64,000 bases of DNA from Giardia intestinalis (Eukaryota): the NCBI GenBank assembly GCA_000002435.2, contig CM018790.1; one strand, written 5' to 3'. Positions within the stretch are counted from its first letter, which is position 1. Each line of letters begins with the position of its first letter. Below, in pieces: positions 1-64,000 of the stretch. The position numbers and the translations under genes are program-made. The notes under the pieces were generated by a model. That model did no database searches. It saw only the letters and a list, made by a program, of their open reading frames with translations, and was not told the DNA's origin.

Positions 1-799
1 TCTGTGTAAGGCTGCTGAGCAGATGTTAGACGATGCGTTTACCACTTAAATAGATGATTATGTTTATACTTTCCTACAGTAAAAGAACCTCTGACAGAAA
101 GGTTGACAATAAGGATGACAGTGATGGAATCCTTGGCAACGAGGCTATCCTTGTTACTATTGCTGATTTTGAATACGCACTTCTTTCCTTTTAAATAACA
201 TTCTCTGGTATATCCTTCACATTTCTTAATTATCCCATAGTGCTTATAGCCTTTTATGGGGTGTATTATAGATTCGCTATCATTTCTCCTGGATTTCTTA
301 TTATCTCTGTTGATAATAGATTAATGAACTTCGTGCTAGAGCCTTTACTATCATCGAAACAGCATATTATGAGCGTCTCTTTATTCCTACAAATTTCATT
401 GTTACCTCCCTAAATGTGATTTATCTATTGGCATACCAAGCTTATCCTAGCGTTTGCTCATTCAATTCTTAAATCAGTAGACACCAGTAAGTCTCGTGCA
501 TGCATTTTATCGGAATCCAATCAGTATGATCATCCAGTATGCTAGGTAAGTCAAATGTAAATAGCTGCATTTACCTGCACACCAGCAATCAGGCCACTTT
601 TCGTTTCCTGCTGCCACCCTCTATGCTTGGACCTGTAATACAAATGCGTCCTTCCATCAGCCCACGCCATCAAGAACCAGTCCATTCGGAGCAATCAGTT
701 GTATCCACCTACATGAGTATGTTGATGTAATAGCTATACACGACCTAGGCGTACTCACAGGCCTACTAGATGCACAACGCCCTGAACTAGTCCACTCTT

Positions 800-1757
800 T
801 GCGTCCTGCCGTAGCCCTCGATCGGGTGGCCTTGCGCAGTCGTCTCACGAAGAGGTACCACGCAGCGATAGGGGCAGCGAGCACTAGCCGGGCTGTGCAG
901 CGTTCGCCTCTAAGCTGTGCAGCATGTGCTCATGTAGAGAGCTTGTCCGGCGGGCCCTGCCGTGGCCTGCTCCAATGGGGGCTGGTCTCAGTGGCTGGCC
1001 GCAGCGCGCAGGAGCCACAGCCAGGGCAGGGCAACTGGGTCTCTGCACGTGCTACAAAGCCGTGTGCACTGCATCGCAACAGGGACGGACACTCCGCGGC
1101 CGTGGGCCCGCCAGAGGGTCGGTGGACCTGCACGAGACGTCGCGTTCTCGCGCAAGGCCTGCCTCGGAAAGCCCCGGCCGGCGCGGAACAGCTGCGTGCA
1201 TCCGTGCAGCCAGCGCAGCCCGGAATCTCGCCGGACAAAAGAAAAAATGCGCGTCTGTGCCTCGAATCGACGCGCCGGTCGGTGTGTGCAGCCAGTGTCG
1301 GCCTCGGTGGACGTGTCTCTGTGGTTGCTAGATGTCTGGCCCTGGTACGCAGCCAGTGGGGTGGATCTGGACTGGAGCAGGCGGCTGCCAAGGGCATCGA
1401 CTGTGTGGGACAGGGCCGGGGGTGGCTTCCGCAGCGGCATCGCTGGTTTGGCTGGGCCGCTGACCCGGCAACTGTCGCCGTACGTGGCCAGCGGAGCCGC
1501 CATGCCCCCGTAAGCGGGGAGCCCCTTCCTCGGCCAGAATCGGCTCTAGAATGGCTCCCAGCCTAGGCGTTCGTCCATTCAGAACCCCTCCGTGCGAGGC
1601 CTCGATGGTACTGTAGGATGTTTTCGTACAGTCTCTACGGCTGTTCTGTTCGAGCTCGAAAAGAAAATCGGGAGAGCGCTTCCACCCACGCGCCTCTTTT
1701 GCCCTTCTGGCTGTAGACCGTGATTCCTCCTCTGGTGCGAGGCGGTGCAGCAGGGGC
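800..1757. other. GC-rich island with all six reading frames open and no credible CDS
   Basis: Five overlapping ORFs of 135-255 aa on both strands (799-1566+, 924-1331+, 962-1513+, 930-1397-, 988-1503-, 1328-1795-) with Arg/Pro/Ala/Gly-rich nonsense translations. This pattern is typical of ~65% GC DNA that lacks AT-rich stop codons. It lies immediately 3' of the Pro-rich tail of the minus-strand gene ending at 1758. Confidence 0.5.
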
Positions 1758-2711
1758 TCAGGGCTGCCTGGTCGGCCTTCCGAGCGGACCGTCACCCGTG
1801 CCCACGGGCCATCCGCCAGTATGTCCTGGCGATTGTATCAGAACAGGGACGTATGTCAGCGGCACCCCGAAGCCGAAGGGGTAGGGCGTCGGCTGTAGAC
1901 TGAGCACCCCCGACGCCTGGAGATAAGGGACGGCACCAGGGGCCGGATAGACACCCGGGATCGGATAAACATTCGGAGCAGCGCTAGGAGTGGGCGCGAA
2001 GGGCGGAACCAAGGAAAGGCTGGATGGTAGGTTCCTTGGCTCGACAATGCTGCAAGCAACAGACTCTGGTGGCGCAGATAGCGAGTTCTCAGGTACAGAC
2101 GTCCCTGTTTCGTCTTCGTCCTGAGGAGAAGATGGGGTTTCATCATTGTAACCAGGTAGGCGAAATACGGGTGGTTTAAACACCTCCTCGTTAGGGAGGC
2201 ACTGCTCTGCGCTAGATGGGTGATGGATGGCCGCACATGATCTGCTGCGTCTCGAGGAATGCTGAATACCGCACTTCTTGAAGAGGGTTTTGATACTACG
2301 GCTGTTGATTATATTGTTATAAGTCATCCGCAATTCTTGGCGTGGATACTTTTTCCCAAATTTCTCGCGAACCTTTCCATAGATGTCTTCTCTCACAATC
2401 CTTCTGCTTTCAATCCCATCTATGATAATTCCACGGATAATCTGACGATCTTCTTCTGTCATCTTTATGTTCAGAATGTTTCTTAGATGCGTTTCACGGT
2501 ACCAGTGGTAGATCCTGTTGCGATTTTGGTTGATCTCCGTGGCAATTTTGCGCCAGTTTACAGACGTTTTTATAACGTAAGTATAAAGTCTGTAAGGATT
2601 TGCAACAAGATCATTTGCAGTCTCTTGGATCTTTCGTACCCTGATAACTTCTTCAGCTAGCTTACGAAGGACCTCAATTTGGTCAGCGGGTGATAGACAG
2701 CAGCCAACCAT
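1758..2711 (-). CDS. hypothetical protein; N-terminal helical region with possible Myb/HTH-like stretch (..VNWRKIATEINQNRNRIYHWYRETH..), Pro/Tyr-rich low-complexity C-terminal tail
   Basis: Long ORF. The track start at 2723 is TTG; the first ATG is at aa5 (MVGCCLSPAD...), preceded by an AT-rich initiator-like sequence (ATATATAATATTTGCAGAAGACC-ATG) on the minus strand. Function unknown. Confidence 0.4.
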   Translation of the reverse strand: MVGCCLSPADQIEVLRKLAEEVIRVRKIQETANDLVANPYRLYTYVIKTSVNWRKIATEINQNRNRIYHWYRETHLRNILNIKMTEEDRQIIRGIIIDGIESRRIVREDIYGKVREKFGKKYPRQELRMTYNNIINSRSIKTLFKKCGIQHSSRRSRSCAAIHHPSSAEQCLPNEEVFKPPVFRLPGYNDETPSSPQDEDETGTSVPENSLSAPPESVACSIVEPRNLPSSLSLVPPFAPTPSAAPNVYPIPGVYPAPGAVPYLQASGVLSLQPTPYPFGFGVPLTYVPVLIQSPGHTGGWPVGTGDGPLGRPTRQP

Positions 2712-3411
2712 GGTCTTCTGCAAATATTATATATGGCCACAATCTGATGCATTAATATAGCGTAACGGTTGTGATTTGGCGTCGCCGGCGGCTTCTGTGA
2801 CCAGGATATGCTTCATCTAGCATCTAGGACTATTTCTGCCGCTTGTTTTCGAAGAATATTCTTCACTTTTTTGCTCTATTTTCTCTTTCCATTTCGAGAT
2901 CCAGGCCTCTTCAACGTAGACCCTGCTCTGCATAGCCTTACTGGTATTTTATTCACACATATATGCCCGTTTACCAGGGATAGCGAGTCTACTGTCAGTC
3001 TTTTTTCGAAAGTTTAGCACTAGATAAGTTTAGACTCGTGCTGTGCGCTGTGAAGATCCTGTGTGCTTCTAAGTATGCCTGCAATAAATTCTACAACGAG
3101 CTTTAGTCTCGGCACACTGTAGACCCACTAGCTGAGTATATTGACTAACAGGGAGATGATTTGCGCGCCTTTATACTTACAAGAACGAGTGAAAGCTGCG
3201 CTGAACAAGCTGCAGACCACGGTCGTCCACGGGGTGATGGCGCGGCTCACAACTAGCTGCTGCATGTACAGAACAGCACACATGGTCAAGGTCGGTCATT
3301 TACGGCGAAGAGCAAGGCCCCAGAAATTAACAGGAAGCGCCCCAGCGAGCACGACAAGGCCCCACAAGGGCGCGCTGAGCTGCAGGCCGTGCGGTGGAGC
3401 GGGACGGAAAG

Positions 3412-3484
3412 TGGACGATGAGGGATTTGAACCCCCGGCCTCTTGCATGCTAGGCAAGCGCTCTACCAACTGAGCTAACCGCCC
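3412..3484 (-). tRNA. tRNA-Ala (anticodon AGC)
   Basis: The reverse complement reads GGGCGGT-TA-GCTC-AGTTGGTA-GAGC-G-CTTGC-CTAGCAT-GCAAG-AGGCC-GGGGG-TTCAAAT-CCCTC-ATCGTCC-A (73 nt). The cloverleaf is complete: 7-bp acceptor stem with two G.U pairs, perfect D- and anticodon stems, U33, anticodon AGC at 34-36, purine at 37, T-loop TTCAAAT. It has the G3:U70 pair that is the identity element of tRNA-Ala. CCA is not encoded, as expected in a eukaryote. Confidence 0.85.
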
Positions 3485-3676
3485 TCGGAGCGGAGAAAAA
3501 TACCAGAACAGATGGCAGAGTACCGTGTTGTGTGGCCCGGGAGCGGCGCCTCGTGTCCTCGTTTACTGCCTGGCTGGCTGCGCCCGGAGCGCGAGCGTGA
3601 ACCCCCGCCCCGCCCCGTCGCAGGTGACTGTATTATCGAACCATACTAATCTTTAATCAAATAAACCCGCCTAAAA

Positions 3677-4669
3677 ATGAATACAGAGGTTTTGCTAGAG
3701 ATAGCGGAGAGTGTGCTGCTGTGTCTTCCATCTAGACTGCGAGATAAGTACTTCAAACTTAAAACTGAACTATCTGGCATGGATCTGAAGTCCTCAGCTC
3801 CAGATTTCGGGAGTGTAGAGCTTCGGCCATTAACACGGTCAAACACAACAGAGTACCAGCATGACCCTCTGATTCTCCCACAAACAGCAAATAAAAGCAT
3901 CCAGGCACCGCACGATCCCTTTGTTCGTGATTCTATTAATGCCGCGACTCAATCAGAGCTTCCAGTATTACACTTTTTAGAGGTTTCCCAGATTACTGAG
4001 ATTCTAGACCAGATATACCTAGTACTGCGGCGACTTAGATCGTCAATCGCTCCCGCTGCAAGAACACGGGCTCAATCAGAAGCCCCTAGTTTATTTTCAG
4101 AAGCCATTAATTTACTATCCATTCCGGACAAAGACAATGACCTTTTGATTTGCGTGTTGAATGGCTGCAAAAGTATTCTAGAGGAAGCAGAATGCTGTTC
4201 AAGAAACTTTTCTGTGTTCAGCAAAAATTTATCCGAGTCGGCAGCTGCATCCAGGGTTGCTTCTTCAACTTTGACCAATATGGAGAAGGAAAATACAAAG
4301 CTTCAGTCTATCATTTGCGAAAGAGACCGACAGATATCACAGCTTCTAAGTGAAGCGGAACTATATAATAAGGTACAAAGCGCGCTTAAGGAGCAAAACC
4401 ATACTCTCGAGTACAACATGAACGTGCTTCAACAGCGGATAGATGGCTTTGACCGGAAGATGAACGACAGTGACAGGCTCTTCAAGGAATGTAACACGGC
4501 ATACCTTTCTAGCCTTACAACTCTTCGGAAGGAGGCCGAGAAGCAGATTTCGCATTTAGGAAATCAGCTGGCTATTACACACGATCGGCTGCGGCGGATG
4601 AAGGGCCGTGTTGAAGATCTCTCAGCAACTGGAAGCATCTTGACGGCAAGCATTTTGGCTGACAGCTAA
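3677..4669 (+). CDS. hypothetical coiled-coil protein
   Basis: 330-aa ORF starting at an ATG preceded by CTAAAA. The C-terminal half has heptad-like charged/Leu-rich sequence (..KENTKLQSIICERDRQISQLLSEAELYNKVQSALKEQNHTLEYNMNVLQQRIDGFDRKMND..). No catalytic motif recognised. Confidence 0.5.
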   Translation: MNTEVLLEIAESVLLCLPSRLRDKYFKLKTELSGMDLKSSAPDFGSVELRPLTRSNTTEYQHDPLILPQTANKSIQAPHDPFVRDSINAATQSELPVLHFLEVSQITEILDQIYLVLRRLRSSIAPAARTRAQSEAPSLFSEAINLLSIPDKDNDLLICVLNGCKSILEEAECCSRNFSVFSKNLSESAAASRVASSTLTNMEKENTKLQSIICERDRQISQLLSEAELYNKVQSALKEQNHTLEYNMNVLQQRIDGFDRKMNDSDRLFKECNTAYLSSLTTLRKEAEKQISHLGNQLAITHDRLRRMKGRVEDLSATGSILTASILADS

Positions 4670-4676
4670 CAAAAAA

Positions 4677-5177
4677 ATGAAACGTGGTGGCACGAACACA
4701 CGCGAAAAGAATGTTGCATCCTTCTCAGACACCTCTTCAGAAAGTAGTGCGTCGTTTGATGTTGCAGTTGCAGAGCAATATCTCACCATTTTAGCGAGCC
4801 CCTGGCATACTGTCCGCACTCCAGTCAAGGCCAAGCTACGGCCTAAAAAGCTGCAGCGGCAGCGCTTTACCCGCACAAGGAGCACTAGGCTTATGCTCCT
4901 CGACGAAAGCTCTGACATAAACAGTGATGCAACCTCAACAAGTTCTGAGGATTATGAAGTCGTCGCCCAACTCATTCGGCGGCGTCCTCGGACAAAGATC
5001 CCGTCCGCCCCATCTGATAGTGAGACGAGTGATGGGGCATCGGATGACGGAGATGCAGGAGTCGTCTTTTTTGTCCCAGGCGGCCGTCGGCCTGCACGGT
5101 CTTCACAATCCGAGCCACCTCGAAAGTTGTGCCTTGACGGTCTCATTGATATCCTTCTGGACCTTGCTGAGTCATAA
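4677..5177 (+). CDS. hypothetical acidic Ser/Thr/Asp-rich protein
   Basis: 166-aa ORF. Its ATG is 7 nt after the upstream stop (..TAACAAAAAAATG), which is Giardia-like compact spacing. Low-complexity S/D/E-rich composition. Weakly supported as a real gene. Confidence 0.35.
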   Translation: MKRGGTNTREKNVASFSDTSSESSASFDVAVAEQYLTILASPWHTVRTPVKAKLRPKKLQRQRFTRTRSTRLMLLDESSDINSDATSTSSEDYEVVAQLIRRRPRTKIPSAPSDSETSDGASDDGDAGVVFFVPGGRRPARSSQSEPPRKLCLDGLIDILLDLAES

Positions 5178-5291
5178 GGACCACCATAGCTGCATTTATT
5201 CTGATTCTGTTCGGAAGCGTGAGCATATGCACTGTACGACTGTGCTTGAAATCATGGTCCACAAAGACAGTACTGGAGATAGTACAGCTCA

Positions 5292-8200
5292 CTAGTGATG
5301 CCCCTCTTCGTCTGAGTCCGGCCCACGCCCTTCATCATACGTCTTATTGATACTCCGCATCGTTTCATCGGGGCCCGCAATTCTGCTGATATCTGGTGTA
5401 TCAGGTAGGGTAGCCATTCGTGGGTTCTTGCTCATTATGCTGGGACCTCCGTCTCCAAATATGCCGCTCTGTGCTTCCTGGATTCTAACTCCGATGGTGC
5501 TCATGAGGCTATCACCCACTATGGTGGAAGCTCCCGGGGCCTGGGTACCTGGGACCTGTGGCGTTGACCTGGCTGGTGGCAGAGGTGTTGGTTTGGCGAC
5601 TGAAGCACTCGCTGCTCTGCTTCCTTTCTTGTTACCCTTCTTCCCCTTCTTGCCCTTCACTCCCTTTTCTTGCAGTTTCTTCAACTTTTCAGGATTCATC
5701 TGCTCCATGACCATGGTCTTAACGCAGTCTCTTAGCTCCAAACGCTCTCGCTTCTCTTGTAAACGTTGGTCCTTCGTCTTTAGCTTATCTAACTTCTTGA
5801 GTTCGGCCTCAGATATCTCATACTCCGGGGGCTGGCTATCGTCAGAGTCTGAGACTGGCTGGTCGTAACCGTTCTTGTCCAAGAAGTCAAATACTTTGGT
5901 GGTGGCAATGATCTTATTAATGGAAACAACGTGATCGAATTCTGTGTTACTCAGAGCCTCAAATTGCGCAAAGATATGTATTCGCTCTTTGAGTTTTGCC
6001 TTCAGAGAAAGAGAGAGCTTATCCATGTCAAAGCCGACAATGTCTCTCTTCGGATTGGTAATAAGATAACTGAAGGCATGCTTCATCCACGTAACATAGT
6101 CTGCCCTGATCTTCTCCAGCTCGCCTGTATATGCTTCGCAATTCTTGTCATACATTGTTCCTAGAGTAGATATCAGTGCCTCTCCATAGATGAAATAATC
6201 TAGGGGAGTGAGGTGCCGGTTGTCCAGAGGCCAATCGCTCTCAAAAACGCGAGAGTCGTCTCCCATAGCACCTAGCTTCGGGTCATTCGGGTCTCCTTCC
6301 ACAGGTACCACACCCGGAGCTGTTGTTGCTGCTAGAGCAGATGAGTAATCTCCCCCAGTGGGCAAACTGTTGGTAGTATCTTGAGTGTATTCAGATGTCG
6401 TGTCCATTGTCTCTGAAGAGAACATGGACATGAAGTTGCAGTTTCTCAAATCCAAGATCCCTCCATATTTAACTACATCCAGCGATTGTTCTAGGTCAAC
6501 CTTGCTCATTCCATACACACTGGCCTCAATCGTGTAGATGTTCTCGCACGCCCATTTCTTGACACCATATACACGCAACGTACCCGGTTTAGTGACTTCG
6601 GAATTGTTGTAGGTACAACTCTTAAGATCAAAGATATAGTTTTCCTTGTTATTCTGCAGCATGATAGGAAAGATCATTTCAGAGAAAAGGAGTCGATAAG
6701 GAGACTCTTCTGGGATCTGGTGTATCTGTGGAGACTTCTGTTCTAGCCTATCATTACGTGTGCTCAGTACCCCTGTGACTTGTGGTCCTTTTCCAGAAGC
6801 CGGGGCAATCGTGGTTGTAGGATTAAATCTGACCCCTACACCGCCTGCCTGTCCGCTCCCCACGCCTGCACTGGGGACACGCGAATTCTCTGCTGTGTGA
6901 CTAGTTGAAGAGGTCTCTTGGACAGTTTTGTACGTTGCCATCATGATCTTATGCCGCAAGAGCGCGTATTCGTTAGGATTTATGGTGTATTTGTAGGCTG
7001 CTTTAAGCAGCGAAGATTTGCTTTCTGCTTCCTTTTTAGCTGTTATGTTTCCCCCTTCTTCTCCTTCTGCTGAAAATACAGCCTTTGCAAAGTCTGTCTT
7101 CATTATGTTGACACCTACAAACTTAATAAACTGTTCTTCGTAGTAGCGCTCTATAAGGGGGACATCTAGCTCTGGCTTGATCATAGACTCATAAGTATTG
7201 GCCCCAAACAGTGCGTTCTTAGTTGCCATATGCCTGTCCATTGCTTCTTTGTATAGCTTTTCGAATACATCCTTGTCGACTCCTCCAGTCCGCTGAGTCG
7301 TTATGGAAGATGAGTCCAATAGTTTAGACGTGGTGGATGATAGCATAGAGTCCTGAGACGACTTCTCTTTTTCTTGTTCTCTTCGCCTTTCACGAGCGGT
7401 ATTTAGTAAAGTGTTGATGCTAATCAGGTCGTGAGTGAAGAAGGAGACCATGTTTTCCATTCCGAGATTAGGAATAAGGCCCAACTGACCGCAAGAAATC
7501 CAGAAGAGACGCTTAAGATCAGCGTAATTAATGCTCTCATTGGTATGGAGAAAGAAGTTGGGTTGCTTCGAGGTTCCGTGAATGTCCATTATAAATTTCA
7601 ATGTGTACTTTTGTTCTATCACATAGTCCTGGATCAATTCCCGCAGGGCAAACAGCGTAGGACTGTCTAGGTTAGTGGTTGTGGCCCAATGCTTATTGAG
7701 ATCTATTCGCCCGATATCGACACGCGAATTCCCTACTATAACACCATCAACGTTCACCATGGGGACGATCTTGAACAAAAACTTGTCTAGGAGAAACTTT
7801 CTAAGAAGCTCATTCTTATATAAACGCACCTTCAATTCCTTTAGCTCTTCGGCCGTAAGGTGATTATTTTGTCGGTAGCGCTCATCTATGCCGTAGTAAT
7901 TTCCAGCCACACCAAACAGTTCATCCTGTGAGGGTAAATCTGGCGGGATGTACTGCTGCGGTGGAGCTGGTCGAGATCCATCAGGATTCAGGACAATTTT
8001 AGGGGTTACTTCAGCTGCTGGCTGCTCTTGTGGCGATATGGTTGCAGCTAAGTCACGCATCTGCATGTCCTCTTGAGCTCCAGCATTGCCAAGAGAAACA
8101 TCTGGGCCTTCCACTGAATTATCCTGAAGCAGAAACTCTGGATTGTTATTGGCAACATGGTTCAATAGCCACGTAATGTATCGTTTCAGCTCTGCGTCGC

Positions 8201-9560
8201 GACGGCCAGATAGAAAGTCCAGAAGCCCCTGAAGAACATAACTTCCGGAAGTCTCACAGGGGTGAACCCGTGCAAGAATTACTATGAGCTCCTTACTCTG
8301 GGACGTGCCACCCATTGTTATTACATTGCAACTGTTCTCCATGAGTGTACGTGTAAGCTTCTCTATCCGCACCAGGGGGATAGCGCGCAAATATTCCATG
8401 TATCTGTTAAGATCAGTGTAAGTATATGGAAAGGCAGAGGCCAAGAAAACAATGTCTTCGTCTGATTTGAATGTTAAACTAAAGGAAAGAGTGTACTGGG
8501 ATCCCATCACATCTTGCTGTGGTTTAGATGACACCTTCTTCTTCTTAGTTATGGGCTTCTGCTCCTTTTTGTCAGATGATTTTGCTCGTGTTCCAGACTT
8601 AGATGCCGCACGACTAGCTGGCCTAGACTTTGTCCCCGATGTCTTAGGGCGCTCCGCAGCAGCCTCTACAATTGGGTTTGCATAGATATTCTCAACCATT
8701 CCGTAATAGTATTCACCTCTCTTTTTCAGCACATTAGGATAGTAGCATATCTCCTCGCCCATACGCCTCCAACCCTTTTTATGTTGTGATGGAGTATACA
8801 CCAAAATGCCAGCTCCTTCCAAAAACATCGAGGTGGGCTTTACAAAGTTAAGGATCTTGAATGTGTACCTAGTATGCTTTCTCACGTTACCGATCGCAAA
8901 ATAGAACCAATTCATGTGCTCACAAGTGCCAAAATCTGGGCTCATCATAAGCTCGTACTGCTGAGAGCCAAGAACACGTGCTGCAGAGAAGAGATTTCCT
9001 GCCTCAAAGCGTGCATCAAAGACAAGGGAATCTCCCCAACGAGTGGTCCCTTTGCACTGATACCATCCCTTGCCCCTGTATTCGCTCACGAGTAACGCAT
9101 GATAAAGAAGGATACGCTGCGGATTGGCCACCACCAGATCTGTGTCTCGCCTCTTTGCTCGCTCTATATAAAGCTTTATTGTCGCCTTGTCATTGAGTGG
9201 AGACGAAGAGGAATTAATCCTGAGGTTATCTGGGGGATAGAAGGGGCCAACTACTCGCCGTGGAATATCAGTCCGTACGCGAGGATCAGGAACAGCTACG
9301 TTGTCCCGCGGATCTTCCACGAGCTTTTTCATCTGCGATTTAGACATGTTATCACCTTCAAAGCGCTTGTCTGCGTTATTAATGGCTAGCTCTGGGTTGT
9401 GGTTAAAGGACGGCAAGACGGTCTGATTGAAAAGAGCCTGCCGGTCTGGCCGCAAAATGCACCTAGCAGACACTGTGTCTGAGATGTCATATGATTCTCC
9501 ACGCGATAACAGAGTCCCCATGATCTCATTTTCTTCGGGGGTTACCCGCTGAGCGTGCAT
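5292..9560 (-). CDS. cytosolic carboxypeptidase (M14 family, Nna1/AGTPBP1/CCP-like; tubulin deglutamylase type) with very long insertions
   Basis: 1422-aa ORF with an ATG start preceded by GAATCTAAAA. It contains the CCP N-domain signature 'FDARFEAGNLFSAARV' (FESGNL motif), the Zn-binding 'ILARVHPCETSGSYVLQGLLDFLS' (HPGE-type motif) and 'MDIHGTSKQPNFFLH' (DLHGHS-like). Long Lys/Ser-rich and acidic inserts lie between the conserved blocks. Confidence 0.65.
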   Translation of the reverse strand: MHAQRVTPEENEIMGTLLSRGESYDISDTVSARCILRPDRQALFNQTVLPSFNHNPELAINNADKRFEGDNMSKSQMKKLVEDPRDNVAVPDPRVRTDIPRRVVGPFYPPDNLRINSSSSPLNDKATIKLYIERAKRRDTDLVVANPQRILLYHALLVSEYRGKGWYQCKGTTRWGDSLVFDARFEAGNLFSAARVLGSQQYELMMSPDFGTCEHMNWFYFAIGNVRKHTRYTFKILNFVKPTSMFLEGAGILVYTPSQHKKGWRRMGEEICYYPNVLKKRGEYYYGMVENIYANPIVEAAAERPKTSGTKSRPASRAASKSGTRAKSSDKKEQKPITKKKKVSSKPQQDVMGSQYTLSFSLTFKSDEDIVFLASAFPYTYTDLNRYMEYLRAIPLVRIEKLTRTLMENSCNVITMGGTSQSKELIVILARVHPCETSGSYVLQGLLDFLSGRRDAELKRYITWLLNHVANNNPEFLLQDNSVEGPDVSLGNAGAQEDMQMRDLAATISPQEQPAAEVTPKIVLNPDGSRPAPPQQYIPPDLPSQDELFGVAGNYYGIDERYRQNNHLTAEELKELKVRLYKNELLRKFLLDKFLFKIVPMVNVDGVIVGNSRVDIGRIDLNKHWATTTNLDSPTLFALRELIQDYVIEQKYTLKFIMDIHGTSKQPNFFLHTNESINYADLKRLFWISCGQLGLIPNLGMENMVSFFTHDLISINTLLNTARERRREQEKEKSSQDSMLSSTTSKLLDSSSITTQRTGGVDKDVFEKLYKEAMDRHMATKNALFGANTYESMIKPELDVPLIERYYEEQFIKFVGVNIMKTDFAKAVFSAEGEEGGNITAKKEAESKSSLLKAAYKYTINPNEYALLRHKIMMATYKTVQETSSTSHTAENSRVPSAGVGSGQAGGVGVRFNPTTTIAPASGKGPQVTGVLSTRNDRLEQKSPQIHQIPEESPYRLLFSEMIFPIMLQNNKENYIFDLKSCTYNNSEVTKPGTLRVYGVKKWACENIYTIEASVYGMSKVDLEQSLDVVKYGGILDLRNCNFMSMFSSETMDTTSEYTQDTTNSLPTGGDYSSALAATTAPGVVPVEGDPNDPKLGAMGDDSRVFESDWPLDNRHLTPLDYFIYGEALISTLGTMYDKNCEAYTGELEKIRADYVTWMKHAFSYLITNPKRDIVGFDMDKLSLSLKAKLKERIHIFAQFEALSNTEFDHVVSINKIIATTKVFDFLDKNGYDQPVSDSDDSQPPEYEISEAELKKLDKLKTKDQRLQEKRERLELRDCVKTMVMEQMNPEKLKKLQEKGVKGKKGKKGNKKGSRAASASVAKPTPLPPARSTPQVPGTQAPGASTIVGDSLMSTIGVRIQEAQSGIFGDGGPSIMSKNPRMATLPDTPDISRIAGPDETMRSINKTYDEGRGPDSDEEGHH

Positions 9561-9621
9561 TTTTAGATTCTGGTATTTTTCTTAGCTCGCCCAAGAATCT
9601 GTAGATTGTGTTAGAGGGCTG

Positions 9622-11232
9622 TTAGCTATAGCTCCCCTTTAGCAAAAGCTTATCTATGCACATACTAAACTTCTCTGAAAGAGGCGTCCGAGAACATTTC
9701 AATCTTTTCTCCAGCAATTGTAGGGCCGTCTCTCCTTCAGCATTAGAAAGGATTGCCTCGTACATGGCCAAGAGTGCAACGCATTCTACATTCCCCTCTA
9801 GAGTGGCGAGAATAAGTGCTGTGTTCCCTGAGATATCCTGCATTCCTGCCTCATCCAAAAGAAGTCTGACACATTGTGGATGGTTGTTCTCCGCTGCGTA
9901 CATTAACGCCGTGCGACCGGATGTTGTAGTCATCCGCATTTCCCTATTCCGTAAGAGCTTCACGCAGTCTTGGTGTCCATTTCTAGCTGCTCCCATTAGT
10001 GCCGTATGCCCGTCTGGCCTCTGGATGCACGCCTCAAGCATGAGCAGAGGAATGCATGCCTTCTGGCCAGAATATGCTGCATCCTGAAGTGCTGTCCAGC
10101 CTCGTCTGCTTTGGATGCCCAACTCTGAGAGCAAAGCTGAAACACACTCCACATGTCCTTTGCGTGCAGCTTTGATGAGAGCGGTGCCTTGCCAATCTGT
10201 TTTGCCCGCTTCAGATATATACTCTGTCAGTTGATCTACATTTCCTTTCTCTGCTGCTAACATTAGTGGGGTAGGAGCATCAACCTCTATTCCCATGCGC
10301 GGCATCACCTGGACCAGATTTCCTGGTGTTTTCCAATCGTTGTAGCGTCCAAAGCTTATCTGAAGAGGTGCAGATATCGATTTGTTGGAGATTGCAGACT
10401 CTCTCGTGCATATCGTATTATTTTGGCAAAGATATTGAATATGCAGAAGCAGCTCAGCTGCAGAAGGCCGGCTCTGTGGGTCAGAGAGTAAGCACTTACC
10501 TATCATATTAGTCAGGTTTATAGAGTACTCCGAAAGATTGACGTGTTGAAAATCTAAAGATTCGTTTTGTTGATTGATAAGTAGGTCTGGTTTGCAGAGA
10601 TGTAATAGTAGAGAGCCAAACGACCAGATGTCTGTCTTGGTGGTATGGGTCTTTGAACTCATCTGCTCTGGAGCTCTATACAAATTGCCGGCTGAATATA
10701 TCCAATCTTGATTAGTCTCATCTATTGTAGCACTCATAGATATGCCACCACACCAGCAGTCGCACAATTTGTAAACACCAATACCTGCGATAAGGATGTT
10801 TTCTGGCCTAAGGGCCTTGTAAACTAGTGGCCCCATGGGATTGAATTTCGAATGAAGATGTGCCAAAGCATCCGCCACGGACCTAGCTATGCTCCAAATT
10901 TCCTCCTCCTCCACTGGATTTTGCTGCTTAATATGCCTATCTAACAATGCTGAGAGGTTCTCACCCTGGAGATACTCTGTTTCAACAAGAAGTCTATCCT
11001 CTTTTCTTGGCCAGATCCTATGTATTTTTACAACCGATTCTGTGTCAAGAGATGAAAACCTGTCGTAAAACGCAAGAATTTCAGTTCTATCGACAGAGTC
11101 CAACTCGTGCAGGTCAATATCTTTCACAAGTACAAAAGTATCATCTACGAGACGCCGAGCTATGTACACCGTTTCCTTATCATTCGCGTGGAGCAGCTGG
11201 GCATCTGCGTGATGCTTAGAAATTTGATTCAT
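9622..11232 (-). CDS. NEK-like protein kinase domain (probably catalytically degenerate) fused to C-terminal ankyrin repeats
   Basis: Kinase subdomains are recognisable ('LRPENILI' in place of HRDLKPENIL, 'YRAPE', 'DIWSFGSLLLHL'), but the HRD Asp and the DFG motif are not conserved (DCW). The C-terminal half is ankyrin repeats ('TALMGAARNGHQDCVKLL', 'TALMYAAENNHPQCVRLLL', 'GNTALILATLEGNVECVALL'). The track start at 11253 is GTG; the first ATG is MNQISKHH. Confidence 0.65.
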   Translation of the reverse strand: MNQISKHHADAQLLHANDKETVYIARRLVDDTFVLVKDIDLHELDSVDRTEILAFYDRFSSLDTESVVKIHRIWPRKEDRLLVETEYLQGENLSALLDRHIKQQNPVEEEEIWSIARSVADALAHLHSKFNPMGPLVYKALRPENILIAGIGVYKLCDCWCGGISMSATIDETNQDWIYSAGNLYRAPEQMSSKTHTTKTDIWSFGSLLLHLCKPDLLINQQNESLDFQHVNLSEYSINLTNMIGKCLLSDPQSRPSAAELLLHIQYLCQNNTICTRESAISNKSISAPLQISFGRYNDWKTPGNLVQVMPRMGIEVDAPTPLMLAAEKGNVDQLTEYISEAGKTDWQGTALIKAARKGHVECVSALLSELGIQSRRGWTALQDAAYSGQKACIPLLMLEACIQRPDGHTALMGAARNGHQDCVKLLRNREMRMTTTSGRTALMYAAENNHPQCVRLLLDEAGMQDISGNTALILATLEGNVECVALLAMYEAILSNAEGETALQLLEKRLKCSRTPLSEKFSMCIDKLLLKGSYS

Positions 11233-11265
11233 GGTCTTTCGGTATACAACCACAGAGAAAATAAA
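11233..11265. promoter_or_regulatory. ~33-bp divergent intergenic region shared by the NEK-like gene (-) and Nbp35 paralogue 1 (+)
   Basis: Sequence between the two first ATGs: ..CACAGAGAAAATAAA-ATG on the plus side. It is AT-rich initiator-like, and Giardia promoters are known to be very short AT-rich elements abutting the ATG. Confidence 0.4.
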
Positions 11266-12330
11266 ATGCCATGTTGTGGTGGTGGTAGCAATGGGCCTTG
11301 TGCCTGCCGATCTGGAACTAGAGATGTCGAAGGTGACTCAGCTGTAGGTTTAAGAATGTCTGGGCCTAATGACCCTACTCCAGAGCAGATTTCTCTCAAG
11401 GGTGAGTGCGCTCCTGAAAAGTGCAGCGGCTGCCCTGCACGAGGAGCATGCTCTAGCCGTGGAGCAGACAATAGCACGAGTGTTGCTATTTCAGAACGCA
11501 TTCAGCATGTAGGCCGCATTTTACTTGTCCTTTCCGGTAAGGGTGGCGTTGGGAAGTCTACCCTGGCTACTCAGCTGGCGTTCTTTCTTGCTGACATCAT
11601 GGGGAAGTATGTGGGGCTTTTGGACTTAGATATATGTGGTCCGTCTATACCAACTATGACATTTACTAAAACTGAACAAGTGCAGAACTTGCCCACAGGA
11701 TGGGAGCCTGTTAGCGTTTCTCACACACTTCAAGCGCTTTCTGTTGGCCACCTGGTGACACAGGAGGACGCCCCAGTGATCTTGCGTGGCCCAAAAAAGC
11801 ATGGCATGGTGAAACAGATGCTAACAGAGACTAATTGGGAATTCGACCCCCGCTTTCCGAAGAGCAACATCATTATAGTAGATACGCCACCGGGTACATC
11901 GGACGAGCACCTATCCATAATAGATATGTATCAGAGTACAATCCGTTATATGCAATCTAACGGATTCCCCAATGTTCCTGTATTAGAAGCAGTTGTGATC
12001 TCTACTCCTCAGGAGGTTGCATTAGCTGATGTGCGCAAAGAGATCAACTTTTGCAAGCAGTTAAATCTCCGTATTAGAGGAGTTATTGAGAACATGTCCG
12101 GGTTTGTGTGTCCCTTCTGTGAGGCAGAGACTCCTGTAATAGAAGCAACAACTGGTGGCGTCAAGAAGATGTGTGAGGACATGAACGTCCCCTATATTGG
12201 GAGCATGCCCCTTGACCCTCAGCTTATGAAGGCAGGAGAGGATGGGGTGGCGTGGTCAACCATATGCGACATAGAGACTTCACCTGGGTATGATGCATTC
12301 GCGAATATATGCGGTAAGATCATCGAATGA
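11266..12330 (+). CDS. NBP35: Nbp35-like cytosolic Fe-S cluster assembly P-loop NTPase (Mrp/NBP35 family), paralogue 1
   Basis: N-terminal Cys cluster 'ECAPEKCSGCPARGAC' (CX4CX2CX5C ferredoxin-like), deviant Walker A 'ILVLSGKGGVGKSTLATQLA', 'LDLDICGPSIP', 'DTPPGTSDEHLS' and C-terminal 'GFVCPFCEAET' (CPXC). The track ORF begins at 11107 inside the upstream gene; the first sensible ATG is MPCCGGG at 11266. Confidence 0.8.
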   Translation: MPCCGGGSNGPCACRSGTRDVEGDSAVGLRMSGPNDPTPEQISLKGECAPEKCSGCPARGACSSRGADNSTSVAISERIQHVGRILLVLSGKGGVGKSTLATQLAFFLADIMGKYVGLLDLDICGPSIPTMTFTKTEQVQNLPTGWEPVSVSHTLQALSVGHLVTQEDAPVILRGPKKHGMVKQMLTETNWEFDPRFPKSNIIIVDTPPGTSDEHLSIIDMYQSTIRYMQSNGFPNVPVLEAVVISTPQEVALADVRKEINFCKQLNLRIRGVIENMSGFVCPFCEAETPVIEATTGGVKKMCEDMNVPYIGSMPLDPQLMKAGEDGVAWSTICDIETSPGYDAFANICGKIIE

Positions 12331-12509
12331 GTGTGACGTTTGATGGTCTGCTGGGGCGTAAACATTAATTAATGCGCGAATAAATAGCTTATCTTTTGAG
12401 TGACTGTCTCCTCACCTTTTGTGCTTGGGTAAGGATTAGGGAGTCTGGAAAACATGGGCTCTGATGTCGACTGCCATGTACATGTGCACATGTGTGGACA
12501 TGCTTCACT

Positions 12510-14570
12510 CTATGTACTCAAGTCGAGCAAATTATCGGCAGGGGTCTCGTCCTTAGAATTGCTAGATATTCCGCTCAGGTTAATGTCGACGGGGATTGAT
12601 GCTAGATTTGCTTTGGCGAGCTGCTTATCTACATGCACAGCAGAATTTGAGTATTCTCGAGCCAAAATGCGGTCGAGAACACTGTCCATGCGTTCTGTAG
12701 CAGGATTCGTTTCGATTAGACGTGTGTATGCGGTTTGCCTGGAGTTTAGAAGGATATTGATATCAATTTCCTCAGGGAGGATGTAACTACTCGAACTTTT
12801 CTTTGAAATCAAGGTGGAATCTTTGTCCTGCCTAAAAGATAAACCGAGAAGTCCTGGGCCAATTGACTTGTGGAACATCAGGGGGGATAGGTTAAACGAT
12901 GGATCGATAGTAAGCGACATTACATGACAACCGATAAACTGACCGACAAAGTCGTCACCGAGCGTTAAGTGAGAAAAGTGGCAGGAAACATATACACCGT
13001 TCCCAGACACGACCACTGGACCGGTGAACACACAGTTAGCCACTAGCTTCACACTTTGAAGACTGGTCCTTTGGCCCTCAAAGATTGAAAAGCGTATGAC
13101 AGAAATATTATGATCGACACCGTTAAATGAACTGTCATCTCCAAATACAGCATCCGCTATAAATAGGTTCATGCTTCCAGTGATCTCTGCGCCATTTTCC
13201 ACATAACAGCGTTCTATGAGGGAAGGACAGTCAGCAACCAGTGTGTGCGCTCTAACATTCTTAAGGATTGAAAGTTGCCCAGCGTGAACGGACCCCAGCA
13301 CAACTAGGTCTGACATCGTTGCTGCTATTCCTGAGGTAATGTTGGCAATAATCGTGGCAATTGCTTGATACATCCAGGAGATCTCTTTTGCGCAAAGCTG
13401 ATAAATTGGGTCATCTTTTATGTATATTCTTGATTCTTCTTCGCTCAAGAATGACCCGAACAGGGAGGTTGTATCACTCATAACGATGTCAGGGTAGCTC
13501 ATGAAATAGCCTATACATTTGCGCGGCGGGGGCCTACCCTTGGATAGTGTGCACTCTTGAAGCTCAGTATTAACGTTAGCGCCGAATTTTGATACACTTG
13601 CATTCCTACCCAAGATGTTATTCGTGAGCACCGCATGCTGGTGTATAGACGTCGTGCTGAGTTCCAGTTCAGTAATGCACATCTGTACAGACGACTCCAA
13701 ATCGATGTTGGTGCTTAAGTCTGGCGAGTCTATAAAGCATTTTGTTCTAGACAATTCAGATCCCTGTCTTGATTTAATGCTCCGGCGCCTCCTTGAAGGG
13801 CGAATGATTTTTGCTAGAGACTCTGGTCTAACAATGCTTTTTGTTTGAAGAGGTGATGGAGAGCTTTTATCTACCAATAATGCAGAAGGAGGAGATGCGG
13901 TAGTAGTAGTAAGCGTGGAGCTCAATATAGTTTCAAGAGGCCACATGCCGATACTGTACTCTTGGGGGGTAGGGTTGATAAGTCTTAGCAGCTTTTGATC
14001 CTTCCTAGATACCTTCTTATTTTGCTTCTTCCAGGCATAGGCCTCAGCATTAACGTTTCTGATAATACACCCGCTTCCAGAGTGAGATAATTTGAACAAT
14101 AGGTCTCGGTATGACCACACAGGAAGTATAGAAAGCGTAAGCTGAAAGGCTTTATTGAAGTCCTTTACTATATTGGTTGCCATGAGCCCGAATACAACGC
14201 GCTCTTCAAGGATATTGTAGAGAGAACTAATAGACTTCTTAACAGATTCGTTCTTACGGCCAAACCACTGAAGCTTGAGGGCCTGAAACTTACTTTCTAT
14301 AGCCTGGTACATATCTCGTATGTAATCCTGGCCTGCACTTATTACCTCCTTCATTTGTCTGATTCTCTCCGTAATGACTTCCTGCTGGTTCACAGAGTTG
14401 TCTGCCCTGGCCTTGATAGCATTTAAAAGATTACTAACTGTACAGGTGGGGTGGTCCTCTTTGATATGGGCTTGAATGGTACACTCTGGGCACTTGGTGG
14501 TGGAGATGGTTGACTCACAAAGAGGACAATAAATGGAATCTGATCTTTTTCCACAGCTGCAATAGGGCAT
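12510..14570 (-). CDS. hypothetical protein with N-terminal Cys-rich zinc-finger-like motif
   Basis: Long ORF with N-terminal 'MPYCSCGKRSDSIYCPLCESTISTTKCPECTIQAH' followed by a helical region and a Ser/Thr-rich linker. The track start at 14660 is GTG and overlaps the divergent gene; the first ATG is at aa31 (about 14570). Function unknown. Confidence 0.4.
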   Translation of the reverse strand: MPYCSCGKRSDSIYCPLCESTISTTKCPECTIQAHIKEDHPTCTVSNLLNAIKARADNSVNQQEVITERIRQMKEVISAGQDYIRDMYQAIESKFQALKLQWFGRKNESVKKSISSLYNILEERVVFGLMATNIVKDFNKAFQLTLSILPVWSYRDLLFKLSHSGSGCIIRNVNAEAYAWKKQNKKVSRKDQKLLRLINPTPQEYSIGMWPLETILSSTLTTTTASPPSALLVDKSSPSPLQTKSIVRPESLAKIIRPSRRRRSIKSRQGSELSRTKCFIDSPDLSTNIDLESSVQMCITELELSTTSIHQHAVLTNNILGRNASVSKFGANVNTELQECTLSKGRPPPRKCIGYFMSYPDIVMSDTTSLFGSFLSEEESRIYIKDDPIYQLCAKEISWMYQAIATIIANITSGIAATMSDLVVLGSVHAGQLSILKNVRAHTLVADCPSLIERCYVENGAEITGSMNLFIADAVFGDDSSFNGVDHNISVIRFSIFEGQRTSLQSVKLVANCVFTGPVVVSGNGVYVSCHFSHLTLGDDFVGQFIGCHVMSLTIDPSFNLSPLMFHKSIGPGLLGLSFRQDKDSTLISKKSSSSYILPEEIDINILLNSRQTAYTRLIETNPATERMDSVLDRILAREYSNSAVHVDKQLAKANLASIPVDINLSGISSNSKDETPADNLLDLST

Positions 14571-14606
14571 TTCAAAGATTGAAGCACAGAAGACAAATGA
14601 AAATTT
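14571..14606. promoter_or_regulatory. ~36-bp divergent intergenic region
   Basis: AT-rich (..GACAAATGAAAATTTATGA-ATG on the plus side; ..CAATCTTTGAA-ATG on the minus side). Confidence 0.35.
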
Positions 14607-16484
14607 ATGAATGTTGCTGTCTTTGGACCTGCGTCCAACTCTGAACGTACATATCTGCACAATGTTCTCACAAGGGTTCTCTCAGATGTAACTACTATGG
14701 ATAGCGCCAGAGAAGCCCTTTCATTGGGGGGAGATGCATTGCTCGGCTATCCTCAATTTTCCGAAGTGGACTTGAAGCTAGAGCCCCCATTTCTCTCTCG
14801 AAATGCTACCGTGCCAAAACTTTTATCTAAGTTAGCACATGTCCCGGTGCTGGCTCGTTTGTTTCCCAAGCGGCTTCACAAACCAACTGCCATTGCCAAT
14901 TACACCCCATCCAAGAGAGCTTCCGGACGTGTATTTTGTGGCGTGTCAGACGGCCGTTTCATTGGAGAGGTAGTTGGATCTGCTCATCTAGGCGTCTCCA
15001 TGGCTTCGGCTAGCGTCTCCTATGACCCCGTGAGAAACATGACAGAGGGAAATCTAGAAGCTTGTCGTTTAGATCCCCTTCAGGTGTGTAATACTAAGCA
15101 CATACTGGTGCGCAAGGAAGCTGGTCAACAATTCTCTAACTATCAATCTTTTCTTAATACTATTTTCAATCAATCAGAGAGCAGGGAAAATAGCAGGGAG
15201 GGTAGCACTATTTCGCCACTTTCAGATACACAGGTAGAAGGGGTATCTCTCAAAGTGTCCAACACAGGAAACTTCAGATCCAATGACAACAATGACAAGC
15301 ATCAATTTGGTTCGGCACCATTCACAACAGAACTTTCTTTAATACTAACAGAGATAACCAAGGATATCCCGACGATGTTAAAGAAGCCCCAAGAGGATTC
15401 TCATTGGACATTTGCTAGCCCCGGACCAGCCTATCATCTTTCACAACTAGATGACGTGACCAGGTCTCTTCACTTCTACCGCAACTCTTCCCGTGTGTCA
15501 GTCGTTACGCAGAAGAATACTTTCATCACAAGCAGGGGTGTCTGGGACTCAGCCTCACGTAGCCATAGAGACGTACCACTGGATAGATATCTCAAGATAG
15601 GTAGGCAGATACTTACTACAGCGTCTCCACATCCGAACGTGTCTGTTCTCTTTGGGGTGGAGCCGTTCTGCAGATTCCATTTTGCTAGGGGTGCGACAAA
15701 CAGACGCTTGGCGTCAAATATTGTAACAGGCCTTCGTGCCGAAGTGGCAACGACGGCAGCAATGTACCTGAGTCCCAGTCTTATGCTTTCCGCATCTGGG
15801 TCTGTCCACGTATCTGAATCTATTGATAGAAGGCGTATATGCAACTTCATTAAGCAATTGCCTGCTGCTGCAAAACAAGACAGTACCCACCAAACCAACA
15901 GCAGCTATAGTCATAGGGCAGTGCTCTCTAATTTAACAAAATCGGAGATAGATGAGAATCTGGGTGACAGCATTAGAAGCAAATTGCGAGGGTTTGCTGA
16001 AGTAATGAGTCCCACGAGCTTTTCATATGTGAAGAACGAGATAATGAATCTCGAGAGCCACTCTGTCCAACCGCATGGGTATACATATACCCCAATTCAC
16101 GATGGTTACGGATGCGCAAGCTCTTCAAAACTGACTCTTTCACCAGTAACAACAGGAAGACATATGGGCAACGGGTTCCTGGCACGCACACACCTGATGG
16201 GGATATGGAAGTCGCCACTCCGAACACCTATATCTAGACCAAATTCAATATATCTGCTAGCAGGCATTGAGGCAGCCATCCCCAAGGATACTCCCCTGGG
16301 GTTAATAAAGGACCTTTCTGTCTATGGGGCGCGTAGAGTGATGCATAATTTTTTGGAATATGCAGCCTATACAGGCGTTCACGTTCGTACACCCATCCCC
16401 GTCACTGCAACTGTCTCACTGTGGTCAAGCAGGGACTTAACTATTAAGCAGAGATTCACATTTGGCTTTTCGCTGAATACATGA
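14607..16484 (+). CDS. hypothetical protein (625 aa), no recognisable domain
   Basis: Uninterrupted ORF with an AT-rich initiator. Its TGA stop is embedded in the ATGA start of the downstream Nbp35 paralogue. Confidence 0.45.
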   Translation: MNVAVFGPASNSERTYLHNVLTRVLSDVTTMDSAREALSLGGDALLGYPQFSEVDLKLEPPFLSRNATVPKLLSKLAHVPVLARLFPKRLHKPTAIANYTPSKRASGRVFCGVSDGRFIGEVVGSAHLGVSMASASVSYDPVRNMTEGNLEACRLDPLQVCNTKHILVRKEAGQQFSNYQSFLNTIFNQSESRENSREGSTISPLSDTQVEGVSLKVSNTGNFRSNDNNDKHQFGSAPFTTELSLILTEITKDIPTMLKKPQEDSHWTFASPGPAYHLSQLDDVTRSLHFYRNSSRVSVVTQKNTFITSRGVWDSASRSHRDVPLDRYLKIGRQILTTASPHPNVSVLFGVEPFCRFHFARGATNRRLASNIVTGLRAEVATTAAMYLSPSLMLSASGSVHVSESIDRRRICNFIKQLPAAAKQDSTHQTNSSYSHRAVLSNLTKSEIDENLGDSIRSKLRGFAEVMSPTSFSYVKNEIMNLESHSVQPHGYTYTPIHDGYGCASSSKLTLSPVTTGRHMGNGFLARTHLMGIWKSPLRTPISRPNSIYLLAGIEAAIPKDTPLGLIKDLSVYGARRVMHNFLEYAAYTGVHVRTPIPVTATVSLWSSRDLTIKQRFTFGFSLNT

Positions 16485-17500
16485 CGGCTGACCACAAATG
16501 CAACTGTAGGTCTCGTGCGACATTTCTAAAAATGGCAGACCAGCCTGTGTCGGCTTCAAATTGCCAGCCCGACAAGTGTGCAGGCTGTCCGTCCAAGGGG
16601 TCGTGTGGATCATCTACAGAATCGCCTGATAATAGGGCTATCGCTGAAAAGCTGAAGAACATTGGAACAATTATCTTGGTCCTTTCCGGCAAGGGTGGAG
16701 TTGGCAAGTCCACTGTTTCCACACAATTGGGCTTCTACTTGGCTGAGAACATGGAGAAGAATGTGGGTCTTATGGATGTGGATATCTGCGGGCCGTCGAT
16801 ACCGACGATGACGTCGTCTCAGGGATCCGAAGTCCACCAGTCTGCACTTGGTTGGGAGCCGATCAGCGTGCTGCCCAATATGGCAATCATATCTATTGGG
16901 TTTATGCTCGAGAAGCTGGACGACCCTGTCATACTGAGAGGTCCCAAGAAGCATGGGATCATAAGCAACTTCTTAAAAGATGTTCACTGGCATTTTGACA
17001 GCGAGAAAATTGAAGATAATTACCTCATCATAGATACGCCACCGGGCACGTCTGACGAACACCTCTCTGTGATCAACATGCTTTCGGCGGCAATGCGTGT
17101 GCTAAATAAAGAGAAAGAGACTGACCCTAGTGTGCACACCCCCACGTTCTTTGCTGTGGTTGTTTCCACTCCCCAGGAAGTTGCTTTGGCCGACGTGCGT
17201 AAAGAGATTAATTTCTGTAAGCAGATTAAGGTGGATGTGAAGGGAGTGATCGAGAATATGTCCGGTTTTGTGTGCCCATGTTGCAATAAAGAGACTCAGA
17301 TCTTCAACCCGTCCTCTGGTGGTGTAAAGCAGCTCTGTGCAGACTACAAAGTAAAGTTCTTGGGCAGAGTGCCACTGGATCCCCAACTCACAAAGGCCAG
17401 TGAGAGTGGGCAAGCATGGAAGAAAGCCGTTGAGGAGGGCACCGTTAGCAAGGGGATGGAGATGTTCTATGAGGTGGTCAAGGGGATTCTTTCTGAGTGA
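16481..17500 (+). CDS. NBP35: Nbp35-like cytosolic Fe-S cluster assembly P-loop NTPase, paralogue 2
   Basis: N-terminal 'NCQPDKCAGCPSKGSC' (CX4CX2CX5C), 'ILVLSGKGGVGKSTVSTQLG', 'MDVDICGPSIPTMT', 'IIDTPPGTSDEHLSV', 'GFVCPCCNKET'. It is collinear and clearly similar to paralogue 1 across the whole NTPase core. An alternative start is MADQPV at about 16532. Confidence 0.8.
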   Translation: MTADHKCNCRSRATFLKMADQPVSASNCQPDKCAGCPSKGSCGSSTESPDNRAIAEKLKNIGTIILVLSGKGGVGKSTVSTQLGFYLAENMEKNVGLMDVDICGPSIPTMTSSQGSEVHQSALGWEPISVLPNMAIISIGFMLEKLDDPVILRGPKKHGIISNFLKDVHWHFDSEKIEDNYLIIDTPPGTSDEHLSVINMLSAAMRVLNKEKETDPSVHTPTFFAVVVSTPQEVALADVRKEINFCKQIKVDVKGVIENMSGFVCPCCNKETQIFNPSSGGVKQLCADYKVKFLGRVPLDPQLTKASESGQAWKKAVEEGTVSKGMEMFYEVVKGILSE

Positions 17501-20500
17501 GCTTGCTGAAGTTCTGTTTTAGTGAATGAGTCCTGCATATGTCTGAGAGAAATGAGATGTCCACCGTGTTGACGAACGAGTACGGGCCACACCGGAAGCG
17601 TCTATGAGACTCGCTGGCTATGGAGGTTGTCGGATTATACAGACCGTTCTTGTGTGCAGTCTCCTGATCACACAAAAGACATGAGAAGGTGCTCCTATCA
17701 GTTATCAACTCAATCTTGCCTATTTCTCCTGTGAAAAGGGTATAGTAAATGATGGTAGTGGATTCCTTGCCCCTTCGTGGCTCAGCAGTTAGTGACGTAA
17801 CTGGAGAAGCAACACATATCTCTGCATATAAGGAGAGCTTTTTAGAGACAGATGCTTGATGATACCGGCTATCTATTGTGCATGATAGTACTGAAATTGT
17901 CCCAAATCGGTCTCCGACGACAATGATGTCTGGATTGAGTGGTAAAATCGCAGTTATAATTCGCATAGGGACACTGTCAGTAAGTTCCAAAGCAAGCTTG
18001 CACTTTGGGGCTTGCGAAAAAGAGAAAATAGCCAGCCCAGCTTTGTTCATGACAACTACTATGCGTGAGCTGCCTAGAAATACTAAACGAATGATTGCAT
18101 CTGGAAGCAGCTCTTGAGCAACGACTTCTTTAATTGCTGTGTCGTACACTAAAAGTCTTTGTGCCATCCCAATACACAAGGTGGCTGAAGATTGCCCCAT
18201 GCCACAGAGTGCAGTGATATCCCATTCAGAAGATAGGAGATAGTGTGCTGGATGTATCTCTTTTATCTGCCGAGATAGCAACTTTGCTATGTTGTCAATA
18301 GTGTAGAAAGATTGTCCATCGGCCCAGGACAATCTGCCAGATGAGTAGTCATATGAAAGAAGACTCGTGCGTGCTGCCAGAGGGAGAGTATACTTAATTC
18401 CCAGCTCGCTATCTGGTAATTTACGGCCTAATCCCATTGTTCGTATAACCACTAAACTTGTTTTATCAGGCACTGAGTGAGATCTAATTATGCATGCGCA
18501 ATATCCACCTTTAAGCATCGTTAGTCCATGCACCGAAAGACCTGCATTATCTTCTACAAATACTTTAATGCTCGTTAGCGATGGACACAGAAGCCCTTCA
18601 ACTGGTTCAAAGACGTGAAATTGCAAATCGGCTGTCACACCTATGAAGTACTTATCCAGAGCACCTTCTATACTCAATGAAGCTATGGACAGAAACGAAG
18701 ATATAGGAAAGTCTAGGCGATAGAGCTGGCGTGGTATCAGACAATCTTTTATAACGGAAAACGCAAGCCAATAGAATACTACTCCATTAGATGTAAGCAT
18801 AACGCTGGTTGTAGATACAGGATGAACCTTGAAGCTCTTCATCTCATGAGGTTGATCGTTAAATAAAATTGGGGCGTCCTTTGCAAAGATTGAAGCAGTT
18901 GTCTCTAGATATTCATTGAGCTCAAGCAAGGACATGATACTCTTCATGTCTAAGATCTTCTCCTCCTTTTTATCAACATAGAAAATATGCAATCCATCTG
19001 TGGCAACTACAAACACTGGAGTATACCTATAGTCGGTAGGCGATGACCAATATGGGCTTAGAAATATGTATATGATGTGTCGCTTTTCATCCAATACAAA
19101 GACTGAGGCAGCGTATTTAAAGTCACTATCTACACTATCTATAGCCTGGTTAACATTCTCCGAAAAAAGGAAGTTAGAATATAATGCTAAAACGTTATTA
19201 TTGCTGCAAAGAAAGAGATCTGAGCATATATGTGCGAGCTGATGACAAGATTGCTTAATGTACTGATTGAAAGAGACATGACAATCTACCATAAATGTGG
19301 GCAAAAATTGCGATATATGGAGATTATGAGGATGTGACTCTTTATCTCTGCCTGTGTAGAGCTGTAATCGGTGAAGATTCCCTATATTAACAGATAGCTT
19401 TAGCAGCCCATTCTGTGTCTGAAAGCATATTTGTGCAGACCTGTCGTTGATAGGCATGCAATATAACACTGATACTAGCGGCACTTTTAAGGAACAGTCA
19501 TAGGTGAAGAGAAGATATGACGACGATTCTGATACCCCAGGTTCGTCCTCCGATAGCTCGTTATCATATTTATGCCTCCCGACTCCGCTTGAAGACCATT
19601 TGCTTGTTAGGAAATCGGTAGTAGAATCGTCTGTGTATTCGTCATGGTCTGGTGGGATCTGAGAGGCATAGCTTAAGGCTCTCCTAATACTGCTATGACA
19701 CAATGAGATAAACACTAGCTTAAGCCTACAAGGCTCGTCTCCTTCAAATATTTGCAAGATAATACCGTTGTGAAGCGTAAAGATCCCCAGTAGGTGACCT
19801 TCCATGTAGATAGGCGTGGCATTTTGTTGAGTTGCAAGGGACTCAGAGACGAATAAGAGATTCATCTCAAGTACCTCCGTACGTACGCTAGATAGTATAG
19901 TTGGTTTATACACGATCTTAGAGTGATGCGACGCGTATTTTAGGCCCGTGTCGACGACTTTCAGACATATGTTTCTTCGGGTCTGTTGAGGATTGAGTGT
20001 GGTGCATGAAAAGATTAAGTACCCAGTAGAATCAAACATAACTTGATAGAGTGCAACAGAGGACACTGCAGAGCTCTCTTCCTTGATCAAGGGCCCCGAG
20101 TATATGTGTGTCATGGGGACAGCAAGAGAGCATAATGAGAGAGATGTTTTGTTTGCCACAAGGTACTTTGAGTCAACCGCATTTGGTGCTGACAATACCA
20201 CCGCAGATGCTATTATGTCAGCAATTGGAAGAGAAATCTCATGGAGCAGTATTCTTGATAGAAACTCAGCCGTATCCTCCTCTCTGAATCCTTCCTTGAG
20301 TGCGACTGGTTGAGTCAATAGCCGCAATAGCTGCAAGGCTGGATAGATAGGGCTACCGTCTCTGTATGTAGGATACTGTACCAGTCGACTAAGTAAAGGG
20401 AGCGGTGCCAGCTTATGACCCCTAGGCAAGTCCACAATCCTGTACAAGGTCAAGCTTCCTGTAGCCATGACACACCCCAGAAACCCACTAGTGAGAAGAA

Positions 20501-21851
20501 AGCATCCTTGACAGGGAATGGACAAAGTTCCAACTCGGGTAATCTGTATTGAAAGAGAGCCCGTGGAATGAAGTGTAAACCGCTCAACTTGTGTATTGGC
20601 TTCTGATATATGGGAGAGATTGCTACTAACTGCAGAACTGAGGAATAAAATGTTATTCAATGTAAAGCTAGATTGATCGGTTGGTATAAGTACACTTGTC
20701 AGCTCACCGGTTTCGCTACAAAGCCAAACGTGGGAGCAGCTGCTACTTTGATCAAGGTGCACCTCCTGTGCAAATATAATGTGCCCCGTCGATGGAGAGA
20801 CGGGTGCTTCTGAAGCTATTGCCAGATATGTCCCAAATAGAGCACATCCCACCAAACGAAGTGGGTCAGGAAGCTCATAAGACGAAAGAGAAGCTATACT
20901 TATAAGAAGTTCTCCTTCCTCAGCGTAGTCGAACGCGCCAGTACCGTCCCGATGCGCATGCAAGAATGGATAAATATCCAACCACATTGTGTTAAGAAAG
21001 TCAGATGACAAGCAGAGAATCAGTTTCCCGCCAAAGCCAATAAGTCCAGACGAGATGGTCCTAATTGCTAGAATGGATGGGTGCACAATAAGATGGTGCA
21101 CTTTAGAGCACGTGTCCACCATAGCGACGCGGAAGAGAAGATGCAGCCCTGTACTTGTGTCTTTTCCTAGTATGATGCAGCACGGTTCGGATAGTAGTGC
21201 GATGCAAAGATCTAGGCTTAGCAGCTGTGGCACTCCCCAGCGCCTTGGTGGCCTAGGCCCTTCAATCTTGTCGGTGCTACCTGGAGTAAGGAGGGCATCA
21301 CTCAAGCTAATTACAGTGGGAGGGAGCAAGAACATTTCATCAGGCCCCAGTGTTTCCAAGAGCATAGAGTCAGCTCCATGGAGCCTTTCCTTTGTCTCTA
21401 GCTTGAAAATGAGCAACGTGGCATCAAGGAGAAGCACGGCAATATAGCCAAGCCGGCTAGCCACACGCCAGGGGGATGTGCTTCTGATGCCGGAACGGGA
21501 CACCCTGTGCGTGAGGATGCAGTGAAAGAATGATACAGACGCTCTGTTGTCGGCCGTGCATTGGACGGCATGAACAGACAAGCGCCCTCCGTCGTCTATA
21601 GCTAGTAGGAGTGCTCTAGAGCCGCTCTCTTTGGATAGGTCTAAAACATCAAGACCCAGAATCGTTGAATAAAGCTCCTGACTGGCTAAGCAAATAAGTC
21701 TTCGCGTCCCTGTTAGTGGAGACTCTATGACAGAATAGAGATAGAGCACGGAGCCAGAGGATGCTATTATGTGCTCTTCATTGGAACTTGTAAACCGACC
21801 TACAACCCAGTGTTCCCAGCCTTGCCGCTCTTTTACAGAGGTGTGTAACAT
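17478..21851 (-). CDS. very large beta-propeller-type protein, DDB1/CPSF160/SF3b130-family-like (tentative)
   Basis: About 1457 aa from the first ATG. The N-terminus 'SGSVLYLYSV...ALLLAIDDGGRLSVHAVQC' resembles the start of CPSF1/DDB1 ('..LYVYRL...DALLLSFKDAKLSVVEYD'), and the C-terminal 'VNTVDISFLSDICRTHSLKQ' resembles the CPSF_A tail. This family assignment is by eye only. Confidence 0.4.
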   Translation of the reverse strand: MLHTSVKERQGWEHWVVGRFTSSNEEHIIASSGSVLYLYSVIESPLTGTRRLICLASQELYSTILGLDVLDLSKESGSRALLLAIDDGGRLSVHAVQCTADNRASVSFFHCILTHRVSRSGIRSTSPWRVASRLGYIAVLLLDATLLIFKLETKERLHGADSMLLETLGPDEMFLLPPTVISLSDALLTPGSTDKIEGPRPPRRWGVPQLLSLDLCIALLSEPCCIILGKDTSTGLHLLFRVAMVDTCSKVHHLIVHPSILAIRTISSGLIGFGGKLILCLSSDFLNTMWLDIYPFLHAHRDGTGAFDYAEEGELLISIASLSSYELPDPLRLVGCALFGTYLAIASEAPVSPSTGHIIFAQEVHLDQSSSCSHVWLCSETGELTSVLIPTDQSSFTLNNILFLSSAVSSNLSHISEANTQVERFTLHSTGSLSIQITRVGTLSIPCQGCFLLTSGFLGCVMATGSLTLYRIVDLPRGHKLAPLPLLSRLVQYPTYRDGSPIYPALQLLRLLTQPVALKEGFREEDTAEFLSRILLHEISLPIADIIASAVVLSAPNAVDSKYLVANKTSLSLCSLAVPMTHIYSGPLIKEESSAVSSVALYQVMFDSTGYLIFSCTTLNPQQTRRNICLKVVDTGLKYASHHSKIVYKPTILSSVRTEVLEMNLLFVSESLATQQNATPIYMEGHLLGIFTLHNGIILQIFEGDEPCRLKLVFISLCHSSIRRALSYASQIPPDHDEYTDDSTTDFLTSKWSSSGVGRHKYDNELSEDEPGVSESSSYLLFTYDCSLKVPLVSVLYCMPINDRSAQICFQTQNGLLKLSVNIGNLHRLQLYTGRDKESHPHNLHISQFLPTFMVDCHVSFNQYIKQSCHQLAHICSDLFLCSNNNVLALYSNFLFSENVNQAIDSVDSDFKYAASVFVLDEKRHIIYIFLSPYWSSPTDYRYTPVFVVATDGLHIFYVDKKEEKILDMKSIMSLLELNEYLETTASIFAKDAPILFNDQPHEMKSFKVHPVSTTSVMLTSNGVVFYWLAFSVIKDCLIPRQLYRLDFPISSFLSIASLSIEGALDKYFIGVTADLQFHVFEPVEGLLCPSLTSIKVFVEDNAGLSVHGLTMLKGGYCACIIRSHSVPDKTSLVVIRTMGLGRKLPDSELGIKYTLPLAARTSLLSYDYSSGRLSWADGQSFYTIDNIAKLLSRQIKEIHPAHYLLSSEWDITALCGMGQSSATLCIGMAQRLLVYDTAIKEVVAQELLPDAIIRLVFLGSSRIVVVMNKAGLAIFSFSQAPKCKLALELTDSVPMRIITAILPLNPDIIVVGDRFGTISVLSCTIDSRYHQASVSKKLSLYAEICVASPVTSLTAEPRRGKESTTIIYYTLFTGEIGKIELITDRSTFSCLLCDQETAHKNGLYNPTTSIASESHRRFRCGPYSFVNTVDISFLSDICRTHSLKQNFSKLTQKESP

Positions 21852-21979
21852 ACCCTCTGAAGAGGTCGAGTAGTGGATAAAATTAGGATCTTTTTTCAGC
21901 AATTTACTATGTGCTTTCAAAAAGCATGGAGCAACCAGGCTGACGAAAAATCAGGAGACTAAAATCAAAAGAGGAAATC

Positions 21980-22609
21980 CTACTTTCTTTCTACTACCAC
22001 GGGCCTGATATCCGCGCGCGACACTAGGGGAACTTGAGGAATGGTAACTAAGGAAAGAGCATGGGGACACCCATTTACGGGTGCTGCTTTGAGACACTTC
22101 CCTGTTCGTACGTCGGCAGCCACGTGTGCACTACACTGCTGAAAAACCCGCTCGACCGTTGGCTTGTAAATTGGTCTATATGGAATGTGAATATTTCTGT
22201 TTTGTAAGTTGAGGGATTGACGCTCGGAGGACTCAGAATAATTTAGGGCCGCAGAAGCCTTCCCTGTCTCTTCTTGCCCGTCCTCTTGGCGTGCAAATAT
22301 AGAATCATTTAAGCTACTAAACGATGAGTATATTTCCTTGTTCCGTAAACGTCTATCGACGTACTCTGTTTTGAAAAACTTGACCTTATTAACAGAAGGA
22401 TGGTTCACCTGCTTTGTTAGATTAGCTATTCGCTTTTGCTCCTCGCGCTTTTGTGGAGATATGTCTTCATAATAGTCATCAAGCTGAGGCAGGGGAGGAC
22501 CAGACCTATAGGCATAATTATCGTAGCAGAGGCACAGGTCTGGATACCGTATGGCCCCCTTTCCAACAGTACCATCATGCATACCAGGTAGAGGTATTCT
22601 AAGAGCCAT
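21980..22609 (-). CDS. hypothetical protein (209 aa)
   Basis: ORF with an ATG start, in tandem with the downstream serine dehydratase gene. No motif recognised. Confidence 0.4.
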   Translation of the reverse strand: MALRIPLPGMHDGTVGKGAIRYPDLCLCYDNYAYRSGPPLPQLDDYYEDISPQKREEQKRIANLTKQVNHPSVNKVKFFKTEYVDRRLRNKEIYSSFSSLNDSIFARQEDGQEETGKASAALNYSESSERQSLNLQNRNIHIPYRPIYKPTVERVFQQCSAHVAADVRTGKCLKAAPVNGCPHALSLVTIPQVPLVSRADIRPVVVERK

Positions 22610-22637
22610 GTAGACGTGAAAGAATTTACTTTGGGAA

Positions 22638-24215
22638 TCAAGCGCGTTCTATGGTGGCTCCTCTCTCTACCTCATCGAGCACATAGTTGACCGCGAGGCC
22701 TCCCTGAGATGTCTCCTTGTACTTTTCGTTCAGAGACTTTCCGGTGACAACCATCGTGTGGACAACTTCGTCCCAGCTAATAAGCTCATCATTGAACCCG
22801 AGGATTGCCGCTTCAGCACACCCGTCTGCAAAAAGAGATGCATTCCCGTTACGCTCTATGCATGGTATAACGACAAGATCACGTACAGGATCACATGTGA
22901 GACCCAGGTTGTGCTTTAGGGCCATCACAGCTGCGTATTCGATTGACTTCACTAAGATGACGGGGTCTATAGCGCTTGCCGCATCATCTCTTTTGTTCAT
23001 ACAGTTGAGGAGGTACGTGCAGCCCGCAGCCGCCATTGCGGTGGCCACTCCAGTCTCTGCCTGGCAGCCTGCCTCTGCCCCAGAGACAGACCCGTAGCAC
23101 TTTGCAATATTGCCGATGATCCCCGCTACGGCTAGCGCATTGACAAGCTCCTCCTCAGGAAGGTCGTAGTGCTTCCAGTAGTAATAGAACACACCCGGAA
23201 TAATTCCAGATGAGCATGCTGTAGGAGCAGTGACAATCTCTGTCATGGCCGATGCATTCTCCTGAGATACAGCCATTGCATATGAAAGAATGTACTTCTC
23301 TTTTTTAATAGACGCCAAGTGCGGATTCTTCTTGATGGACTCTGAAGAAATCTGGTCGGCTTGTTTTTTATAATAATATGCCTTCCGCGGATATCGTAAA
23401 TCTCCGGAACCCTCGACGGGTTCCGTTTTTGGTAGCCCAACTTCAACAGCGTTCTTCATTACAGTCCAGATGTTCCTTAGATACTCACGAAGCTCATGAC
23501 CCTCCTGGTCCCACACAAAGTCCAAGAGACTACGCTTATTGCTTAGACAGTATTTACGTATTTTACTGAAGCGTGTGAATGACGAATAAAGTGGGGCAGT
23601 AGGTGGTGTGATGTTGGCAACCCCTGGCGTGGCGTTGCACCCATCACTATTTGCAGGCCAGATTGGGGCGGAACCGTCCCCAAGACGAAGAGAGCCTCCT
23701 CCAACACTATAGTATGTCTCTTCATACATCACAATTCCTTTCTCGCGGTCTTCAGCGCTTTTGTACGCTTGGATTGTCAGCGCCTTGGGGTGAAAGGGTA
23801 GCTTCTTATTTGGTAACCAAACAAACTCTGTGCTCTCGGGATCTAAGACCGTGAGCATTGCCTTGTCGGTAAGATAGCCCACGCCTGCCTTAGCCAAAAG
23901 GCTATAGAGTGTGACTTTGAAGAAGACACGCCCACCACCCAGCAAAAGTTCGTTGATCCCATGCGTTAATACAAAGTGCTGCGCAGCCTTGCGAGGGCCC
24001 ATTGTGTGGGATGACGATGGCCCCGTTCCAACCTTATACATCTCTCTGAGAGAGGACATCGTCTTACGATTAGAACTATAAGAAATGGTCATTGGGACAT
24101 ATTCATCGAGAACGACAAGGCCATCATCGATACTGATCGTGGCAGTAGCCGGAGTTACGGATCCAGAGGTTACATCACCAAGGGTCAGACTGCTAGTGAA
24201 CTCATCTTCTGGCAT
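22638..24215 (-). CDS. L-serine dehydratase, iron-sulfur-dependent, single-chain (bacterial SdaA type)
   Basis: 'LREMYKVGTGPSSSHTMGP' near the N-terminus matches the SdaA signature. The C-terminal 'CSSGIIPG', 'YGSVSGAEAGCQAETGVATAMAAAG' and 'NASLFADGCAEAAILG' blocks match the alpha domain. An N-terminal extension of about 50 aa precedes the conserved start. Confidence 0.8.
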   Translation of the reverse strand: MPEDEFTSSLTLGDVTSGSVTPATATISIDDGLVVLDEYVPMTISYSSNRKTMSSLREMYKVGTGPSSSHTMGPRKAAQHFVLTHGINELLLGGGRVFFKVTLYSLLAKAGVGYLTDKAMLTVLDPESTEFVWLPNKKLPFHPKALTIQAYKSAEDREKGIVMYEETYYSVGGGSLRLGDGSAPIWPANSDGCNATPGVANITPPTAPLYSSFTRFSKIRKYCLSNKRSLLDFVWDQEGHELREYLRNIWTVMKNAVEVGLPKTEPVEGSGDLRYPRKAYYYKKQADQISSESIKKNPHLASIKKEKYILSYAMAVSQENASAMTEIVTAPTACSSGIIPGVFYYYWKHYDLPEEELVNALAVAGIIGNIAKCYGSVSGAEAGCQAETGVATAMAAAGCTYLLNCMNKRDDAASAIDPVILVKSIEYAAVMALKHNLGLTCDPVRDLVVIPCIERNGNASLFADGCAEAAILGFNDELISWDEVVHTMVVTGKSLNEKYKETSQGGLAVNYVLDEVERGATIERA

Positions 24216-24334
24216 GCGTCAATATAGAGTTTTTAATTGCACAACTACCATTGAAATAGCTTGACCAACAATGTCTCACAGGAGCAGTCCTTACATGAAT
24301 TGTGAGGTAGGGTACGTTTATCCTCAGACTCTGC

Positions 24335-27300
24335 TCAAGCACGACGCTTGTTCAATCCCTTCACGTCAAGCCTACGAGAGTATGCCTGCCAGGATGCCGT
24401 ACTATCCTTTGCTAGAAACTTCTTCTCAGCATCATCGTACCCGAGAACTTCCACGTCTTCTAATTTCATTATACACAACAGGAGGTCTCTGAGGTGTGAG
24501 CAACTATTAGCAATCATATGAGTCGGAAGCATGGATGACGGTCCGTTGAAGCAGTGTGAATCATCTGCTTTTACAGAAAGCTCATACCTTTTCAAGCAGA
24601 TAGGGCAAGTAGTTGGATTGACTGAGTGACAACTATCGCATACGCTGTCACCACAAGGAAAAAGTATGTATCTGATACCATTTCCTGCGGCTCCCTGACA
24701 CGTAACTGCGGTACACTGCTCGTATCCCATGGCCACCCAATTTCCGAGGCATCTTGATAACACGCAATAGATGTCCTTGAGCTTCTCGATAATTGTCTGG
24801 CCAATCTGTGGAATACGCTCATGGATTCCTGCTCGTGCTAAGGATAGTTGGACCTTCTTCTCTACATTCTTTGCCCCGGATTTGTGAGCAGCGAGAGTTG
24901 CCTTTATAGACGCTTGTAAGTACGATATCCGTTCCATTATTTCGTTCTTATTTTCGGTTATAGTGAGCCGCACATTCTCGTATTCTGCTCTACGTTGATT
25001 GGTAGCTGTCTTAACCCGATTTTGGAGGTCTCTTTCAACCGACCCCAACTTCTTGGCCAGCTCTTCCTGGAGTGTTCCTATAAACTTCGCATACATAGCT
25101 GAGATATCGCTTGTGATGTAGCGTTGTATTTCATTTAGAAGAGCCTTGTTGATGGAGCTTGTTGGACCAGTGTCATGGAGCACCTGAGCGAGCCTTAAGG
25201 GACTGTTACTGTCTTCAGTGTGTTGTTCTGTGTTGCTAATTTCTGTAAGCTCTCCTGTACCTGTATTTATGTGCCGAATCGTGTTCACAACGGCTTCGCT
25301 TGTTCGTCGAGTTGCCTCTGCTGTCTTCGCCTTTAGTGTAGAGAGAAAGCCGAACTTCAATGGGGACTCCGGTGAATTCAGATTTAGCTCTAGGGTAACT
25401 CTACGCGGAGATGAGATAGGGGCTCGAAGAAGATCCGTTGGAGGACCTGTTTGCTTTTCAGTATAGTCTTGAACAGGACGATAGGTCCGATATCGTCTTG
25501 GCTGCATGATGCCAATGGCTGTGCTATGCTTGGCTTTATTTCTCTCCAAGTAACCAACTGTACTTTCCAAGTTAACAATCTGCGGCTTGACTCCATGGCC
25601 AGGTGTCTTCAAAGTGCTAATGGGGACATACTGAACAGATCTACTTGTATGAATTCCAGCTATATCTGGAGAAGATAGGTCTCTGGTATCTTGTTGCATG
25701 TGTGAATTTGTTGGTACAGCAGTCCCTTTGGGAGAACCAGCTCCTCGAAGCCTGTCTAGGTGCGAGTAATAATTCAGAAACATAGCTTCCTCTTCATGAC
25801 CCGGCTGATGTAGTAAGTTGTGGTTGACAGGTCTACAAGTTGTGTTGTGTGCTATTACAGTATCATCTAATTGATGGTCAACCAGGCTTTTATTCGATAG
25901 ATTCTCTAGCTCCTTCATAACGATAAGGGCGACTGCCGGGCTGTCATAGTCGCAGCTCTCCTTAGACATATGCTCGTGTTCATTAGCTGAATGCAAGGCC
26001 ATGCTAGTGGACGTGCTGAGAGTGAATTCACGGAAGGCCTGGGTATCGGCACAGTCATCAACTTGAGAGTTTGACATTTGCCTGTCTGTATTGAGGGGAG
26101 CGATGCCTATCTCAGATTCTTCTATGTGACAATCTCCCAAGTGCAGGGTTGTTGAAATACGAGAGGAAGAGTGCCCCCGAACCCAAGGATGAATAGTCTT
26201 AATACCTAGGGAATCGTGCAGAGAAGACGACATATCTGGCTGGGTATGCGATGTTTTCATGGCACTAAGCTTAGACTGGATTGCTCTTTGTGTCCTCACG
26301 ATGAGAGAAAGGGCGGAGCCAGGGCTAGCATTCGTGTCATTATGGTTCAGGTGTGTTAGCATAATGTTTCTCTCTACAGAATAATCTCCACTACCAGATG
26401 TAATCCGTACGGAAGGGGTTGACGGCTTGGAGCTCTGAGGAAGGCTGTCAATACCACTAGAAAGACACTGACAGAGAACAACGGGGTTATCCCTGTACTT
26501 GCTCTTGACAAACTCATTATAAATTTGCTGCTTAGACTCTAACTCTGCAAGCATTTCATTTAGAGTATTGACTTCTAGTGGTGAGCGGGGATACACACTT
26601 TCCGTACCCTTTATGTAAGAGGTAATCTCGTGCCGCAGTGTGTTAAACCTTTCTGCAATCTGAATTTCTATTTCCGCGGCTTTGCTCGGTTCTGGATGGA
26701 GGCTTTGGACTGTTTGAGAGTCTGTAAAAGATTTAGAGCTTTTACCTGGCCAACGTGGATCTACCTCATGGCCACCCTGTGATGCCACAATAGACGTAGT
26801 ATCCAGAGCCGTATTCGAAGTATTGGAGCACACTGCTTGAAACTCGTGGTTTGTTAATGCTGATGATGTTGTCTGCGGTATCGCGGCACTCTGCACTGAT
26901 GTCCGGGGCTTTGCAGATAACCTCTTCCATGACACAAACCGATTCTGCGGCCCCTCAACTAAAGAATAATCATCAGTGCTACAGATTGCTGCTGAATGCG
27001 GTCTGTCAGATCTTGGAAGGGTAAGGTGAAATTGTGGAGATTGAGGGGCCTTGAAGTTCTTTGGGAGATAAGATGGTGCAAAGTAGTTTGTGTCTGCCGA
27101 GAGGGGACAAGGGTTAGTGCCTTTGAATTGGTTACGCAAAATGGGGTAGTTGTCTAAAACATAAAGGGCCTCACGATTGAGATTTGTGGGTGAACTGGAA
27201 AATTTCTTAGCACCATTACGTGCGATTGCCACAGACATCTCCTGCCTGCGTTTTGCTGCTCGTTTGGAGTCACCAGAAAAGACTAAGGATGGATCATTGT

Positions 27301-27352
27301 ATAGCTTGGCTGCTAATTGCCGCCGATCCATGCGCAAAAAAGGGTTAAACAT
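24335..27352 (-). CDS. large coiled-coil protein with C-terminal Cys/His-rich RING-like zinc-finger motif
   Basis: About 1005 aa. The middle is helical and coiled-coil ('..QEELAKKLGSVERDLQNRVKTATNQRRAEYENVRL..'). The C-terminal 'ILFPCGDSVCDSCHSVNPTTCPICLKRYE' is a non-canonical RING-like arrangement. The track start is GTG; the ATG is at the next codon. Confidence 0.45.
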   Translation of the reverse strand: MFNPFLRMDRRQLAAKLYNDPSLVFSGDSKRAAKRRQEMSVAIARNGAKKFSSSPTNLNREALYVLDNYPILRNQFKGTNPCPLSADTNYFAPSYLPKNFKAPQSPQFHLTLPRSDRPHSAAICSTDDYSLVEGPQNRFVSWKRLSAKPRTSVQSAAIPQTTSSALTNHEFQAVCSNTSNTALDTTSIVASQGGHEVDPRWPGKSSKSFTDSQTVQSLHPEPSKAAEIEIQIAERFNTLRHEITSYIKGTESVYPRSPLEVNTLNEMLAELESKQQIYNEFVKSKYRDNPVVLCQCLSSGIDSLPQSSKPSTPSVRITSGSGDYSVERNIMLTHLNHNDTNASPGSALSLIVRTQRAIQSKLSAMKTSHTQPDMSSSLHDSLGIKTIHPWVRGHSSSRISTTLHLGDCHIEESEIGIAPLNTDRQMSNSQVDDCADTQAFREFTLSTSTSMALHSANEHEHMSKESCDYDSPAVALIVMKELENLSNKSLVDHQLDDTVIAHNTTCRPVNHNLLHQPGHEEEAMFLNYYSHLDRLRGAGSPKGTAVPTNSHMQQDTRDLSSPDIAGIHTSRSVQYVPISTLKTPGHGVKPQIVNLESTVGYLERNKAKHSTAIGIMQPRRYRTYRPVQDYTEKQTGPPTDLLRAPISSPRRVTLELNLNSPESPLKFGFLSTLKAKTAEATRRTSEAVVNTIRHINTGTGELTEISNTEQHTEDSNSPLRLAQVLHDTGPTSSINKALLNEIQRYITSDISAMYAKFIGTLQEELAKKLGSVERDLQNRVKTATNQRRAEYENVRLTITENKNEIMERISYLQASIKATLAAHKSGAKNVEKKVQLSLARAGIHERIPQIGQTIIEKLKDIYCVLSRCLGNWVAMGYEQCTAVTCQGAAGNGIRYILFPCGDSVCDSCHSVNPTTCPICLKRYELSVKADDSHCFNGPSSMLPTHMIANSCSHLRDLLLCIMKLEDVEVLGYDDAEKKFLAKDSTASWQAYSRRLDVKGLNKRRA

Positions 27353-27436
27353 CACCCAGGTAGAGGGCTTGCAACGTCCTTTTACTCAAAACGCAAAACA
27401 CAAAAACAGCTAAATTTTTACGCCGAGCAACTCTTT

Positions 27437-28267
27437 ATGCTTCTGGTCAATCCATTCACACAAGACCCAGTGACTCATCCCTCAATCACATGGGCTCCAA
27501 TATTCGAAGCATCAACGCAAGTGTTCAGGATTAGGCCACATTTGACAGATGCCAATTCTGTTTTGGTCATTGGTCTCAATGGTCATATAAATGCCCACAA
27601 TTTGGAGTCCGGTGCCTATCAGCCGTATGTGGCAACAGGAGGACAGCCCACTGACATAATAGCTACAGGTGCAGAGTCCAACATTTTAATCACCGATATA
27701 GCATGGAATAACGTTCTCTCCCTGCGCAACGGTCAGGTCTCTGGCATACTCGGGAACGAGAGTGGCATCCTCAGTCCTGTATCTCTCTGCTATCTAGGCG
27801 GGACTGTGTACATTGCCGATCAGACAGGCCTCTTCTCCTTCAGTACAGAGGGGATTGTACAAAGACATGTAGATCAATTGGGAATAGTAGCTCTTGCAGT
27901 GGTGCACGACTGTATCATCTTAGCAATAAACGGAGAGAACTGTCTTAAGGCACTACGTCCTGGGTTCCATCCAACCATCTATGCCTCTGGCTTCTTTGGC
28001 GCGTTTCGGTTAATAGATATGTGTGTTGGGCCCGATAACTCTGTGCTCGTCGTTACGGAATCCATCGCAACGCGGGTGAGCGAGGCAGAGGCAGACGCGA
28101 TGCCTCAGAATGGGTTTCTCTTTGTTGTCAGCTGTTACGGCGTCCCTAGCGCGTGTATTCCGCTTCCTGGCACCCCGACCAGTGTATGCTTTATCAATGG
28201 CCGTATCCTTCTTAGTGTACAAGAGTCTAAGGATGTATATGCCGTGCCCATTAGCGCCTTTCTATAA
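27437..28267 (+). CDS. hypothetical protein, probably beta-propeller-like
   Basis: The track start at 27317 is TTG and overlaps the divergent gene; the first ATG is MLLVNPF at about 27437. The sequence has a repetitive beta-strand character ('VLVIGLNGHINAH', 'ILITDIAWNN', 'TVYIADQTGLFSF', 'IILAINGENC'). No catalytic motif. Confidence 0.4.
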   Translation: MLLVNPFTQDPVTHPSITWAPIFEASTQVFRIRPHLTDANSVLVIGLNGHINAHNLESGAYQPYVATGGQPTDIIATGAESNILITDIAWNNVLSLRNGQVSGILGNESGILSPVSLCYLGGTVYIADQTGLFSFSTEGIVQRHVDQLGIVALAVVHDCIILAINGENCLKALRPGFHPTIYASGFFGAFRLIDMCVGPDNSVLVVTESIATRVSEAEADAMPQNGFLFVVSCYGVPSACIPLPGTPTSVCFINGRILLSVQESKDVYAVPISAFL

Positions 28268-28399
28268 CCCTCTATAACTCTGTAAACTGGAGCAGTATGT
28301 GCTGGTTCAGTTGCCTGATCAGCTTTTCCAATTTATCTTTGCACGGGAAACGCTCAGCAAGGCTGTGCTGGGTAACAGGCGAAGGGGACAAAAATTAAA

Positions 28400-29023
28400 A
28401 TGAACCAGAAGATTAGCAATATGGTCCACTTTATCGATGCTGAGACGGATAGAACAATCGCCCAACTCCGTAAGGTGGCGGAGCAGACTGCCACTGTGTC
28501 GTATGACCAAATACTCAACACGGATACGTCTAAGGTTGTGGCAAAAGTCCAGGAGATGCGTCTCGCAGAGGAGCACAAGAGGCAAGTGGAAATCTCCCGC
28601 TTAATTAGCAAGGCTCGCCTGAGTGTCCAAGACGCACAGTACAAAAAGTACAAGGACCTCAGGGCCACGTGTGTAAAAAAGCTTGAGGAGTTTACTAAGA
28701 ACACAGCCGAATACACGAGGACCATGCGAACCATCCTGAGTGAAGCAGTGGAATGTTGCAATCTGACTCACGCATCGATACAGCTGCTGCCGCGTGACTC
28801 TGGAGCGCTCATTGCAATCTCTGACCAAATACCCTGCAAGATTGTTCTCGACAAGCAGGTTCTTCCAGACACTGCCATTGGGGGCTTCATACTGCGTTCT
28901 GAGGATGGAAGGGTTTGCATAGACTGCACCCTGTCAGAAAGACTCGAACAGGGGCTCAAGTGCATGGAGCCCACGATATTCAAGGCACTGTTCCCCGCAT
29001 CCGTAGGTCTCTGGGAAGACTGA
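28400..29023 (+). CDS. V-type H+-ATPase subunit E
   Basis: 207 aa. The C-terminal 'IGGFILRSEDGRVCIDCTLSERLEQGLKCMEPTIFKALF' matches the V-ATPase E signature ('GGV.L.S.DGKI...NTLE.RL......P.IR..LFG'). The N-terminus is coiled-coil as expected. The initiator is GACAAAAATTAAA-ATG. Confidence 0.75.
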   Translation: MNQKISNMVHFIDAETDRTIAQLRKVAEQTATVSYDQILNTDTSKVVAKVQEMRLAEEHKRQVEISRLISKARLSVQDAQYKKYKDLRATCVKKLEEFTKNTAEYTRTMRTILSEAVECCNLTHASIQLLPRDSGALIAISDQIPCKIVLDKQVLPDTAIGGFILRSEDGRVCIDCTLSERLEQGLKCMEPTIFKALFPASVGLWED

Positions 29024-29494
29024 CCGCATATCACTTGGTCTCTCAATGGATTCTTCAGTAAATGGCTCTATCTGGTCCACTTGACGGACGGACCTTTCAA
29101 TTGTCTCTGCTTCAGGGGCGATCCCCAGACGCCGCAAGAACTCGTCACACTGTATCTCGAACTTCTTGGTTGGGGTTGGCGCTCCGAGAAGCGCCTTGTA
29201 TGTATTTGTAACATGTACGCTATGCATGGAAATACTCAGTAGCTTGGCAAATTGTTGCTCAAGGGGGAGATCATCATCTATATTATCAAAGAGAGAGCCC
29301 TCATATGCAGCAGGGCCAGCAGAAAGAGATGGAGGATTATTCTGCGCCTCCTCAAATCTGTGACAGTTTGGTGTGGAGGCCGTGGTGCCGGCCTGTTTGG
29401 CCTTCATTTGCAGCCGCTGGCACTGTATAGCAAGTGCTGACCTGCAAAGGGTGCTTCCCACCGGATAGAACGCATCCGCTCTAACAACGTTCAT
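28934..29494 (-). CDS. hypothetical protein (186 aa); its 3' end overlaps the V-ATPase E 3' end by ~90 bp (convergent)
   Basis: ATG start with an AT-rich initiator (TAAAAATCTGGAATCTGC-ATG). It shares an 18-bp divergent region with PCH2/TRIP13. No motif recognised. Confidence 0.35.
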   Translation of the reverse strand: MNVVRADAFYPVGSTLCRSALAIQCQRLQMKAKQAGTTASTPNCHRFEEAQNNPPSLSAGPAAYEGSLFDNIDDDLPLEQQFAKLLSISMHSVHVTNTYKALLGAPTPTKKFEIQCDEFLRRLGIAPEAETIERSVRQVDQIEPFTEESIERPSDMRSVFPETYGCGEQCLEYRGLHALEPLFESF

Positions 29495-29512
29495 GCAGAT
29501 TCCAGATTTTTA
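29495..29512. promoter_or_regulatory. 18-bp bidirectional AT-rich initiator region between hypothetical gene (-) and PCH2/TRIP13 (+)
   Basis: GCAGATTCCAGATTTTTA lies between two ATG start codons on opposite strands. Confidence 0.45.
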
Positions 29513-30802
29513 ATGGACATCAAGATAAGCGTCTCTGCCGACTTCGAGGCCAGCCCCGAGAACATACTGGCCTTCCAAACAATGGTGGCCCAGATGGTGC
29601 AGGAGACTCCTGAAATTCAGAAGAGGATTAGCTGCTTTGGCACAGGATTTTCGTGTCACAGCCCGCTTGGGTACCTGACGATTAGAAATCGTGCTGAAGC
29701 ACACGGGCCAGTAGAGGATTTTGGTAGTGCAAACTCTGCCGGTAAGATGGAGTTCAAGGGCATCTCTTCCGAAGATATCAAGGTATATCTTCCCTCCACG
29801 GAGGAGCCCGAGGAGGTAGTACACTCTAACACTGTCCTCTATTCAACCCTTCATTTGCCGCATGTTCTTCTGCAGACAACGTGGGATAATATCATACTCC
29901 CAGACACCGTAAAGACGCAGCTCAGGCAATTAGTCAGGGCCTCCAAGCGGCTGTCGTCCCATAAGGTGGATCCGAACATTGTCTCTATGCACAAAATGCT
30001 TCTCTTGCATTCTGTCCCGGGATGTGGCAAGACGTCTATCGCAACTGCTCTCGCACAGGAGCTTTCTGTGGACCTGGCGCCTCCCGGTGCTATCATTACC
30101 AATACTTCGCTACTTATTACAGTCAATGCACACGCCCTCTTCAGCAAGTGGTTCTCTGAGTCTGGCAAGATTATCACGAGGCTATTTACCAGCATAGCGG
30201 AGGAAGCCAATGACAACAAGGAAATATATCTGTTAATTGATGAAATAGAATCTCTTGCTGGGAATCGGGAGCGAGCCATATCTGCTGGAGAGCCATCAGA
30301 CATGGTTCGAGCAGCGAATGCCATGCTCACGCAGCTTGACCAGTTGAAACGATTCAGTAATGTTTATGTCCTCTGCACAACTAACTTGATCGACACACTC
30401 GATCCAGCTTTTGTAGATCGCTGTGACGCTGTTATCAATTTGACGCTTCCTGGCGACACTGCTCGTCAGTTGATCTTGGAAGGCGTCATTAGCGAGCTTC
30501 TGGACAAGCAAGTCCTTACTAGCCTACTTCATGTCGATGCTGCTGCACATCCTTTTACCGTTACCAGCAATGCCTGCTCTCTCGGCACGGACGGTAAACC
30601 TTGTCAACGGTGTCACCAGTGCTTAGAACACATAACCCTACAGACTCTGTTCAAGACTATTATTACGAGTAGCTTCGGGTTATCTGGAAGGCAACTACGA
30701 AAGCTCCCTTACACTGCCCTCTCTCTCTGCAGTGATGATGACTTTTCACTTGTTGCCTTCTTGAGGTCATTTATTTCACTTCTTAAGGACAGACAGAAGT
30801 AA
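29513..30802 (+). CDS. PCH2: Pch2/TRIP13 AAA+ ATPase (HORMA-domain remodeller)
   Basis: Walker A '[22 protein letters not shown]' and Walker B '[13 protein letters not shown]'. The block '[22 protein letters not shown]...[49 protein letters not shown]' is near-collinear with human TRIP13 '[21 protein letters not shown]...[49 protein letters not shown]'. Confidence 0.8.
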   Translation: [429 protein letters not shown]

Positions 30803-30918
30803 GACATTGACCTTCACTTAAGTTACTAAGTCTCAACTCACTTGAATCTTTAATAAAAAGGTAAATAGTTTCTTAGTTCCACTTTCCACCTATCAATTCC
30901 CTGCGGCGTTGGCGCACA

Positions 30919-33285
30919 ATGGATACTGAGCAAGATCAATCAAAGTTAGTATGTACTACCCACGAAAATGCGGCGGTACCAAGTGGACCCGAGGGCCCCA
31001 AGCAGGCGGAGAAAGTTGCTTCTGACGCAAAGGGACTTTATGATGCCACAGTGACCCTATCTAACACAATGATAGGAGTGTCTATCCTCACGTTCCCATA
31101 CACGGTTTATAGGTTGGGGTGGGTTATCTCTGCAGTTTTGCTAGCAGGTGCCTTCCTATATTCCGTACTGGGGTTTAACGCCATAATTGACGCAGCCTAC
31201 TTCACGCAAGAGCGCTCTCTAAAAGCAATAGTGCAAATAGTGACTAACAAGCATACGGCGATAACCACAGATGTCGTTATGATCATTCACATGATTGGTG
31301 TGTTGGTAGTGTATACGAGTATATGCGGTGATTATTTCCATTCCTCGATCGTCGGGTTTAGCTATGGAAAGTTTCAGCTAGACGCCCGCTATGTCAAGGT
31401 CATCGTTGCCATACTCCTCGTACCCTTTATGTTTCTTAGAGACGCGTCGAAGCTCTCGCGCATCGGGATATTTTCAACTCTATTCATTATGATCACTGTT
31501 GCTAGCACAGCAGTGTACTTTATTGTCTTTATGATCCGCGGCACGGTGACCTATGCGGGCACGGTTGAAGGGGCAATTGTGGAGCTAAAAGATCCTCATG
31601 GCCACATGACCACCTCATCCAAAGCAACGATATCATCTCTGATCTCGCCTCTGGGCACCATAATAGAGTGCCCCACGGAGGGATGCAAGATGAAGTTTCC
31701 CAATCCCTTACTGATTGCCTTTCCAGCACACACAATACCTTGGCAGGCCTTCCTCGAAATAGTGAGGAGAGTGAGCATCTTCCTAGCTCTCTTTGGCTGC
31801 CAGATTAGTATTGCTCCCCTGTTGGCAGAGCTGAAGGGGAGTCCAGTCAAGAGACGAAGAATCTTTAGGAAGTCTCTATTCATATCTGCTCTTATGGTGC
31901 TTATCCTTCAAGTGATCATGGCTGTTGCTGCAGCGTTTTCTTTTGGGGACAAGTTGCAGTCTAATGTTCTTTTGTCGTTTCCGTCGGTAGAGATTTATAT
32001 GACAGTCATTAAGCTTCTCTATGCATGTGTCCTATTTATTATATTTGTTTTAAAAATGTTTCCAATCCGTTATGTTATTTTAGGTTGGTTCAGATTGACT
32101 ATAGACACAAGAAAAGGAAAGATAATTTTTTACATATTGGGATTGCTGATAGTTACAATGGCAACTCTACTCTCTATTTTTGTGCCAAACATAGACACAG
32201 TATTCAATGCAATCAGTGCGTTATTCGGTATAGTCACCTATTGGCTTGTACCCCTTCTCCTGGTGTATAAAAGGCCATATTTAGAAGCTACCAGCGTGAA
32301 CACGCTTTTGGGCGAGCCCACTAAGGGAAGTAAAAAGAGAAGACACCAAAATCGCGTGTTGGTTGACGACCATGAGAACCAGCAACTTTTGGAGGAGGAT
32401 GATGTTGCCGTTGAAAGTGGTGTACGCTATTCCAGAGAACCGCACAGGCACCATGGACACTCTCAAGTTGAAGAGACGTCCGTTGATCAGGTTGGTGTAG
32501 GGTTTCTGGCGTTTTTCGGCTTCTCAATTAAGCAAGCGAGAGCGTTTACCAAGGTTTTCAGGGCCGCACACCCCATGCAAGAGAGACTCTTGACTCGACA
32601 AGATCGACACATAATAAAGCACCACGAAATATGGCATAACCGCGCCTGCTCTCTTCCTGCATCCGAGGCAGGGTCAGAGGAAATAGAAAGCGCCCATCAA
32701 ATGGTACAAGAAGTTATTTCATGTGAATATATCGATGATGGAACAAGAACCGGAGAGATGGAGTCCTCAGCATCCCACGCTATTGCAATCTACAAGATAA
32801 GGAAGATGCAGGAGGAGCAACAACACCTCCTGTCTGATACTGAAGATCGAACTTGCACAAAGGACGGCAGCAGACCTCCCGCGAAAGCACTCAGAACAAT
32901 CATGACCATGCGAAAGCGGCGGAACAGTGTGAGTGAGTCCAACCCAGCACAGGACTATTGTTTGCTGCAGGATACGATACCTCCGAACACACTCCCCAGA
33001 GGTCCCTATGCAAATGCTGCTGCTGCCATACGTAATCAGGAGACCAAAGACCAAGGTGATACCAACCCACGTACAGTTCATGATGAGCTGCTGGTTGCCG
33101 GTGGTCACGAGACAATTCAGAGCATCAATAAAGAGGAAGAAAGAAGATATGCGTTGAAGAAGAAGATGACCAGAACACGTCTAGCACTTGCCATATGTGC
33201 AACAGTGTTGATAGGAGCTATCAATCTGACGGGATTTGTCCTTTCTACATTTGTGGATACAGAAACATTTAATTGGATATTTTAG
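30919..33285 (+). CDS. amino-acid transporter-like polytopic membrane protein (AAAP/SLC38-like core) with ~300-aa hydrophilic C-terminal extension ending in a further TM helix
   Basis: The N-terminal ~470 aa has about 10 hydrophobic segments ('TMIGVSILTFPYTVYRLGWVISAVLLAGAFLYSVLG', 'VVMIIHMIGVLVVYTSICG', ...). The tail is charged and polar, followed by a terminal 'LALAICATVLIGAINLTGFVLSTFV'. Confidence 0.55.
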   Translation: MDTEQDQSKLVCTTHENAAVPSGPEGPKQAEKVASDAKGLYDATVTLSNTMIGVSILTFPYTVYRLGWVISAVLLAGAFLYSVLGFNAIIDAAYFTQERSLKAIVQIVTNKHTAITTDVVMIIHMIGVLVVYTSICGDYFHSSIVGFSYGKFQLDARYVKVIVAILLVPFMFLRDASKLSRIGIFSTLFIMITVASTAVYFIVFMIRGTVTYAGTVEGAIVELKDPHGHMTTSSKATISSLISPLGTIIECPTEGCKMKFPNPLLIAFPAHTIPWQAFLEIVRRVSIFLALFGCQISIAPLLAELKGSPVKRRRIFRKSLFISALMVLILQVIMAVAAAFSFGDKLQSNVLLSFPSVEIYMTVIKLLYACVLFIIFVLKMFPIRYVILGWFRLTIDTRKGKIIFYILGLLIVTMATLLSIFVPNIDTVFNAISALFGIVTYWLVPLLLVYKRPYLEATSVNTLLGEPTKGSKKRRHQNRVLVDDHENQQLLEEDDVAVESGVRYSREPHRHHGHSQVEETSVDQVGVGFLAFFGFSIKQARAFTKVFRAAHPMQERLLTRQDRHIIKHHEIWHNRACSLPASEAGSEEIESAHQMVQEVISCEYIDDGTRTGEMESSASHAIAIYKIRKMQEEQQHLLSDTEDRTCTKDGSRPPAKALRTIMTMRKRRNSVSESNPAQDYCLLQDTIPPNTLPRGPYANAAAAIRNQETKDQGDTNPRTVHDELLVAGGHETIQSINKEEERRYALKKKMTRTRLALAICATVLIGAINLTGFVLSTFVDTETFNWIF

Positions 33286-34987
33286 TTAAGCAACCCAATA
33301 AAGCAACGTTTCGTTTAGTGAGAAGATTCTGCCGACGCACGTAGTATTTAAATGCTGGCGTAATTGACCGCAAAGCCGCCTCGATTGACCGTCGAAGCAT
33401 CAAAAGTCCTAGTTGTGCCCCTCCTATGAGGTCGAGCTCCTCACGCTCCATGTCCCTAGAGCATTCAGAATGCTTCAGTGTTAGAAGATCATCCAGGACG
33501 GGAAGTCTTTCAAACCATTGTGTGTAAATTTCTCTTGCATTGAGCTCGTCCACGCATACGACATTGGAGCCGATGTTTTGTGGGAGATCAACATCTATTA
33601 GTTGGTAAACATCGTCTGCAACAATCCGCACATGCCACATCCAGATGTAAAAACGTATAATCTGCGGATACAGCTCTGACAGGAAACGAGTACCTAAGGG
33701 ACGGATCCGTAAATGCGTATGCATACTCAGGTTATAGGCCTCTAAACACAGAAGCTCTGGCCTAGACAAGTCATCCCAATCCAATAGGGCATAAAGAAGG
33801 AGCAGGGTTACTCCATAAACTAGTTGTGGAAGTGCGTTTTCAACGTCCTCTATAAGCAAAAGCGAGTTGACAAAGATTGGTGCAATGTTGTTGCTACGAC
33901 AAATAACAGCTTTGGCAGAATCAGCACACCTCTGAGCGTTAATCGGAGAAGAGATGGCAAGAGTAGTGATCTGTGAGAGAGCTGAAGTGAAGTTTCTCAG
34001 CGTAATAATAAGAATATCGTGTGAGAGTGAGTGGTGTCCCGTTAAGATAGTCGGTATAAGAAACTGAAGCAAGCATGATAGCGAAGGGCTGTCATCTATC
34101 TCCTGGAAGCTGCGTTTGGCTGCTTCAGAATAGAACGAAAGGTAGTGGACGAGTAGGGTCTCATCAACAGAGCTCCTGCTATTGAGCATGGACCAACCTA
34201 TATATGTGTCTAAGAAGAGTTTGAGAGCTTGTGGCGATGGTGCGGGCAAGAATGACAGCGTGTACTCAAGTAGCTCTGCTGTTGCAAACTGGTCTAACTG
34301 CATTGAACGACGTTCCTGAATACTTGTTATGCTTTTCCAGCACGAGAACAGAAGCTCTATGCAGAGGGACACGGATGGAGGTATCGTAGCAATGTATGCG
34401 GCGAACATACCGCTAGTTTGCAGGCTTTGCAGAAGAAGCATGGATGTCTGTACTGCAGAGATGGAGGCTCGTGCTCTAAGAAGGGTATAAGGCTCGATGT
34501 GGCTATTGACTGTGAGTGCCAACTCACAAAATGATGCTAGAAAGACGTTGCTCCCTGAAATTTGAGAGCTCAGCACACAGGGTACTAGCCCCCGAACAAA
34601 GGAACGTTTCCGTTCGTGATTATCTTTTGTTCTGCCGGAGGCAAAAGTGAGTAGAGCATAGAGATAGAGGAGCGCGCCGAGTTCAGTGTGGGCTTTGGTG
34701 CTCTTATCATATAACGTGCTTTTAGTAGCAAGAGAGAAGAACAGATGGCGGATGTAGGGAGAGGTACTAAAGTAGTTGCCACCGACCGATGATCTGTGCT
34801 CTCTAAGCGCCTTCTTGTCATCTGATTTCACGGTAATGTCATCCAGGAGAAGAAGAGCTAGACGGTCGGCGGATTCTGTGAGCTCTGCTAAAGTAGCATC
34901 CGAAAGTGTCTCGCCGTTCTCCTGTAGAGTGGGATAAATGAGGTGTATTATGTCTAATAGAGAGTGTTTAGGAACATCTACAATCAT
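33269..34987 (-). CDS. hypothetical Leu-rich alpha-helical protein (572 aa)
   Basis: Long ORF with an ATG start. Composition is HEAT/ARM-like helical. No motif recognised. Confidence 0.45.
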   Translation of the reverse strand: MIVDVPKHSLLDIIHLIYPTLQENGETLSDATLAELTESADRLALLLLDDITVKSDDKKALREHRSSVGGNYFSTSPYIRHLFFSLATKSTLYDKSTKAHTELGALLYLYALLTFASGRTKDNHERKRSFVRGLVPCVLSSQISGSNVFLASFCELALTVNSHIEPYTLLRARASISAVQTSMLLLQSLQTSGMFAAYIATIPPSVSLCIELLFSCWKSITSIQERRSMQLDQFATAELLEYTLSFLPAPSPQALKLFLDTYIGWSMLNSRSSVDETLLVHYLSFYSEAAKRSFQEIDDSPSLSCLLQFLIPTILTGHHSLSHDILIITLRNFTSALSQITTLAISSPINAQRCADSAKAVICRSNNIAPIFVNSLLLIEDVENALPQLVYGVTLLLLYALLDWDDLSRPELLCLEAYNLSMHTHLRIRPLGTRFLSELYPQIIRFYIWMWHVRIVADDVYQLIDVDLPQNIGSNVVCVDELNAREIYTQWFERLPVLDDLLTLKHSECSRDMEREELDLIGGAQLGLLMLRRSIEAALRSITPAFKYYVRRQNLLTKRNVALLGCLTKISN

Positions 34988-35127
34988 GTGTGCATCCCAC
35001 CGGCGCAGCTCTCACTATATAATATGCACTGTGCAATCTCTTAGGGCTGTGATTAAAAATTGTAATTTAAAGCACAGAAGCTTGAAGAAAAGTACGTCAC
35101 AGTAGTACGCCTTGCTGAGCCCACGAT

Positions 35128-35439
35128 ATGCCATCGTTTTGTCAGGAATGTGCCACTATACTAGAGACAATGGGCCCCTATGACTATTGTGCGCTTTGTC
35201 AAAAGAAATATGAGAGAGCGCGGCAAGGGGACGTGGTAACATCTGAGGTTCATCTTCAGACACACTATGTGGCCCAAGAACGCATGACGGAGAATAGGCC
35301 TGTCATCGACGAGACGTGTCCCAAGTGCCACCACGGCCAGGCCTACTACGCATCCATGCAGATGCGCTCTGCTGACGAGGGCCAGACGATTTTCTTTGAA
35401 TGCTGCAGTTGCGGTCACAAGTACAGAACAAATACGTAG
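35128..35439 (+). CDS. RNA polymerase subunit with N-terminal zinc ribbon and C-terminal TFIIS-type zinc ribbon; best match RNA polymerase I subunit A12.2 (RPA12/ZNRD1-like)
   Basis: N-terminal 'CQECATILETMGPYDYCALC' (CX2C..CX2C). C-terminal 'CPKCHHGQAYYASMQMRSADEGQTIFFECCSCGHKY' with the acidic hairpin 'RSADEGQT', which matches A12.2 ('QMRSADEGQTVFYTC') better than Rpb9 (RRAEE) or C11 (QTRSADEPMTTFY). Confidence 0.65.
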   Translation: MPSFCQECATILETMGPYDYCALCQKKYERARQGDVVTSEVHLQTHYVAQERMTENRPVIDETCPKCHHGQAYYASMQMRSADEGQTIFFECCSCGHKYRTNT

Positions 35440-35450
35440 GTATTTGGTTG

Positions 35451-35471
35451 TAATCACTTGTTGTAATCACC
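35451..35471 (+). repeat. short direct repeat TTGTAATCAC x2 just 3' of the A12.2-like stop
   Basis: 'GTATTTGGTTGTAATCACTTGTTGTAATCACCTG' lies directly after the TAG stop. It could be a 3'-end/polyadenylation-related element or chance. Confidence 0.25.
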
Positions 35472-35551
35472 TGATCACGAAATCCTTTGGGCCGGATCCC
35501 GTCTACGGATGGCGGACAAAAATTAAAAAACTTAATTCGTGGGTGAGGCGT

Positions 35552-35974
35552 ATGAGCTGCTGGAGTAGGTTTGTCTTTTACGTGATTATGATACTCCTTA
35601 CGACAGGGATGATCATTGTGACCACTATAATCAACTCCCTCCATTATGACATGAAATACAAGTCTAGAGACATTTTCCAGCACAACAGACGGGTGAACCT
35701 CCTGGTAAAGTTCGACATAGCAGCTCCCGTTGTATTCTTCGTGGTTTCTATCTTTTACAGGCAGGTGATATTACCGATACTCTGTTTACCTTTCATAGGG
35801 ACGACAATAGTGCTGTACAAGGAGAATCGCCTCTTCTTTACACCCAACAACCTGCAGAACAGGTTGAAGTTCGATGAAAAGTACTCCCTAGTGAAAATGC
35901 TCATGTACAGCGGTTTGTTCGTTTACCTGGTCATCCGGGGCGCTGTTCAGCTGGGTATCTGCCTGTCCTCGTGA
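35552..35974 (+). CDS. small multi-pass membrane protein (about 140 aa, 4 predicted TM segments), hypothetical
   Basis: From the first ATG (MSCWSRFVFYVIMILLTTGMIIVTTII..). Hydrophobic stretches include 'VFFVVSIFY', 'ILPILCLPFIGTTIVL' and 'LMYSGLFVYLVI'. The track ORF start at 35396 is upstream and non-ATG. Confidence 0.4.
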   Translation: MSCWSRFVFYVIMILLTTGMIIVTTIINSLHYDMKYKSRDIFQHNRRVNLLVKFDIAAPVVFFVVSIFYRQVILPILCLPFIGTTIVLYKENRLFFTPNNLQNRLKFDEKYSLVKMLMYSGLFVYLVIRGAVQLGICLSS

Positions 35975-36356
35975 TGTGGTTTTTGTGCTGATAGATTTTC
36001 AGCATGTAAAACGTGTAAATTGGGCCTTTGTAGAATGGGTTTACGTTGTGGCACTCTGGGTGCGCAAAAGACAGCGGTTTTGGTCAGTGCTGATACTAAG
36101 GTAGATGTCAATCTGATGTAAAGGAATGTAGATTGCTTTTTTAAAAAAGTTTAAAGTACTCGAACATCTCTCGAATTATTTTAAGCTGCAAGGATACTTA
36201 GACTATCAAGTGAACTGTATCATCGTGCTATCTTCTATGAACAAGTGCGTGTCTATGCTCAGTAAATAGCAAACAAATTAAGTGATAGGAGGTGGAATAT
36301 CGGCACCATTTGAGTCAAGTCTATCTGGTACTACTTTAACAACCACAATGGTATAG

Positions 36357-37571
36357 TTACTTGAGCCGTGTTACTTGATTTGCCATGCACTGGCCACTAG
36401 TATTGCCCTCACATGAGCAAGCCCCCTGTCCAATCGGTGCAACAAGGAGCATAATTCTTGAGAGAGTAGGCTCTGCGACGATGAAGGTCAAGCTCCCATC
36501 AAGCTCTTTGTGACAAGACAGTTGGTCCACAAATGAGGTATCAACAAGAAGTTCTATTTCTACAGCAGATTGCAATCCTAATTTAATAGATGGGCGGATA
36601 TAAGCCACGAGTTCGGAAGAGCTATAGATCGTTCTATATACCGATCGGGAGGGTGCTCCTGTGAACGGAATGACCATTGAAAGGAACGATGCTCTATCCT
36701 GTATCGTCACTCTTACGACCTTTGGTGGCTTGCTTAGATATATCTTTGTGATGTCTGCCTCCAACAGTTGAATGGTGAGATGTCTGCTTTGGACACGTGA
36801 TGCCAAATCAAGTACGATTTCTCCACTAGCTATTATATTTGAAAGGCTGATGCTTTCTCCAGCAAACTCACGTATAATAAGAGGATCTATCCGGAACAAC
36901 TCGCTGAGCACAGCTATTTCGGCTTCGTAGTCCGCAGTACAAATTCGTCTACCTTGTCGCCCACGTCCCGCTTCTTTCATGTCAACTAACCACAGTGGTA
37001 TATCGCTTTCAGTAATCAAGTGATACTGAGTTCTGTCTTTCCAGTATCCATAATCAAACCACGGCTCTGTAACATAGATCCTCTTTCTGGTTGGGTTGGA
37101 GATGTGCAGCGAGACTGTATTGCCTATGCTGTTCGCCTTGTTGCCTGTAGTATCTGCCCTATTTCCAGTGACGTTGAGAGCTACAAGTGATGACCGCTTA
37201 TTTGCATTAGGATAGGCAGTGTAATTCAAGAGCATGGCAAAGGAAAAGGTGTCCTTTGGGTTAAATTCGTTTGTGTCAGGCACAGAAAAGTGGATGCTAT
37301 CATAGCCGCCGTCATAAGTTGGGATCTCCGTCTGGTAGAGTAATGAGGTGAGCCCATTAGTACCAAGCGTTGTCGAGGCACTCAATGACACTGAGTGGGT
37401 GTTAGCATTTGTCCCGCAAAAGTTAGCATCTATGACCAGGTACATTATCGCCCCGAGCATGATAGACCCCAGAATCGCAGACACACCAACAAGGAGTGTC
37501 ACGAGAGACCCAGACAAGTAACGAGGAACACGGGGATACTCTTTAGCAGGCCGCAAAGCCAAGTCATGCAT
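36357..37571 (-). CDS. hypothetical type II (signal-anchor) membrane protein with N-glycosylation-type sequons
   Basis: The N-terminus has one TM segment 'LVTLLVGVSAILGSIMLGAIMYLVI' after a short cytoplasmic segment. The remainder is a hydrophilic ectodomain with several N-x-S/T sequons. No known domain recognised. Confidence 0.45.
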   Translation of the reverse strand: MHDLALRPAKEYPRVPRYLSGSLVTLLVGVSAILGSIMLGAIMYLVIDANFCGTNANTHSVSLSASTTLGTNGLTSLLYQTEIPTYDGGYDSIHFSVPDTNEFNPKDTFSFAMLLNYTAYPNANKRSSLVALNVTGNRADTTGNKANSIGNTVSLHISNPTRKRIYVTEPWFDYGYWKDRTQYHLITESDIPLWLVDMKEAGRGRQGRRICTADYEAEIAVLSELFRIDPLIIREFAGESISLSNIIASGEIVLDLASRVQSRHLTIQLLEADITKIYLSKPPKVVRVTIQDRASFLSMVIPFTGAPSRSVYRTIYSSSELVAYIRPSIKLGLQSAVEIELLVDTSFVDQLSCHKELDGSLTFIVAEPTLSRIMLLVAPIGQGACSCEGNTSGQCMANQVTRLK

Positions 37572-37647
37572 GCCTGAGTTTGTGCTCTAACTCTGTAAGC
37601 GTTTACTGGTGGTCTTTGCATAGCAACAGATTCATGTACCTGTAAAG

Positions 37648-39330
37648 CTACTTACTGGGAGTAGCAGAGAGGCCAGCTTGCACTAGTTTAGAAGAGATGG
37701 TCTCAAGGCATGTACCTTTGGCCACCATGGCTGCTTCTTCAGGATTTGTGGCTCCCAGGATATTCTGAAGAGAAAGAAGAGGTGCACAAATCTGTGTGGC
37801 TGGAAGCTTAAGGACACGACGTAAAGCGACTGCAATCTCCTTGAAGGCTTGTTTTAAACACTGGAGTTGGTTCAGTGAGATGGGGCTTTGTATTAAGATG
37901 TTAGCTAGCATCACTGTGCTCTGCTTAATAACGGCAGACGCCAGTTCTGATGTGTAGCTAAGACTGTAATCTTGCTGCTCAAGCATAGTACAGAGTGATT
38001 CAATGAAAAGAGTTGGATCTTGGGTTTGAGCAATGACCAATAGTTCCGAGTGGACTGCACTAATAAAGTTACTAGCGAAGGTACTCAGGGCTGCTTGATA
38101 GGTTCTTGTAGCTTGCTCTTCCAGTTGGTGATTGTGTCCATACTGGGACACAAAGGTCGTGAGTAGGTATAATGTTAGAAGCTCAGGATCTGACGAACCC
38201 TGTGCTGCAAGCCTCGACAGTGTCTGTTGAACAATGCTACTCTCCAAGGAGTGGATAGCCTCTTTGTGGACACGCTCGAGGCGCTGAATTCGTTGAAAGG
38301 CATACTCGACGGAATTCTCAAACTGTTCGAATTCTCTGTCGAGTAGCAGAGTGGCTAAAGTGGAGGACGTAAGGTCTATTTCTACGGTTTTGTATAACGA
38401 ACATATCTGGTTATGCAGGGTTATGTACTTGGTTATAGCAGACCCTGCAGACATCCCTGTCAGTTGCTGTGCGTGGGAATCATGATGTTCTATTATATTG
38501 ATGAAGCGTGTAACGAGATTGGCGATCAGCTGAAGGTAATCGGCGCTCGATTCCCGCTCTGTTGTAATACTATTAATACCATCTAAGATTGCGTTAATAG
38601 ACGACGTAAGAGTAGATGCAGTTTTATTGAGAATGTACTGAATAGAATGATCATAGATATCCAGAAGAAGCACGTTACTATCAACGCACCTAATTATAGA
38701 AAGAGACTGTATGTTGGTGTAAGCAGTATGAAATGCATAGAATGCTTTGTCAACTTGTTGTGCAAGGGCTTGTATGTGTAGAGAGAGTAGCTTAGTTGTT
38801 TCAGCTAAAAGCGGACTAGGCGCTACGGGGGGTATGTCAGCACACAGTCGGGCACACCAGTCATCCAGCGAAAGTGTAAGTGGCACAATGCATCCTGACT
38901 GATTTAGTTCCCACCGCTCAAGAATGGCCAACATTCTGTCAGAATCTATCTTGAGCTCCGTTGCCGTTCGTGCAGTCTGAATGGAGTCTGCAGCAAGCTT
39001 CAAGGCTCTGTCGGGAGTTGGTAGCTGCAAAAGTGCCTCGAGGCGAGCAATGGTGCCTTCTCCCCCGGAAACCATGTCGATTGTCAAGAGAAGTTTGCGG
39101 GCAGAGATAAGCTGTGAAAATAAGTCTTGTGGCAACGCAGAAACTTGGCTCAATCCGTTAAGGTGGTCGAAGGAAGAGGAGACAGCAATAGCGACTTTTT
39201 CACCACGTTGCATGCTCTGTTCAAGCTGATAATAGCTGGAAAGAACACGTCCTCGAGCTCTCTGGCGAAGGTCATGGACGACAGCTAAGTCTGCAGAGAG
39301 CAGATCCTTAGAAGCAGGCAGCTGCGCCAT
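37648..39330 (-). CDS. hypothetical alpha-helical protein (560 aa)
   Basis: Long ORF with an ATG start. Helical composition, no motif recognised. Confidence 0.45.
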   Translation of the reverse strand: MAQLPASKDLLSADLAVVHDLRQRARGRVLSSYYQLEQSMQRGEKVAIAVSSSFDHLNGLSQVSALPQDLFSQLISARKLLLTIDMVSGGEGTIARLEALLQLPTPDRALKLAADSIQTARTATELKIDSDRMLAILERWELNQSGCIVPLTLSLDDWCARLCADIPPVAPSPLLAETTKLLSLHIQALAQQVDKAFYAFHTAYTNIQSLSIIRCVDSNVLLLDIYDHSIQYILNKTASTLTSSINAILDGINSITTERESSADYLQLIANLVTRFINIIEHHDSHAQQLTGMSAGSAITKYITLHNQICSLYKTVEIDLTSSTLATLLLDREFEQFENSVEYAFQRIQRLERVHKEAIHSLESSIVQQTLSRLAAQGSSDPELLTLYLLTTFVSQYGHNHQLEEQATRTYQAALSTFASNFISAVHSELLVIAQTQDPTLFIESLCTMLEQQDYSLSYTSELASAVIKQSTVMLANILIQSPISLNQLQCLKQAFKEIAVALRRVLKLPATQICAPLLSLQNILGATNPEEAAMVAKGTCLETISSKLVQAGLSATPSK

Positions 39331-39348
39331 TTACACGGTAGAAAAAAG

Positions 39349-39750
39349 CTAGTCGGGCATGTTTTTGACTACAAGGTCTAGAGCATGGGTAAATGCCTCG
39401 TTGTTTTGGAAGGATGTCGCCGGTATCCACTCTAAATTCTTCACTACCGTGGGAACAAAGATATCTCGGTAGATGGCCTGCAGTTCGTCGCTGAGAGGCT
39501 TGCTCTCGGGCCTCGTCAAAAAGACGAACCAGTATCCACTTGCAGTCTCGTAAATGTGACAGGTGTAGGTATCTGTTTTGAAGAACTCCAACCGGGCGTC
39601 CTCGCCCGGCGTCAAGGCTACTGAACTGCGTCGCAGAGCAAAAAGTAGCCCGGCCAACATGTCCATCGGGGCGTCATCAGCGTGCTCGAAGGCGCGGAAG
39701 TACAGCAGGGCCCCGGAGCGCCGGTAGACGTAGAACTGGAGAGGCGGCAT
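39349..39750 (-). CDS. BET5: TRAPP complex small subunit, Bet5/TRAPPC1-like (longin-like fold)
   Basis: 133 aa. 'FYVYRRSGALLYF' corresponds to TRAPPC1 'LYLFDRNGVCLHY', 'YTCHIYETASGYWFVFLTRP' to 'YKLHYYETPTGIKVVMNTD', and 'FVPTVVKN' to 'VELVVKNP'. Confidence 0.65.
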   Translation of the reverse strand: MPPLQFYVYRRSGALLYFRAFEHADDAPMDMLAGLLFALRRSSVALTPGEDARLEFFKTDTYTCHIYETASGYWFVFLTRPESKPLSDELQAIYRDIFVPTVVKNLEWIPATSFQNNEAFTHALDLVVKNMPD

Positions 39751-40300
39751 AGCAAAGTATTTTAAATTGGATTCGCTTCGGAGAAAGAAAAAGGACGCCG
39801 AAGCAGCCGCGGCCTCTGGCTTGGACCCCGTGGCGTCGCCGGCCTCCGCGGAGGCAGGGGCCGGCCCGCCTTCAACTCAGCCGGACAGCCGGAGGCCGGA
39901 GACGGAGCACGGTCAGGCGGGCGGGGTGCAGTGCCAGCCCCAGCCGCAGAGCGGCTTCCTTTACTCAAGATCGGGCGGGTTCGGGGGTTCCTCGTCCTCC
40001 CCGAAGCCCAGGATCAGGTCTGCGCGCGCCGCGACGGCGTGGACGGTCTCCGGCTCCGTCGCGGTGTACGGGACGAAGCAGAGCCCGCCCTCTGCGACGA
40101 CGGCCTGCTCGATCGCGGCGTCGAGGGGCCGCGTCCTGGCCACGCGGGGCTCCGCCATGCTGGCCACGAGGTCCTGCAGCTCGTCGTGGCCCGCACCAAG
40201 GAGCCGCGCCTGCAGCTCCGACCCAAGTAAATCGACCTTGCTCATCACGGGCAGGAAGGCCGTGCCGCAGCTGCTCATGGCGCTCATGGCGACCAGGACG
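39560..40300. other. GC-rich island centred on the TRAPP-GPN intergenic region, extending into the 5' end of the TRAPP gene and the 3' half of the GPN gene
   Basis: The intergenic stretch 39751-39960 is itself GC-rich (..GCCGGCCTCCGCGGAGGCAGGGGCCGGCCCGCC..). The last ~110 codons of the GPN gene have G or C at nearly every third position, whereas its first ~150 codons have ordinary composition. At least four spurious 70-181-aa ORFs overlap here in other frames. Confidence 0.55.
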
Positions 40301-40764
40301 GTGGAAAGGTAGGAGCTCCGGGTCTGGAACTTCTGGGCCTCTGCTATGTAGACAAGCAGGACGGTGTATCCGCGCGTCTGGAGCACACGGCTCAGGATCC
40401 CTATGCAGTCGTAATAGGTGAAAAGCTCGACCTGCCCCGCGAAGTCGATGAGGAGGTAGTCGTCTGGGTAGTCTCCCAGTGCGTCGTCGAGCCACGATTG
40501 CTGCAAGGGATCTGAGAGAGCGTACTCGAGCGCATAGACAAGGGCGCCGTTTGGTCCAAGGCTGCAGTACTCCATCACGTCCTGAACCGAGACAAACTCG
40601 CGTATGTCTACAGCAGCAGAGTAGGGGATGGTCTCCGACGCCGGGTCAAAGTTAAAGACATTCACTGTTCTGTGCAGAAGGGAGAAGTGGTCCTGAAGAA
40701 TTGCGCAATACGTTGACTTTCCAGATCCTGCCGGTCCCACGACAATCTGGCAGAACTTGCCCAT
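39961..40764 (-). CDS. GPN-loop GTPase (GPN3-like; XAB1/Npa3 family)
   Basis: 'QIVVGPAGSGKSTYCA' (G1), 'VNVFNFDPA', 'GPNGALVYALEY' (GPN loop), 'LLIDFAGQVELF' (G3/DxxGQ), 'SKVDLL' (G4-like). The ATG start is preceded by CCCTAAAAGAA. Confidence 0.8.
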   Translation of the reverse strand: MGKFCQIVVGPAGSGKSTYCAILQDHFSLLHRTVNVFNFDPASETIPYSAAVDIREFVSVQDVMEYCSLGPNGALVYALEYALSDPLQQSWLDDALGDYPDDYLLIDFAGQVELFTYYDCIGILSRVLQTRGYTVLLVYIAEAQKFQTRSSYLSTVLVAMSAMSSCGTAFLPVMSKVDLLGSELQARLLGAGHDELQDLVASMAEPRVARTRPLDAAIEQAVVAEGGLCFVPYTATEPETVHAVAARADLILGFGEDEEPPNPPDLE

Positions 40765-40799
40765 TTCTTTTAGGGATTCAGGAGTAAAAAAGTGAGTGC
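40765..40799. promoter_or_regulatory. 35-bp bidirectional region between GPN GTPase (-) and coiled-coil gene (+)
   Basis: TTCTTTTAGGGATTCAGGAGTAAAAAAGTGAGTGC lies between two ATGs on opposite strands. Confidence 0.45.
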
Positions 40800-42356
40800 A
40801 TGACTTTAAATCTCAGCTTCCCCCTTTACAGAATATATGACCACTACAGAGACGCCCACTACGCCTTTGGTGAAGAGATAACGAGCATCTTTGCCGGATT
40901 GGAGCCTGCCATCAAGGCCTTTGGAGTCGAACTGGATCAATACAAACTCTCGGACCCAATCAATATGGCTCCCTTTCCTGAGGTGTTGCATGCAGTGGCA
41001 ACAACAAGTAGTAGTCGCTTCAGCAGTGTATTCAAGCGGCTTGATGACCTATCCCTGATCAAGGAAATGATATCCGAGATTCGTGCCGCCAGTAAAAGTA
41101 GAGAAAGCAGAATGCAGCATACCATACAGGTCCAGCGTGATGTTTCTGTAGCTCTCCACAAGACTCCTGCTGGCTCTGTCTCGGAACCCGATCTAAAGAA
41201 GGCACTTGGTCAAAAGCCAAACCAGATCCCAGATAACCTAGAGGAGATTGTTCGTCAGAAACAAGTGGAACTGGAAAAAGAGATGCGGGCTCGTGTCGAG
41301 GTCATGGTAGAAAAGGAGAAAGAACTGCAAGAGAGGGTAGAGCAGATGGACGCAGAGATCAAGCGTCTTGAGCGACAAAACGCAGAACTTGATCAGAAAA
41401 TGAAAAAGGAGATTGATGAAGAAAGAAGTTTACGGGAAAAGGAAGCAAATCTGGCTACTGAATACGAGAAGAAAATTAAAAGCCTAGCCAACGAGCTAGC
41501 AGAGCTCCACCAACAAAAGTCCACATACGAGCAGAACTTTGCCATTAAAAAAGCAGAGTGTGAAGACGAGTTACACAGCATTCAGCAGGCGCTCTTGAAA
41601 GTCAAGACTGAATTGGCCCAGGTGTCCGCTGCGAAAACCACTACACAAACGGAGCTAGAGAGTGTAGGGAAGAAGCGACAGCAAAATGCAGAAGACATAG
41701 TCAACTTGGCATCGCAGCTCTCGGAGGCAGGCCCTCTGATAGATAGAAACATTAAGATATTTGAGTATGTGATGGACAGCGGCGAAGAGATGATATCTTC
41801 TGCAATCCATAGGTTAATGAAGACTGGATCACGTGTAGAGAGCACAGAGTTCGAGGGCACTCGAGAGTTCACCATGCCTCTCACAGAAAACTTGCGGGGG
41901 ATTGGTGAAAATAAAGATTCAACACATAGTGAGAGATGCTTGTTGCTTGATAAGCTTAAGCAATCAGATCAGGACTCGGCACAGCAACAACAACAGCAGC
42001 AAGTACCTACAGATGGAAGTGGAGCAGAAAAGAAGGCAGAGAAATACGTCATTCCCATAGAGTATGAAGCTGACTTGTCGAAGAGCCAGGTGCCGGTTGC
42101 AGACTGGGCAGTGGATGCCCTGCTCTCAAAGTGCATCAACCAGTCATCTAAGATCGATCCTGACACGGTATTTCAGCCCCCTCAACAGAAAGTCACAGTA
42201 TATGAACTCTTTGGAATAAGCAACCATCCCTATGACAACAGAACCAGGCAAACACAGAACTGGTCCACTGACAAACTAACACAAAAGGAGATAGAGCTTT
42301 ATAACGCCAAGATGGGGTTCTCTGCCCAAAGACCCCATTCCAGCTACCATAAATAG
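40800..42356 (+). CDS. hypothetical coiled-coil protein with short poly-Q tract
   Basis: 518 aa. Long heptad-type region ('..KQVELEKEMRARVEVMVEKEKELQERVEQMDAEIKRLERQNAELDQKMKKEIDEERSLREKEANLATEYEKKIKSLANELAELHQQKS..') and 'SAQQQQQQQVPT'. Confidence 0.5.
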   Translation: MTLNLSFPLYRIYDHYRDAHYAFGEEITSIFAGLEPAIKAFGVELDQYKLSDPINMAPFPEVLHAVATTSSSRFSSVFKRLDDLSLIKEMISEIRAASKSRESRMQHTIQVQRDVSVALHKTPAGSVSEPDLKKALGQKPNQIPDNLEEIVRQKQVELEKEMRARVEVMVEKEKELQERVEQMDAEIKRLERQNAELDQKMKKEIDEERSLREKEANLATEYEKKIKSLANELAELHQQKSTYEQNFAIKKAECEDELHSIQQALLKVKTELAQVSAAKTTTQTELESVGKKRQQNAEDIVNLASQLSEAGPLIDRNIKIFEYVMDSGEEMISSAIHRLMKTGSRVESTEFEGTREFTMPLTENLRGIGENKDSTHSERCLLLDKLKQSDQDSAQQQQQQQVPTDGSGAEKKAEKYVIPIEYEADLSKSQVPVADWAVDALLSKCINQSSKIDPDTVFQPPQQKVTVYELFGISNHPYDNRTRQTQNWSTDKLTQKEIELYNAKMGFSAQRPHSSYHK

Positions 42357-42378
42357 GAGTCCCCAGCTGATTAATCGG

Positions 42379-43182
42379 CTATCTGCCCTCTGTTATAGAG
42401 GTGAGCAAATCGACATACCTTTGTATTACACTATCAACCAGCGATGCCAAGGCATCTGTGTGTAAACTCTTGGGGATAGCCTTGATCCGGTCGAGGTTCC
42501 ATGCAAAGGGAAGCATAAAGAGCTTCGCCTTCCTATGACCTCCCTTGATGCACGCAGTAGGAAGGGCATCTAAAAGAGCAGCCTGTTGTGTGGTGGGGGC
42601 ACCAATAGTAGCCGTTTGTCCGGCAACTGATGCACTCTTCTGATAGAATGTCTGAAAGTTAGTGTTCAGAGCAGACATGATGGGGTGCAATTCTGGATCC
42701 CCGTCCACTACTGCCTGATAGAACGGAATGGTTAGAAGCTCGTAGAAGGGCTGAGAGAAAAGGCACGAGGGGATGACCGCCTTTAAAGACCCCAGCCCAC
42801 TGGAGGCTCCTAGATCACATGGAATTGCAAGAAATGTCGGTAGCGAATGCAAAAACTCAAGGGGCCGAAGCTCCTCACCTTCAAAGGGATACGTAACTAG
42901 CTGAACATGCTGCTCAAGTCCTCGCTGCTTCTTAAGTTTATCTAAAATGATCCGCTGAATAGCACTGTGCTCCGGTTGCACACGAAGCAGAGAGAGCTCA
43001 ACCATCATCTTTGGGCTCTTCCGCTTTCTAAGGAAGACCGCGTCGCAAATAGCGTCTGTAAAGGTTTCCACGTGCGTCTTGACCTGTTTCTGCTTTGTAA
43101 TATCTAGCCCTGGTGGAAAGATGAGCGGGAATAGGAGAGCAGGACGCCGTTGATCCGTTGTATTCATCTTCAATATTTTCAT
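42379..43182 (-). CDS. hypothetical protein (about 267 aa)
   Basis: The track start at 43194 is TTG; the first ATG is at aa5 (MKILKMNTTD..) with AT-rich upstream sequence. No motif recognised. Confidence 0.4.
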   Translation of the reverse strand: MKILKMNTTDQRRPALLFPLIFPPGLDITKQKQVKTHVETFTDAICDAVFLRKRKSPKMMVELSLLRVQPEHSAIQRIILDKLKKQRGLEQHVQLVTYPFEGEELRPLEFLHSLPTFLAIPCDLGASSGLGSLKAVIPSCLFSQPFYELLTIPFYQAVVDGDPELHPIMSALNTNFQTFYQKSASVAGQTATIGAPTTQQAALLDALPTACIKGGHRKAKLFMLPFAWNLDRIKAIPKSLHTDALASLVDSVIQRYVDLLTSITEGR

Positions 43183-43245
43183 TTGAAATTTCAATTAACA
43201 CGTCATAAATGTTAATTTTTATAAAGGATTGACACAGACAACTTC

Positions 43246-44475
43246 ATGACTGACCAGGGTGCCAGGCAGAAAGATCCGCAGAAGGATAGGCACGAGACAT
43301 CCAACTTATCAGTAACAGCAGACTATGTTGACAAGTGCAATAGCTCTCCGTTAGAAACGTACCTGCGTCTCTTCGCAGATATTTTCCTCAGTGACGAAGA
43401 GTACGTCTACTTTATGCTCGCAATTGCTAACACAGGGCGCATAGAAACAAAGGGCGGAGCCATTGCGTACCATGTGAGTGACTACATAAACGCCATTCTC
43501 AATCAGAAGCGCATAGAGAAGGTCAATAAGGACCATAACTCGGTGCTCCACGGAAAGGGTACAGACGACCCTGCTGTAAGGGCCTTCTGTGAAATGATTG
43601 AGATAAATTTCATAGAAAGAAATACCTCGGCCCAGCACTCTAATTACCAAGCTAATGCCTCCTATCTTTTCAATCTCAAGAAATTTCTAATTACTAGCTT
43701 TTATAATCTAGATATATATGTTACCAAGTTAGAAGCAGAGCTGAAGGACCCGATATCCATGGGACATGTCAAGTACCATTGTGAGTATTGTGATAAAAGG
43801 TTTACAGAAGCAGATCTATATAAGCTTAATAAGAACGGAAATATCAAAAGCAGCACATGCCCTAAGTGCTTCAAGCCACGGCTAACCTTGGTGACCAAGC
43901 ACAACCAAGACAAGGATGACACCGCAATGAAAAAGGGAATGTTGTCGGTGTTGAAGGAACTGCATGCTTTGGGGAAGAGGATAATCAGTGAATACATGGA
44001 CAAGAAGGAGAACTACTATGCAGTGAGGCTCAGAGAATTCCAGAACTCCTATCAGAATAACTTCCTGGAGGGCCAGCGAATATATAATAAGTGCAACGGT
44101 GCAGCAGCAATGAAGGTAGCAGATGAAGATGGAGAAGGGAGCGAAGACCAGGAAGACACTTTCACGTGGTTGTCGGCGAATACAGACGGGGTATCGTCTG
44201 CAACCTCGAGCCAGGAAGTGGCCAATGTGTCAGGACTTCGGCCAAGCCAAGGAGCTGCACACACAAATTCATATAGCCTTGGTGGAAAGAAGCGGCGACG
44301 AATAGACGTCACCTCTACTGATTTCAGATCTGTCTTTAGCAAGAGAAACGGGGCGTTCTGGAGGAGCGAGAAGCTTGGTGGGATGACCGTCCTCGGTGAG
44401 TCAACAAGAAGACCCAAGTGGTTCGTCGCTATAAACGAAAAGGCACAGAGGGTATTAAATAGGGGCAAGCGCTAA
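43246..44475 (+). CDS. hypothetical protein with C2C2 zinc-ribbon (CX2C-x21-CX2C) and basic C-terminal tail
   Basis: 'HCEYCDKRFTEADLYKLNKNGNIKSSTCPKCFKP'. The spacing resembles the zinc ribbon of TFIIE-alpha/TFE-type proteins, but I could not confirm family membership. Confidence 0.4.
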   Translation: MTDQGARQKDPQKDRHETSNLSVTADYVDKCNSSPLETYLRLFADIFLSDEEYVYFMLAIANTGRIETKGGAIAYHVSDYINAILNQKRIEKVNKDHNSVLHGKGTDDPAVRAFCEMIEINFIERNTSAQHSNYQANASYLFNLKKFLITSFYNLDIYVTKLEAELKDPISMGHVKYHCEYCDKRFTEADLYKLNKNGNIKSSTCPKCFKPRLTLVTKHNQDKDDTAMKKGMLSVLKELHALGKRIISEYMDKKENYYAVRLREFQNSYQNNFLEGQRIYNKCNGAAAMKVADEDGEGSEDQEDTFTWLSANTDGVSSATSSQEVANVSGLRPSQGAAHTNSYSLGGKKRRRIDVTSTDFRSVFSKRNGAFWRSEKLGGMTVLGESTRRPKWFVAINEKAQRVLNRGKR

Positions 44476-44531
44476 CAACAAAAGATAGTATCGTAAGATG
44501 TCTCAGGGTGACCCTACACTACACTACACTG

Positions 44532-46349
44532 TCAACAAAGCTCCCTTTCCATTTCAAAGGCAATATCTGGGGAAACGAGCGTTGCATCTACGAGGGCCTT
44601 TTCAATGTTTCCTACCCGTCGATATATGATCATCCTGTTGTACAGTGCATCACCGTGGAGTGGATTAATATCGAGTGCGTGATTCAGCAAGAATAGGGCC
44701 TTTGTGTATGCAGCATGGATGTCTTCACCTTGAGTGCTGCCCTGCGCACTGATCACCAGCAAAACAGCAAGATTGACCAGTGCTTCGACATGGGTACAGT
44801 CTATTTTGGAAACAATAGTGAAGCAGTTCTTGGCTGCACCCATATCGGACAGATGTAAAAAGCAGATACCAATGTTGAACCAAATGTCGCTGCGCATCCT
44901 TACAATTCTGTCGTCAGAAAAGCTAAGCTCTCGCTGAGCAGTCTCTAGTCTGTTCAACGCAGTTAGCAGATGAATAAATGCATCGTGATACTGATGCTTT
45001 TCTATATGACAGACGCCTAGGTTGTTCCAGATGGCTGGATCGGCTGGAACAAAGAGGAGAACGCGTTTGTAGAGGATCAGTGCGGTAGATGGAGACTCAA
45101 GTGTGTGCAGTACCTTCTTACCTAAAGCCTTAGCACCCAGTCCAACTCCTTGCACTAATAGGGACGCCAGACTGGCTAAGGCCTCGACGCTGGACGGGTT
45201 CCTTTCTAGAGCGTCTGCATATGAATATGCACATCGCTCATAGTTCTGGATAAGCTCGTAAAGCCTTGCCATTGCCAAATGAGGAACTGCACTGGTCTGA
45301 AACCGCTCCGCACACTCACGAAGGACCAAAATGCCCGAGTTGATATGTCCCCTTGCTACCAGTGTACTGGCCAGCTTTAAATACGTGTCGATCCTGGGAG
45401 ACTCCTTCAATGCGTTTCGAAGGTGTTTTTCGGAATCATTGTAGCATCCCATAGAATAGTAGATTCTTCCCTTCCGATCGCTGTAGAACCAATCTGAACA
45501 ATCGGATGGATTGATTTTCGACAAAAAGAACAACGCATGTCGAGGCATCGGTGTGGCGTCAATGTATTCGGGTGGAATATTGACATCTTTATCCCCGAGT
45601 GCTGACCTGGAGGCCGCGCTGTCTTCTGTCAATAGAAGATAGTCTAATTTTGTTGGACGCATCCGCGTCATATATGCAATGAGGAGACGGGTGTAGTTTC
45701 CATGGGCTATGAAATCGACAGGAAACTCTTGAAGAAGATTGCACAAAGACCCAGTTCTCAACTCCAAGTGAGAACTAAGCACGTTTCCGGCGAAGCCTCT
45801 GACAACAGCTGCAGCAATAGTCGCCGTGGAGGAGCGGCTTCCCGTTCGACTGCTTGCTCGACTTCCTGCCCTGCTTCCAGCTCTACTTCCCATACGTGAC
45901 CCTGTGCGAGAGCTCGACATAAGCCTGGATGTGCCCCGGGTAAGAGGCTTTCCTGCCGCATTAGTTGCTGGCCTTACGAACCCCACTTCAATCTGTCTTG
46001 TTGATGCCGATACTGGTGATAAATATGGATGTGTAAAGTTATTCTTCTCTAACTCATTCTCTTTTGGATGCTGTTGCGGCTGCTGTAAGCCGGTGCCCCC
46101 AGGCATCTGGAAGGACATGTTTCTGGTTGCATCCATCAAGCCTATAGTATCTAGCTCTGTCTCGTCTAAATACGAGGCCTCTATGGCGCATTGGAGCCGG
46201 AGAAGAAAGGCCTGCTGGTTCGTCCTGTCAGTTCTCAGCATATCTTCGGTGGAGGCAGCACACCGCGAGTATTCTCCATACTGCAGATGCTGGTATGCTT
46301 CATAGAGGGTTGGAAGGGGGCTTTTCTCTATACCAGCAAACCGACTCAT
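44532..46349 (-). CDS. TPR-repeat protein, BBS8/TTC8-like, with Ser/Arg-repeat insertion
   Basis: N-terminal 'LYEAYQHLQYGEYSRCAASTEDMLRTDRTNQQAFLLRLQCAIEASYLDETELD' parallels human TTC8 'AWSYFRRRKFQLCADLCTQMLEKSPYDQAAWILKARALTEMVYIDEIDVD'. Later TPR blocks also parallel TTC8: 'WFYSDRKGRIYYSMGCY', 'SSVEALASLASLL', 'IWNNLGVCHIEKHQYHDAF' and 'SDIWFNIGICF...HVEALVNLAVLL'. Confidence 0.55.
   Translation of the reverse strand: MSRFAGIEKSPLPTLYEAYQHLQYGEYSRCAASTEDMLRTDRTNQQAFLLRLQCAIEASYLDETELDTIGLMDATRNMSFQMPGGTGLQQPQQHPKENELEKNNFTHPYLSPVSASTRQIEVGFVRPATNAAGKPLTRGTSRLMSSSRTGSRMGSRAGSRAGSRASSRTGSRSSTATIAAAVVRGFAGNVLSSHLELRTGSLCNLLQEFPVDFIAHGNYTRLLIAYMTRMRPTKLDYLLLTEDSAASRSALGDKDVNIPPEYIDATPMPRHALFFLSKINPSDCSDWFYSDRKGRIYYSMGCYNDSEKHLRNALKESPRIDTYLKLASTLVARGHINSGILVLRECAERFQTSAVPHLAMARLYELIQNYERCAYSYADALERNPSSVEALASLASLLVQGVGLGAKALGKKVLHTLESPSTALILYKRVLLFVPADPAIWNNLGVCHIEKHQYHDAFIHLLTALNRLETAQRELSFSDDRIVRMRSDIWFNIGICFLHLSDMGAAKNCFTIVSKIDCTHVEALVNLAVLLVISAQGSTQGEDIHAAYTKALFLLNHALDINPLHGDALYNRMIIYRRVGNIEKALVDATLVSPDIAFEMERELC
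45828..45929 (-). repeat. in-frame Ser-Arg-Gly/Ala repeat (..SRLMSSSRTGSRMGSRAGSRAGSRASSRTGSRSS..) inside the BBS8-like gene
   Basis: Reiterated GCTTCC/CGAGCT-type units are visible on the plus strand. The tract occupies the position of the Gly/Arg/Pro-rich insertion found in TTC8 proteins. Confidence 0.6.
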
Positions 46350-46901
46350 AAGATTTTATTTTACACTGGTGCGCGCTCACTCCTCTCATCGAGCAGCCTC
46401 GGATACTGGCAGCTATGATCGTGGGAGGCATCTGGCTGCATCAGAAGGCCTTTGTTTAAAGTTCTGTTTAACGTTTTCCAGAAGAGACGAAAGAGCAGCA
46501 TCTTGCTAGAGCTAGCAAGGCGCGCACTTTGTCATGATATTGTTGCAATTTACAATAAACTAGCTTTTGTAGTGTTTAATTTATTGAAAACCTTTGGAGA
46601 TTGGAAGCGATTGGTTTTGCCTAGGCGCCATATGGGCCCAAACACACTAATAAAGCAGTATTTTTAGCGTAATGACGCAGACATATTTGCTATGACTATA
46701 TTTTGCAAAATTTAAGGAAATTTCATTGTTTTCCCACACAGACCGAGTAATTTCGCCGACAGTCTCTAAAGGGAACGAATTCTGTAACAGTGTCAGCGTC
46801 ACCTGACGGATCGTATCACTAGTCAAGACTCTAAAGATATTAAACTAAAACATTTTCTACAAATAAAGCTTGAGAAATTAAATTTTGGGGAAGACGTAGA
46901 G

Positions 46902-47201
46902 ATGGCAACGTTTGAGGGTGAAAAGAGTGTCAGCGTTACATACATTCTGTGGTTCTTCCTGGGCGTGTTCGGGGCCCATAGATTCTATCTCAGGCGCTGG
47001 TGCACTGCTGTTTTGTGGCTTTTGACAGGAGGCATCCTTGGGATAGGCTGGCTCGTCGATCTGTTTCTGAATGCACGTATGGTCGAATTATATAACAAAG
47101 CCGTCCATGAGAACAACGCTAACGTAATATCATTAGCTACCCAAGGTCAGAACACTAAAACAAGCACCTCCTATCTTTCTGAGTGCACTCCTCTAGTTTA
47201 G
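46902..47201 (+). CDS. TM2-domain protein (short, two-TM, 'GAHRFYLG'-type)
   Basis: 'TYILWFFLGVFGAHRFYLRRWCTAVLWLLTGGILGIGWLVDLFL' is the TM2 signature: TM1, the conserved xHRFYL motif, TM2 and the GIxWLxD box. Only 99 aa, with no signal peptide or ectodomain. Confidence 0.65.
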   Translation: MATFEGEKSVSVTYILWFFLGVFGAHRFYLRRWCTAVLWLLTGGILGIGWLVDLFLNARMVELYNKAVHENNANVISLATQGQNTKTSTSYLSECTPLV

Positions 47202-47843
47202 AATGGCCAAAGTCATATCTGTAAATGCTAACAATATGTCATAATGGAAGTTGGAGTAAATCTAGAGCTGTATTATTGTGGTGAGAGAAATGGTTGATAA
47301 GTTAGGTATGGCTTATCGACGTAGGTCACAAATAACTTTAAAACTTATATAAAAGCATACTTGTGGAAGCAGACAGAAAAAGACAGAGTCAATGGAGCAA
47401 AGAAGTACACTAGGCACAAAGTCCACACATCAAACGGCGGTAATAGCGAGGAAATCTACGTTTTCTCACGAACTAAAGTTTCAATTGATTTAAATACATC
47501 ATACTATCGAGTTCGTTTCAACCAAGACCTTGTCGATAAGTGCTTATAAGGGCAGACTGAGGCCTGTCTACAAAGATACTGAGCAGTAATTCCTTAGTCA
47601 GTGAAAGAGGCGAACACGCCTTGGATGTCCAAGAAAGCCATTGTGAGAAAACCTTTTAGAAGTAGATGACGTTAAACTACAGATACCTGCATCGACAAGA
47701 GACCTGGTGTCTGTTGCACCACCTTCCAGTCGTGGTTAGCATAGAAAAAGGTAGCGTTGCATAAGTTGATGGGTTGACTAGTTTCATTGGCTGAATCGAT
47801 GATGTCAGAAACTTCATGTGCCGAATAATAAATTCTCACCCAA

Positions 47844-48551
47844 ATGCTTAAGCTCATGCAGCTTTCCCTACTGTGGGCGTTCCTCTCTGACCTGAATAAG
47901 GTCGATACTGGATCCGATAAGTGCGACTTCACTACCAGTCAGGTCCCACCAGGGTCCTGTGCAGGCCCTCTAGAGCGTGCACTCAAAATGCGCCTGGCAG
48001 CGGCCTTGCCACTAACTAATACCGGGTGTGCGATCAATCAAATCCCGTTCCGTCCCGACTCTAGTACCACAATCACAAAGTGTGGCCAATGTGATCCCCA
48101 GCAAACCCTTCCATCGGGATATAACCCCAACTGCCCCATCTCACATATTTGTAACGATGCTGGACTGTGTACCAGGGCTAACGCATATGAGCTTTTTGGA
48201 CAGCCTTGCCCGGGGGGAGGCGCATCTCTGTGGTGTGGATCTCTAATATGTATTAATCGTCGCTGCGCACAGTGCGTTGATGGGACGGTTATAGGTGGGT
48301 ACACATGCATAGGTGGGCAGTATTATGGAGACTACCTTGCAAAGATGCGGGCCGATGCATCGACGATCACTGCCTTCTGTGCCATAGCTGTGACATGCGC
48401 AGTCATACTACTTTGCTCCGTTGTTGGGTGTGTGCAGTGCACAATCCTCAAAAGAAAAATTAAACAACACATCTATCAAAAGATACCCACCACAAACGTG
48501 ACTTCCGCTACACTACTTTCCACAACGCCACTTACAAATGCACAAAGTTAA
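47844..48551 (+). CDS. small Cys-rich type I membrane protein (signal peptide, ~150-aa ectodomain with ~20 Cys, one TM, short basic tail)
   Basis: 'MLKLMQLSLLWAFLSD' (signal-like), many Cys in the ectodomain, TM 'ITAFCAIAVTCAVILLCSVVGCV' and tail 'LKRKIKQHIYQK'. It is not CXXC-type like VSP/HCMP. Confidence 0.45.
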   Translation: MLKLMQLSLLWAFLSDLNKVDTGSDKCDFTTSQVPPGSCAGPLERALKMRLAAALPLTNTGCAINQIPFRPDSSTTITKCGQCDPQQTLPSGYNPNCPISHICNDAGLCTRANAYELFGQPCPGGGASLWCGSLICINRRCAQCVDGTVIGGYTCIGGQYYGDYLAKMRADASTITAFCAIAVTCAVILLCSVVGCVQCTILKRKIKQHIYQKIPTTNVTSATLLSTTPLTNAQS

Positions 48552-48647
48552 GAAAGGATAGGCAAAGAGTTGTAAATTATAAATTGAAATTTCACTAAAT
48601 AAATCACTAGCTAGTCCTGCATTAATAAAATCCTGCAATAATAAAAA

Positions 48648-51392
48648 ATGGCCCAGCATGGCTCCGCCGAAGGAGCCGGAAACCTCAGTACGCTTATATT
48701 GGACGATGATCCATTCGATGCTAAGCACTATGTGCATAATATAATGGGTATTTTCGCCGATAGGCTGTACATTCTAAACAGCGAGCCTATAGACATCAGG
48801 TGTGAATTTTGCTGTAGCTTCAGCACAAATATGTGTGCGGCAGCATGTGGGCATAATTACTGCATGTCATGCATCTACGAAGACTTAGCTAGCCTAGGTA
48901 TTGCAAAGTGCCCTGTCTGTTTTGTAGATAATTTAATTAACCGGGAAAGAAATAAATCTGCAGCCATTAGGTCCAACTCTACTGGCAAACCATCTCTCAA
49001 GCAAGAACTGGAGTCATCCAAGCAGATTCTCCAGCACTACACCACATACTTTTCTCAAGAGTTCGATCCATCGATGCAGAGTATCTACATGGAAGGTATG
49101 GGAAATGTTTCTCTTAAGGGCTATAGTATGCGGTGCACGGCCGAGATTTTTCCAATCCACGGCTATACTGTCTCCGTGTCTCAATCAAAAGACATTCAGA
49201 ACTCTCTGTACGAGCCAGTAGAGATACTGTGCCGCTTCCATAAGGATATAAGCCCTTTACTGAGTGAGTGCCGAAGCAAGTTTCACTTTACCGAGGACGG
49301 GCTCCAGCGCTACCACGATCATATGTTGCATTGCTATAAGACCAACATTCTATACAAGCAGCATCAACAGTTAGAAGCAAACCATTTGAAGCACATTAAG
49401 CAGCGATTGACCCAGAGATTTAATGAAAAGATAACTGAATACACCCCTGCAAAGCCTGCTGAGCTTGATTCTCCAGAGCCGGTACCAGATCCACATCCAC
49501 ATCCAGAACCAGAGCCAGATTTAGATCCAGATGGTGACACTCCAAACAAGAATACTAACAATTTAGGACATATAATTAGCAACAACACTATGCTGATGGG
49601 GAACGCTATTCCAGCAAGTCCGATTAGTTCGGAATTTCTCCCCTACTCTATGTCGTTTTACAGTGCCGAATGTAAGAGACTTTTCAAGGCTGATACCGAT
49701 AGTGCATATAGCGAAAAGTATTCCTTCCAAAAGGAGATATTCCGTGTTCCACCAAACAGAAATCCGGTTGTGGGCCATATTATTCTTAAGCGATTGGTTT
49801 ATGACGTTCTTGAGCACGAGCAGTTTCTACTTCAACGAGATTTTTGGAACTGTCAAGTGATATTTTTTATTAATCCGTACGAGACTATTAATTATTTTCT
49901 TTTTTCAAATATTACATTGGGATTGCAGGTTGAAGCGCCCGATGGGAGGTCTTCCACATACGAGTTTGTTGTCGACAGAGAAAACTTTCAAGAACATCCC
50001 ATTCTACGGTTTTATTTGCGGGTTCTCACGTTCTACGAGGGAAGATACTCCTTTACCCTCAAGTGGAGCTGTTCACTGCCGAATGCCCAGACGGGAGGAT
50101 ATACCATCTTCCAGAGCGGTGAGCAAATCTCCACATTTGTAGCTAAGCCCATTCTTGGGCCCAACCTTTCACCCATCTGTCTCAAATCCTATATAGATTC
50201 TGCACCGCCAATCCATCCAAAACTACTTGGTCTTCTAACCTTAGGCCATGAAGTCCTTACAAGGGGACATGAATGCATCAGCCAGATCGCCCCAGATGAC
50301 ACATCGTCTCCAGTTGTGCCCTCAGACTTGTCTAAGAGTTTACCGACTCTCGGGCTAAAGGAGATTGAAGCCCTTTACCTGTATGCGGCGTATTCTCACA
50401 CGGTCAAGGATGGGTGCTTCTTCTGTGTTGGTTGCAAGGCCTACGCATATGTCAAAGAGTCCGCAACTCTGATGAACACTGCACCCTTTCTGCATGCTCT
50501 TATACTTATATTGGATCGTTATCCAGAGGTTGAGATTATACAGACACCAGCCATAGACCTTATCTTAGCGTTGGGCACGACGCTTCCCAACTTTTTTAGC
50601 TCTACATCTATCGTTGGCAACAGTCTGCTTGGAAGGCTGCGTAGGATCAAGCACATTTTCAAGAACTTAACTAAGCCATTAAAGGACACGATATATATGA
50701 TTTCTCAGAGAGCATATCACGTTCTTCCAACGCAGCTAAGTACTGTATTTGAGGACTTCAGCAAAGCAAACGAGTTGACCCGTCTCTACATCAATAGGGA
50801 AATTCTAAATAAGATCCCATGTTGTAGCTCCTTCTCTATGCTGGACATGGTGAGATTTTATCTAGCGGCGCTTCGATTATTGAGAGACAGTGATCCAGGC
50901 AAAATTGCCTTTGAGATCTCGGGGATTTCTCGGCTTGTTATTCATCTCAGCAGGGACTCCCCGTTGTTTAAGATCGATCCAAAGAGTGCTATAACAGAGA
51001 AGGACATGTATTCGTTTTATTTGAATGAGCGAGCACGGCTCACACCAACGCCCAATACCTGGCGTGAATATGTTATGCTACACATTGTAGGGTATCTTTG
51101 TGGTATCTGGGATGCATCGAAAGACACACTACAAACCTTTTACAAAGCACTGTTCGAGATAATTATTAATAACCGCGCAAGCAACGGAGACTTCATCACA
51201 GCACCATCGTTTACTAAGCTGCATGAGAAGCTACTGGCTCTACTTCCAGGTAAGATCCTTGACATAGACAACCCATATAATGATAAAAACATCGCCATTA
51301 TAAAGGCAAACGTAGAATTTCTGACCAAAGAAGAGTCTGCCTCGCGCACACCGCGCACTACATCAACCGAAACCAGCCATGCCACGGTGTGA
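48648..51392 (+). CDS. large protein with canonical N-terminal C3HC4 RING finger (probable E3 ligase) and His/Pro/Glu/Asp dipeptide-repeat linker
   Basis: 'CEFCCSFSTNMCAAACGHNYCMSCIYEDLASLGIAKCPVC' fits C-x2-C-x11-C-x-H-x2-C-x2-C-x12-C-x2-C. 'PEPVPDPHPHPEPEPDLDPD' is a low-complexity linker. The remaining ~800 aa have no recognised domain. Confidence 0.55.
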   Translation: MAQHGSAEGAGNLSTLILDDDPFDAKHYVHNIMGIFADRLYILNSEPIDIRCEFCCSFSTNMCAAACGHNYCMSCIYEDLASLGIAKCPVCFVDNLINRERNKSAAIRSNSTGKPSLKQELESSKQILQHYTTYFSQEFDPSMQSIYMEGMGNVSLKGYSMRCTAEIFPIHGYTVSVSQSKDIQNSLYEPVEILCRFHKDISPLLSECRSKFHFTEDGLQRYHDHMLHCYKTNILYKQHQQLEANHLKHIKQRLTQRFNEKITEYTPAKPAELDSPEPVPDPHPHPEPEPDLDPDGDTPNKNTNNLGHIISNNTMLMGNAIPASPISSEFLPYSMSFYSAECKRLFKADTDSAYSEKYSFQKEIFRVPPNRNPVVGHIILKRLVYDVLEHEQFLLQRDFWNCQVIFFINPYETINYFLFSNITLGLQVEAPDGRSSTYEFVVDRENFQEHPILRFYLRVLTFYEGRYSFTLKWSCSLPNAQTGGYTIFQSGEQISTFVAKPILGPNLSPICLKSYIDSAPPIHPKLLGLLTLGHEVLTRGHECISQIAPDDTSSPVVPSDLSKSLPTLGLKEIEALYLYAAYSHTVKDGCFFCVGCKAYAYVKESATLMNTAPFLHALILILDRYPEVEIIQTPAIDLILALGTTLPNFFSSTSIVGNSLLGRLRRIKHIFKNLTKPLKDTIYMISQRAYHVLPTQLSTVFEDFSKANELTRLYINREILNKIPCCSSFSMLDMVRFYLAALRLLRDSDPGKIAFEISGISRLVIHLSRDSPLFKIDPKSAITEKDMYSFYLNERARLTPTPNTWREYVMLHIVGYLCGIWDASKDTLQTFYKALFEIIINNRASNGDFITAPSFTKLHEKLLALLPGKILDIDNPYNDKNIAIIKANVEFLTKEESASRTPRTTSTETSHATV

Positions 51393-53294
51393 CTTTTGGG
51401 TTCTGAAGTGCCATGCTTGATTATCTTCGTCCCAGCTAGCAATGCTCTCGATCGACCTCTGATATTCCTCTGGAACAAACATTGAAACAATGAACTGACG
51501 AAGCTCACAGAGCTTGATCTGGTCTGCATAGTCGTTCCGTATTATCTCTCGCTCCTTTGCCTGGTCTGCCTCTACATTATGAAGTTCTTCTCTGCGCTCA
51601 GCCAGCTGCTCTTTGTATTCATTCAAGCGTAGCTCCAGCTGCTGAGCCTGATCCAATGCAGTCGTGCATTGCTCCTCAAGCTGTTTCCTTTGTTGCTCTG
51701 CCTCTATCAACTCTTTCTTGAGCCTCTCTGCTTCTTTCTTTTGGGCGACAAGCGCGTTGCGGGCCTCGCGGATCGCCGCATCTTTAAGCCTTTCCTCGTT
51801 TTCGAGAACCTTCTTGTCAACCATCTTAGATTTGTTAGCCTCTATGAGTGCTGCTATCTTCTTAGCCATAAGCTGCCGTTCTTTGGCTTTGCGCTCGCTT
51901 TCCTTAATTTGCTCTTCCAACTTCTTCTGCTCCTCCTCAAGGGTTGCAAGCTCCTCGGCAGAAACAGCTTCTTCGTTCTCCTTTCTCTGCTCAACGTACT
52001 TGACCCTTTTCTTTTTTGTCTTGTCAAGATTCTTCCGCAATGACTGCACATTGGCCATTTCATCCGCTGTATAGCCCGTAAACCCTGCACCCATGTTTCC
52101 CTCGCCGTCATATGCTTCTTTATCTTCTACCTCGCTTCCGCTTCCTGCATTTGCTTGTTGCATAATTTCTGCAAGCTGGGCCTCGAGCTTGGTTACATAG
52201 TTGCGCATTTCCCTAATCTGCGCATCCTTCGGGTCTTCATTGATTCGTGGCTTATTCTTGATTTGCTTGGCACGATCAGCATACCGGAGGGTTGACATGG
52301 TCTCATCGTAGTTAGTTGAAGCAGGGCTAACGGCCACGACCATTAGAGTCTTGCTATTCCCACCCAAGGAGTCCTGGAGCAGCCTAGTGAGCTTGGAGTC
52401 GCGATATGGAATGTGCTTAGATCCTTCCACTAACTTTGAAATGACACATCCAAGGGTTGTCAAGCTCAGATTGATTTTGGCAGCTTCTTTTAGACGGTCG
52501 CCGGTCGCTCCCGTCTTCTCTTGCCGTTCAGACCCAGCAAGGTCGACAAGGTTAAGCTTGCCAACGCGAATACATTCTCTCCCATCAATTACTGTCATGC
52601 GTTCAAGCACCACCTGAAAGATGCTGTGCGATCTGGAGCTAGTGGCATTCATAAGGGTTGCTGCTACAGCCCTGCTTTCATTTCCCTTTTGTATAAGTTT
52701 GTCAATATGACGCTCATCTGAAACGGGGTGTTCGGAGAGATCTTTGATAAACACCCCCTTAACAGGATCCTCTTTAAGCTGAAGATGCGTAGCACCAGTA
52801 AGTAGATCTTTAAGGTCCTCATTATAAATTTCAACAAAACTAGCTCGCACCAGAAACTGATCATCCTTGGCTTGTGCTATGAAATCGAAGATGCGCTGAA
52901 AGGCAAGGGGGATCATGCCTGGATTGTCTTTCTGACCCATCATTGTGTGTGTCTTGCCCGACCCTGTCTGTCCATAGGCAAACACAGTAGCATTATACCC
53001 TTCAAGACATCCGTCTATCATCTCACGAACAGATTCATCAAAGACCTCAACCTGTGTGGAGTTGCTTGGATAGACGGCGTCGTAGGTAAATACCTTTTTA
53101 GATGGTAGGCATTCGCTGGTCGCAGAACCCGCGCCCTTTTCCACAGGCTTGTGCAGGGTCACCGTGCAGAGGGTCTTGTCCATTTCGATGATTTCCGTCG
53201 CACCCTCCTGTTCTTCCCTCTTATTAAAAGGGCGCACACGGACCATAACCATGACGTTGTCGGAGGAGCCTTTGCCCTTACTCTTGCTCATCAA
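51363..53294 (-). CDS. kinesin-2 family motor (KIF3-like) with C-terminal coiled-coil stalk
   Basis: 'SSDNVMVMVRVRPFNKREE' (compare KIF3A 'SCDNVKVVVRCRPLNEREK'), P-loop 'FAYGQTGSGKTHTM', switch I 'NATSSRSHSIF', switch II 'LVDLAGSERQ'. The tail is charged coiled-coil (..EELATLEEEQKKLEEQIKESERKAKERQL..). Confidence 0.85.
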   Translation of the reverse strand: MMSKSKGKGSSDNVMVMVRVRPFNKREEQEGATEIIEMDKTLCTVTLHKPVEKGAGSATSECLPSKKVFTYDAVYPSNSTQVEVFDESVREMIDGCLEGYNATVFAYGQTGSGKTHTMMGQKDNPGMIPLAFQRIFDFIAQAKDDQFLVRASFVEIYNEDLKDLLTGATHLQLKEDPVKGVFIKDLSEHPVSDERHIDKLIQKGNESRAVAATLMNATSSRSHSIFQVVLERMTVIDGRECIRVGKLNLVDLAGSERQEKTGATGDRLKEAAKINLSLTTLGCVISKLVEGSKHIPYRDSKLTRLLQDSLGGNSKTLMVVAVSPASTNYDETMSTLRYADRAKQIKNKPRINEDPKDAQIREMRNYVTKLEAQLAEIMQQANAGSGSEVEDKEAYDGEGNMGAGFTGYTADEMANVQSLRKNLDKTKKKRVKYVEQRKENEEAVSAEELATLEEEQKKLEEQIKESERKAKERQLMAKKIAALIEANKSKMVDKKVLENEERLKDAAIREARNALVAQKKEAERLKKELIEAEQQRKQLEEQCTTALDQAQQLELRLNEYKEQLAERREELHNVEADQAKEREIIRNDYADQIKLCELRQFIVSMFVPEEYQRSIESIASWDEDNQAWHFRTQKSHRGMAGFG

Positions 53295-53325
53295 TTTTTA
53301 GATTGAAATATGGTAAATACAACCT

Positions 53326-55488
53326 TTACTGGGACTCCTTGTCATCTAATACACCACTACGCCGCACAAGCAAGAAGATGGCGAGATAGCTAGTGAATAT
53401 TGGCACGGTAAGCAGAGCGAGCCCGTAGATGAGCGCCATGTCGGTGTTACTATTATAGATATCGCGAAGGGTGTTCATCAGTATCAATCGCGCAGAGGGT
53501 GGCAAGCAGTGTGGTAGATGCATCCCTCTGTAACGACAGACCGTGCATTCTTCGGGATCAGTGTCGCTGCAGCTGAGGCACCAGTTGGAGCAAACGTCAT
53601 TGCAATTATGTGATGTGCTAGTCATCCCTTCCTTACAGGAGGTACACCTGTTCCCAGTGCACGTTGCACAAAAACTGGCCAACTCAGGGTTACACTCTCC
53701 CGGTGGATAACAGTACGGAGGCTCTGTCCCCTCGGTGCTGCAGGCTCCACAATATGCAGCGTCATTGATCATACAGGTACTACAGTACTTGTGACATACC
53801 TCTTTGCAGTGATCTCCAGTATAACCGTCTTTACATTCAGTGCATCTCTCATCTATACATGACTTGCAGTTCTTGTATTTCTCCGCGTCCAAGCATTGAC
53901 CTGGAGGGAGGCATCGAGGAGGTGTGGCAGCATCAGACGTGCAAGTAACACAGCTAGAAGCGTCTAGCGGATGGCACGTAGCGCAGAACTTGGAGCAATG
54001 TTCTGTACATTCTTTGGCTGGATTTGTAAAACCGTCCTTGCACGATAAACAGACGATTCCGTTACAAGACCCACAAAACTGAAGGCTAGCATCAGACTGA
54101 TCACACTCTCCATAAGGAAGACACTTAGGAGCATACCGGCTACTATCTGCGCAGGTGAGGCAGACAGTAGAATCATGTGGGCTACAATCCTTACAAAGAG
54201 ATGAGCACCTGATTGAACACCTCTTCTCAGGTCCTGAGAATCCTTCCCTACATTTTGTGCACGTGCTTCCGTCACACTCACTACAGTGTTGGAGCTCTTT
54301 GTCATTTTGGTCGCAAACACCACGAGGAAGACAGAGAGGAGGATAGCGTGTCTCATCCTTGCAGATTGTACATGCGGCAAAGTCTACATCGGCGCAAGCG
54401 GCACAGGAATCGACACACTTTTTGCTGCAATTGGACATAGAATCAGACCAGCCTGGTACACACGTGAGACAAGCTGATCCGTCGCAGGTCGCACAATTGG
54501 ACACGCTAGGATCAATGGTACTACACTGACCATAGGGAAGACACTCAGGAAGATGAGCAGACGCACTAGCACACTCAGTGCAGACAGATGGCTCTGTCTG
54601 ATCACACGTTAAGCAGTGCTCACTGCAGCGCACCTTACACTGCGACGAAGGCATCGCATAACCAGCCTTGCAGCGAAGGCACTGAGTGCGACTGCACTCC
54701 ATGCAGTTGGCGAGGTCCTCTAATTCAGGATCGCAAACACCTTCAGGATAGCAATGAGGAGGATCTCCTGCTGTAGCACTGGCACAGACGGTACAGTGAC
54801 GAGAATCACCAGGACTGCACTCCGCGCATCGAGCATCGCACTGTGTCGTGCACCCCGTTTCCGGTCCTGAATATCCCGCCAGGCACGCCAAACACGTTTC
54901 ATTACTTTGGCACTTGGCGCAATGGGACAGTGAAGGAGGGCATATTGTTGTGTCTATACAGTCAGGCGGCTCGCCAATGGCTGAATCTAGACACTCTATA
55001 CAGTGTGTTGGATCATAAGCATCACAGACTTTGCATCTTTCATGGCATTCAACAAAGCATCCCATTGCCGGTGAACTGTACCCAGGAAGACACGCAAGGC
55101 AGACACCATCATAACATACACTACAATGCTTGAGACCCTTTGGACACAAGGACGGGTCGGTCTCAACCGGAACAACAAGTGTCTGCACCTCAGGTACACA
55201 TGGCTTACATTTCTCACACTCCGGGCATTTAGCGCACTTTGGACACTCCGGACACTTTGGACATGGAGAAGGTTCAACATGAACCACGCGAGGCCGGGAC
55301 GCCCAGGTAAGTAGTACCTTTTCAAAAGTAGAGGGAAGCTGACAGTATCTAAGAGTTATAAGGCTTAGGTAGACGATCACGACTAGTAGGGCCGCTATGA
55401 ACCCGCATGAAATTCGTTGCAGGTTTGAGGACCTGCTAACCCTTGCTGTGGTGTCTACAGGAGTCACTGCGGGGGCGCTTTCCTCCAT
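53326..55488 (-). CDS. high-cysteine membrane protein (HCMP; VSP-related CXXC/CXC-rich type I membrane protein)
   Basis: 720 aa with about 120 Cys and many CXXC and CXC spacings. It has an N-terminal hydrophobic anchor/signal, a C-terminal TM 'LIYGLALLTVPIFTSYLAIFLLV' and a short tail 'RRSGVLDDKESQ'. The ectodomain is about nine reiterations of a ~58-aa module (C..C.DG..C..C..G(Y/W)sgP...C...C...C..C......C..C.......P.C.P.G.C). Confidence 0.7.
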   Translation of the reverse strand: MEESAPAVTPVDTTARVSRSSNLQRISCGFIAALLVVIVYLSLITLRYCQLPSTFEKVLLTWASRPRVVHVEPSPCPKCPECPKCAKCPECEKCKPCVPEVQTLVVPVETDPSLCPKGLKHCSVCYDGVCLACLPGYSSPAMGCFVECHERCKVCDAYDPTHCIECLDSAIGEPPDCIDTTICPPSLSHCAKCQSNETCLACLAGYSGPETGCTTQCDARCAECSPGDSRHCTVCASATAGDPPHCYPEGVCDPELEDLANCMECSRTQCLRCKAGYAMPSSQCKVRCSEHCLTCDQTEPSVCTECASASAHLPECLPYGQCSTIDPSVSNCATCDGSACLTCVPGWSDSMSNCSKKCVDSCAACADVDFAACTICKDETRYPPLCLPRGVCDQNDKELQHCSECDGSTCTKCREGFSGPEKRCSIRCSSLCKDCSPHDSTVCLTCADSSRYAPKCLPYGECDQSDASLQFCGSCNGIVCLSCKDGFTNPAKECTEHCSKFCATCHPLDASSCVTCTSDAATPPRCLPPGQCLDAEKYKNCKSCIDERCTECKDGYTGDHCKEVCHKYCSTCMINDAAYCGACSTEGTEPPYCYPPGECNPELASFCATCTGNRCTSCKEGMTSTSHNCNDVCSNWCLSCSDTDPEECTVCRYRGMHLPHCLPPSARLILMNTLRDIYNSNTDMALIYGLALLTVPIFTSYLAIFLLVRRSGVLDDKESQ
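53568..55176 (-). repeat. tandem array of ~58-aa (about 174-nt) Cys-rich modules within the HCMP gene
   Basis: Recurrent 'C(S/A/T)xC....C..C..G(Y/F/W)(S/A)..P....C...C...C..C......C..C......P.C(L/Y)P.G.C' seen at least 9 times by eye. The repeat is diverged at the nucleotide level. Confidence 0.5.
55198..55263 (-). repeat. short in-frame CPxC repeat (CPKCPECPKCAKCPECEKCKPC) at the N-terminal end of the HCMP ectodomain
   Basis: The plus strand shows reiterated 'TTTGGACACTCCGGACA'-like 9-12-nt units (..GCACTTTGGACACTCCGGACACTTTGGACATGGAGAAGG..). Confidence 0.55.
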
Positions 55489-55570
55489 AACACTTGTAGA
55501 GTAAAGAATGATCTAAAGTTTTTGATCGTTAAAAGCCTCAGACGCCCTTGAGGCGGAAAATAAATTCCAG

Positions 55571-56521
55571 ATGTCGGCAGGGAAAACGGTTGTGATTGCG
55601 CTGGGCGGCAACGCTATGCTTCAGGCCAAGGAGAAGGGGGACTATGACACTCAACGTAAGAATGTTGAGATTGCGGCCTCGGAGATTTATAAAATCCATA
55701 AGGCTGGCTATAAGGTTGTTCTCACAAGTGGTAACGGGCCGCAGGTGGGTGCCATAAAACTCCAAAACCAGGCTGCAGCAGGTGTTTCTCCAGAAATGCC
55801 CCTCCACGTCTGTGGTGCAATGTCCCAGGGATTCATCGGCTACATGATGTCTCAGGCGATGGACAACGTTTTTTGCGCGAATAACGAGCCAGCAAACTGT
55901 GTTACCTGTGTCACTCAGACATTAGTCGATCCGAAGGATCAGGCTTTCACAAATCCCACAAAGCCCGTTGGGAGGTTCTACACCGAGCAGGAGGCGAAGG
56001 ACCTCATGGCTGCAAACCCGGGAAAAATCCTCCGCGAGGATGCTGGCCGCGGCTGGCGTGTTGTCGTCCCATCTCCTCGTCCTCTTGAGATCGTGGAGTA
56101 TGGTGTCATCAAGACCCTCATTGACAACAACGTTCTTGTCATTTGTACGAATGGGGGAGGAATCCCTTGCAAGCGCGAGAACAAGGTCATCAGTGGCGTG
56201 GATGCTGTCATCGACAAGGACCTTGCAACCTCTCTTCTAGCTAAAACGCTGAACTCGGACTACCTTATGATACTTACGGACGTCCTCAACGCGTGCATCA
56301 ATTACAAGAAGCCCGATGAGAGAAAGCTCGAGGAGATCAAGCTTAGCGAGATTCTCGCCCTCGAAAAGGACGGCCACTTTGCTGCCGGATCTATGGGGCC
56401 GAAGGTCCGTGCAGCAATCGAGTTTACACAGGCAACTGGAAAAATGAGCATCATCACCTCCCTGAGCACTGCGGTGGATGCGCTCAATGGTAAATGTGGG
56501 ACCCGCATCATCAAGGATTAA
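55571..56521 (+). CDS. carbamate kinase (arginine dihydrolase pathway)
   Basis: 316 aa. 'MSAGKTVVIALGGNAM' is the carbamate kinase N-terminal glycine-rich loop. 'VLTSGNGPQVG', 'GAMSQG' and 'VICTNGGGIP' match amino-acid kinase family motifs throughout. The initiator is GGAAAATAAATTCCAG-ATG. Confidence 0.9.
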   Translation: MSAGKTVVIALGGNAMLQAKEKGDYDTQRKNVEIAASEIYKIHKAGYKVVLTSGNGPQVGAIKLQNQAAAGVSPEMPLHVCGAMSQGFIGYMMSQAMDNVFCANNEPANCVTCVTQTLVDPKDQAFTNPTKPVGRFYTEQEAKDLMAANPGKILREDAGRGWRVVVPSPRPLEIVEYGVIKTLIDNNVLVICTNGGGIPCKRENKVISGVDAVIDKDLATSLLAKTLNSDYLMILTDVLNACINYKKPDERKLEEIKLSEILALEKDGHFAAGSMGPKVRAAIEFTQATGKMSIITSLSTAVDALNGKCGTRIIKD

Positions 56522-59376
56522 CTTTGAAGCGAGGCTGTACGCTCCCACTCATATATCAGTGAATTTTCCAGCTGCTCTACCTTCGTCATTAGCCGCATAA
56601 TCTCGTCCTCGTATGGCTTGCCTGCCCTGTTGAGCCGAAGAGCAGTATTCAGCTGTTCGATCTCTATATTCTTTTCCTCTATCATGAAAGTAAGATCATC
56701 ATCCCTATGCATCGATAGTAGCACAGCCTTCAGCATATTAATCTCGGTCTGCTTATCCTTTAAGGATGCAGCTATCTTGACCTCTGTTTCTCTATGCAAA
56801 TCAAGAATGCAGGACTGCAACCGCTGTATTTCGAGGTCTTTAACAGACGTTATGCTAAGTATCTCATTGGCATAGGCCTCCTTCGTTGCAATTAACTGTT
56901 GAAAGTGGCTATTTTCAAGTTTGAGCCGCTCATTTTCAATAATTAGCTGATCTAGTTTCCGTTTAACACTGGGATAGTCACCATACTTTGCTAAAAGAGC
57001 TTTGAGTCGTACTATCTCACCGGCAAGGTTTGTCTGAGATGTGGGACCCAGAGTAGTTGCAGAAGAGCGATCGGCATCAGAGGACTGCCTGTACATAGTC
57101 ACAGAAGACCTCATGTGAGAAGGGAGAAGATTGTTTTCATAAAGCTGCGACACGGACATAGGGACTCCGTGCTCTAAGATAATCTGAGAGTGAGTTAGAG
57201 AAGGCTCCGGACTGCTGGAGTCTGGCGGAGAGAGAGTACCCTGCGATTCTGGGTGGACCTTAAACAAGTATCGCTTAAGATTTGCTATTTCGTTATCCTT
57301 GCGCTTTAATTCATCCTTATAGAAGCCAGCTGAAGAGCGCTTCAAGAGCTCTCGGCGTAGGTTTGCAATACTGGTATCATAGTCACTTTTGATGCTGTGG
57401 TATTTTTGTTCTATGGCTATTAGCCTTTGGCACAGAGAGTGGCAATGGCTACAATTAGGACGTGAGACTAAGTCTAATGTACAAGTGCTCAGCCCATTCT
57501 TCAGGATCACAGAATCTGCACACGATGACTCAGGTGTTGATAGAGATAGTATCTTCGAAAAGCGGACATTGGATGACCGACTAGGAGACGTTGCCTTTGG
57601 AGTAGAAATCATCTTGCCCGGTTGCAGTGCTGTAGGTATTTGAACCGCATCTGTTGGGTCATTAACAGAGCCTTTTCTGATTTTGGTATTCTTCTCTGAG
57701 GGTGCAGATAGGGAAAACGTGCCAGGGACAACCGTCCTATACCGGGGGCTCTTTGCCAAGGACTGGGACTGGTCTGGTACAAGAATTGATCTGGCCATGG
57801 GAGACAGCGATATAGGTGCACTGCTATGAAAGAGCGTGCTACCGCGCATCGAGGTATTGGCATATGCTCGAGGGGAAGCGATAGAGGTTCGTAAGAACTG
57901 ACGCGAGGCAGACCGCCGGCTCCCATCCCAAGCAATCTCTTGAGAATCATAGGATTGATGTGGATTGGATAGGATCCGCCTCGAAGCTTCCATGGCGGAG
58001 CTTGTGGTTATCGGTGTCTTTGTAAGCCACTCTGGGCCACGAAAGCTCTCCCGTAATTGATTAATAGATTCTCGAGTAGCTGCGTTGCTCACTGTGTTAC
58101 TAGAGCTCCTCCAATAATTAGGCTGAGTGGAATCTGTTGGCCTGATGTACTGGCTTTTACTCATGTAAGCTGTTTCCATCTCTGCTTTTTCATCCACCAG
58201 CCCACGGAGAGTAGAGTTGATGATGTTCACGAATGATTGTCTGCTGAAGCTATCTGATTTTTTTGATAGTTTAGGTTGACTATCAAGCCTTGTTTCTGGA
58301 GACACACCCCGAGCTATAGACGGACGGAGGGTCTCGGAAGGCTTGGGGAGTCTGCTAAGAAAGTTATTAACAAGCTCGACACAATCTCCCCGCATTTTCC
58401 CCAGAAGCGCAGTGCTTGTCAGAAGCGAGCCGTCATGGAACAGGTGCTTCCTCTTGTGGTAGGCAGAGTTATACTGACAGTCCATGATATGCTTGGAGAT
58501 ATCCGACAAGCAACCTGTTTCCGTGCATAAGAAAAGCTGATGATGTGCAAGACGGTCATTGAGCTCATATATCGTTTGTGCCAAACGTTTGATGCACAGC
58601 TCACGCCGTTCCTTAGACTGTGTGTTAGAGACTATGATGCTTCGAGCCATTAGATCAGTTGCATCATCTACCGCAGCAGGCGATGATAGGATGCAACTAG
58701 ACATCATCGGCCCTATCCGCTCTGCAGCCATCATCTGCTTTAGGAACTCCTTCTCCGGGACGTCCATGGCATTTTCCTTAGCAAAATAACAACCAAACTT
58801 CATGGTTTTGTAGGCTTCCAGCAATGAAACATCCAGTGTTACCAATTCAATGGATTGCTGACCAACGCATACCGGGCAATAAGGCGTCTTTTGTCGTTTT
58901 AAGGTGTGCTCCAAACAAAACCGGCAAATGGTTGTTCCACATGGATAGAGCTTGCAAGGCTGTATCATATGTTGATAGCAGCATCCACAGCGACTCGTTG
59001 TTCCTTCTTGCCTTATGGCCTCTGCTGCTTCCTTCTCGTCAATGGTCGGGTTTCCAAGCGCATTGCGAGGCAGTATTGATAAAAGTAGTGAATAGCACGA
59101 TGGTATTTGATAAATTGTAGGCGGTGGTAAAAACGAAAGCAGGAAGTCACTAGGGTTTTGGACGGGGGTTTCCATTGTCTGGATTAAAATTGTCTTTAGT
59201 CTGATGCTATCCTCTATTGCTGAGAGCCCAGGAAAGTCCGCCTCCTTATAAAGGGTCTGATAAATTCCATACACAGCGGCCTCGAATGATCCTTCAAAGC
59301 GGAAAGGATATTTGTATACCGAAAGGATTTGCTGGTACGTGACTGTGGCCAGTTGTGGAACAATGGCAAAGGCCAT
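56518..59376 (-). CDS. large protein with N-terminal RING-like (C4C4-type) zinc finger and long C-terminal coiled coil
   Basis: 'RCGCCYQHMIQPCKLYPCGTTICRFCLEHTLKRQKTPYCPVC' is RING-like with Cys where His is expected. The C-terminal ~250 aa are heptad-rich (..LKRKDNEIANLKRYL.., ..IIENERLKLENSHFQQLIATKEAYANEIL.., ..KNIEIEQLNTALRL..). Confidence 0.45.
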   Translation of the reverse strand: MAFAIVPQLATVTYQQILSVYKYPFRFEGSFEAAVYGIYQTLYKEADFPGLSAIEDSIRLKTILIQTMETPVQNPSDFLLSFLPPPTIYQIPSCYSLLLSILPRNALGNPTIDEKEAAEAIRQEGTTSRCGCCYQHMIQPCKLYPCGTTICRFCLEHTLKRQKTPYCPVCVGQQSIELVTLDVSLLEAYKTMKFGCYFAKENAMDVPEKEFLKQMMAAERIGPMMSSCILSSPAAVDDATDLMARSIIVSNTQSKERRELCIKRLAQTIYELNDRLAHHQLFLCTETGCLSDISKHIMDCQYNSAYHKRKHLFHDGSLLTSTALLGKMRGDCVELVNNFLSRLPKPSETLRPSIARGVSPETRLDSQPKLSKKSDSFSRQSFVNIINSTLRGLVDEKAEMETAYMSKSQYIRPTDSTQPNYWRSSSNTVSNAATRESINQLRESFRGPEWLTKTPITTSSAMEASRRILSNPHQSYDSQEIAWDGSRRSASRQFLRTSIASPRAYANTSMRGSTLFHSSAPISLSPMARSILVPDQSQSLAKSPRYRTVVPGTFSLSAPSEKNTKIRKGSVNDPTDAVQIPTALQPGKMISTPKATSPSRSSNVRFSKILSLSTPESSCADSVILKNGLSTCTLDLVSRPNCSHCHSLCQRLIAIEQKYHSIKSDYDTSIANLRRELLKRSSAGFYKDELKRKDNEIANLKRYLFKVHPESQGTLSPPDSSSPEPSLTHSQIILEHGVPMSVSQLYENNLLPSHMRSSVTMYRQSSDADRSSATTLGPTSQTNLAGEIVRLKALLAKYGDYPSVKRKLDQLIIENERLKLENSHFQQLIATKEAYANEILSITSVKDLEIQRLQSCILDLHRETEVKIAASLKDKQTEINMLKAVLLSMHRDDDLTFMIEEKNIEIEQLNTALRLNRAGKPYEDEIMRLMTKVEQLENSLIYEWERTASLQS

Positions 59377-59504
59377 TTCAGAAATTTAATTTTACCAGAG
59401 ATGGATCATTTAGTCCTATAAACTTAATGCGAAGCACTGAGGGGCCCCTCGTGTATATTATCAGGCCAGGAAATCTGTAAAAGAAAATCTGTAGAAGGTT
59501 TACA

Positions 59505-61283
59505 TTAGGGATAAGACCTTGCACCAGTGCTCAGGATCCGATAAACATTGTATCCTCCATAACCCTCTGCATTCTCGAGGGCAGTGGAGCCGCACTCATC
59601 AACTATATCGATCTCTTCTAAGAGGTACGTCACACACTTGTACGCGTCACTGCGTGAAGCAAGTATAAGCGCTGTATCGCCGCTTTTGTCGACCATCCTT
59701 TTCTCGTACGGTGCAAGCTGCCTTACTGCTATGTAATTGTTGTTACTAGCTGCCTTCATAAGGGCTGTCTCACCATTTTCGTCTTGAATACCAGTGAGTC
59801 CAATGAGAAGCTTCACAAATGGGAGGCATTCATCGGGCTCCAGAAGCACTGCATACATAAGAGCGCTGCGCCCCTCATTATCCACTATGCGTGACTCTGC
59901 TAAGAGATCCTTTGCACAGTCCAACTGCTTGCCCATCACCGCATACATAAGCGCAGTTCGGCCACCTGAATCCCGGCGTTGCAGCATTACGGATCTCAGC
60001 CTCTTCATTGCATGTCTTTTTCCAGTACATGCGTAAACCATGAGATCACTGGCGCCAACTCTGCACTTTTCATGTGGAAGGAGAAGCCTTACAACATCAA
60101 GCTTACCTGAGGAAAGGCATTCCTCTAATGGAGACATGGCCTTCTTCGGTAACAGTGGCAGTTCATCTAGCAAAAGAGACACAAGTTTAGAAGAGCCAGT
60201 TGCGGCCGCCAACGAAAGAGCACTGTACCCCGAATCATTGACGAAGCCTAGCTCATAATCCTTCAGCATCCGCACGCATTGTATTTTGTTTTCCTGTGCT
60301 GCACACATAAGGGCAGTCGTTCCATCATTGTTCATCGTTGCTTTGGCTTCATATGGAATAAGAAACTCTACTATATCTACGTGACCACCAGAAGCAGCCC
60401 CGCCCAGCCCGGTGTCACTTGAATTCTTAAACTTGTCAATGTACTGAACAAGGGCTTTTACACAGCTTAAGTGACCGCTATTCGCGGCGATATACAGAGA
60501 TGAAAACCCGTTATAGAATATCGAGTGCTCCTTTTCCATAGTCATTTTGACTATCTCCAAACAGCCTTCTCCGGCAGCCGTGTATAGTGCGGTACCCCCT
60601 ATTTTTGTCGATAGCCCTAGTTCCTTTTCCACAAGGACGCGTGCGGCATCCACACTTGAGTTTTGAGCAGCATGCATTAAAGCCGTTTCTTCATAATCAT
60701 CCCTTAGCCCAGCTTCATAAGGAAGTAGAAGTTCTGCTGTTTGGGCTTGATTTGAGAAGGCAGCAAACATTAATGCAGTATACCCACCATGGGCTCGCTT
60801 ACCCAGATCACTCTTTAACGAAATTTCCTCTTGAACTGTCGATACATCCCCCACAAATGCTGCCCACATTAGTGGTGTGATCTTTACTTTGTCCTTTTCA
60901 TTATTGTAGAACAGCTCAGCACATTGGATTTCACCTGCACACATCGCATTCATCAGCGAGCTTCCCAGTAGGTCAGTTGGCTCTACATGCCCTTGGAGCG
61001 GAAGAAGATACTGCGCGACCTCGAGAGCTCCACACTCAGCCGCATGCATTAGTGCCACCTCTCCATATGATCCTACGAGGTGCCCCTCCAGGGGCTCTAA
61101 TATTTTAACAATGTCTAAGTAGTTGTGACGGGCTGCGTGCATAAGTGCAGTCATTTTCATGGAGTCATAAATTCCAGCATAGCTCAGAAACATCTGCACC
61201 ATCTCTGGGTTATTGTCCCGTACTGCATCAAACAACGGAGAGACATCATCGTAAATCTCGTATTGCCCGATCCTCCGATGCAT
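59505..61283 (-). CDS. ankyrin-repeat protein ('protein 21.1' type, all-ankyrin)
   Basis: 592 aa, almost entirely 33-aa ankyrin units ('TALMHAARHNYLDIVKIL', 'TALMFAAFSNQAQTAELLL', 'TALMHAAQNSSVDAARVLV', 'TALMCAAQENKIQCVRML', 'TALMYAVMGKQLDCAKDLL', 'SALMYAVLLEPDEC', 'TALMKAASNNNYIAVRQL'). Confidence 0.75.
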   Translation of the reverse strand: MHRRIGQYEIYDDVSPLFDAVRDNNPEMVQMFLSYAGIYDSMKMTALMHAARHNYLDIVKILEPLEGHLVGSYGEVALMHAAECGALEVAQYLLPLQGHVEPTDLLGSSLMNAMCAGEIQCAELFYNNEKDKVKITPLMWAAFVGDVSTVQEEISLKSDLGKRAHGGYTALMFAAFSNQAQTAELLLPYEAGLRDDYEETALMHAAQNSSVDAARVLVEKELGLSTKIGGTALYTAAGEGCLEIVKMTMEKEHSIFYNGFSSLYIAANSGHLSCVKALVQYIDKFKNSSDTGLGGAASGGHVDIVEFLIPYEAKATMNNDGTTALMCAAQENKIQCVRMLKDYELGFVNDSGYSALSLAAATGSSKLVSLLLDELPLLPKKAMSPLEECLSSGKLDVVRLLLPHEKCRVGASDLMVYACTGKRHAMKRLRSVMLQRRDSGGRTALMYAVMGKQLDCAKDLLAESRIVDNEGRSALMYAVLLEPDECLPFVKLLIGLTGIQDENGETALMKAASNNNYIAVRQLAPYEKRMVDKSGDTALILASRSDAYKCVTYLLEEIDIVDECGSTALENAEGYGGYNVYRILSTGARSYP

Positions 61284-61299
61284 CGCTTTATAAAATTAA
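61284..61299. promoter_or_regulatory. 16-bp bidirectional AT-rich initiator region between ankyrin gene (-) and hypothetical gene (+)
   Basis: CGCTTTATAAAATTAA is flanked by CAT (ATG on the minus strand) and ATG. Confidence 0.45.
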
Positions 61300-62454
61300 A
61301 TGACAGCCAATTACATATACACACCCAAGGATAATCCTCGTGAACATACAGATGTTTACAAGCCAACAATATTTATGACGGACACGCTATCTCCGTCACA
61401 GGGATCCCCAAAGGAGCCAGCTGGACGAAGATCTGTTAGGTTTTCGTCCATAGAAACAACTTTACCCGTTAATAGGTCAAGCCTTCTTACTGGCTCACAT
61501 ACTGCAGAGCCACATACCACGCAAAGAGTACCTAAAACAGCACAGCATCGGAGAGCAGAAGGATTCTCAACCATGCCTTTACAGCGGCCAAAGAGCACTC
61601 TTGCAGCGTCATCTGAAAAGCGTCCCATTGCAGAGTCCACAGACTTAAAGCCTATGCTAGATGAAGGCAGGTACTTCCTAGCAACCTCTAGCTCTGCTTC
61701 TGACTCCAAAGTGTCACGCATATCATGTGCCAATCAACTTTCGCAAGCCTCTAGAAGCGAAGACACCCGGATAGATTCATCGTTTTCTAGTGCATCTAAC
61801 AAGACTCAACGCCACACCTCATCTACCCGGCATAATCCTCTGTTGGATGGTCCGACGTCACGGCCCGAGTACATTGCAAAGGGGCCAGTCGAGCAAGAGA
61901 TCCCTTTGCCGCAGTTCCATGTCATCAAGCTATTGCAAGCAGAATACGTCCTACTATTGCTCAGAAATGAGCGTTTGCAAAAGTATCGCGCCTTTTGTGC
62001 ATTTACCCACAATTTGTTATTGAAGACGCTTAGGAATAAGGCAGCAAGCATACGCACAGAGGTTTTAAAAGCTGCATATTCAGATCTGGCCCAATCCCTC
62101 AACGCTGCGAACGCCGCTCTTCAGGACATTTCTAAGAGAACACTTGCTACGTTTACTCCATCTACTCTCAAGCAACTCAGTGCTTTGAATGATGCTGTGG
62201 AGGCATGTACGGCTGCGAGGTTACGAGGGCTGAGTCTTGTTCCTGCTAGTGAGTGCACGGAGCGCTTGTTAGAGCTGCTCAGAGCTGCTGATGAATTTCT
62301 CGAGCACATTTCTCCCATTGAAGCTGACGTAGCGATTGATTCAGCAGAAGGGGTTAATGCTGGACTAGTGAGTCATCTCTGCAGATCAACAGCGAGGCTA
62401 CAGGCGCTGATTTATGAGGCTGCCCTTCTGGGTCACAGGAAAGATCATGGTTAA
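61300..62454 (+). CDS. hypothetical protein (384 aa): Ser/Thr-rich N-terminal half, helical C-terminal half
   Basis: ORF with an ATG start in an AT-rich initiator. No motif recognised. Confidence 0.4.
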   Translation: MTANYIYTPKDNPREHTDVYKPTIFMTDTLSPSQGSPKEPAGRRSVRFSSIETTLPVNRSSLLTGSHTAEPHTTQRVPKTAQHRRAEGFSTMPLQRPKSTLAASSEKRPIAESTDLKPMLDEGRYFLATSSSASDSKVSRISCANQLSQASRSEDTRIDSSFSSASNKTQRHTSSTRHNPLLDGPTSRPEYIAKGPVEQEIPLPQFHVIKLLQAEYVLLLLRNERLQKYRAFCAFTHNLLLKTLRNKAASIRTEVLKAAYSDLAQSLNAANAALQDISKRTLATFTPSTLKQLSALNDAVEACTAARLRGLSLVPASECTERLLELLRAADEFLEHISPIEADVAIDSAEGVNAGLVSHLCRSTARLQALIYEAALLGHRKDHG

Positions 62455-62477
62455 AAAAACACTATATAATTTGAACC

Positions 62478-63326
62478 ATGTATGCGACAATCTCGCCAAT
62501 TGTAGTGCTCAACGACTCCACGCGGATTCTTGCTGACCTGTTTTATCGCCTATCAACGTTCAAGGGTGAGTTCGGCTTCCGTGTCTCGCTTCGCCTGGGT
62601 TACCTCAAAGACCCTATGCCTATGCTTTCCAACTGTATTTTTCACCAAAAGTGCTACAGGGAGACAACACGTGTCATTGGGGAGACATATAAACTGCTGG
62701 AGGTTCTTCCAGCGTCTGTTTTTGAGAAGCTTCTCTATGCGTTTATATTCCCTGAAAAGCCTGCCCCTGCACCGAGGGCAGGCTCCTCTGTTCTAAAGCC
62801 ATCAGACCTACCTCCCTTCGACCTTAATTTTAGGCGTAGCATGCAATCAGAGCTTAATTCTGTTATAGTTACAGAGAACCATACTGACGGCGTTCTTACG
62901 CATAAATACATTCAGCATGAATTTTTTTCATCGACACTTGTCTGCGGTGGTGCCACACGCCTCTTAGTCGAACAAGTTGTCGAAGACACCCGTGCAATCT
63001 CGGCCAATACCTGCGAAGTTTATAAGTGGTCGCGCTGCATACGTCTAGGAGATACACTCAAGGATAGTGACCTTCTAGCACAACTGCCTTTGCAGTTGGT
63101 GTTCGAACTTGAGGAAACAACCTTCGAGACTCGCTACCTTTTCAGAGTAGAAGTTCTGCAGATTGATGAACTTTTGGAGGTAGGATCCCGTGAGCTTAGT
63201 AATATAGACTACGAAGCTGATATTCAAGCGGCTCAAAAATGTCTTACAGAGACTCTTTTCTGGAAGTACGCCGACGCCATCTTACGACTTCAGGCAGGCG
63301 TGGACAGAATTCTCAGCCTTAGCTAA
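62478..63326 (+). CDS. hypothetical protein (282 aa)
   Basis: ORF with an ATG start. No motif recognised. Confidence 0.4.
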   Translation: MYATISPIVVLNDSTRILADLFYRLSTFKGEFGFRVSLRLGYLKDPMPMLSNCIFHQKCYRETTRVIGETYKLLEVLPASVFEKLLYAFIFPEKPAPAPRAGSSVLKPSDLPPFDLNFRRSMQSELNSVIVTENHTDGVLTHKYIQHEFFSSTLVCGGATRLLVEQVVEDTRAISANTCEVYKWSRCIRLGDTLKDSDLLAQLPLQLVFELEETTFETRYLFRVEVLQIDELLEVGSRELSNIDYEADIQAAQKCLTETLFWKYADAILRLQAGVDRILSLS

Positions 63327-63378
63327 TCATAACCTAGGTAGTCATATAAAATACTCTAGGTTTATGTTAATAAACTTA

Positions 63379-64000
63379 CTAAATTGTTAGTGGCTGGAGA
63401 GATCCATTGCCTGCGCATCCGCGCTTGCACACTGTCAGGCCGAGTGCAAGGCCAATGGCCCCGCCTACAAGAACGGCCACGCCAAGGGTGATCCCTGTGA
63501 TCGCGCCTGGGCCGAGGCTACGCTTGACCGACGAGCCTCCGCAGTAGTTCTCCAGGGGGAGATCTCCGTCCGCACAACGGAGGCAGAGGACGGCGCCTGA
63601 CCATGCCTGCGCCTGGCAGAGCCCGCACCCGTGGATGCCTGCCATCCGAAGCCCCTGGGGCGCCGTCTGGTCGCAGGGCACACAGTCCCGGGGGCCTCCG
63701 AGGGGCGTCGCCTGGAAGTACCCGTCGGCACAGGCCAGACAGCTGGCTGCCGACGAACAAGCGGCGCACAGAGGGGGGCATGCCAGGCAGCGGTCGCCTG
63801 CCAGGTGCCAGCCCCTCTTGCAGGAGGTGCAGACGCCCCCGTCGCAACGGGCGCAGCCGGCCGCGGTGCACGGGCTGCACGAGCCCCCGGAGAGCCCGTA
63901 GCCCTCCGCGCAGGCGTGGCACGTGACCCCCGCCCTTGTCAGGTCTGCTGCGCACACGGCACAGTGTGGAATTCCCGTGAAACCGTTCTGACTTGTTGCG
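63379..64000 (-). CDS. VSP/HCMP-like cysteine-rich surface protein, partial (5' end lies beyond the window); C-terminal TM and short tail
   Basis: CXXC/CXC-rich frame ('CHACAEGYGLSGGSCSPCTAAGCARCDGGVCTSCKRGWHLAGDRCLACPPLCAACSSAASCLACADGYF..'). The C-terminal 'GAITGITLGVAVLVGGAIGLALGLTV' TM is followed by 'CKRGCAGNGSLQPLTI'. The frame stays open upstream of the track's GTG 'start' to the window edge. This segment is strongly GC-rich (63460-64000), with spurious ORFs in the other frames. Confidence 0.55.
   Translation of the reverse strand, partial: ATSQNGFTGIPHCAVCAADLTRAGVTCHACAEGYGLSGGSCSPCTAAGCARCDGGVCTSCKRGWHLAGDRCLACPPLCAACSSAASCLACADGYFQATPLGGPRDCVPCDQTAPQGLRMAGIHGCGLCQAQAWSGAVLCLRCADGDLPLENYCGGSSVKRSLGPGAITGITLGVAVLVGGAIGLALGLTVCKRGCAGNGSLQPLTI

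Follow-up and report, generated by a model that had tools for sequence, protein, structure and literature searches.

Why does Giardia intestinalis carry two genes for Nbp35-type P-loop ATPases on the same strand, only 4 kb apart? We addressed this question in a window of 64,000 nucleotides of contig CM018790.1 (assembly GCA_000002435.2), in which both copies lie on the + strand with a spacing of 4.2 kb. The explanation that we consider likely as a whole is that the two genes, called here copy A and copy B, are predicted-functional Nbp35 paralogues that sit close together because both descend from an old head-to-tail tandem duplication.

Copy A (GL50803_15324, 354 aa, positions 11266 to 12330) is an ORF matching PF10609 (E 2e-74), and it is 100% identical to XP_001708267.2/KAE8302030.1 of G. 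intestinalis WB, named 'Nucleotide-binding protein 35'. Copy B (GL50803_10969, 322 aa, positions 16532 to 17500), which also matches PF10609 (E 7e-79), corresponds exactly to KAE8302033.1 (XP_001708263.2). Both gene identifiers appear in PMC10578589 (S2 Table). The ORF of copy B reaches upstream to 16481, giving the 339 aa of the older model (16481-17500); its annotated start is the second ATG, at 16532, which is preceded by an A-rich CTAAAAATG context, and the 322-aa orthologues listed from other assemblages likewise start there.

Judged by their sequence, both copies are complete Nbp35-type P-loop ATPases in which every catalytic and cluster-binding motif is kept. A motif scan found C-x4-C-x2-C-x5-C, GKGGVGKST, D-x-DICGPSIP, DTPPGTSDEH and GFVCPxC in each of them; together with the PF10609 matches, this bears out the full Nbp35 architecture that the original prediction had claimed for both ORFs. 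The motifs quoted there are indeed present, and their exact letters need correction, since copy A reads ILLVLSG rather than ILVLSG and copy B MDVDICGPS rather than LDVDICGPS. The ferredoxin-like motif is CAPEKCSGCPARGAC in copy A (aa 48-62, positions 11407 to 11451, C-x4-C-x2-C-x5-C) and CQPDKCAGCPSKGSC in copy B (aa 11-25, positions 16562 to 16606). The deviant Walker A, GKGGVGKST, follows at 11536 to 11562 and 16688 to 16714, the Walker B/switch II, DTPPGTSDEH, at 11881 to 11910 and 17033 to 17062, and the C-terminal CPxC motif at 12100 to 12120 (GFVCPFC) and 17264 to 17284 (GFVCPCC), all on the + strand. When 15 diplomonad Nbp35 proteins were aligned, the four N-terminal cysteines and residues C248, P249 and C251 of the CPxC motif were invariant, and the Walker A, switch I and Walker B/switch II residues were invariant or nearly so. 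At the positions conserved in the outgroups, copy A retains 86 of 110 residues and copy B 90 of 110. Orthologue comparison also revealed an additional N-terminal Cys motif in copy A, MPCCGGGSNGPCAC (positions 11266 to 11307, + strand), which is kept in assemblages A, B and E, the following ~25 aa being variable. It is missing from G. muris copy A and is thus specific to G. intestinalis.

We then considered other family identities. The named top matches of both copies were all Nbp35/NUBP1, the few others being hypothetical or unnamed, and their identity to animal and fungal NUBP1/Nbp35 ranged from 41 to 53%. Prokaryotic ApbC/Mrp and MrpORP Fe-S carriers have the P-loop core and a CPxC-type C-terminal motif in common with the Giardia copies; however, the latter scored far under the NCBIfam equivalog cut-offs, with 149 and 145 bits for ApbC (cut-off 348) and 237 and 263 bits for MrpORP (cut-off 450), and both identities were rejected. 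A Cfd1/NUBP2 identity was rejected as well, as both copies bear the N-terminal four-Cys motif, which occurs in Nbp35 and is absent from Cfd1, Ind1 and most ApbC (PMC6006210), and both group with Nbp35. In a neighbour-joining (NJ) tree rooted on bacterial Mrp, Naegleria NUBP2 fell outside and the diplomonad clade lay among the Nbp35 proteins, adjoining Kipferlia (89%); with one Cfd1 and one bacterial sequence included, this placement is a light test.

How closely are the two copies related? BLASTP aligned them with 47% identity over 351 aa (E 4e-117), and a global alignment gave 50%. From Walker A to CPxC the computed identity was 57% over 203 columns, in agreement with the 55-60% estimated by eye in the original prediction. 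By tblastn each copy scored ~300 bits against the other, making them mutual best paralogues in the genome, and no further Nbp35-like sequence was detected within the window. The third, non-adjacent paralogue, GL50803_14604, is much more distant (35% identity to A or B, 213 or 209 bits). A closer non-adjacent paralogue, or closer kinship to another family, had been named beforehand as evidence against a local duplication; the neighbours proved to be each other's best matches, and the ApbC and MrpORP scores were those given above.

All diplomonad Nbp35 proteins formed one clade with 100% bootstrap in NJ trees built from simple distances. Within it the A clade (86-89%), the B clade (68-92%) and the Hexamitinae, Spironucleus and Hexamita (93-95%), were each recovered, and A and B came out as sisters in 46-53% of bootstraps, compared with 9-23% for B with Hexamitinae and 22-25% for A with Hexamitinae. 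The sister relationship of A and B is therefore a plurality topology, favoured but not proven by these sequences, and two signature residues support it. They lie in the segment where diplomonads show P..L in place of the A..W of DDAVIWRG in other lineages: P and L of DDPVILRG are found in A and B, A and M in Hexamitinae, and A and W in 13 outgroups. Strict signature columns numbered two for A+B and zero for each of the alternative groupings, although the P shows homoplasy, being present also in the unrelated sequence lgn27.

These trees bear on the strongest alternative, namely that the duplication preceded the radiation of diplomonads and that Hexamitinae lost the A-type gene and kept orthologues of B. 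Copy B shares 60-66% identity with Hexamitinae Nbp35 and only 53-57% with A-type proteins, Hexamitinae outrank the A-type in a search with B, and B+Hexamitinae does appear among the bootstraps; an older duplication would give the same pattern. However, the bootstraps returned A+B two to five times more frequently, and the P of DDPV is common to A, B and the third Giardia paralogue, whereas all five Hexamitinae have A. Moreover, neither Spironucleus nor Hexamita contributed an A-type sequence to the homologue searches with A and B, and the loci examined in these genera hold a single Nbp35 each. The low similarity of copy A to everything is accounted for by its rate alone: copy A shows 89.5% identity between WB and GS and 57% between WB and G. 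muris, copy B 95.7% and 70%, meaning that copy A evolves roughly 1.5-2 times faster than the conservative copy B. We thus regard the older duplication as unlikely, and favour a duplication within the Giardia lineage.

We next compared synteny. Between the copies lie two hypothetical genes, the first on the - strand (positions 12510 to 14660, an ORF of 716 aa in which translation probably starts at ATG 14570) and the second on the + strand (14607 to 16484, 625 aa). Neither had a Pfam match, and the description of two unrelated, divergently oriented genes holds. In G. muris the layout is the same, with A, two orthologous genes, B and the same flanks; gene 1 is orthologous to a 547-aa gene at the same position (E 5e-37), and gene 2 is orthologous end to end with a 545-aa gene (E 5e-38). 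In two metagenomic contigs representing deeper Giardia-like lineages, A and B lie directly head to tail on the same strand, 72 bp apart on a Logan contig (L004) and ~280 bp apart on a JGI contig (L005), and the two intervening genes had no match in the parts of these contigs that were examined. The flanking genes anchor both arrangements. Upstream, a large M14-peptidase-like gene (5292 to 9560, - strand) is 54% identical to the gene adjoining copy A in G. muris and on the JGI contig a homologue with 41% identity (E 7e-44) precedes copy A by ~8 kb. Downstream, a large CPSF_A/DDB1-like gene (17478 to 21920, - strand) is homologous to CPSF_A-domain genes located downstream of B in G. muris (E 9e-22) and on the Logan contig (E 2e-13), where the next gene is a serine dehydratase with 46% identity (E 3e-139) to the L-serine dehydratase of our window (KAE8302036.1, 22638 to 24215, - strand).

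The two unrelated genes that separate the copies in Giardia could suggest that the proximity is coincidental, independent paralogues, or one Nbp35 and one Cfd1, Ind1 or ApbC, having been joined by rearrangement. Direct head-to-tail adjacency in both deeper lineages, membership of a single diplomonad Nbp35 clade, the four-Cys motif in both copies and the remoteness of the non-adjacent paralogue all speak against it, and on synteny and phylogeny we reject this very improbable reading. Being on the same strand, mutually closest and head to tail in the deeper lineages, A and B are marked as tandem duplicates.

The age of the tandem duplication was then examined at the nucleotide level. Overall nucleotide identity between A and B is 55%, and only 34% at third positions, where no window of 30 codons exceeds 53%. 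Synonymous divergence has reached saturation (dS undefined by NG86), dN amounts to 0.48, and the same-codon fraction is 0.42, where codon usage predicts 0.38. Saturated dS and a same-codon fraction near expectation leave no place for gene conversion or for copying of recent date. The nucleotide stretches that the original prediction put forward as shared are real, the 36-nt stretches at 11881 and 17033, which include the Walker B/switch II codons, matching at 30 positions, but they do not mark copying of DNA, as both encode the identical 12-residue peptide DTPPGTSDEHLS and all six differences are thus synonymous, in genes whose synonymous sites are saturated. A recent segmental duplication, or ongoing gene conversion keeping the pair similar, for which this stretch was the sole argument, is hardly credible and was rejected, given the synonymous saturation and the separate conservation of orthologous A and B clades in G. 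muris and the two deeper lineages. The duplication is ancient, since dS is saturated and the pair is conserved in G. muris with the same intervening genes; of the 'relatively local segmental duplication' first proposed, the local origin stands, supported by mutual best paralogy and by adjacency in the deeper lineages, and the impression of a recent event was misleading.

According to the tandem-duplication model, a single diplomonad Nbp35 gene would have given rise to A and B by head-to-tail duplication before G. intestinalis and G. muris separated, and also before at least two Giardia-like lineages that branch deeper diverged from them, most likely in the stem of the Giardia lineage after its separation from Hexamitinae. 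Two unrelated genes would later have come between the copies, in an ancestor shared by G. intestinalis and G. muris, and the present 4-kb spacing thus probably reflects an insertion into the tandem, the polarity (insertion in Giardia versus loss in L004 and L005) being set by outgroup position and parsimony only. Copy B would have stayed conservative, and the faster copy A would have kept nearly all universally conserved positions.

By analogy with the family, each copy would act as a deviant-Walker-A ATPase dimer, with a stable [4Fe-4S] cluster on the N-terminal four-Cys motif and a labile bridging [4Fe-4S] cluster assembled at the dimer interface on the CPxC motifs; the latter would then reach apoproteins through Nar1, Cia1 and Cia2. 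Among solved structures, Chaetomium Cfd1 (6G2G, E 1.8e-60) was the nearest match. With the heteromeric yeast and human scaffold of the cytosolic Fe-S assembly (CIA) pathway, Nbp35/NUBP1 and Cfd1/NUBP2, the Giardia copies share PF10609, the deviant Walker A, the switch motifs and CPxC, and with Nbp35/NUBP1 also the four-Cys motif. They differ in having no Cfd1 partner, in a first Cys spacing of C-x4-C where that of yeast and human Nbp35 is longer, about x13, and in KKH, shared by diplomonads, where other lineages have KKN. Since Giardia has no Cfd1, its dimers would consist of Nbp35 only, as homodimers or A/B heterodimers, and since both copies keep the N-terminal Cys motif, neither mimics the architecture of Cfd1. 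Specialisation of a copy as a Cfd1 replacement or as a mitosome-facing form, raised in the original prediction, is a hypothesis. Plant NBP35 is a homodimer, and Arabidopsis has a single NBP35 gene, unlike Giardia with its diverged tandem pair and third, highly divergent Nbp35. That an Nbp35 can do without Cfd1 is known from plants (Bych et al. 2008 as cited in PMC6006210; PMC5324674), and a scaffold made of Nbp35 alone, as expected in Giardia, therefore has a precedent.

Though real, the pair is unremarkable and for the most part known: three Giardia Nbp35 paralogues (PMC6006210) and the absence of Cfd1 (PMC7980591) are already published. Nbp35-1, -2 and -3 were reported by Pyrih et al. (2016, Mol Microbiol 102:701, as cited in PMC6006210 and PMC10578589), and copies A and B are simply two of the set GL50803_15324, GL50803_10969 and GL50803_14604. 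In the literature consulted we found no description of the genomic layout, that is the tandem origin, the deep adjacency and the later two-gene insertion, which Pyrih et al. may already cover. Where a single mitosomal copy had been expected, two Nbp35 proteins are partly mitosome-associated (PMC6006210, PMC10578589). Mass spectrometry of a mitosome-enriched fraction picked up both A and B (PMC10578589 S3 Table), meaning that both are expressed. The L-serine dehydratase downstream is probably GL50803_24662, as its accession lies three numbers after that of copy B; L-serine dehydratase is listed as a [4Fe-4S] protein (PMC10578589 S2 Table).

By tblastn, copies A and B are the only Nbp35-like sequences in the window, which is from G. 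intestinalis WB. Copy A (GL50803_15324; 11266-12330, + strand) encodes 354 aa, 100% identical to XP_001708267.2/KAE8302030.1, 'Nucleotide-binding protein 35', and copy B (GL50803_10969; 16532-17500, + strand) encodes 322 aa, its translation being exactly KAE8302033.1/XP_001708263.2 (gene identifiers from a supplementary table of PMC10578589). Pfam PF10609 spans both proteins end to end (E 2e-74 for A and 7e-79 for B), and the full set of motifs named in the original prediction was located in both: C-x4-C-x2-C-x5-C (aa 48-62 in A, aa 11-25 in B), GKGGVGKST, D-x-DICGPSIP, DTPPGTSDEH and GFVCPxC. The presence of two Nbp35-type ORFs is confirmed, with the start of B corrected. Copy B has two in-frame ATGs, at 16481 and 16532. 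The ORF from 16481 is the older 339-aa model, as first predicted, and its ATG shares bases with the stop codon of the gene before it (ATGA). The second ATG, which is preceded by an A-rich CTAAAAATG similar to the AAAATAAAATG found ahead of copy A, is the start of the present gene model and of the 322-aa orthologues listed for other assemblages. Automated gene callers picked the longer form on 186 public contigs. Since both genes are annotated and the existence of three paralogues is published, this part of the finding is already known.

The third paralogue is GL50803_14604 (KAE8303238.1), located elsewhere in the genome (supplementary table, PMC10578589), which we identified by matching its 45.18-kDa mass (PMC10578589 S3 Table) to its representatives P0215/P0365. 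It was not among the best 120 matches of homologue searches with A or B. In assemblage B its orthologue is EET00375.1 (P0365, 412 aa), which has 35% identity with each of the two copies (213 and 209 bits); the mutual A/B score is about 300 bits by tblastn. The third paralogue is highly degenerate, with GKGGAGKS, DFPPGASEEH, and VDGDGKEE in place of a lost RGPKKHG; its N-terminal cysteines are spaced C-x3-C-x2-C-x3-C, and it has an insertion of some 70 aa and keeps CPHC. Its top non-self matches are B-type proteins; the homologue search gave one distant JGI relative, P0239, and returned no orthologue of it in G. muris.

Within the genome, the sequence scores show A and B to be each other's closest relatives; across species, A+B received 46–53% bootstrap. 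These values come from neighbour-joining (NJ) trees with simple distances (300 replicates, three distance corrections, unrooted bipartition count), in which the A clade was recovered in 86–89%, the B clade in 68–92%, Hexamitinae (Spironucleus, Hexamita) in 93–95% and all diplomonad Nbp35 in 100%. The competing groupings, B+Hexamitinae and A+Hexamitinae, obtained 9–23% and 22–25%, respectively. Two strict signature columns unite A+B against Hexamitinae and 13 outgroups, namely P instead of A in DDPV and Q instead of K at alignment column 375, and a looser scan added a third change, L in place of W or M; no column strictly uniting B+Hexamitinae or A+Hexamitinae was found in the same alignment. 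The P of DDPV is also present in the third paralogue; it recurs in one unrelated sequence as well and is therefore not free of homoplasy. On the trees and these characters together, we favour a duplication in the stem of the Giardia lineage. An earlier duplication followed by loss of the A-type copy in Hexamitinae we consider improbable, on trees that are simple-distance NJ trees only.

The history of the pair can be followed at the locus itself. The G. muris gene order is an M14-like gene (−), the A-type gene (+), a 547-aa gene (−), a 545-aa gene (+) and the B-type gene (+), and its two intervening genes are orthologous to those of the window (E 5e-37 and 5e-38), which lie at 12510-14660 (− strand) and 14607-16484 (+ strand) and have no Pfam domain. 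The synteny comparison with G. muris thus bore out a shared arrangement of A, two genes and B. Two metagenomic contigs from Giardia-like lineages carry the pair in closer form. On L004, a 26-kb Logan contig (SRR31929897, 52% GC), the A-type and B-type genes are head to tail with a 72-bp gap, and after them come a CPSF_A/DDB1-like gene and then a serine dehydratase gene, both with homologues located downstream of copy B in the window; on L005, a 21-kb JGI contig (60% GC), they are about 280 bp apart with a homologue of the M14-like gene upstream. In both NJ subtrees, G. intestinalis and G. muris pair to the exclusion of the L004 and L005 sequences (support for the pair 92–94% in the A subtree and 82–86% in the B subtree). 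The examined Spironucleus and Hexamita loci have a single Nbp35 gene. Most simply, the copies began as a head-to-tail tandem and were separated by the two genes in the ancestor shared by G. intestinalis and G. muris; insertion as against loss is read by parsimony, since homologues of the intervening genes, sought on the examined parts of L004 and L005, gave no match. This locus history, drawn from G. muris and two uncultured relatives and not found in the literature searched, is one small addition to what is otherwise an ordinary example of genes duplicated in tandem long ago, in a genome already annotated.

The sequences of the two copies speak to the age of the event. BLASTP aligned A and B with 47% identity over 351 aa (E 4e-117) and a global alignment gave 50%; over the 203-column core the computed value was 57%, within the 55–60% estimated by eye. 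The quoted nucleotide stretches, at 11881 (A) and 17033 (B), are indeed similar, matching at 30 of 36 positions, and since both code for an identical run of 12 residues, each of the six differences is synonymous. Across the full alignment, identity at codon positions 1, 2 and 3 was 58%, 73% and 34%, and by NG86 dS was undefined, that is saturated, with a dN of 0.48. Identical residues used the same codon in 42% of cases (38% expected from codon usage), and third-position identity was at most 53% in every 30-codon window. Recent copying or gene conversion is ruled out by the saturated dS, the codon reuse and the window scan, and these synonymous-site and codon statistics indicate that the DNA similarity reflects protein conservation. 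The proposal of a local duplication is supported, but the duplication took place long ago and at first left the copies in direct tandem.

Both copies have a complete set of catalytic and cluster-binding motifs, at positions that are invariant or nearly so among 15 diplomonad sequences, and of the 110 columns conserved in non-diplomonad Nbp35, A keeps 86 and B 90. Identity between WB and GS was 89.5% for A and 95.7% for B, and between WB and G. muris 57% and 70%, respectively, making A the faster-evolving copy. Among solved structures the nearest is that of Chaetomium Cfd1 (6G2G, E 1.8e-60), and this match together with the intact motifs settles the fold; neither copy is a structural mimic of Cfd1, since both keep the N-terminal motif. 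Scores of A and B for ApbC and MrpORP were far under both cut-offs. By analogy with the family, each protein would work as a dimeric deviant-Walker-A ATPase in which the N-terminal [4Fe-4S] cluster is stable and the bridging cluster, on CPxC, is labile. To our knowledge, the cytosolic Fe-S assembly pathway of Giardia is minimal, with no Cfd1, Dre2, Tah18 or Atm1. The expectation that diplomonads lack Cfd1 and carry several Nbp35 paralogues agrees with the reported absence of Cfd1 (PMC7980591) and with the three Nbp35 homologues of Giardia, which is without Dre2, Tah18 and Mms19 (PMC6006210). Partial association with mitosomes is reported for Cia2 and for two Nbp35 (PMC10578589). In mass spectrometry of a mitosome-enriched high-speed pellet, a knockout versus control comparison that we used for detection and not for fold-changes, A was detected with 11 peptides (62% coverage), B with 14 (53%) and the third paralogue with 8 (32%) (PMC10578589 S3 Table).

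The N-terminus of copy A (11266-11307) reads MPCCGGGSNGPCAC and forms a Cys-rich tag, CC-x7-C-x-C, that is conserved across assemblages A, B and E and is followed by about 25 variable residues; the G. muris copy A is without it. The tag may serve as an additional metal site or as a signal for dual-Cys acylation, MPCC...CxC presumably resembling a dual-Cys palmitoylation site of the GAP-43 type. Because two of the three genes are an old tandem pair that has been retained stably and evolves at unequal rates, it is reasonable to study A and B as a pair, the third, degenerate copy being best handled apart. One speculative reading, to which we give little credence, is that the two have been kept together throughout the Giardia lineage as an obligate heterodimeric scaffold with a lipid- or metal-binding tag on A. 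Such a complex would recreate the Nbp35-Cfd1 division of labour out of two Nbp35 copies, with B as the conservative core subunit and A as the fast-evolving partner, and in G. intestinalis the tag would tether it to the mitosomal outer membrane, which would be the meeting place of the ISC and CIA pathways.

Several features of the neighbourhood were also recorded. Identity between the intervening genes and their orthologues in G. muris is only 26–31%. Of the two, the one on the minus strand probably starts at ATG 14570, so that the divergent starts would be about 36 bp apart, and has a Cys-rich N-terminus (CSCGK...CPLC...CPEC). The 3' ends of copy B and a convergent 1480-aa gene overlap by 23 bp (17478-17500). 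In G. intestinalis the minus strand carries the CPSF_A/DDB1-like gene and an adjoining small gene (17478-22609); their G. muris counterparts (15337-19612 of the stretch L001) are on the plus strand in reversed order, which points to a two-gene inversion directly downstream of copy B. The small gene encodes 209 aa (21980-22609) and matches a 198-aa G. muris gene. An L-serine dehydratase gene (22638-24215, − strand), whose product is a [4Fe-4S] client enzyme of the CIA pathway, is linked to the Nbp35 pair, as is that of L004 (17863-19497, − strand; 46% identity, E 3e-139); the examined G. muris stretch gave no match, and the linkage is probably just conserved synteny. In G. intestinalis, a NEK-type kinase gene with ankyrin repeats (9622-11253, − strand) separates the M14-like gene from copy A; G. 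muris has no gene at this place. The ankyrin part of the kinase has several weaker matches at 59.5–61.2 kb (about 59550-61240) of the window. Finally, several fornicate Nbp35 (P0004, P0013, P0017, P0010) carry extra N-terminal repeats of the C-x2-C-x5-C type before the canonical motif, one in the B-type protein of L005 (11271-11441), at least two in Kipferlia and many in a MetaClust sequence, so that the N-terminal cluster-binding region of fornicates seems prone to expansion.

Follow-up and report, generated by a model that had tools for sequence, protein, structure and literature searches.

A GC-rich island in Giardia intestinalis with a predicted SRP RNA gene at its core and GC3 gradients in the neighbouring TRAPP and GPN genes

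The gap between a TRAPP subunit gene and a GPN-loop GTPase gene in Giardia intestinalis coincides with a sharp GC-rich island, which raises the question of what occupies the centre of the island and why the GC richness runs into the coding sequence on both sides. The window analyzed was a 64,000-nucleotide stretch of contig CM018790.1 (assembly GCA_000002435.2), with a mean GC content of 0.475. The island (approximately 39560-40560) reached 0.70-0.77 at its peak, and the TRAPP-GPN gap itself (39751-39960) had a GC content of 0.68 compared to 0.19-0.55 in the other 24 inter-ORF gaps, establishing that the island described in a first-pass annotation of this DNA is real. The standard deviation of GC in 200-nt windows across the 64 kb was 0.059. 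GC was 0.765 in the core (39795-39960; z 4.9), 0.73 in 39961-40160 (z 4.3), 0.64 in 40161-40360 and 0.59 in 40361-40560, and background level was reached by 40761. The values on the TRAPP side were 0.58 in 39595-39794 and 0.495 in 39395-39594. The island was therefore asymmetric about the RNA gene described below, extending approximately 600-800 bp downstream of it (the GPN side) and approximately 200 bp upstream. Only four stretches within the 64 kb had a GC content of at least 0.60 in 300-nt windows. GC skew across the island was +0.04 to +0.06, with no clear strand skew. The features of the locus are as follows.

39349..39750, minus strand: TRAPP small subunit gene (Sybindin family, 133 aa; Pfam PF04099, E 1.4e-13)
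39560..40560, no strand: GC-rich island (GC at least 0.60 in 300-nt windows), with GC3 tails extending to 39350 and 40764
39751..39794, no strand: AT-rich spacer, 44 nt, GC 0.34, between the divergent TRAPP and SRP RNA genes
about 39782-39793, plus strand: A-rich box GAAAGAAAAAGG, of the kind preceding Giardia ncRNA genes
39798..39960, plus strand: predicted SRP (7SL) RNA gene, S domain only (Rfam RF01856; ends approximate, within ~5 nt)
39800-39958, plus strand: helix 5 of the predicted SRP RNA
39957..39968, plus strand: ncRNA 3'-end processing motif TCCTTTACTCAA, an exact copy, directly after helix 5
39961..40764, minus strand: GPN-loop GTPase 3 gene (267 aa; XP_001708244; Pfam PF03029, E 4e-49; homologues)

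The centre of the island had been regarded as intergenic spacer. An Rfam match, a consensus fold and compensatory base pairs instead place an SRP RNA gene there, on the strand opposite to the flanking genes, and the GC-rich core is almost certainly the Giardia SRP (7SL) RNA gene. A search of the sub-region in E-value mode returned RF01856 (Protozoa_SRP) with 57.4 bits (E 3.8e-11) over model positions 1-228. This score is below the gathering threshold of the family, 65 bits, because the Alu domain is absent, and automatic Rfam annotation misses the gene because of that shortfall; a run at gathering thresholds over the whole window reported a tRNA alone. RF01856 also matched the A2, B and G. muris loci (56-63 bits) and the L004 locus (47.9 bits, model positions 52-228), the sequence of which lacks the 5' end. 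E-values for these other loci were 1e-10 to 6e-7, and the matches were full-length except in L004. One copy of the gene was present in each locus examined, and the TRAPP-GPN gap was of conserved length, 210 nt in assemblages A, B and E against 226 nt for G. muris.

The consensus fold contained 52 pairs, nine of them compensatory (changes between G. duodenalis and G. muris included), where shuffles gave 2.0 +/- 1.3 and slid controls 1-2. Furthermore, 96.9% of cells paired in the fold vs 36-45% in slid controls. Helix 5, which closes the S domain, had 5 compensatory pairs, while helix 6 had 15 pairs, 3 of them compensatory, and carried a GGAG (GNAR) loop. Helix 8 was present as CCG-GAGA-CGG (a GNRA tetraloop) flanked by GGAGG / GAGCACGG and contained the AGCA internal-loop motif; the loop, its stem and the flanking positions were invariant in all six Giardia sequences. 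In SRP RNAs the internal-loop motif of helix 8 binds SRP54, and the helix 6 GNAR tetraloop is the SRP19 site. No Alu domain (helices 2-4) was found at the 5' end, where model positions 1-55 aligned to the AT-rich TRAPP promoter and sequence conservation stopped at about 39800. The absent Alu domain agrees with the lack of SRP9/14. The candidate thus resembles Protozoa_SRP (clan CL00003), the diplomonad Alu-less SRP RNA, in its full-length match, its helices 5, 6 and 8 and its compensatory changes, but differs in scoring 57 bits against a curated threshold of 65 and in aligning the Alu-domain columns to the TRAPP promoter. An Alu-less SRP has already been published for G. intestinalis and Spironucleus, and the predicted product is in this respect known biology.

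The arrangement around the RNA gene follows that published for Giardia ncRNA genes, in which an A-rich box is followed by the RNA and then by CCTTYNHTHAA (Hudson et al. 2012, PMC3510501). Here the A-rich box is followed by approximately 165 nt of RNA and then by TCCTTTACTCAA, the commonest of the 39 motif variants in that study, in which the motif is defined as [T/A/C]C[C/A]TT[T/C][A/T/C][C/T/A]T[C/T/A]AA, 12 nt, at or just after the mature 3' end. A departure from the published genes is that the motif, read on the opposite strand, supplies the stop codon (39961-39963) and the final two codons of the convergent GPN gene; SRP RNA is mentioned 0 times in the text of PMC3510501. In A2, three B haplotypes, E and L004 the motif occupied the corresponding position, and G. 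muris carried a variant of it there. The SRP RNA gene is divergent from TRAPP and tail-to-tail with GPN, and the spacer that separates it from TRAPP also holds an initiator-like AT-rich element of TRAPP. The spacer was conserved in A, B and G. muris, and GAAAGAAAAAGG in A, B and E. Located approximately 165 nt upstream of the processing motif, GAAAGAAAAAGG fits the rule of an A/T-rich element 1-500 nt upstream and, by analogy with other Giardia ncRNA genes, may act as a candidate promoter.

With an SRP RNA gene at the core, the GC richness there belongs to a structured RNA rather than being a footprint of repair; a GC content of 76% is in keeping with a compact, strongly base-paired RNA and has a parallel in Giardia rRNA. 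The core is accordingly ordinary, known biology. It was missed by annotation-free reading as well as by the Rfam default threshold, a warning that GC-rich "intergenic" Giardia DNA should be checked for ncRNA genes first. Several other candidates for the GC-rich DNA were examined and set aside. The statement that all six frames are open across the island was not borne out, as two of the six were stop-free over 39760-40300 and the rest carried 2-6 stops. An antisense ORF (39767-40312, 181 aa) and other alternative-frame ORFs had no Pfam match and were interrupted by stops in B and L004; such ORFs arise from the GC richness itself, and the flanks contained no antisense ORF that was conserved. An additional structured RNA, dicistronic or antisense, under the 3' third of GPN was rejected because the fold was no better than shuffles (z -1.25), no further processing motif was present there and synonymous sites diverged normally from L004. 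A 17-nt inverted match between helix 8 and the GPN codons for EPETVH was judged to be due to chance or protein-driven.

What remains to be explained is the flanks. GC3 in 30-codon windows had a mean of 0.484, a standard deviation of 0.109 and a 99th percentile of 0.77 (1778 windows, 35 ORFs), and the 10 windows out of 1778 with GC3 of at least 0.85 were all in GPN and TRAPP. Sliding-window analysis of GC and GC3, the check proposed at the outset, thus yielded a strong excursion relative to the variance of the window (z up to 4.9; 10/10 top GC3 windows). GC3 in GPN rose from 0.50-0.65 in codons 1-90 to 0.90-1.00 in codons 141-267 (about 39961-40340), with 0.97-1.00 across approximately 80 codons and GC1 up to 0.95 in codons 181-200. 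The saturation reported for the 3' third of GPN is confirmed by these values, but the 5' half, reported as ordinary, had a GC3 of 0.60-0.63, approximately one standard deviation above background. TRAPP had a GC3 of 0.95/0.90 in codons 1-30 (about 39660-39750), then 0.60-0.70, and 0.50 at the 3' end, in agreement with a saturated 5' end that relaxes, albeit over about 30 codons and not the ~50 first described.

The gradient toward the RNA gene recurred in three assemblages, with GC3 climbing from 0.60 to 0.97 in A, from 0.40 to 0.87 in E and from 0.5 to 0.8 in B, and the 5' end of TRAPP was GC3-saturated in A and B. GC3 was flat in the GPN orthologue of locus L006, which has different neighbours and no SRP RNA match in ±4 kb, and also in L004; it was U-shaped in G. 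muris, where the gene order is the same and the island is weak. Synonymous sites in the GC-rich third of GPN diverged normally from L004 (0.41-0.58) and were not conserved. The proteins had been called conserved and ordinary, a description too simple for the C-terminal third of GPN, in which 12 of 30 codons (181-210) differed between A and B and GC1 was 0.95.

Substitutions were polarised by parsimony with an outgroup that is 27% diverged, and counts were small. Estimated by this parsimony polarisation, equilibrium GC in the A lineage was 0.82 (0.72-0.91) in the island vs 0.58 outside. The ratio of W>S to S>W changes in the A lineage was 34:7 in SRP+GPN vs 242:138 outside (p 0.015; parsimony, distant outgroup, small counts), and on the TRAPP side upstream there was no A-lineage excess (15:11). 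The W>S changes included amino-acid replacements, and the resulting amino-acid shift was GC-ward and specific to the A lineage. The E lineage showed no local GC-ward bias, with a W>S:S>W ratio of 8:51 in the island and a GC* of 0.21 vs 0.31 outside; this lineage is losing the island while its SRP gene is intact. Counted without polarisation, sites with G/C in A and A/T in E outnumbered the reverse by 84:20 within the island, compared to 470:268 outside it (p 0.0006). The orthologue comparison, the synonymous divergence and the A-lineage GC-ward substitutions together support the earlier claim that the flank gradients are not a coding requirement, and the gradients probably represent a non-adaptive compositional bias.

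On balance, we lean slightly toward an overall reading in which an SRP RNA gene core is combined with a non-adaptive local GC-ward bias, with GC-biased gene conversion (gBGC) as the leading candidate for its cause. The GC-ward substitution bias would spread from the SRP RNA gene approximately 200 bp into TRAPP and 600-800 bp into GPN, the latter being the direction into which precursor transcripts would read. It would drive every weakly constrained site to G or C, namely third positions and, in the poorly conserved GPN loop, also first and second positions. The source would be GC-biased conversion during recombinational repair between homologous chromosome copies, with heavy ncRNA transcription provoking the repair (transcription-associated recombination), and the shape of the gradient may reflect conversion-tract length. 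That the SRP gene is highly transcribed, with transcripts reading on into GPN, is an assumption made by analogy with other Giardia ncRNAs. The recurrence of the GC3 gradient, the non-conserved synonymous sites and the A-lineage GC-ward pattern make gBGC the best candidate for the flanks, although as the specific process it is put forward tentatively, at somewhat less than even chances. The initial proposal of gBGC therefore stands in part: the flank gradients fit, but the E lineage lacks any such local bias and diversity is not raised. Elevated divergence or heterozygosity had been predicted and was absent, with values of 0.0113 in the island vs 0.0134 per bp between AI and AII and 0.0049 vs 0.0045 among three B haplotypes, a result compatible both with a hotspot and with none. 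The island contained 16 variable sites among 2 A haplotypes and 7 among 3 B haplotypes. Genes in AI-AII gene-conversion events are GC-enriched (0.541 vs 0.488).

Local mutational bias without recombination would account for the same flanks if heavy transcription through the SRP gene and on into GPN shifted the spectrum of mutation or repair GC-ward, with the gradient following transcript density. This is consistent with the greater length of the island on the read-through side (600-800 vs approximately 200 bp), with Giardia ncRNA precursors being known to extend beyond the processing motif and with the confinement of the A-lineage W>S excess to SRP+GPN and not TRAPP; moreover, as diversity is not elevated, no hotspot signal is needed. 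We nevertheless consider it unlikely, since transcription-associated mutagenesis (TAM) as measured at tRNA and Pol III genes consists of C>T and G>A changes and is AT-ward (PMC6130373), no clear strand skew was found across the island, the 5' end of TRAPP upstream is also GC3-saturated in A and B, and the bias is absent in the E lineage though the SRP gene is intact. Selection for GC-rich flanks, either purging AT-rich cryptic promoters, poly(A) signals and antisense transcription or maintaining a chromatin or nucleosome context, is less probable still. It would fit an island whose position is shared by A, E and B and, weakly, by G. muris, and whose sole AT-rich segment is the conserved 44-nt promoter spacer; transcription in Giardia starts at short AT-rich stretches, and loose, AT-rich, bidirectional promoters are documented there. 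However, near-complete GC3 saturation across ~80 codons together with GC-ward amino-acid changes exceeds what avoidance of AT runs needs, E loses the island (51 S>W vs 8 W>S, by the same parsimony counts) with its SRP gene unchanged, and comparable islands are poorly conserved in sequence.

Translational selection on codon usage in GPN and TRAPP, or a composition set by their amino-acid content, is highly improbable as a cause. GC3 in Giardia reportedly varies among genes and rises with expression level, and the C-terminal third of GPN is rich in Ala, Gly, Pro and Arg. Yet the gradient runs inside each of the two genes and passes without a break into GC-rich DNA that is non-coding, GPN orthologues differ in their GC3 profiles (no gradient in L004 or L006, a U shape in G. 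muris), the same residues are coded in E with much lower GC3, and the amino-acid shift is itself GC-ward and A-lineage-specific. Protein-driven composition is thereby largely ruled out by the orthologue comparison, as had been anticipated. Equally hard to credit is an origin of replication or other chromosomal landmark, which was proposed in the first-pass annotation from the sharpness of the island and for which nothing specific was found. Cumulative GC skew rose steadily over 36-42 kb without inflection at the island, and the sole turning point in the window was near 47.5 kb. A search of the island for repeats, tandem arrays and rDNA-like insertions found none, and the core is accounted for by the RNA gene.

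Comparison with known systems places gBGC, the preferred candidate for the flanks, in context. As at gBGC hotspots in yeast and birds and in rDNA arrays (Escobar et al. 2011 for the arrays), GC and GC3 at this locus peak on a kilobase scale and fall away with distance; the effect reaches synonymous and non-coding sites as well as non-synonymous ones under weak constraint, position is kept while sequence is not, and, on parsimony counts, one lineage (A) has a W>S excess. Unlike at those hotspots, diversity is not raised and the E lineage does not share the bias; furthermore, meiosis has not been observed in Giardia, so that any conversion would need to be mitotic or to take place between nuclei. 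The conserved body and fast-evolving flanks resemble those of tRNA and Pol III genes subject to TAM (Thornlow et al. 2018, PMC6130373), but the bias there is AT-ward over tens of nt and here GC-ward over hundreds. In Giardia rDNA the mature rRNAs have a GC content of about 75%, as do the transcribed spacers (PMC10123126), for which gBGC has been suggested. GC richness in both cases runs past the functional RNA into transcribed flanks, although rDNA is multicopy and subtelomeric, providing a route for inter-copy conversion, and the SRP gene is single in each locus examined and located among housekeeping genes. Nothing specific was found in the literature on GC-rich flanks of Giardia ncRNA genes or on gBGC in Giardia outside rDNA.

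The flank gradient provides a clean natural experiment, in which the same gene pair in the same order can be followed through three assemblages with lineage-specific dynamics. If it is a gene-conversion footprint, it would offer a cheap genome-wide handle on inter-homologue exchange in an organism of disputed sexuality; if it is transcription-linked mutation bias, the direction would be opposite to that of animals and yeast. Either way, a non-adaptive process would be altering protein sequence in the C-terminal loop of GPN. A broader and more doubtful idea is that abundantly transcribed ncRNA genes (SRP RNA, tRNAs, rDNA) each seed a persistent kilobase-scale island of GC-biased, transcription-associated repair between homologous chromosome copies. 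If true, such islands would reshape neighbouring housekeeping genes in their codon usage and even in the proteins they encode, and island strength (growing in A and eroding in E at this locus) would become a sequence-only read-out of inter-homologue conversion in each supposedly asexual lineage.

Generality is judged here from a single SRP gene, a single tRNA and the unexplained island at 750-2100. An Rfam search of this island returned no family match. In it and the tRNA-Ala flanks the counts were 219:179 against 366:261, without the A>E asymmetry of the SRP locus. Their position and GC content were kept in A, E and B, while they were among the least conserved stretches of sequence, the tRNA-Ala flanks being 55-74% identical between A and E.

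The mean GC content of the window was 0.475 (sd 0.059 for 200-nt windows), and values of at least 0.60 in 300-nt windows were reached in four stretches only (705-2145, 3182-3674, 39554-40565, and 63348-64000). The third of these takes in the 5' part of a TRAPP gene and the 3' part of a GPN gene, and domain matches bear out the identities given to both neighbors in the first-pass annotation:

39349-39750, minus strand, TRAPP subunit, Sybindin family (PF04099, E 1.4e-13)
39961-40764, minus strand, GPN-loop GTPase 3 (PF03029, E 4e-49)

The GPN protein was 99% identical to that of assemblage AII isolate DH and groups with WB (also assemblage A), and the right end of the window, which represents Giardia duodenalis assemblage A, carries an ORF of the VSP family.

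GC content peaked at 0.765 in the island core (39795-39960), running rightward through 0.73, 0.64, 0.59, 0.525, and 0.455 in consecutive 200-nt blocks, and leftward through 0.58 and 0.495. The inter-ORF gap (39751-39960) had a GC content of 0.68 versus 0.19-0.55 in the 24 other gaps of the window. Third-position GC (GC3) rose along GPN from 0.50-0.65 to 0.90-1.00, and in TRAPP was 0.95 at the start and 0.60-0.70 past about 30 codons. Against a baseline of 1778 30-codon windows from 35 ORFs (mean 0.484, sd 0.109, 99th percentile 0.77), GC3 of at least 0.85 was found in ten, all within GPN and TRAPP. The previously noted island and GC3 gradients are therefore real; the accompanying statement that all six frames are open was too strong, as only two are stop-free over 39760-40300. 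First-position GC reached 0.95 in the C-terminal third of GPN, indicating that the protein is also affected.

The center of the island, previously described as intergenic, is almost certainly a known gene, that for the SRP RNA, on the plus strand. Searching Rfam in E-value mode yielded a full-length Protozoa_SRP match (RF01856) at 39746-39962 (+; 57.4 bits, E 3.8e-11), which a default gathering run over the window had missed, the gathering score being 65. AII, B, G. muris, and L004, a locus from a more distant Giardia-like lineage (Logan SRR22936437), had matches of 48-63 bits at the corresponding position. The TRAPP-GPN interval has a conserved length (210 nt in each of A, B, and E; 226 nt in G. 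muris), and is more conserved than the ends of the adjoining coding regions. In the RNAalifold consensus fold of six sequences, helix 5 was recovered together with helix 6, which is capped by a GGAG loop, and helix 8, which has a GAGA loop and the AGCA motif; compensatory changes occurred in 9 of 52 pairs. A pairing check found 96.9% of cells paired, and the nine compensatory pairs stood against 2.0 +/- 1.3 for shuffles and 1-2 for slid controls. Since the RF01856 columns for the Alu domain align with the AT-rich promoter of TRAPP and sequence conservation starts near 39800, the RNA comprises the S domain only (about 160 nt), in agreement with the published Giardia SRP, which lacks the Alu domain and SRP9/14.

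Furthermore, the 3' end of the gene carries TCCTTTACTCAA (39957-39968, +), the most frequent form of the 12-nt 3'-processing motif of Giardia ncRNAs (PMC3510501). This motif was conserved in all Giardia loci fetched and shares bases with the GPN stop codon and last two GPN codons on the opposite strand. The motif follows an A-rich box, GAAAGAAAAAGG, at a distance of about 165 nt, which gives exactly the order published for Giardia ncRNA genes, i.e. A-rich element, RNA, CCTTYNHTHAA (PMC3510501). The SRP RNA gene is divergent from TRAPP across a shared 44-nt AT-rich spacer (GC 0.34), and convergent with and abutting GPN.

A GC3 ramp toward the SRP RNA gene was shared by A (0.60 to 0.97), E (P15; 0.40 to 0.87), and B (about 0.5 to 0.8), over local backgrounds of 0.37-0.53, and at the TRAPP 5' end GC3 stood at 0.95 in both A and B and at 0.75 in E. 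GPN was uniformly high in GC3 in L004 (74% identical to A, with an identically placed SRP RNA gene) and U-shaped in G. muris, where the island is weak. The distant GPN orthologue in L006 (Logan SRR31929897; 50% identical to A), which has other neighbors and, within the ±4 kb fetched, no match to SRP RNA, was flat and uniformly high. The gradient is thus a property of the locus rather than of the protein.

Substitutions in A and E were polarized by parsimony against B. Within the island core, A/T to G/C and reverse changes (W>S:S>W) numbered 33:12 in the A lineage (ancestral GC 0.63), with an equilibrium GC of 0.82 (bootstrap 0.72-0.91) versus 0.58 outside; the E lineage gave 8:51, with equilibria of 0.21 and 0.31, respectively. 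A-lineage counts were 34:7 over the SRP RNA gene and GPN versus 242:138 outside the island (p 0.015), and 15:11 in TRAPP. Unpolarized sites with G/C in A and A/T in E versus the reverse numbered 84:20 in the island and 470:268 outside (p 0.0006). With L004 as outgroup, A-lineage counts along GPN were 2:6, 6:7, and 8:1 (p 0.015), and included first and second codon positions, i.e. GC-ward amino acid replacements. The excess divergence or heterozygosity anticipated in the first-pass annotation was not observed, with island values of 0.0113 versus 0.0134 per bp between AI and AII and 0.0049 versus 0.0045 among three B haplotypes. Outside the island (37400-43354, compared with P15 and B loci), the A lineage had a general W>S excess (242:138, as above) and the E lineage a general S>W excess (130:228). 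The opposite biases show that the two sister assemblages are diverging in base composition both in and outside the island; GC over the roughly 6 kb compared was 0.484 in A and 0.439 in E.

Taken together, the flanks probably reflect a non-adaptive, locus-bound, lineage-variable GC-ward bias. GC-biased gene conversion is its most economical cause, although we put this forward tentatively: repair at a heavily transcribed SRP RNA gene would bring GC-biased conversion and shift the flanks GC-ward. Gene conversion of this kind has been suggested for Giardia rRNA and spacers of about 75% GC (PMC10123126), and GC enrichment has been reported for the genes involved in AI-AII conversion events (PMC12669663). 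The main rival, a mutation bias linked to transcription, would likewise draw on the heavy transcription and read-through presumed at this locus, and Giardia ncRNA precursors extend past the processing motif; mutagenesis associated with transcription at tRNA genes elsewhere runs AT-ward (PMC6130373), and this rival seems unlikely. Selection for GC-rich flanks is less probable still. In the GC-rich third of GPN, synonymous differences from L004 affected 0.41-0.58 of the codons that specify identical amino acids, an ordinary rate; a lower rate was seen only in the comparison with B, over the last 57 codons. Plus-strand sequence downstream of the processing motif folded no better than shuffles (z -1.25), and no further processing motif was found on that strand of the GPN flank. 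Neither repeats nor a turning point of cumulative GC skew were found at the island.

A 181-aa antisense ORF was rejected as a gene, being without a family match and broken in B and L004.

Two other GC-rich islands, the patch around tRNA-Ala(AGC) (gene at 3411-3484, minus strand; flank GC 0.62 and 0.565) and the one at 750-2100, occur with unchanged location and GC content in A, E, and B, yet rank with the least conserved stretches (55-75% identity versus 80-98% for coding DNA); the unpolarized G/C asymmetry of A over E was not seen in either. The 1.4-kb island at 705-2145 (GC 0.64 in A and 0.61 in E, 65-75% identity) is without a convincing gene, with none called in the P15 annotation and no Pfam or Rfam matches. 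It holds small perfectly conserved blocks, including A-rich boxes CAAAAGAAAAAATGCGC (~1236-1254) and GAGCTCGAAAAGAAAATCGGG (~1653-1675) similar to that upstream of the SRP RNA gene, which may mark unannotated ncRNA transcription units. Running into it is a gene for a 317-aa hypothetical protein (1758-2711, minus strand; P15 orthologue GLP15_4271, 82% identity) of a Giardia-specific paralogue family, whose GC rises 5' to 3' from 0.40 to 0.67, as also in P15 and in a second lineage, L008 (69% protein identity). A, E, and L008 share an identical tRNA-Ala(AGC) sequence, and its low-coordinate flank is nearly unalignable between assemblages. On its other side, a 55-nt block (~3558-3612) invariant in the same three has an A-rich box ahead of it (~3494-3503) and, beyond it, ATCTTTAATCAA (3649-3660), which departs from the processing motif by one mismatch, making 3490-3660 (+), divergent from the tRNA, a candidate unannotated ncRNA gene.

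CCTTYNHTHAA had three further matches in the window, at 30811-30821 (+; 9 nt past a stop codon in a 116-nt spacer), 46449-46459 (+; in a 1.5-kb gap without an ORF of at least 120 aa), and 15823-15833 (-), none with a GC island; the total of 4 versus 2.9 expected was not above chance. The fourth island (63379-64000, minus strand, GC 0.71) corresponds to the 3' end of a gene that encodes a VSP-family or cysteine-rich membrane protein (PF03302, E 1.7e-13) and extends beyond the window, and thus not every GC island here is linked to ncRNA. Just past the left end of the window, a P15 island of about 1.1 kb (L007 7700-8800, GC 0.63-0.74) has no Rfam match and overlaps the coding region called for a 214-aa protein that matches GST_N_2 weakly. 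Adjoining GPN, a 518-aa coiled-coil protein (40800-42356, +) is a candidate Giardia INCENP, judging from a marginal ARK-binding (IN-box) match near its C terminus (PF03941, 23.2 bits, cut-off 22) and the same weak match in the G. muris orthologue.
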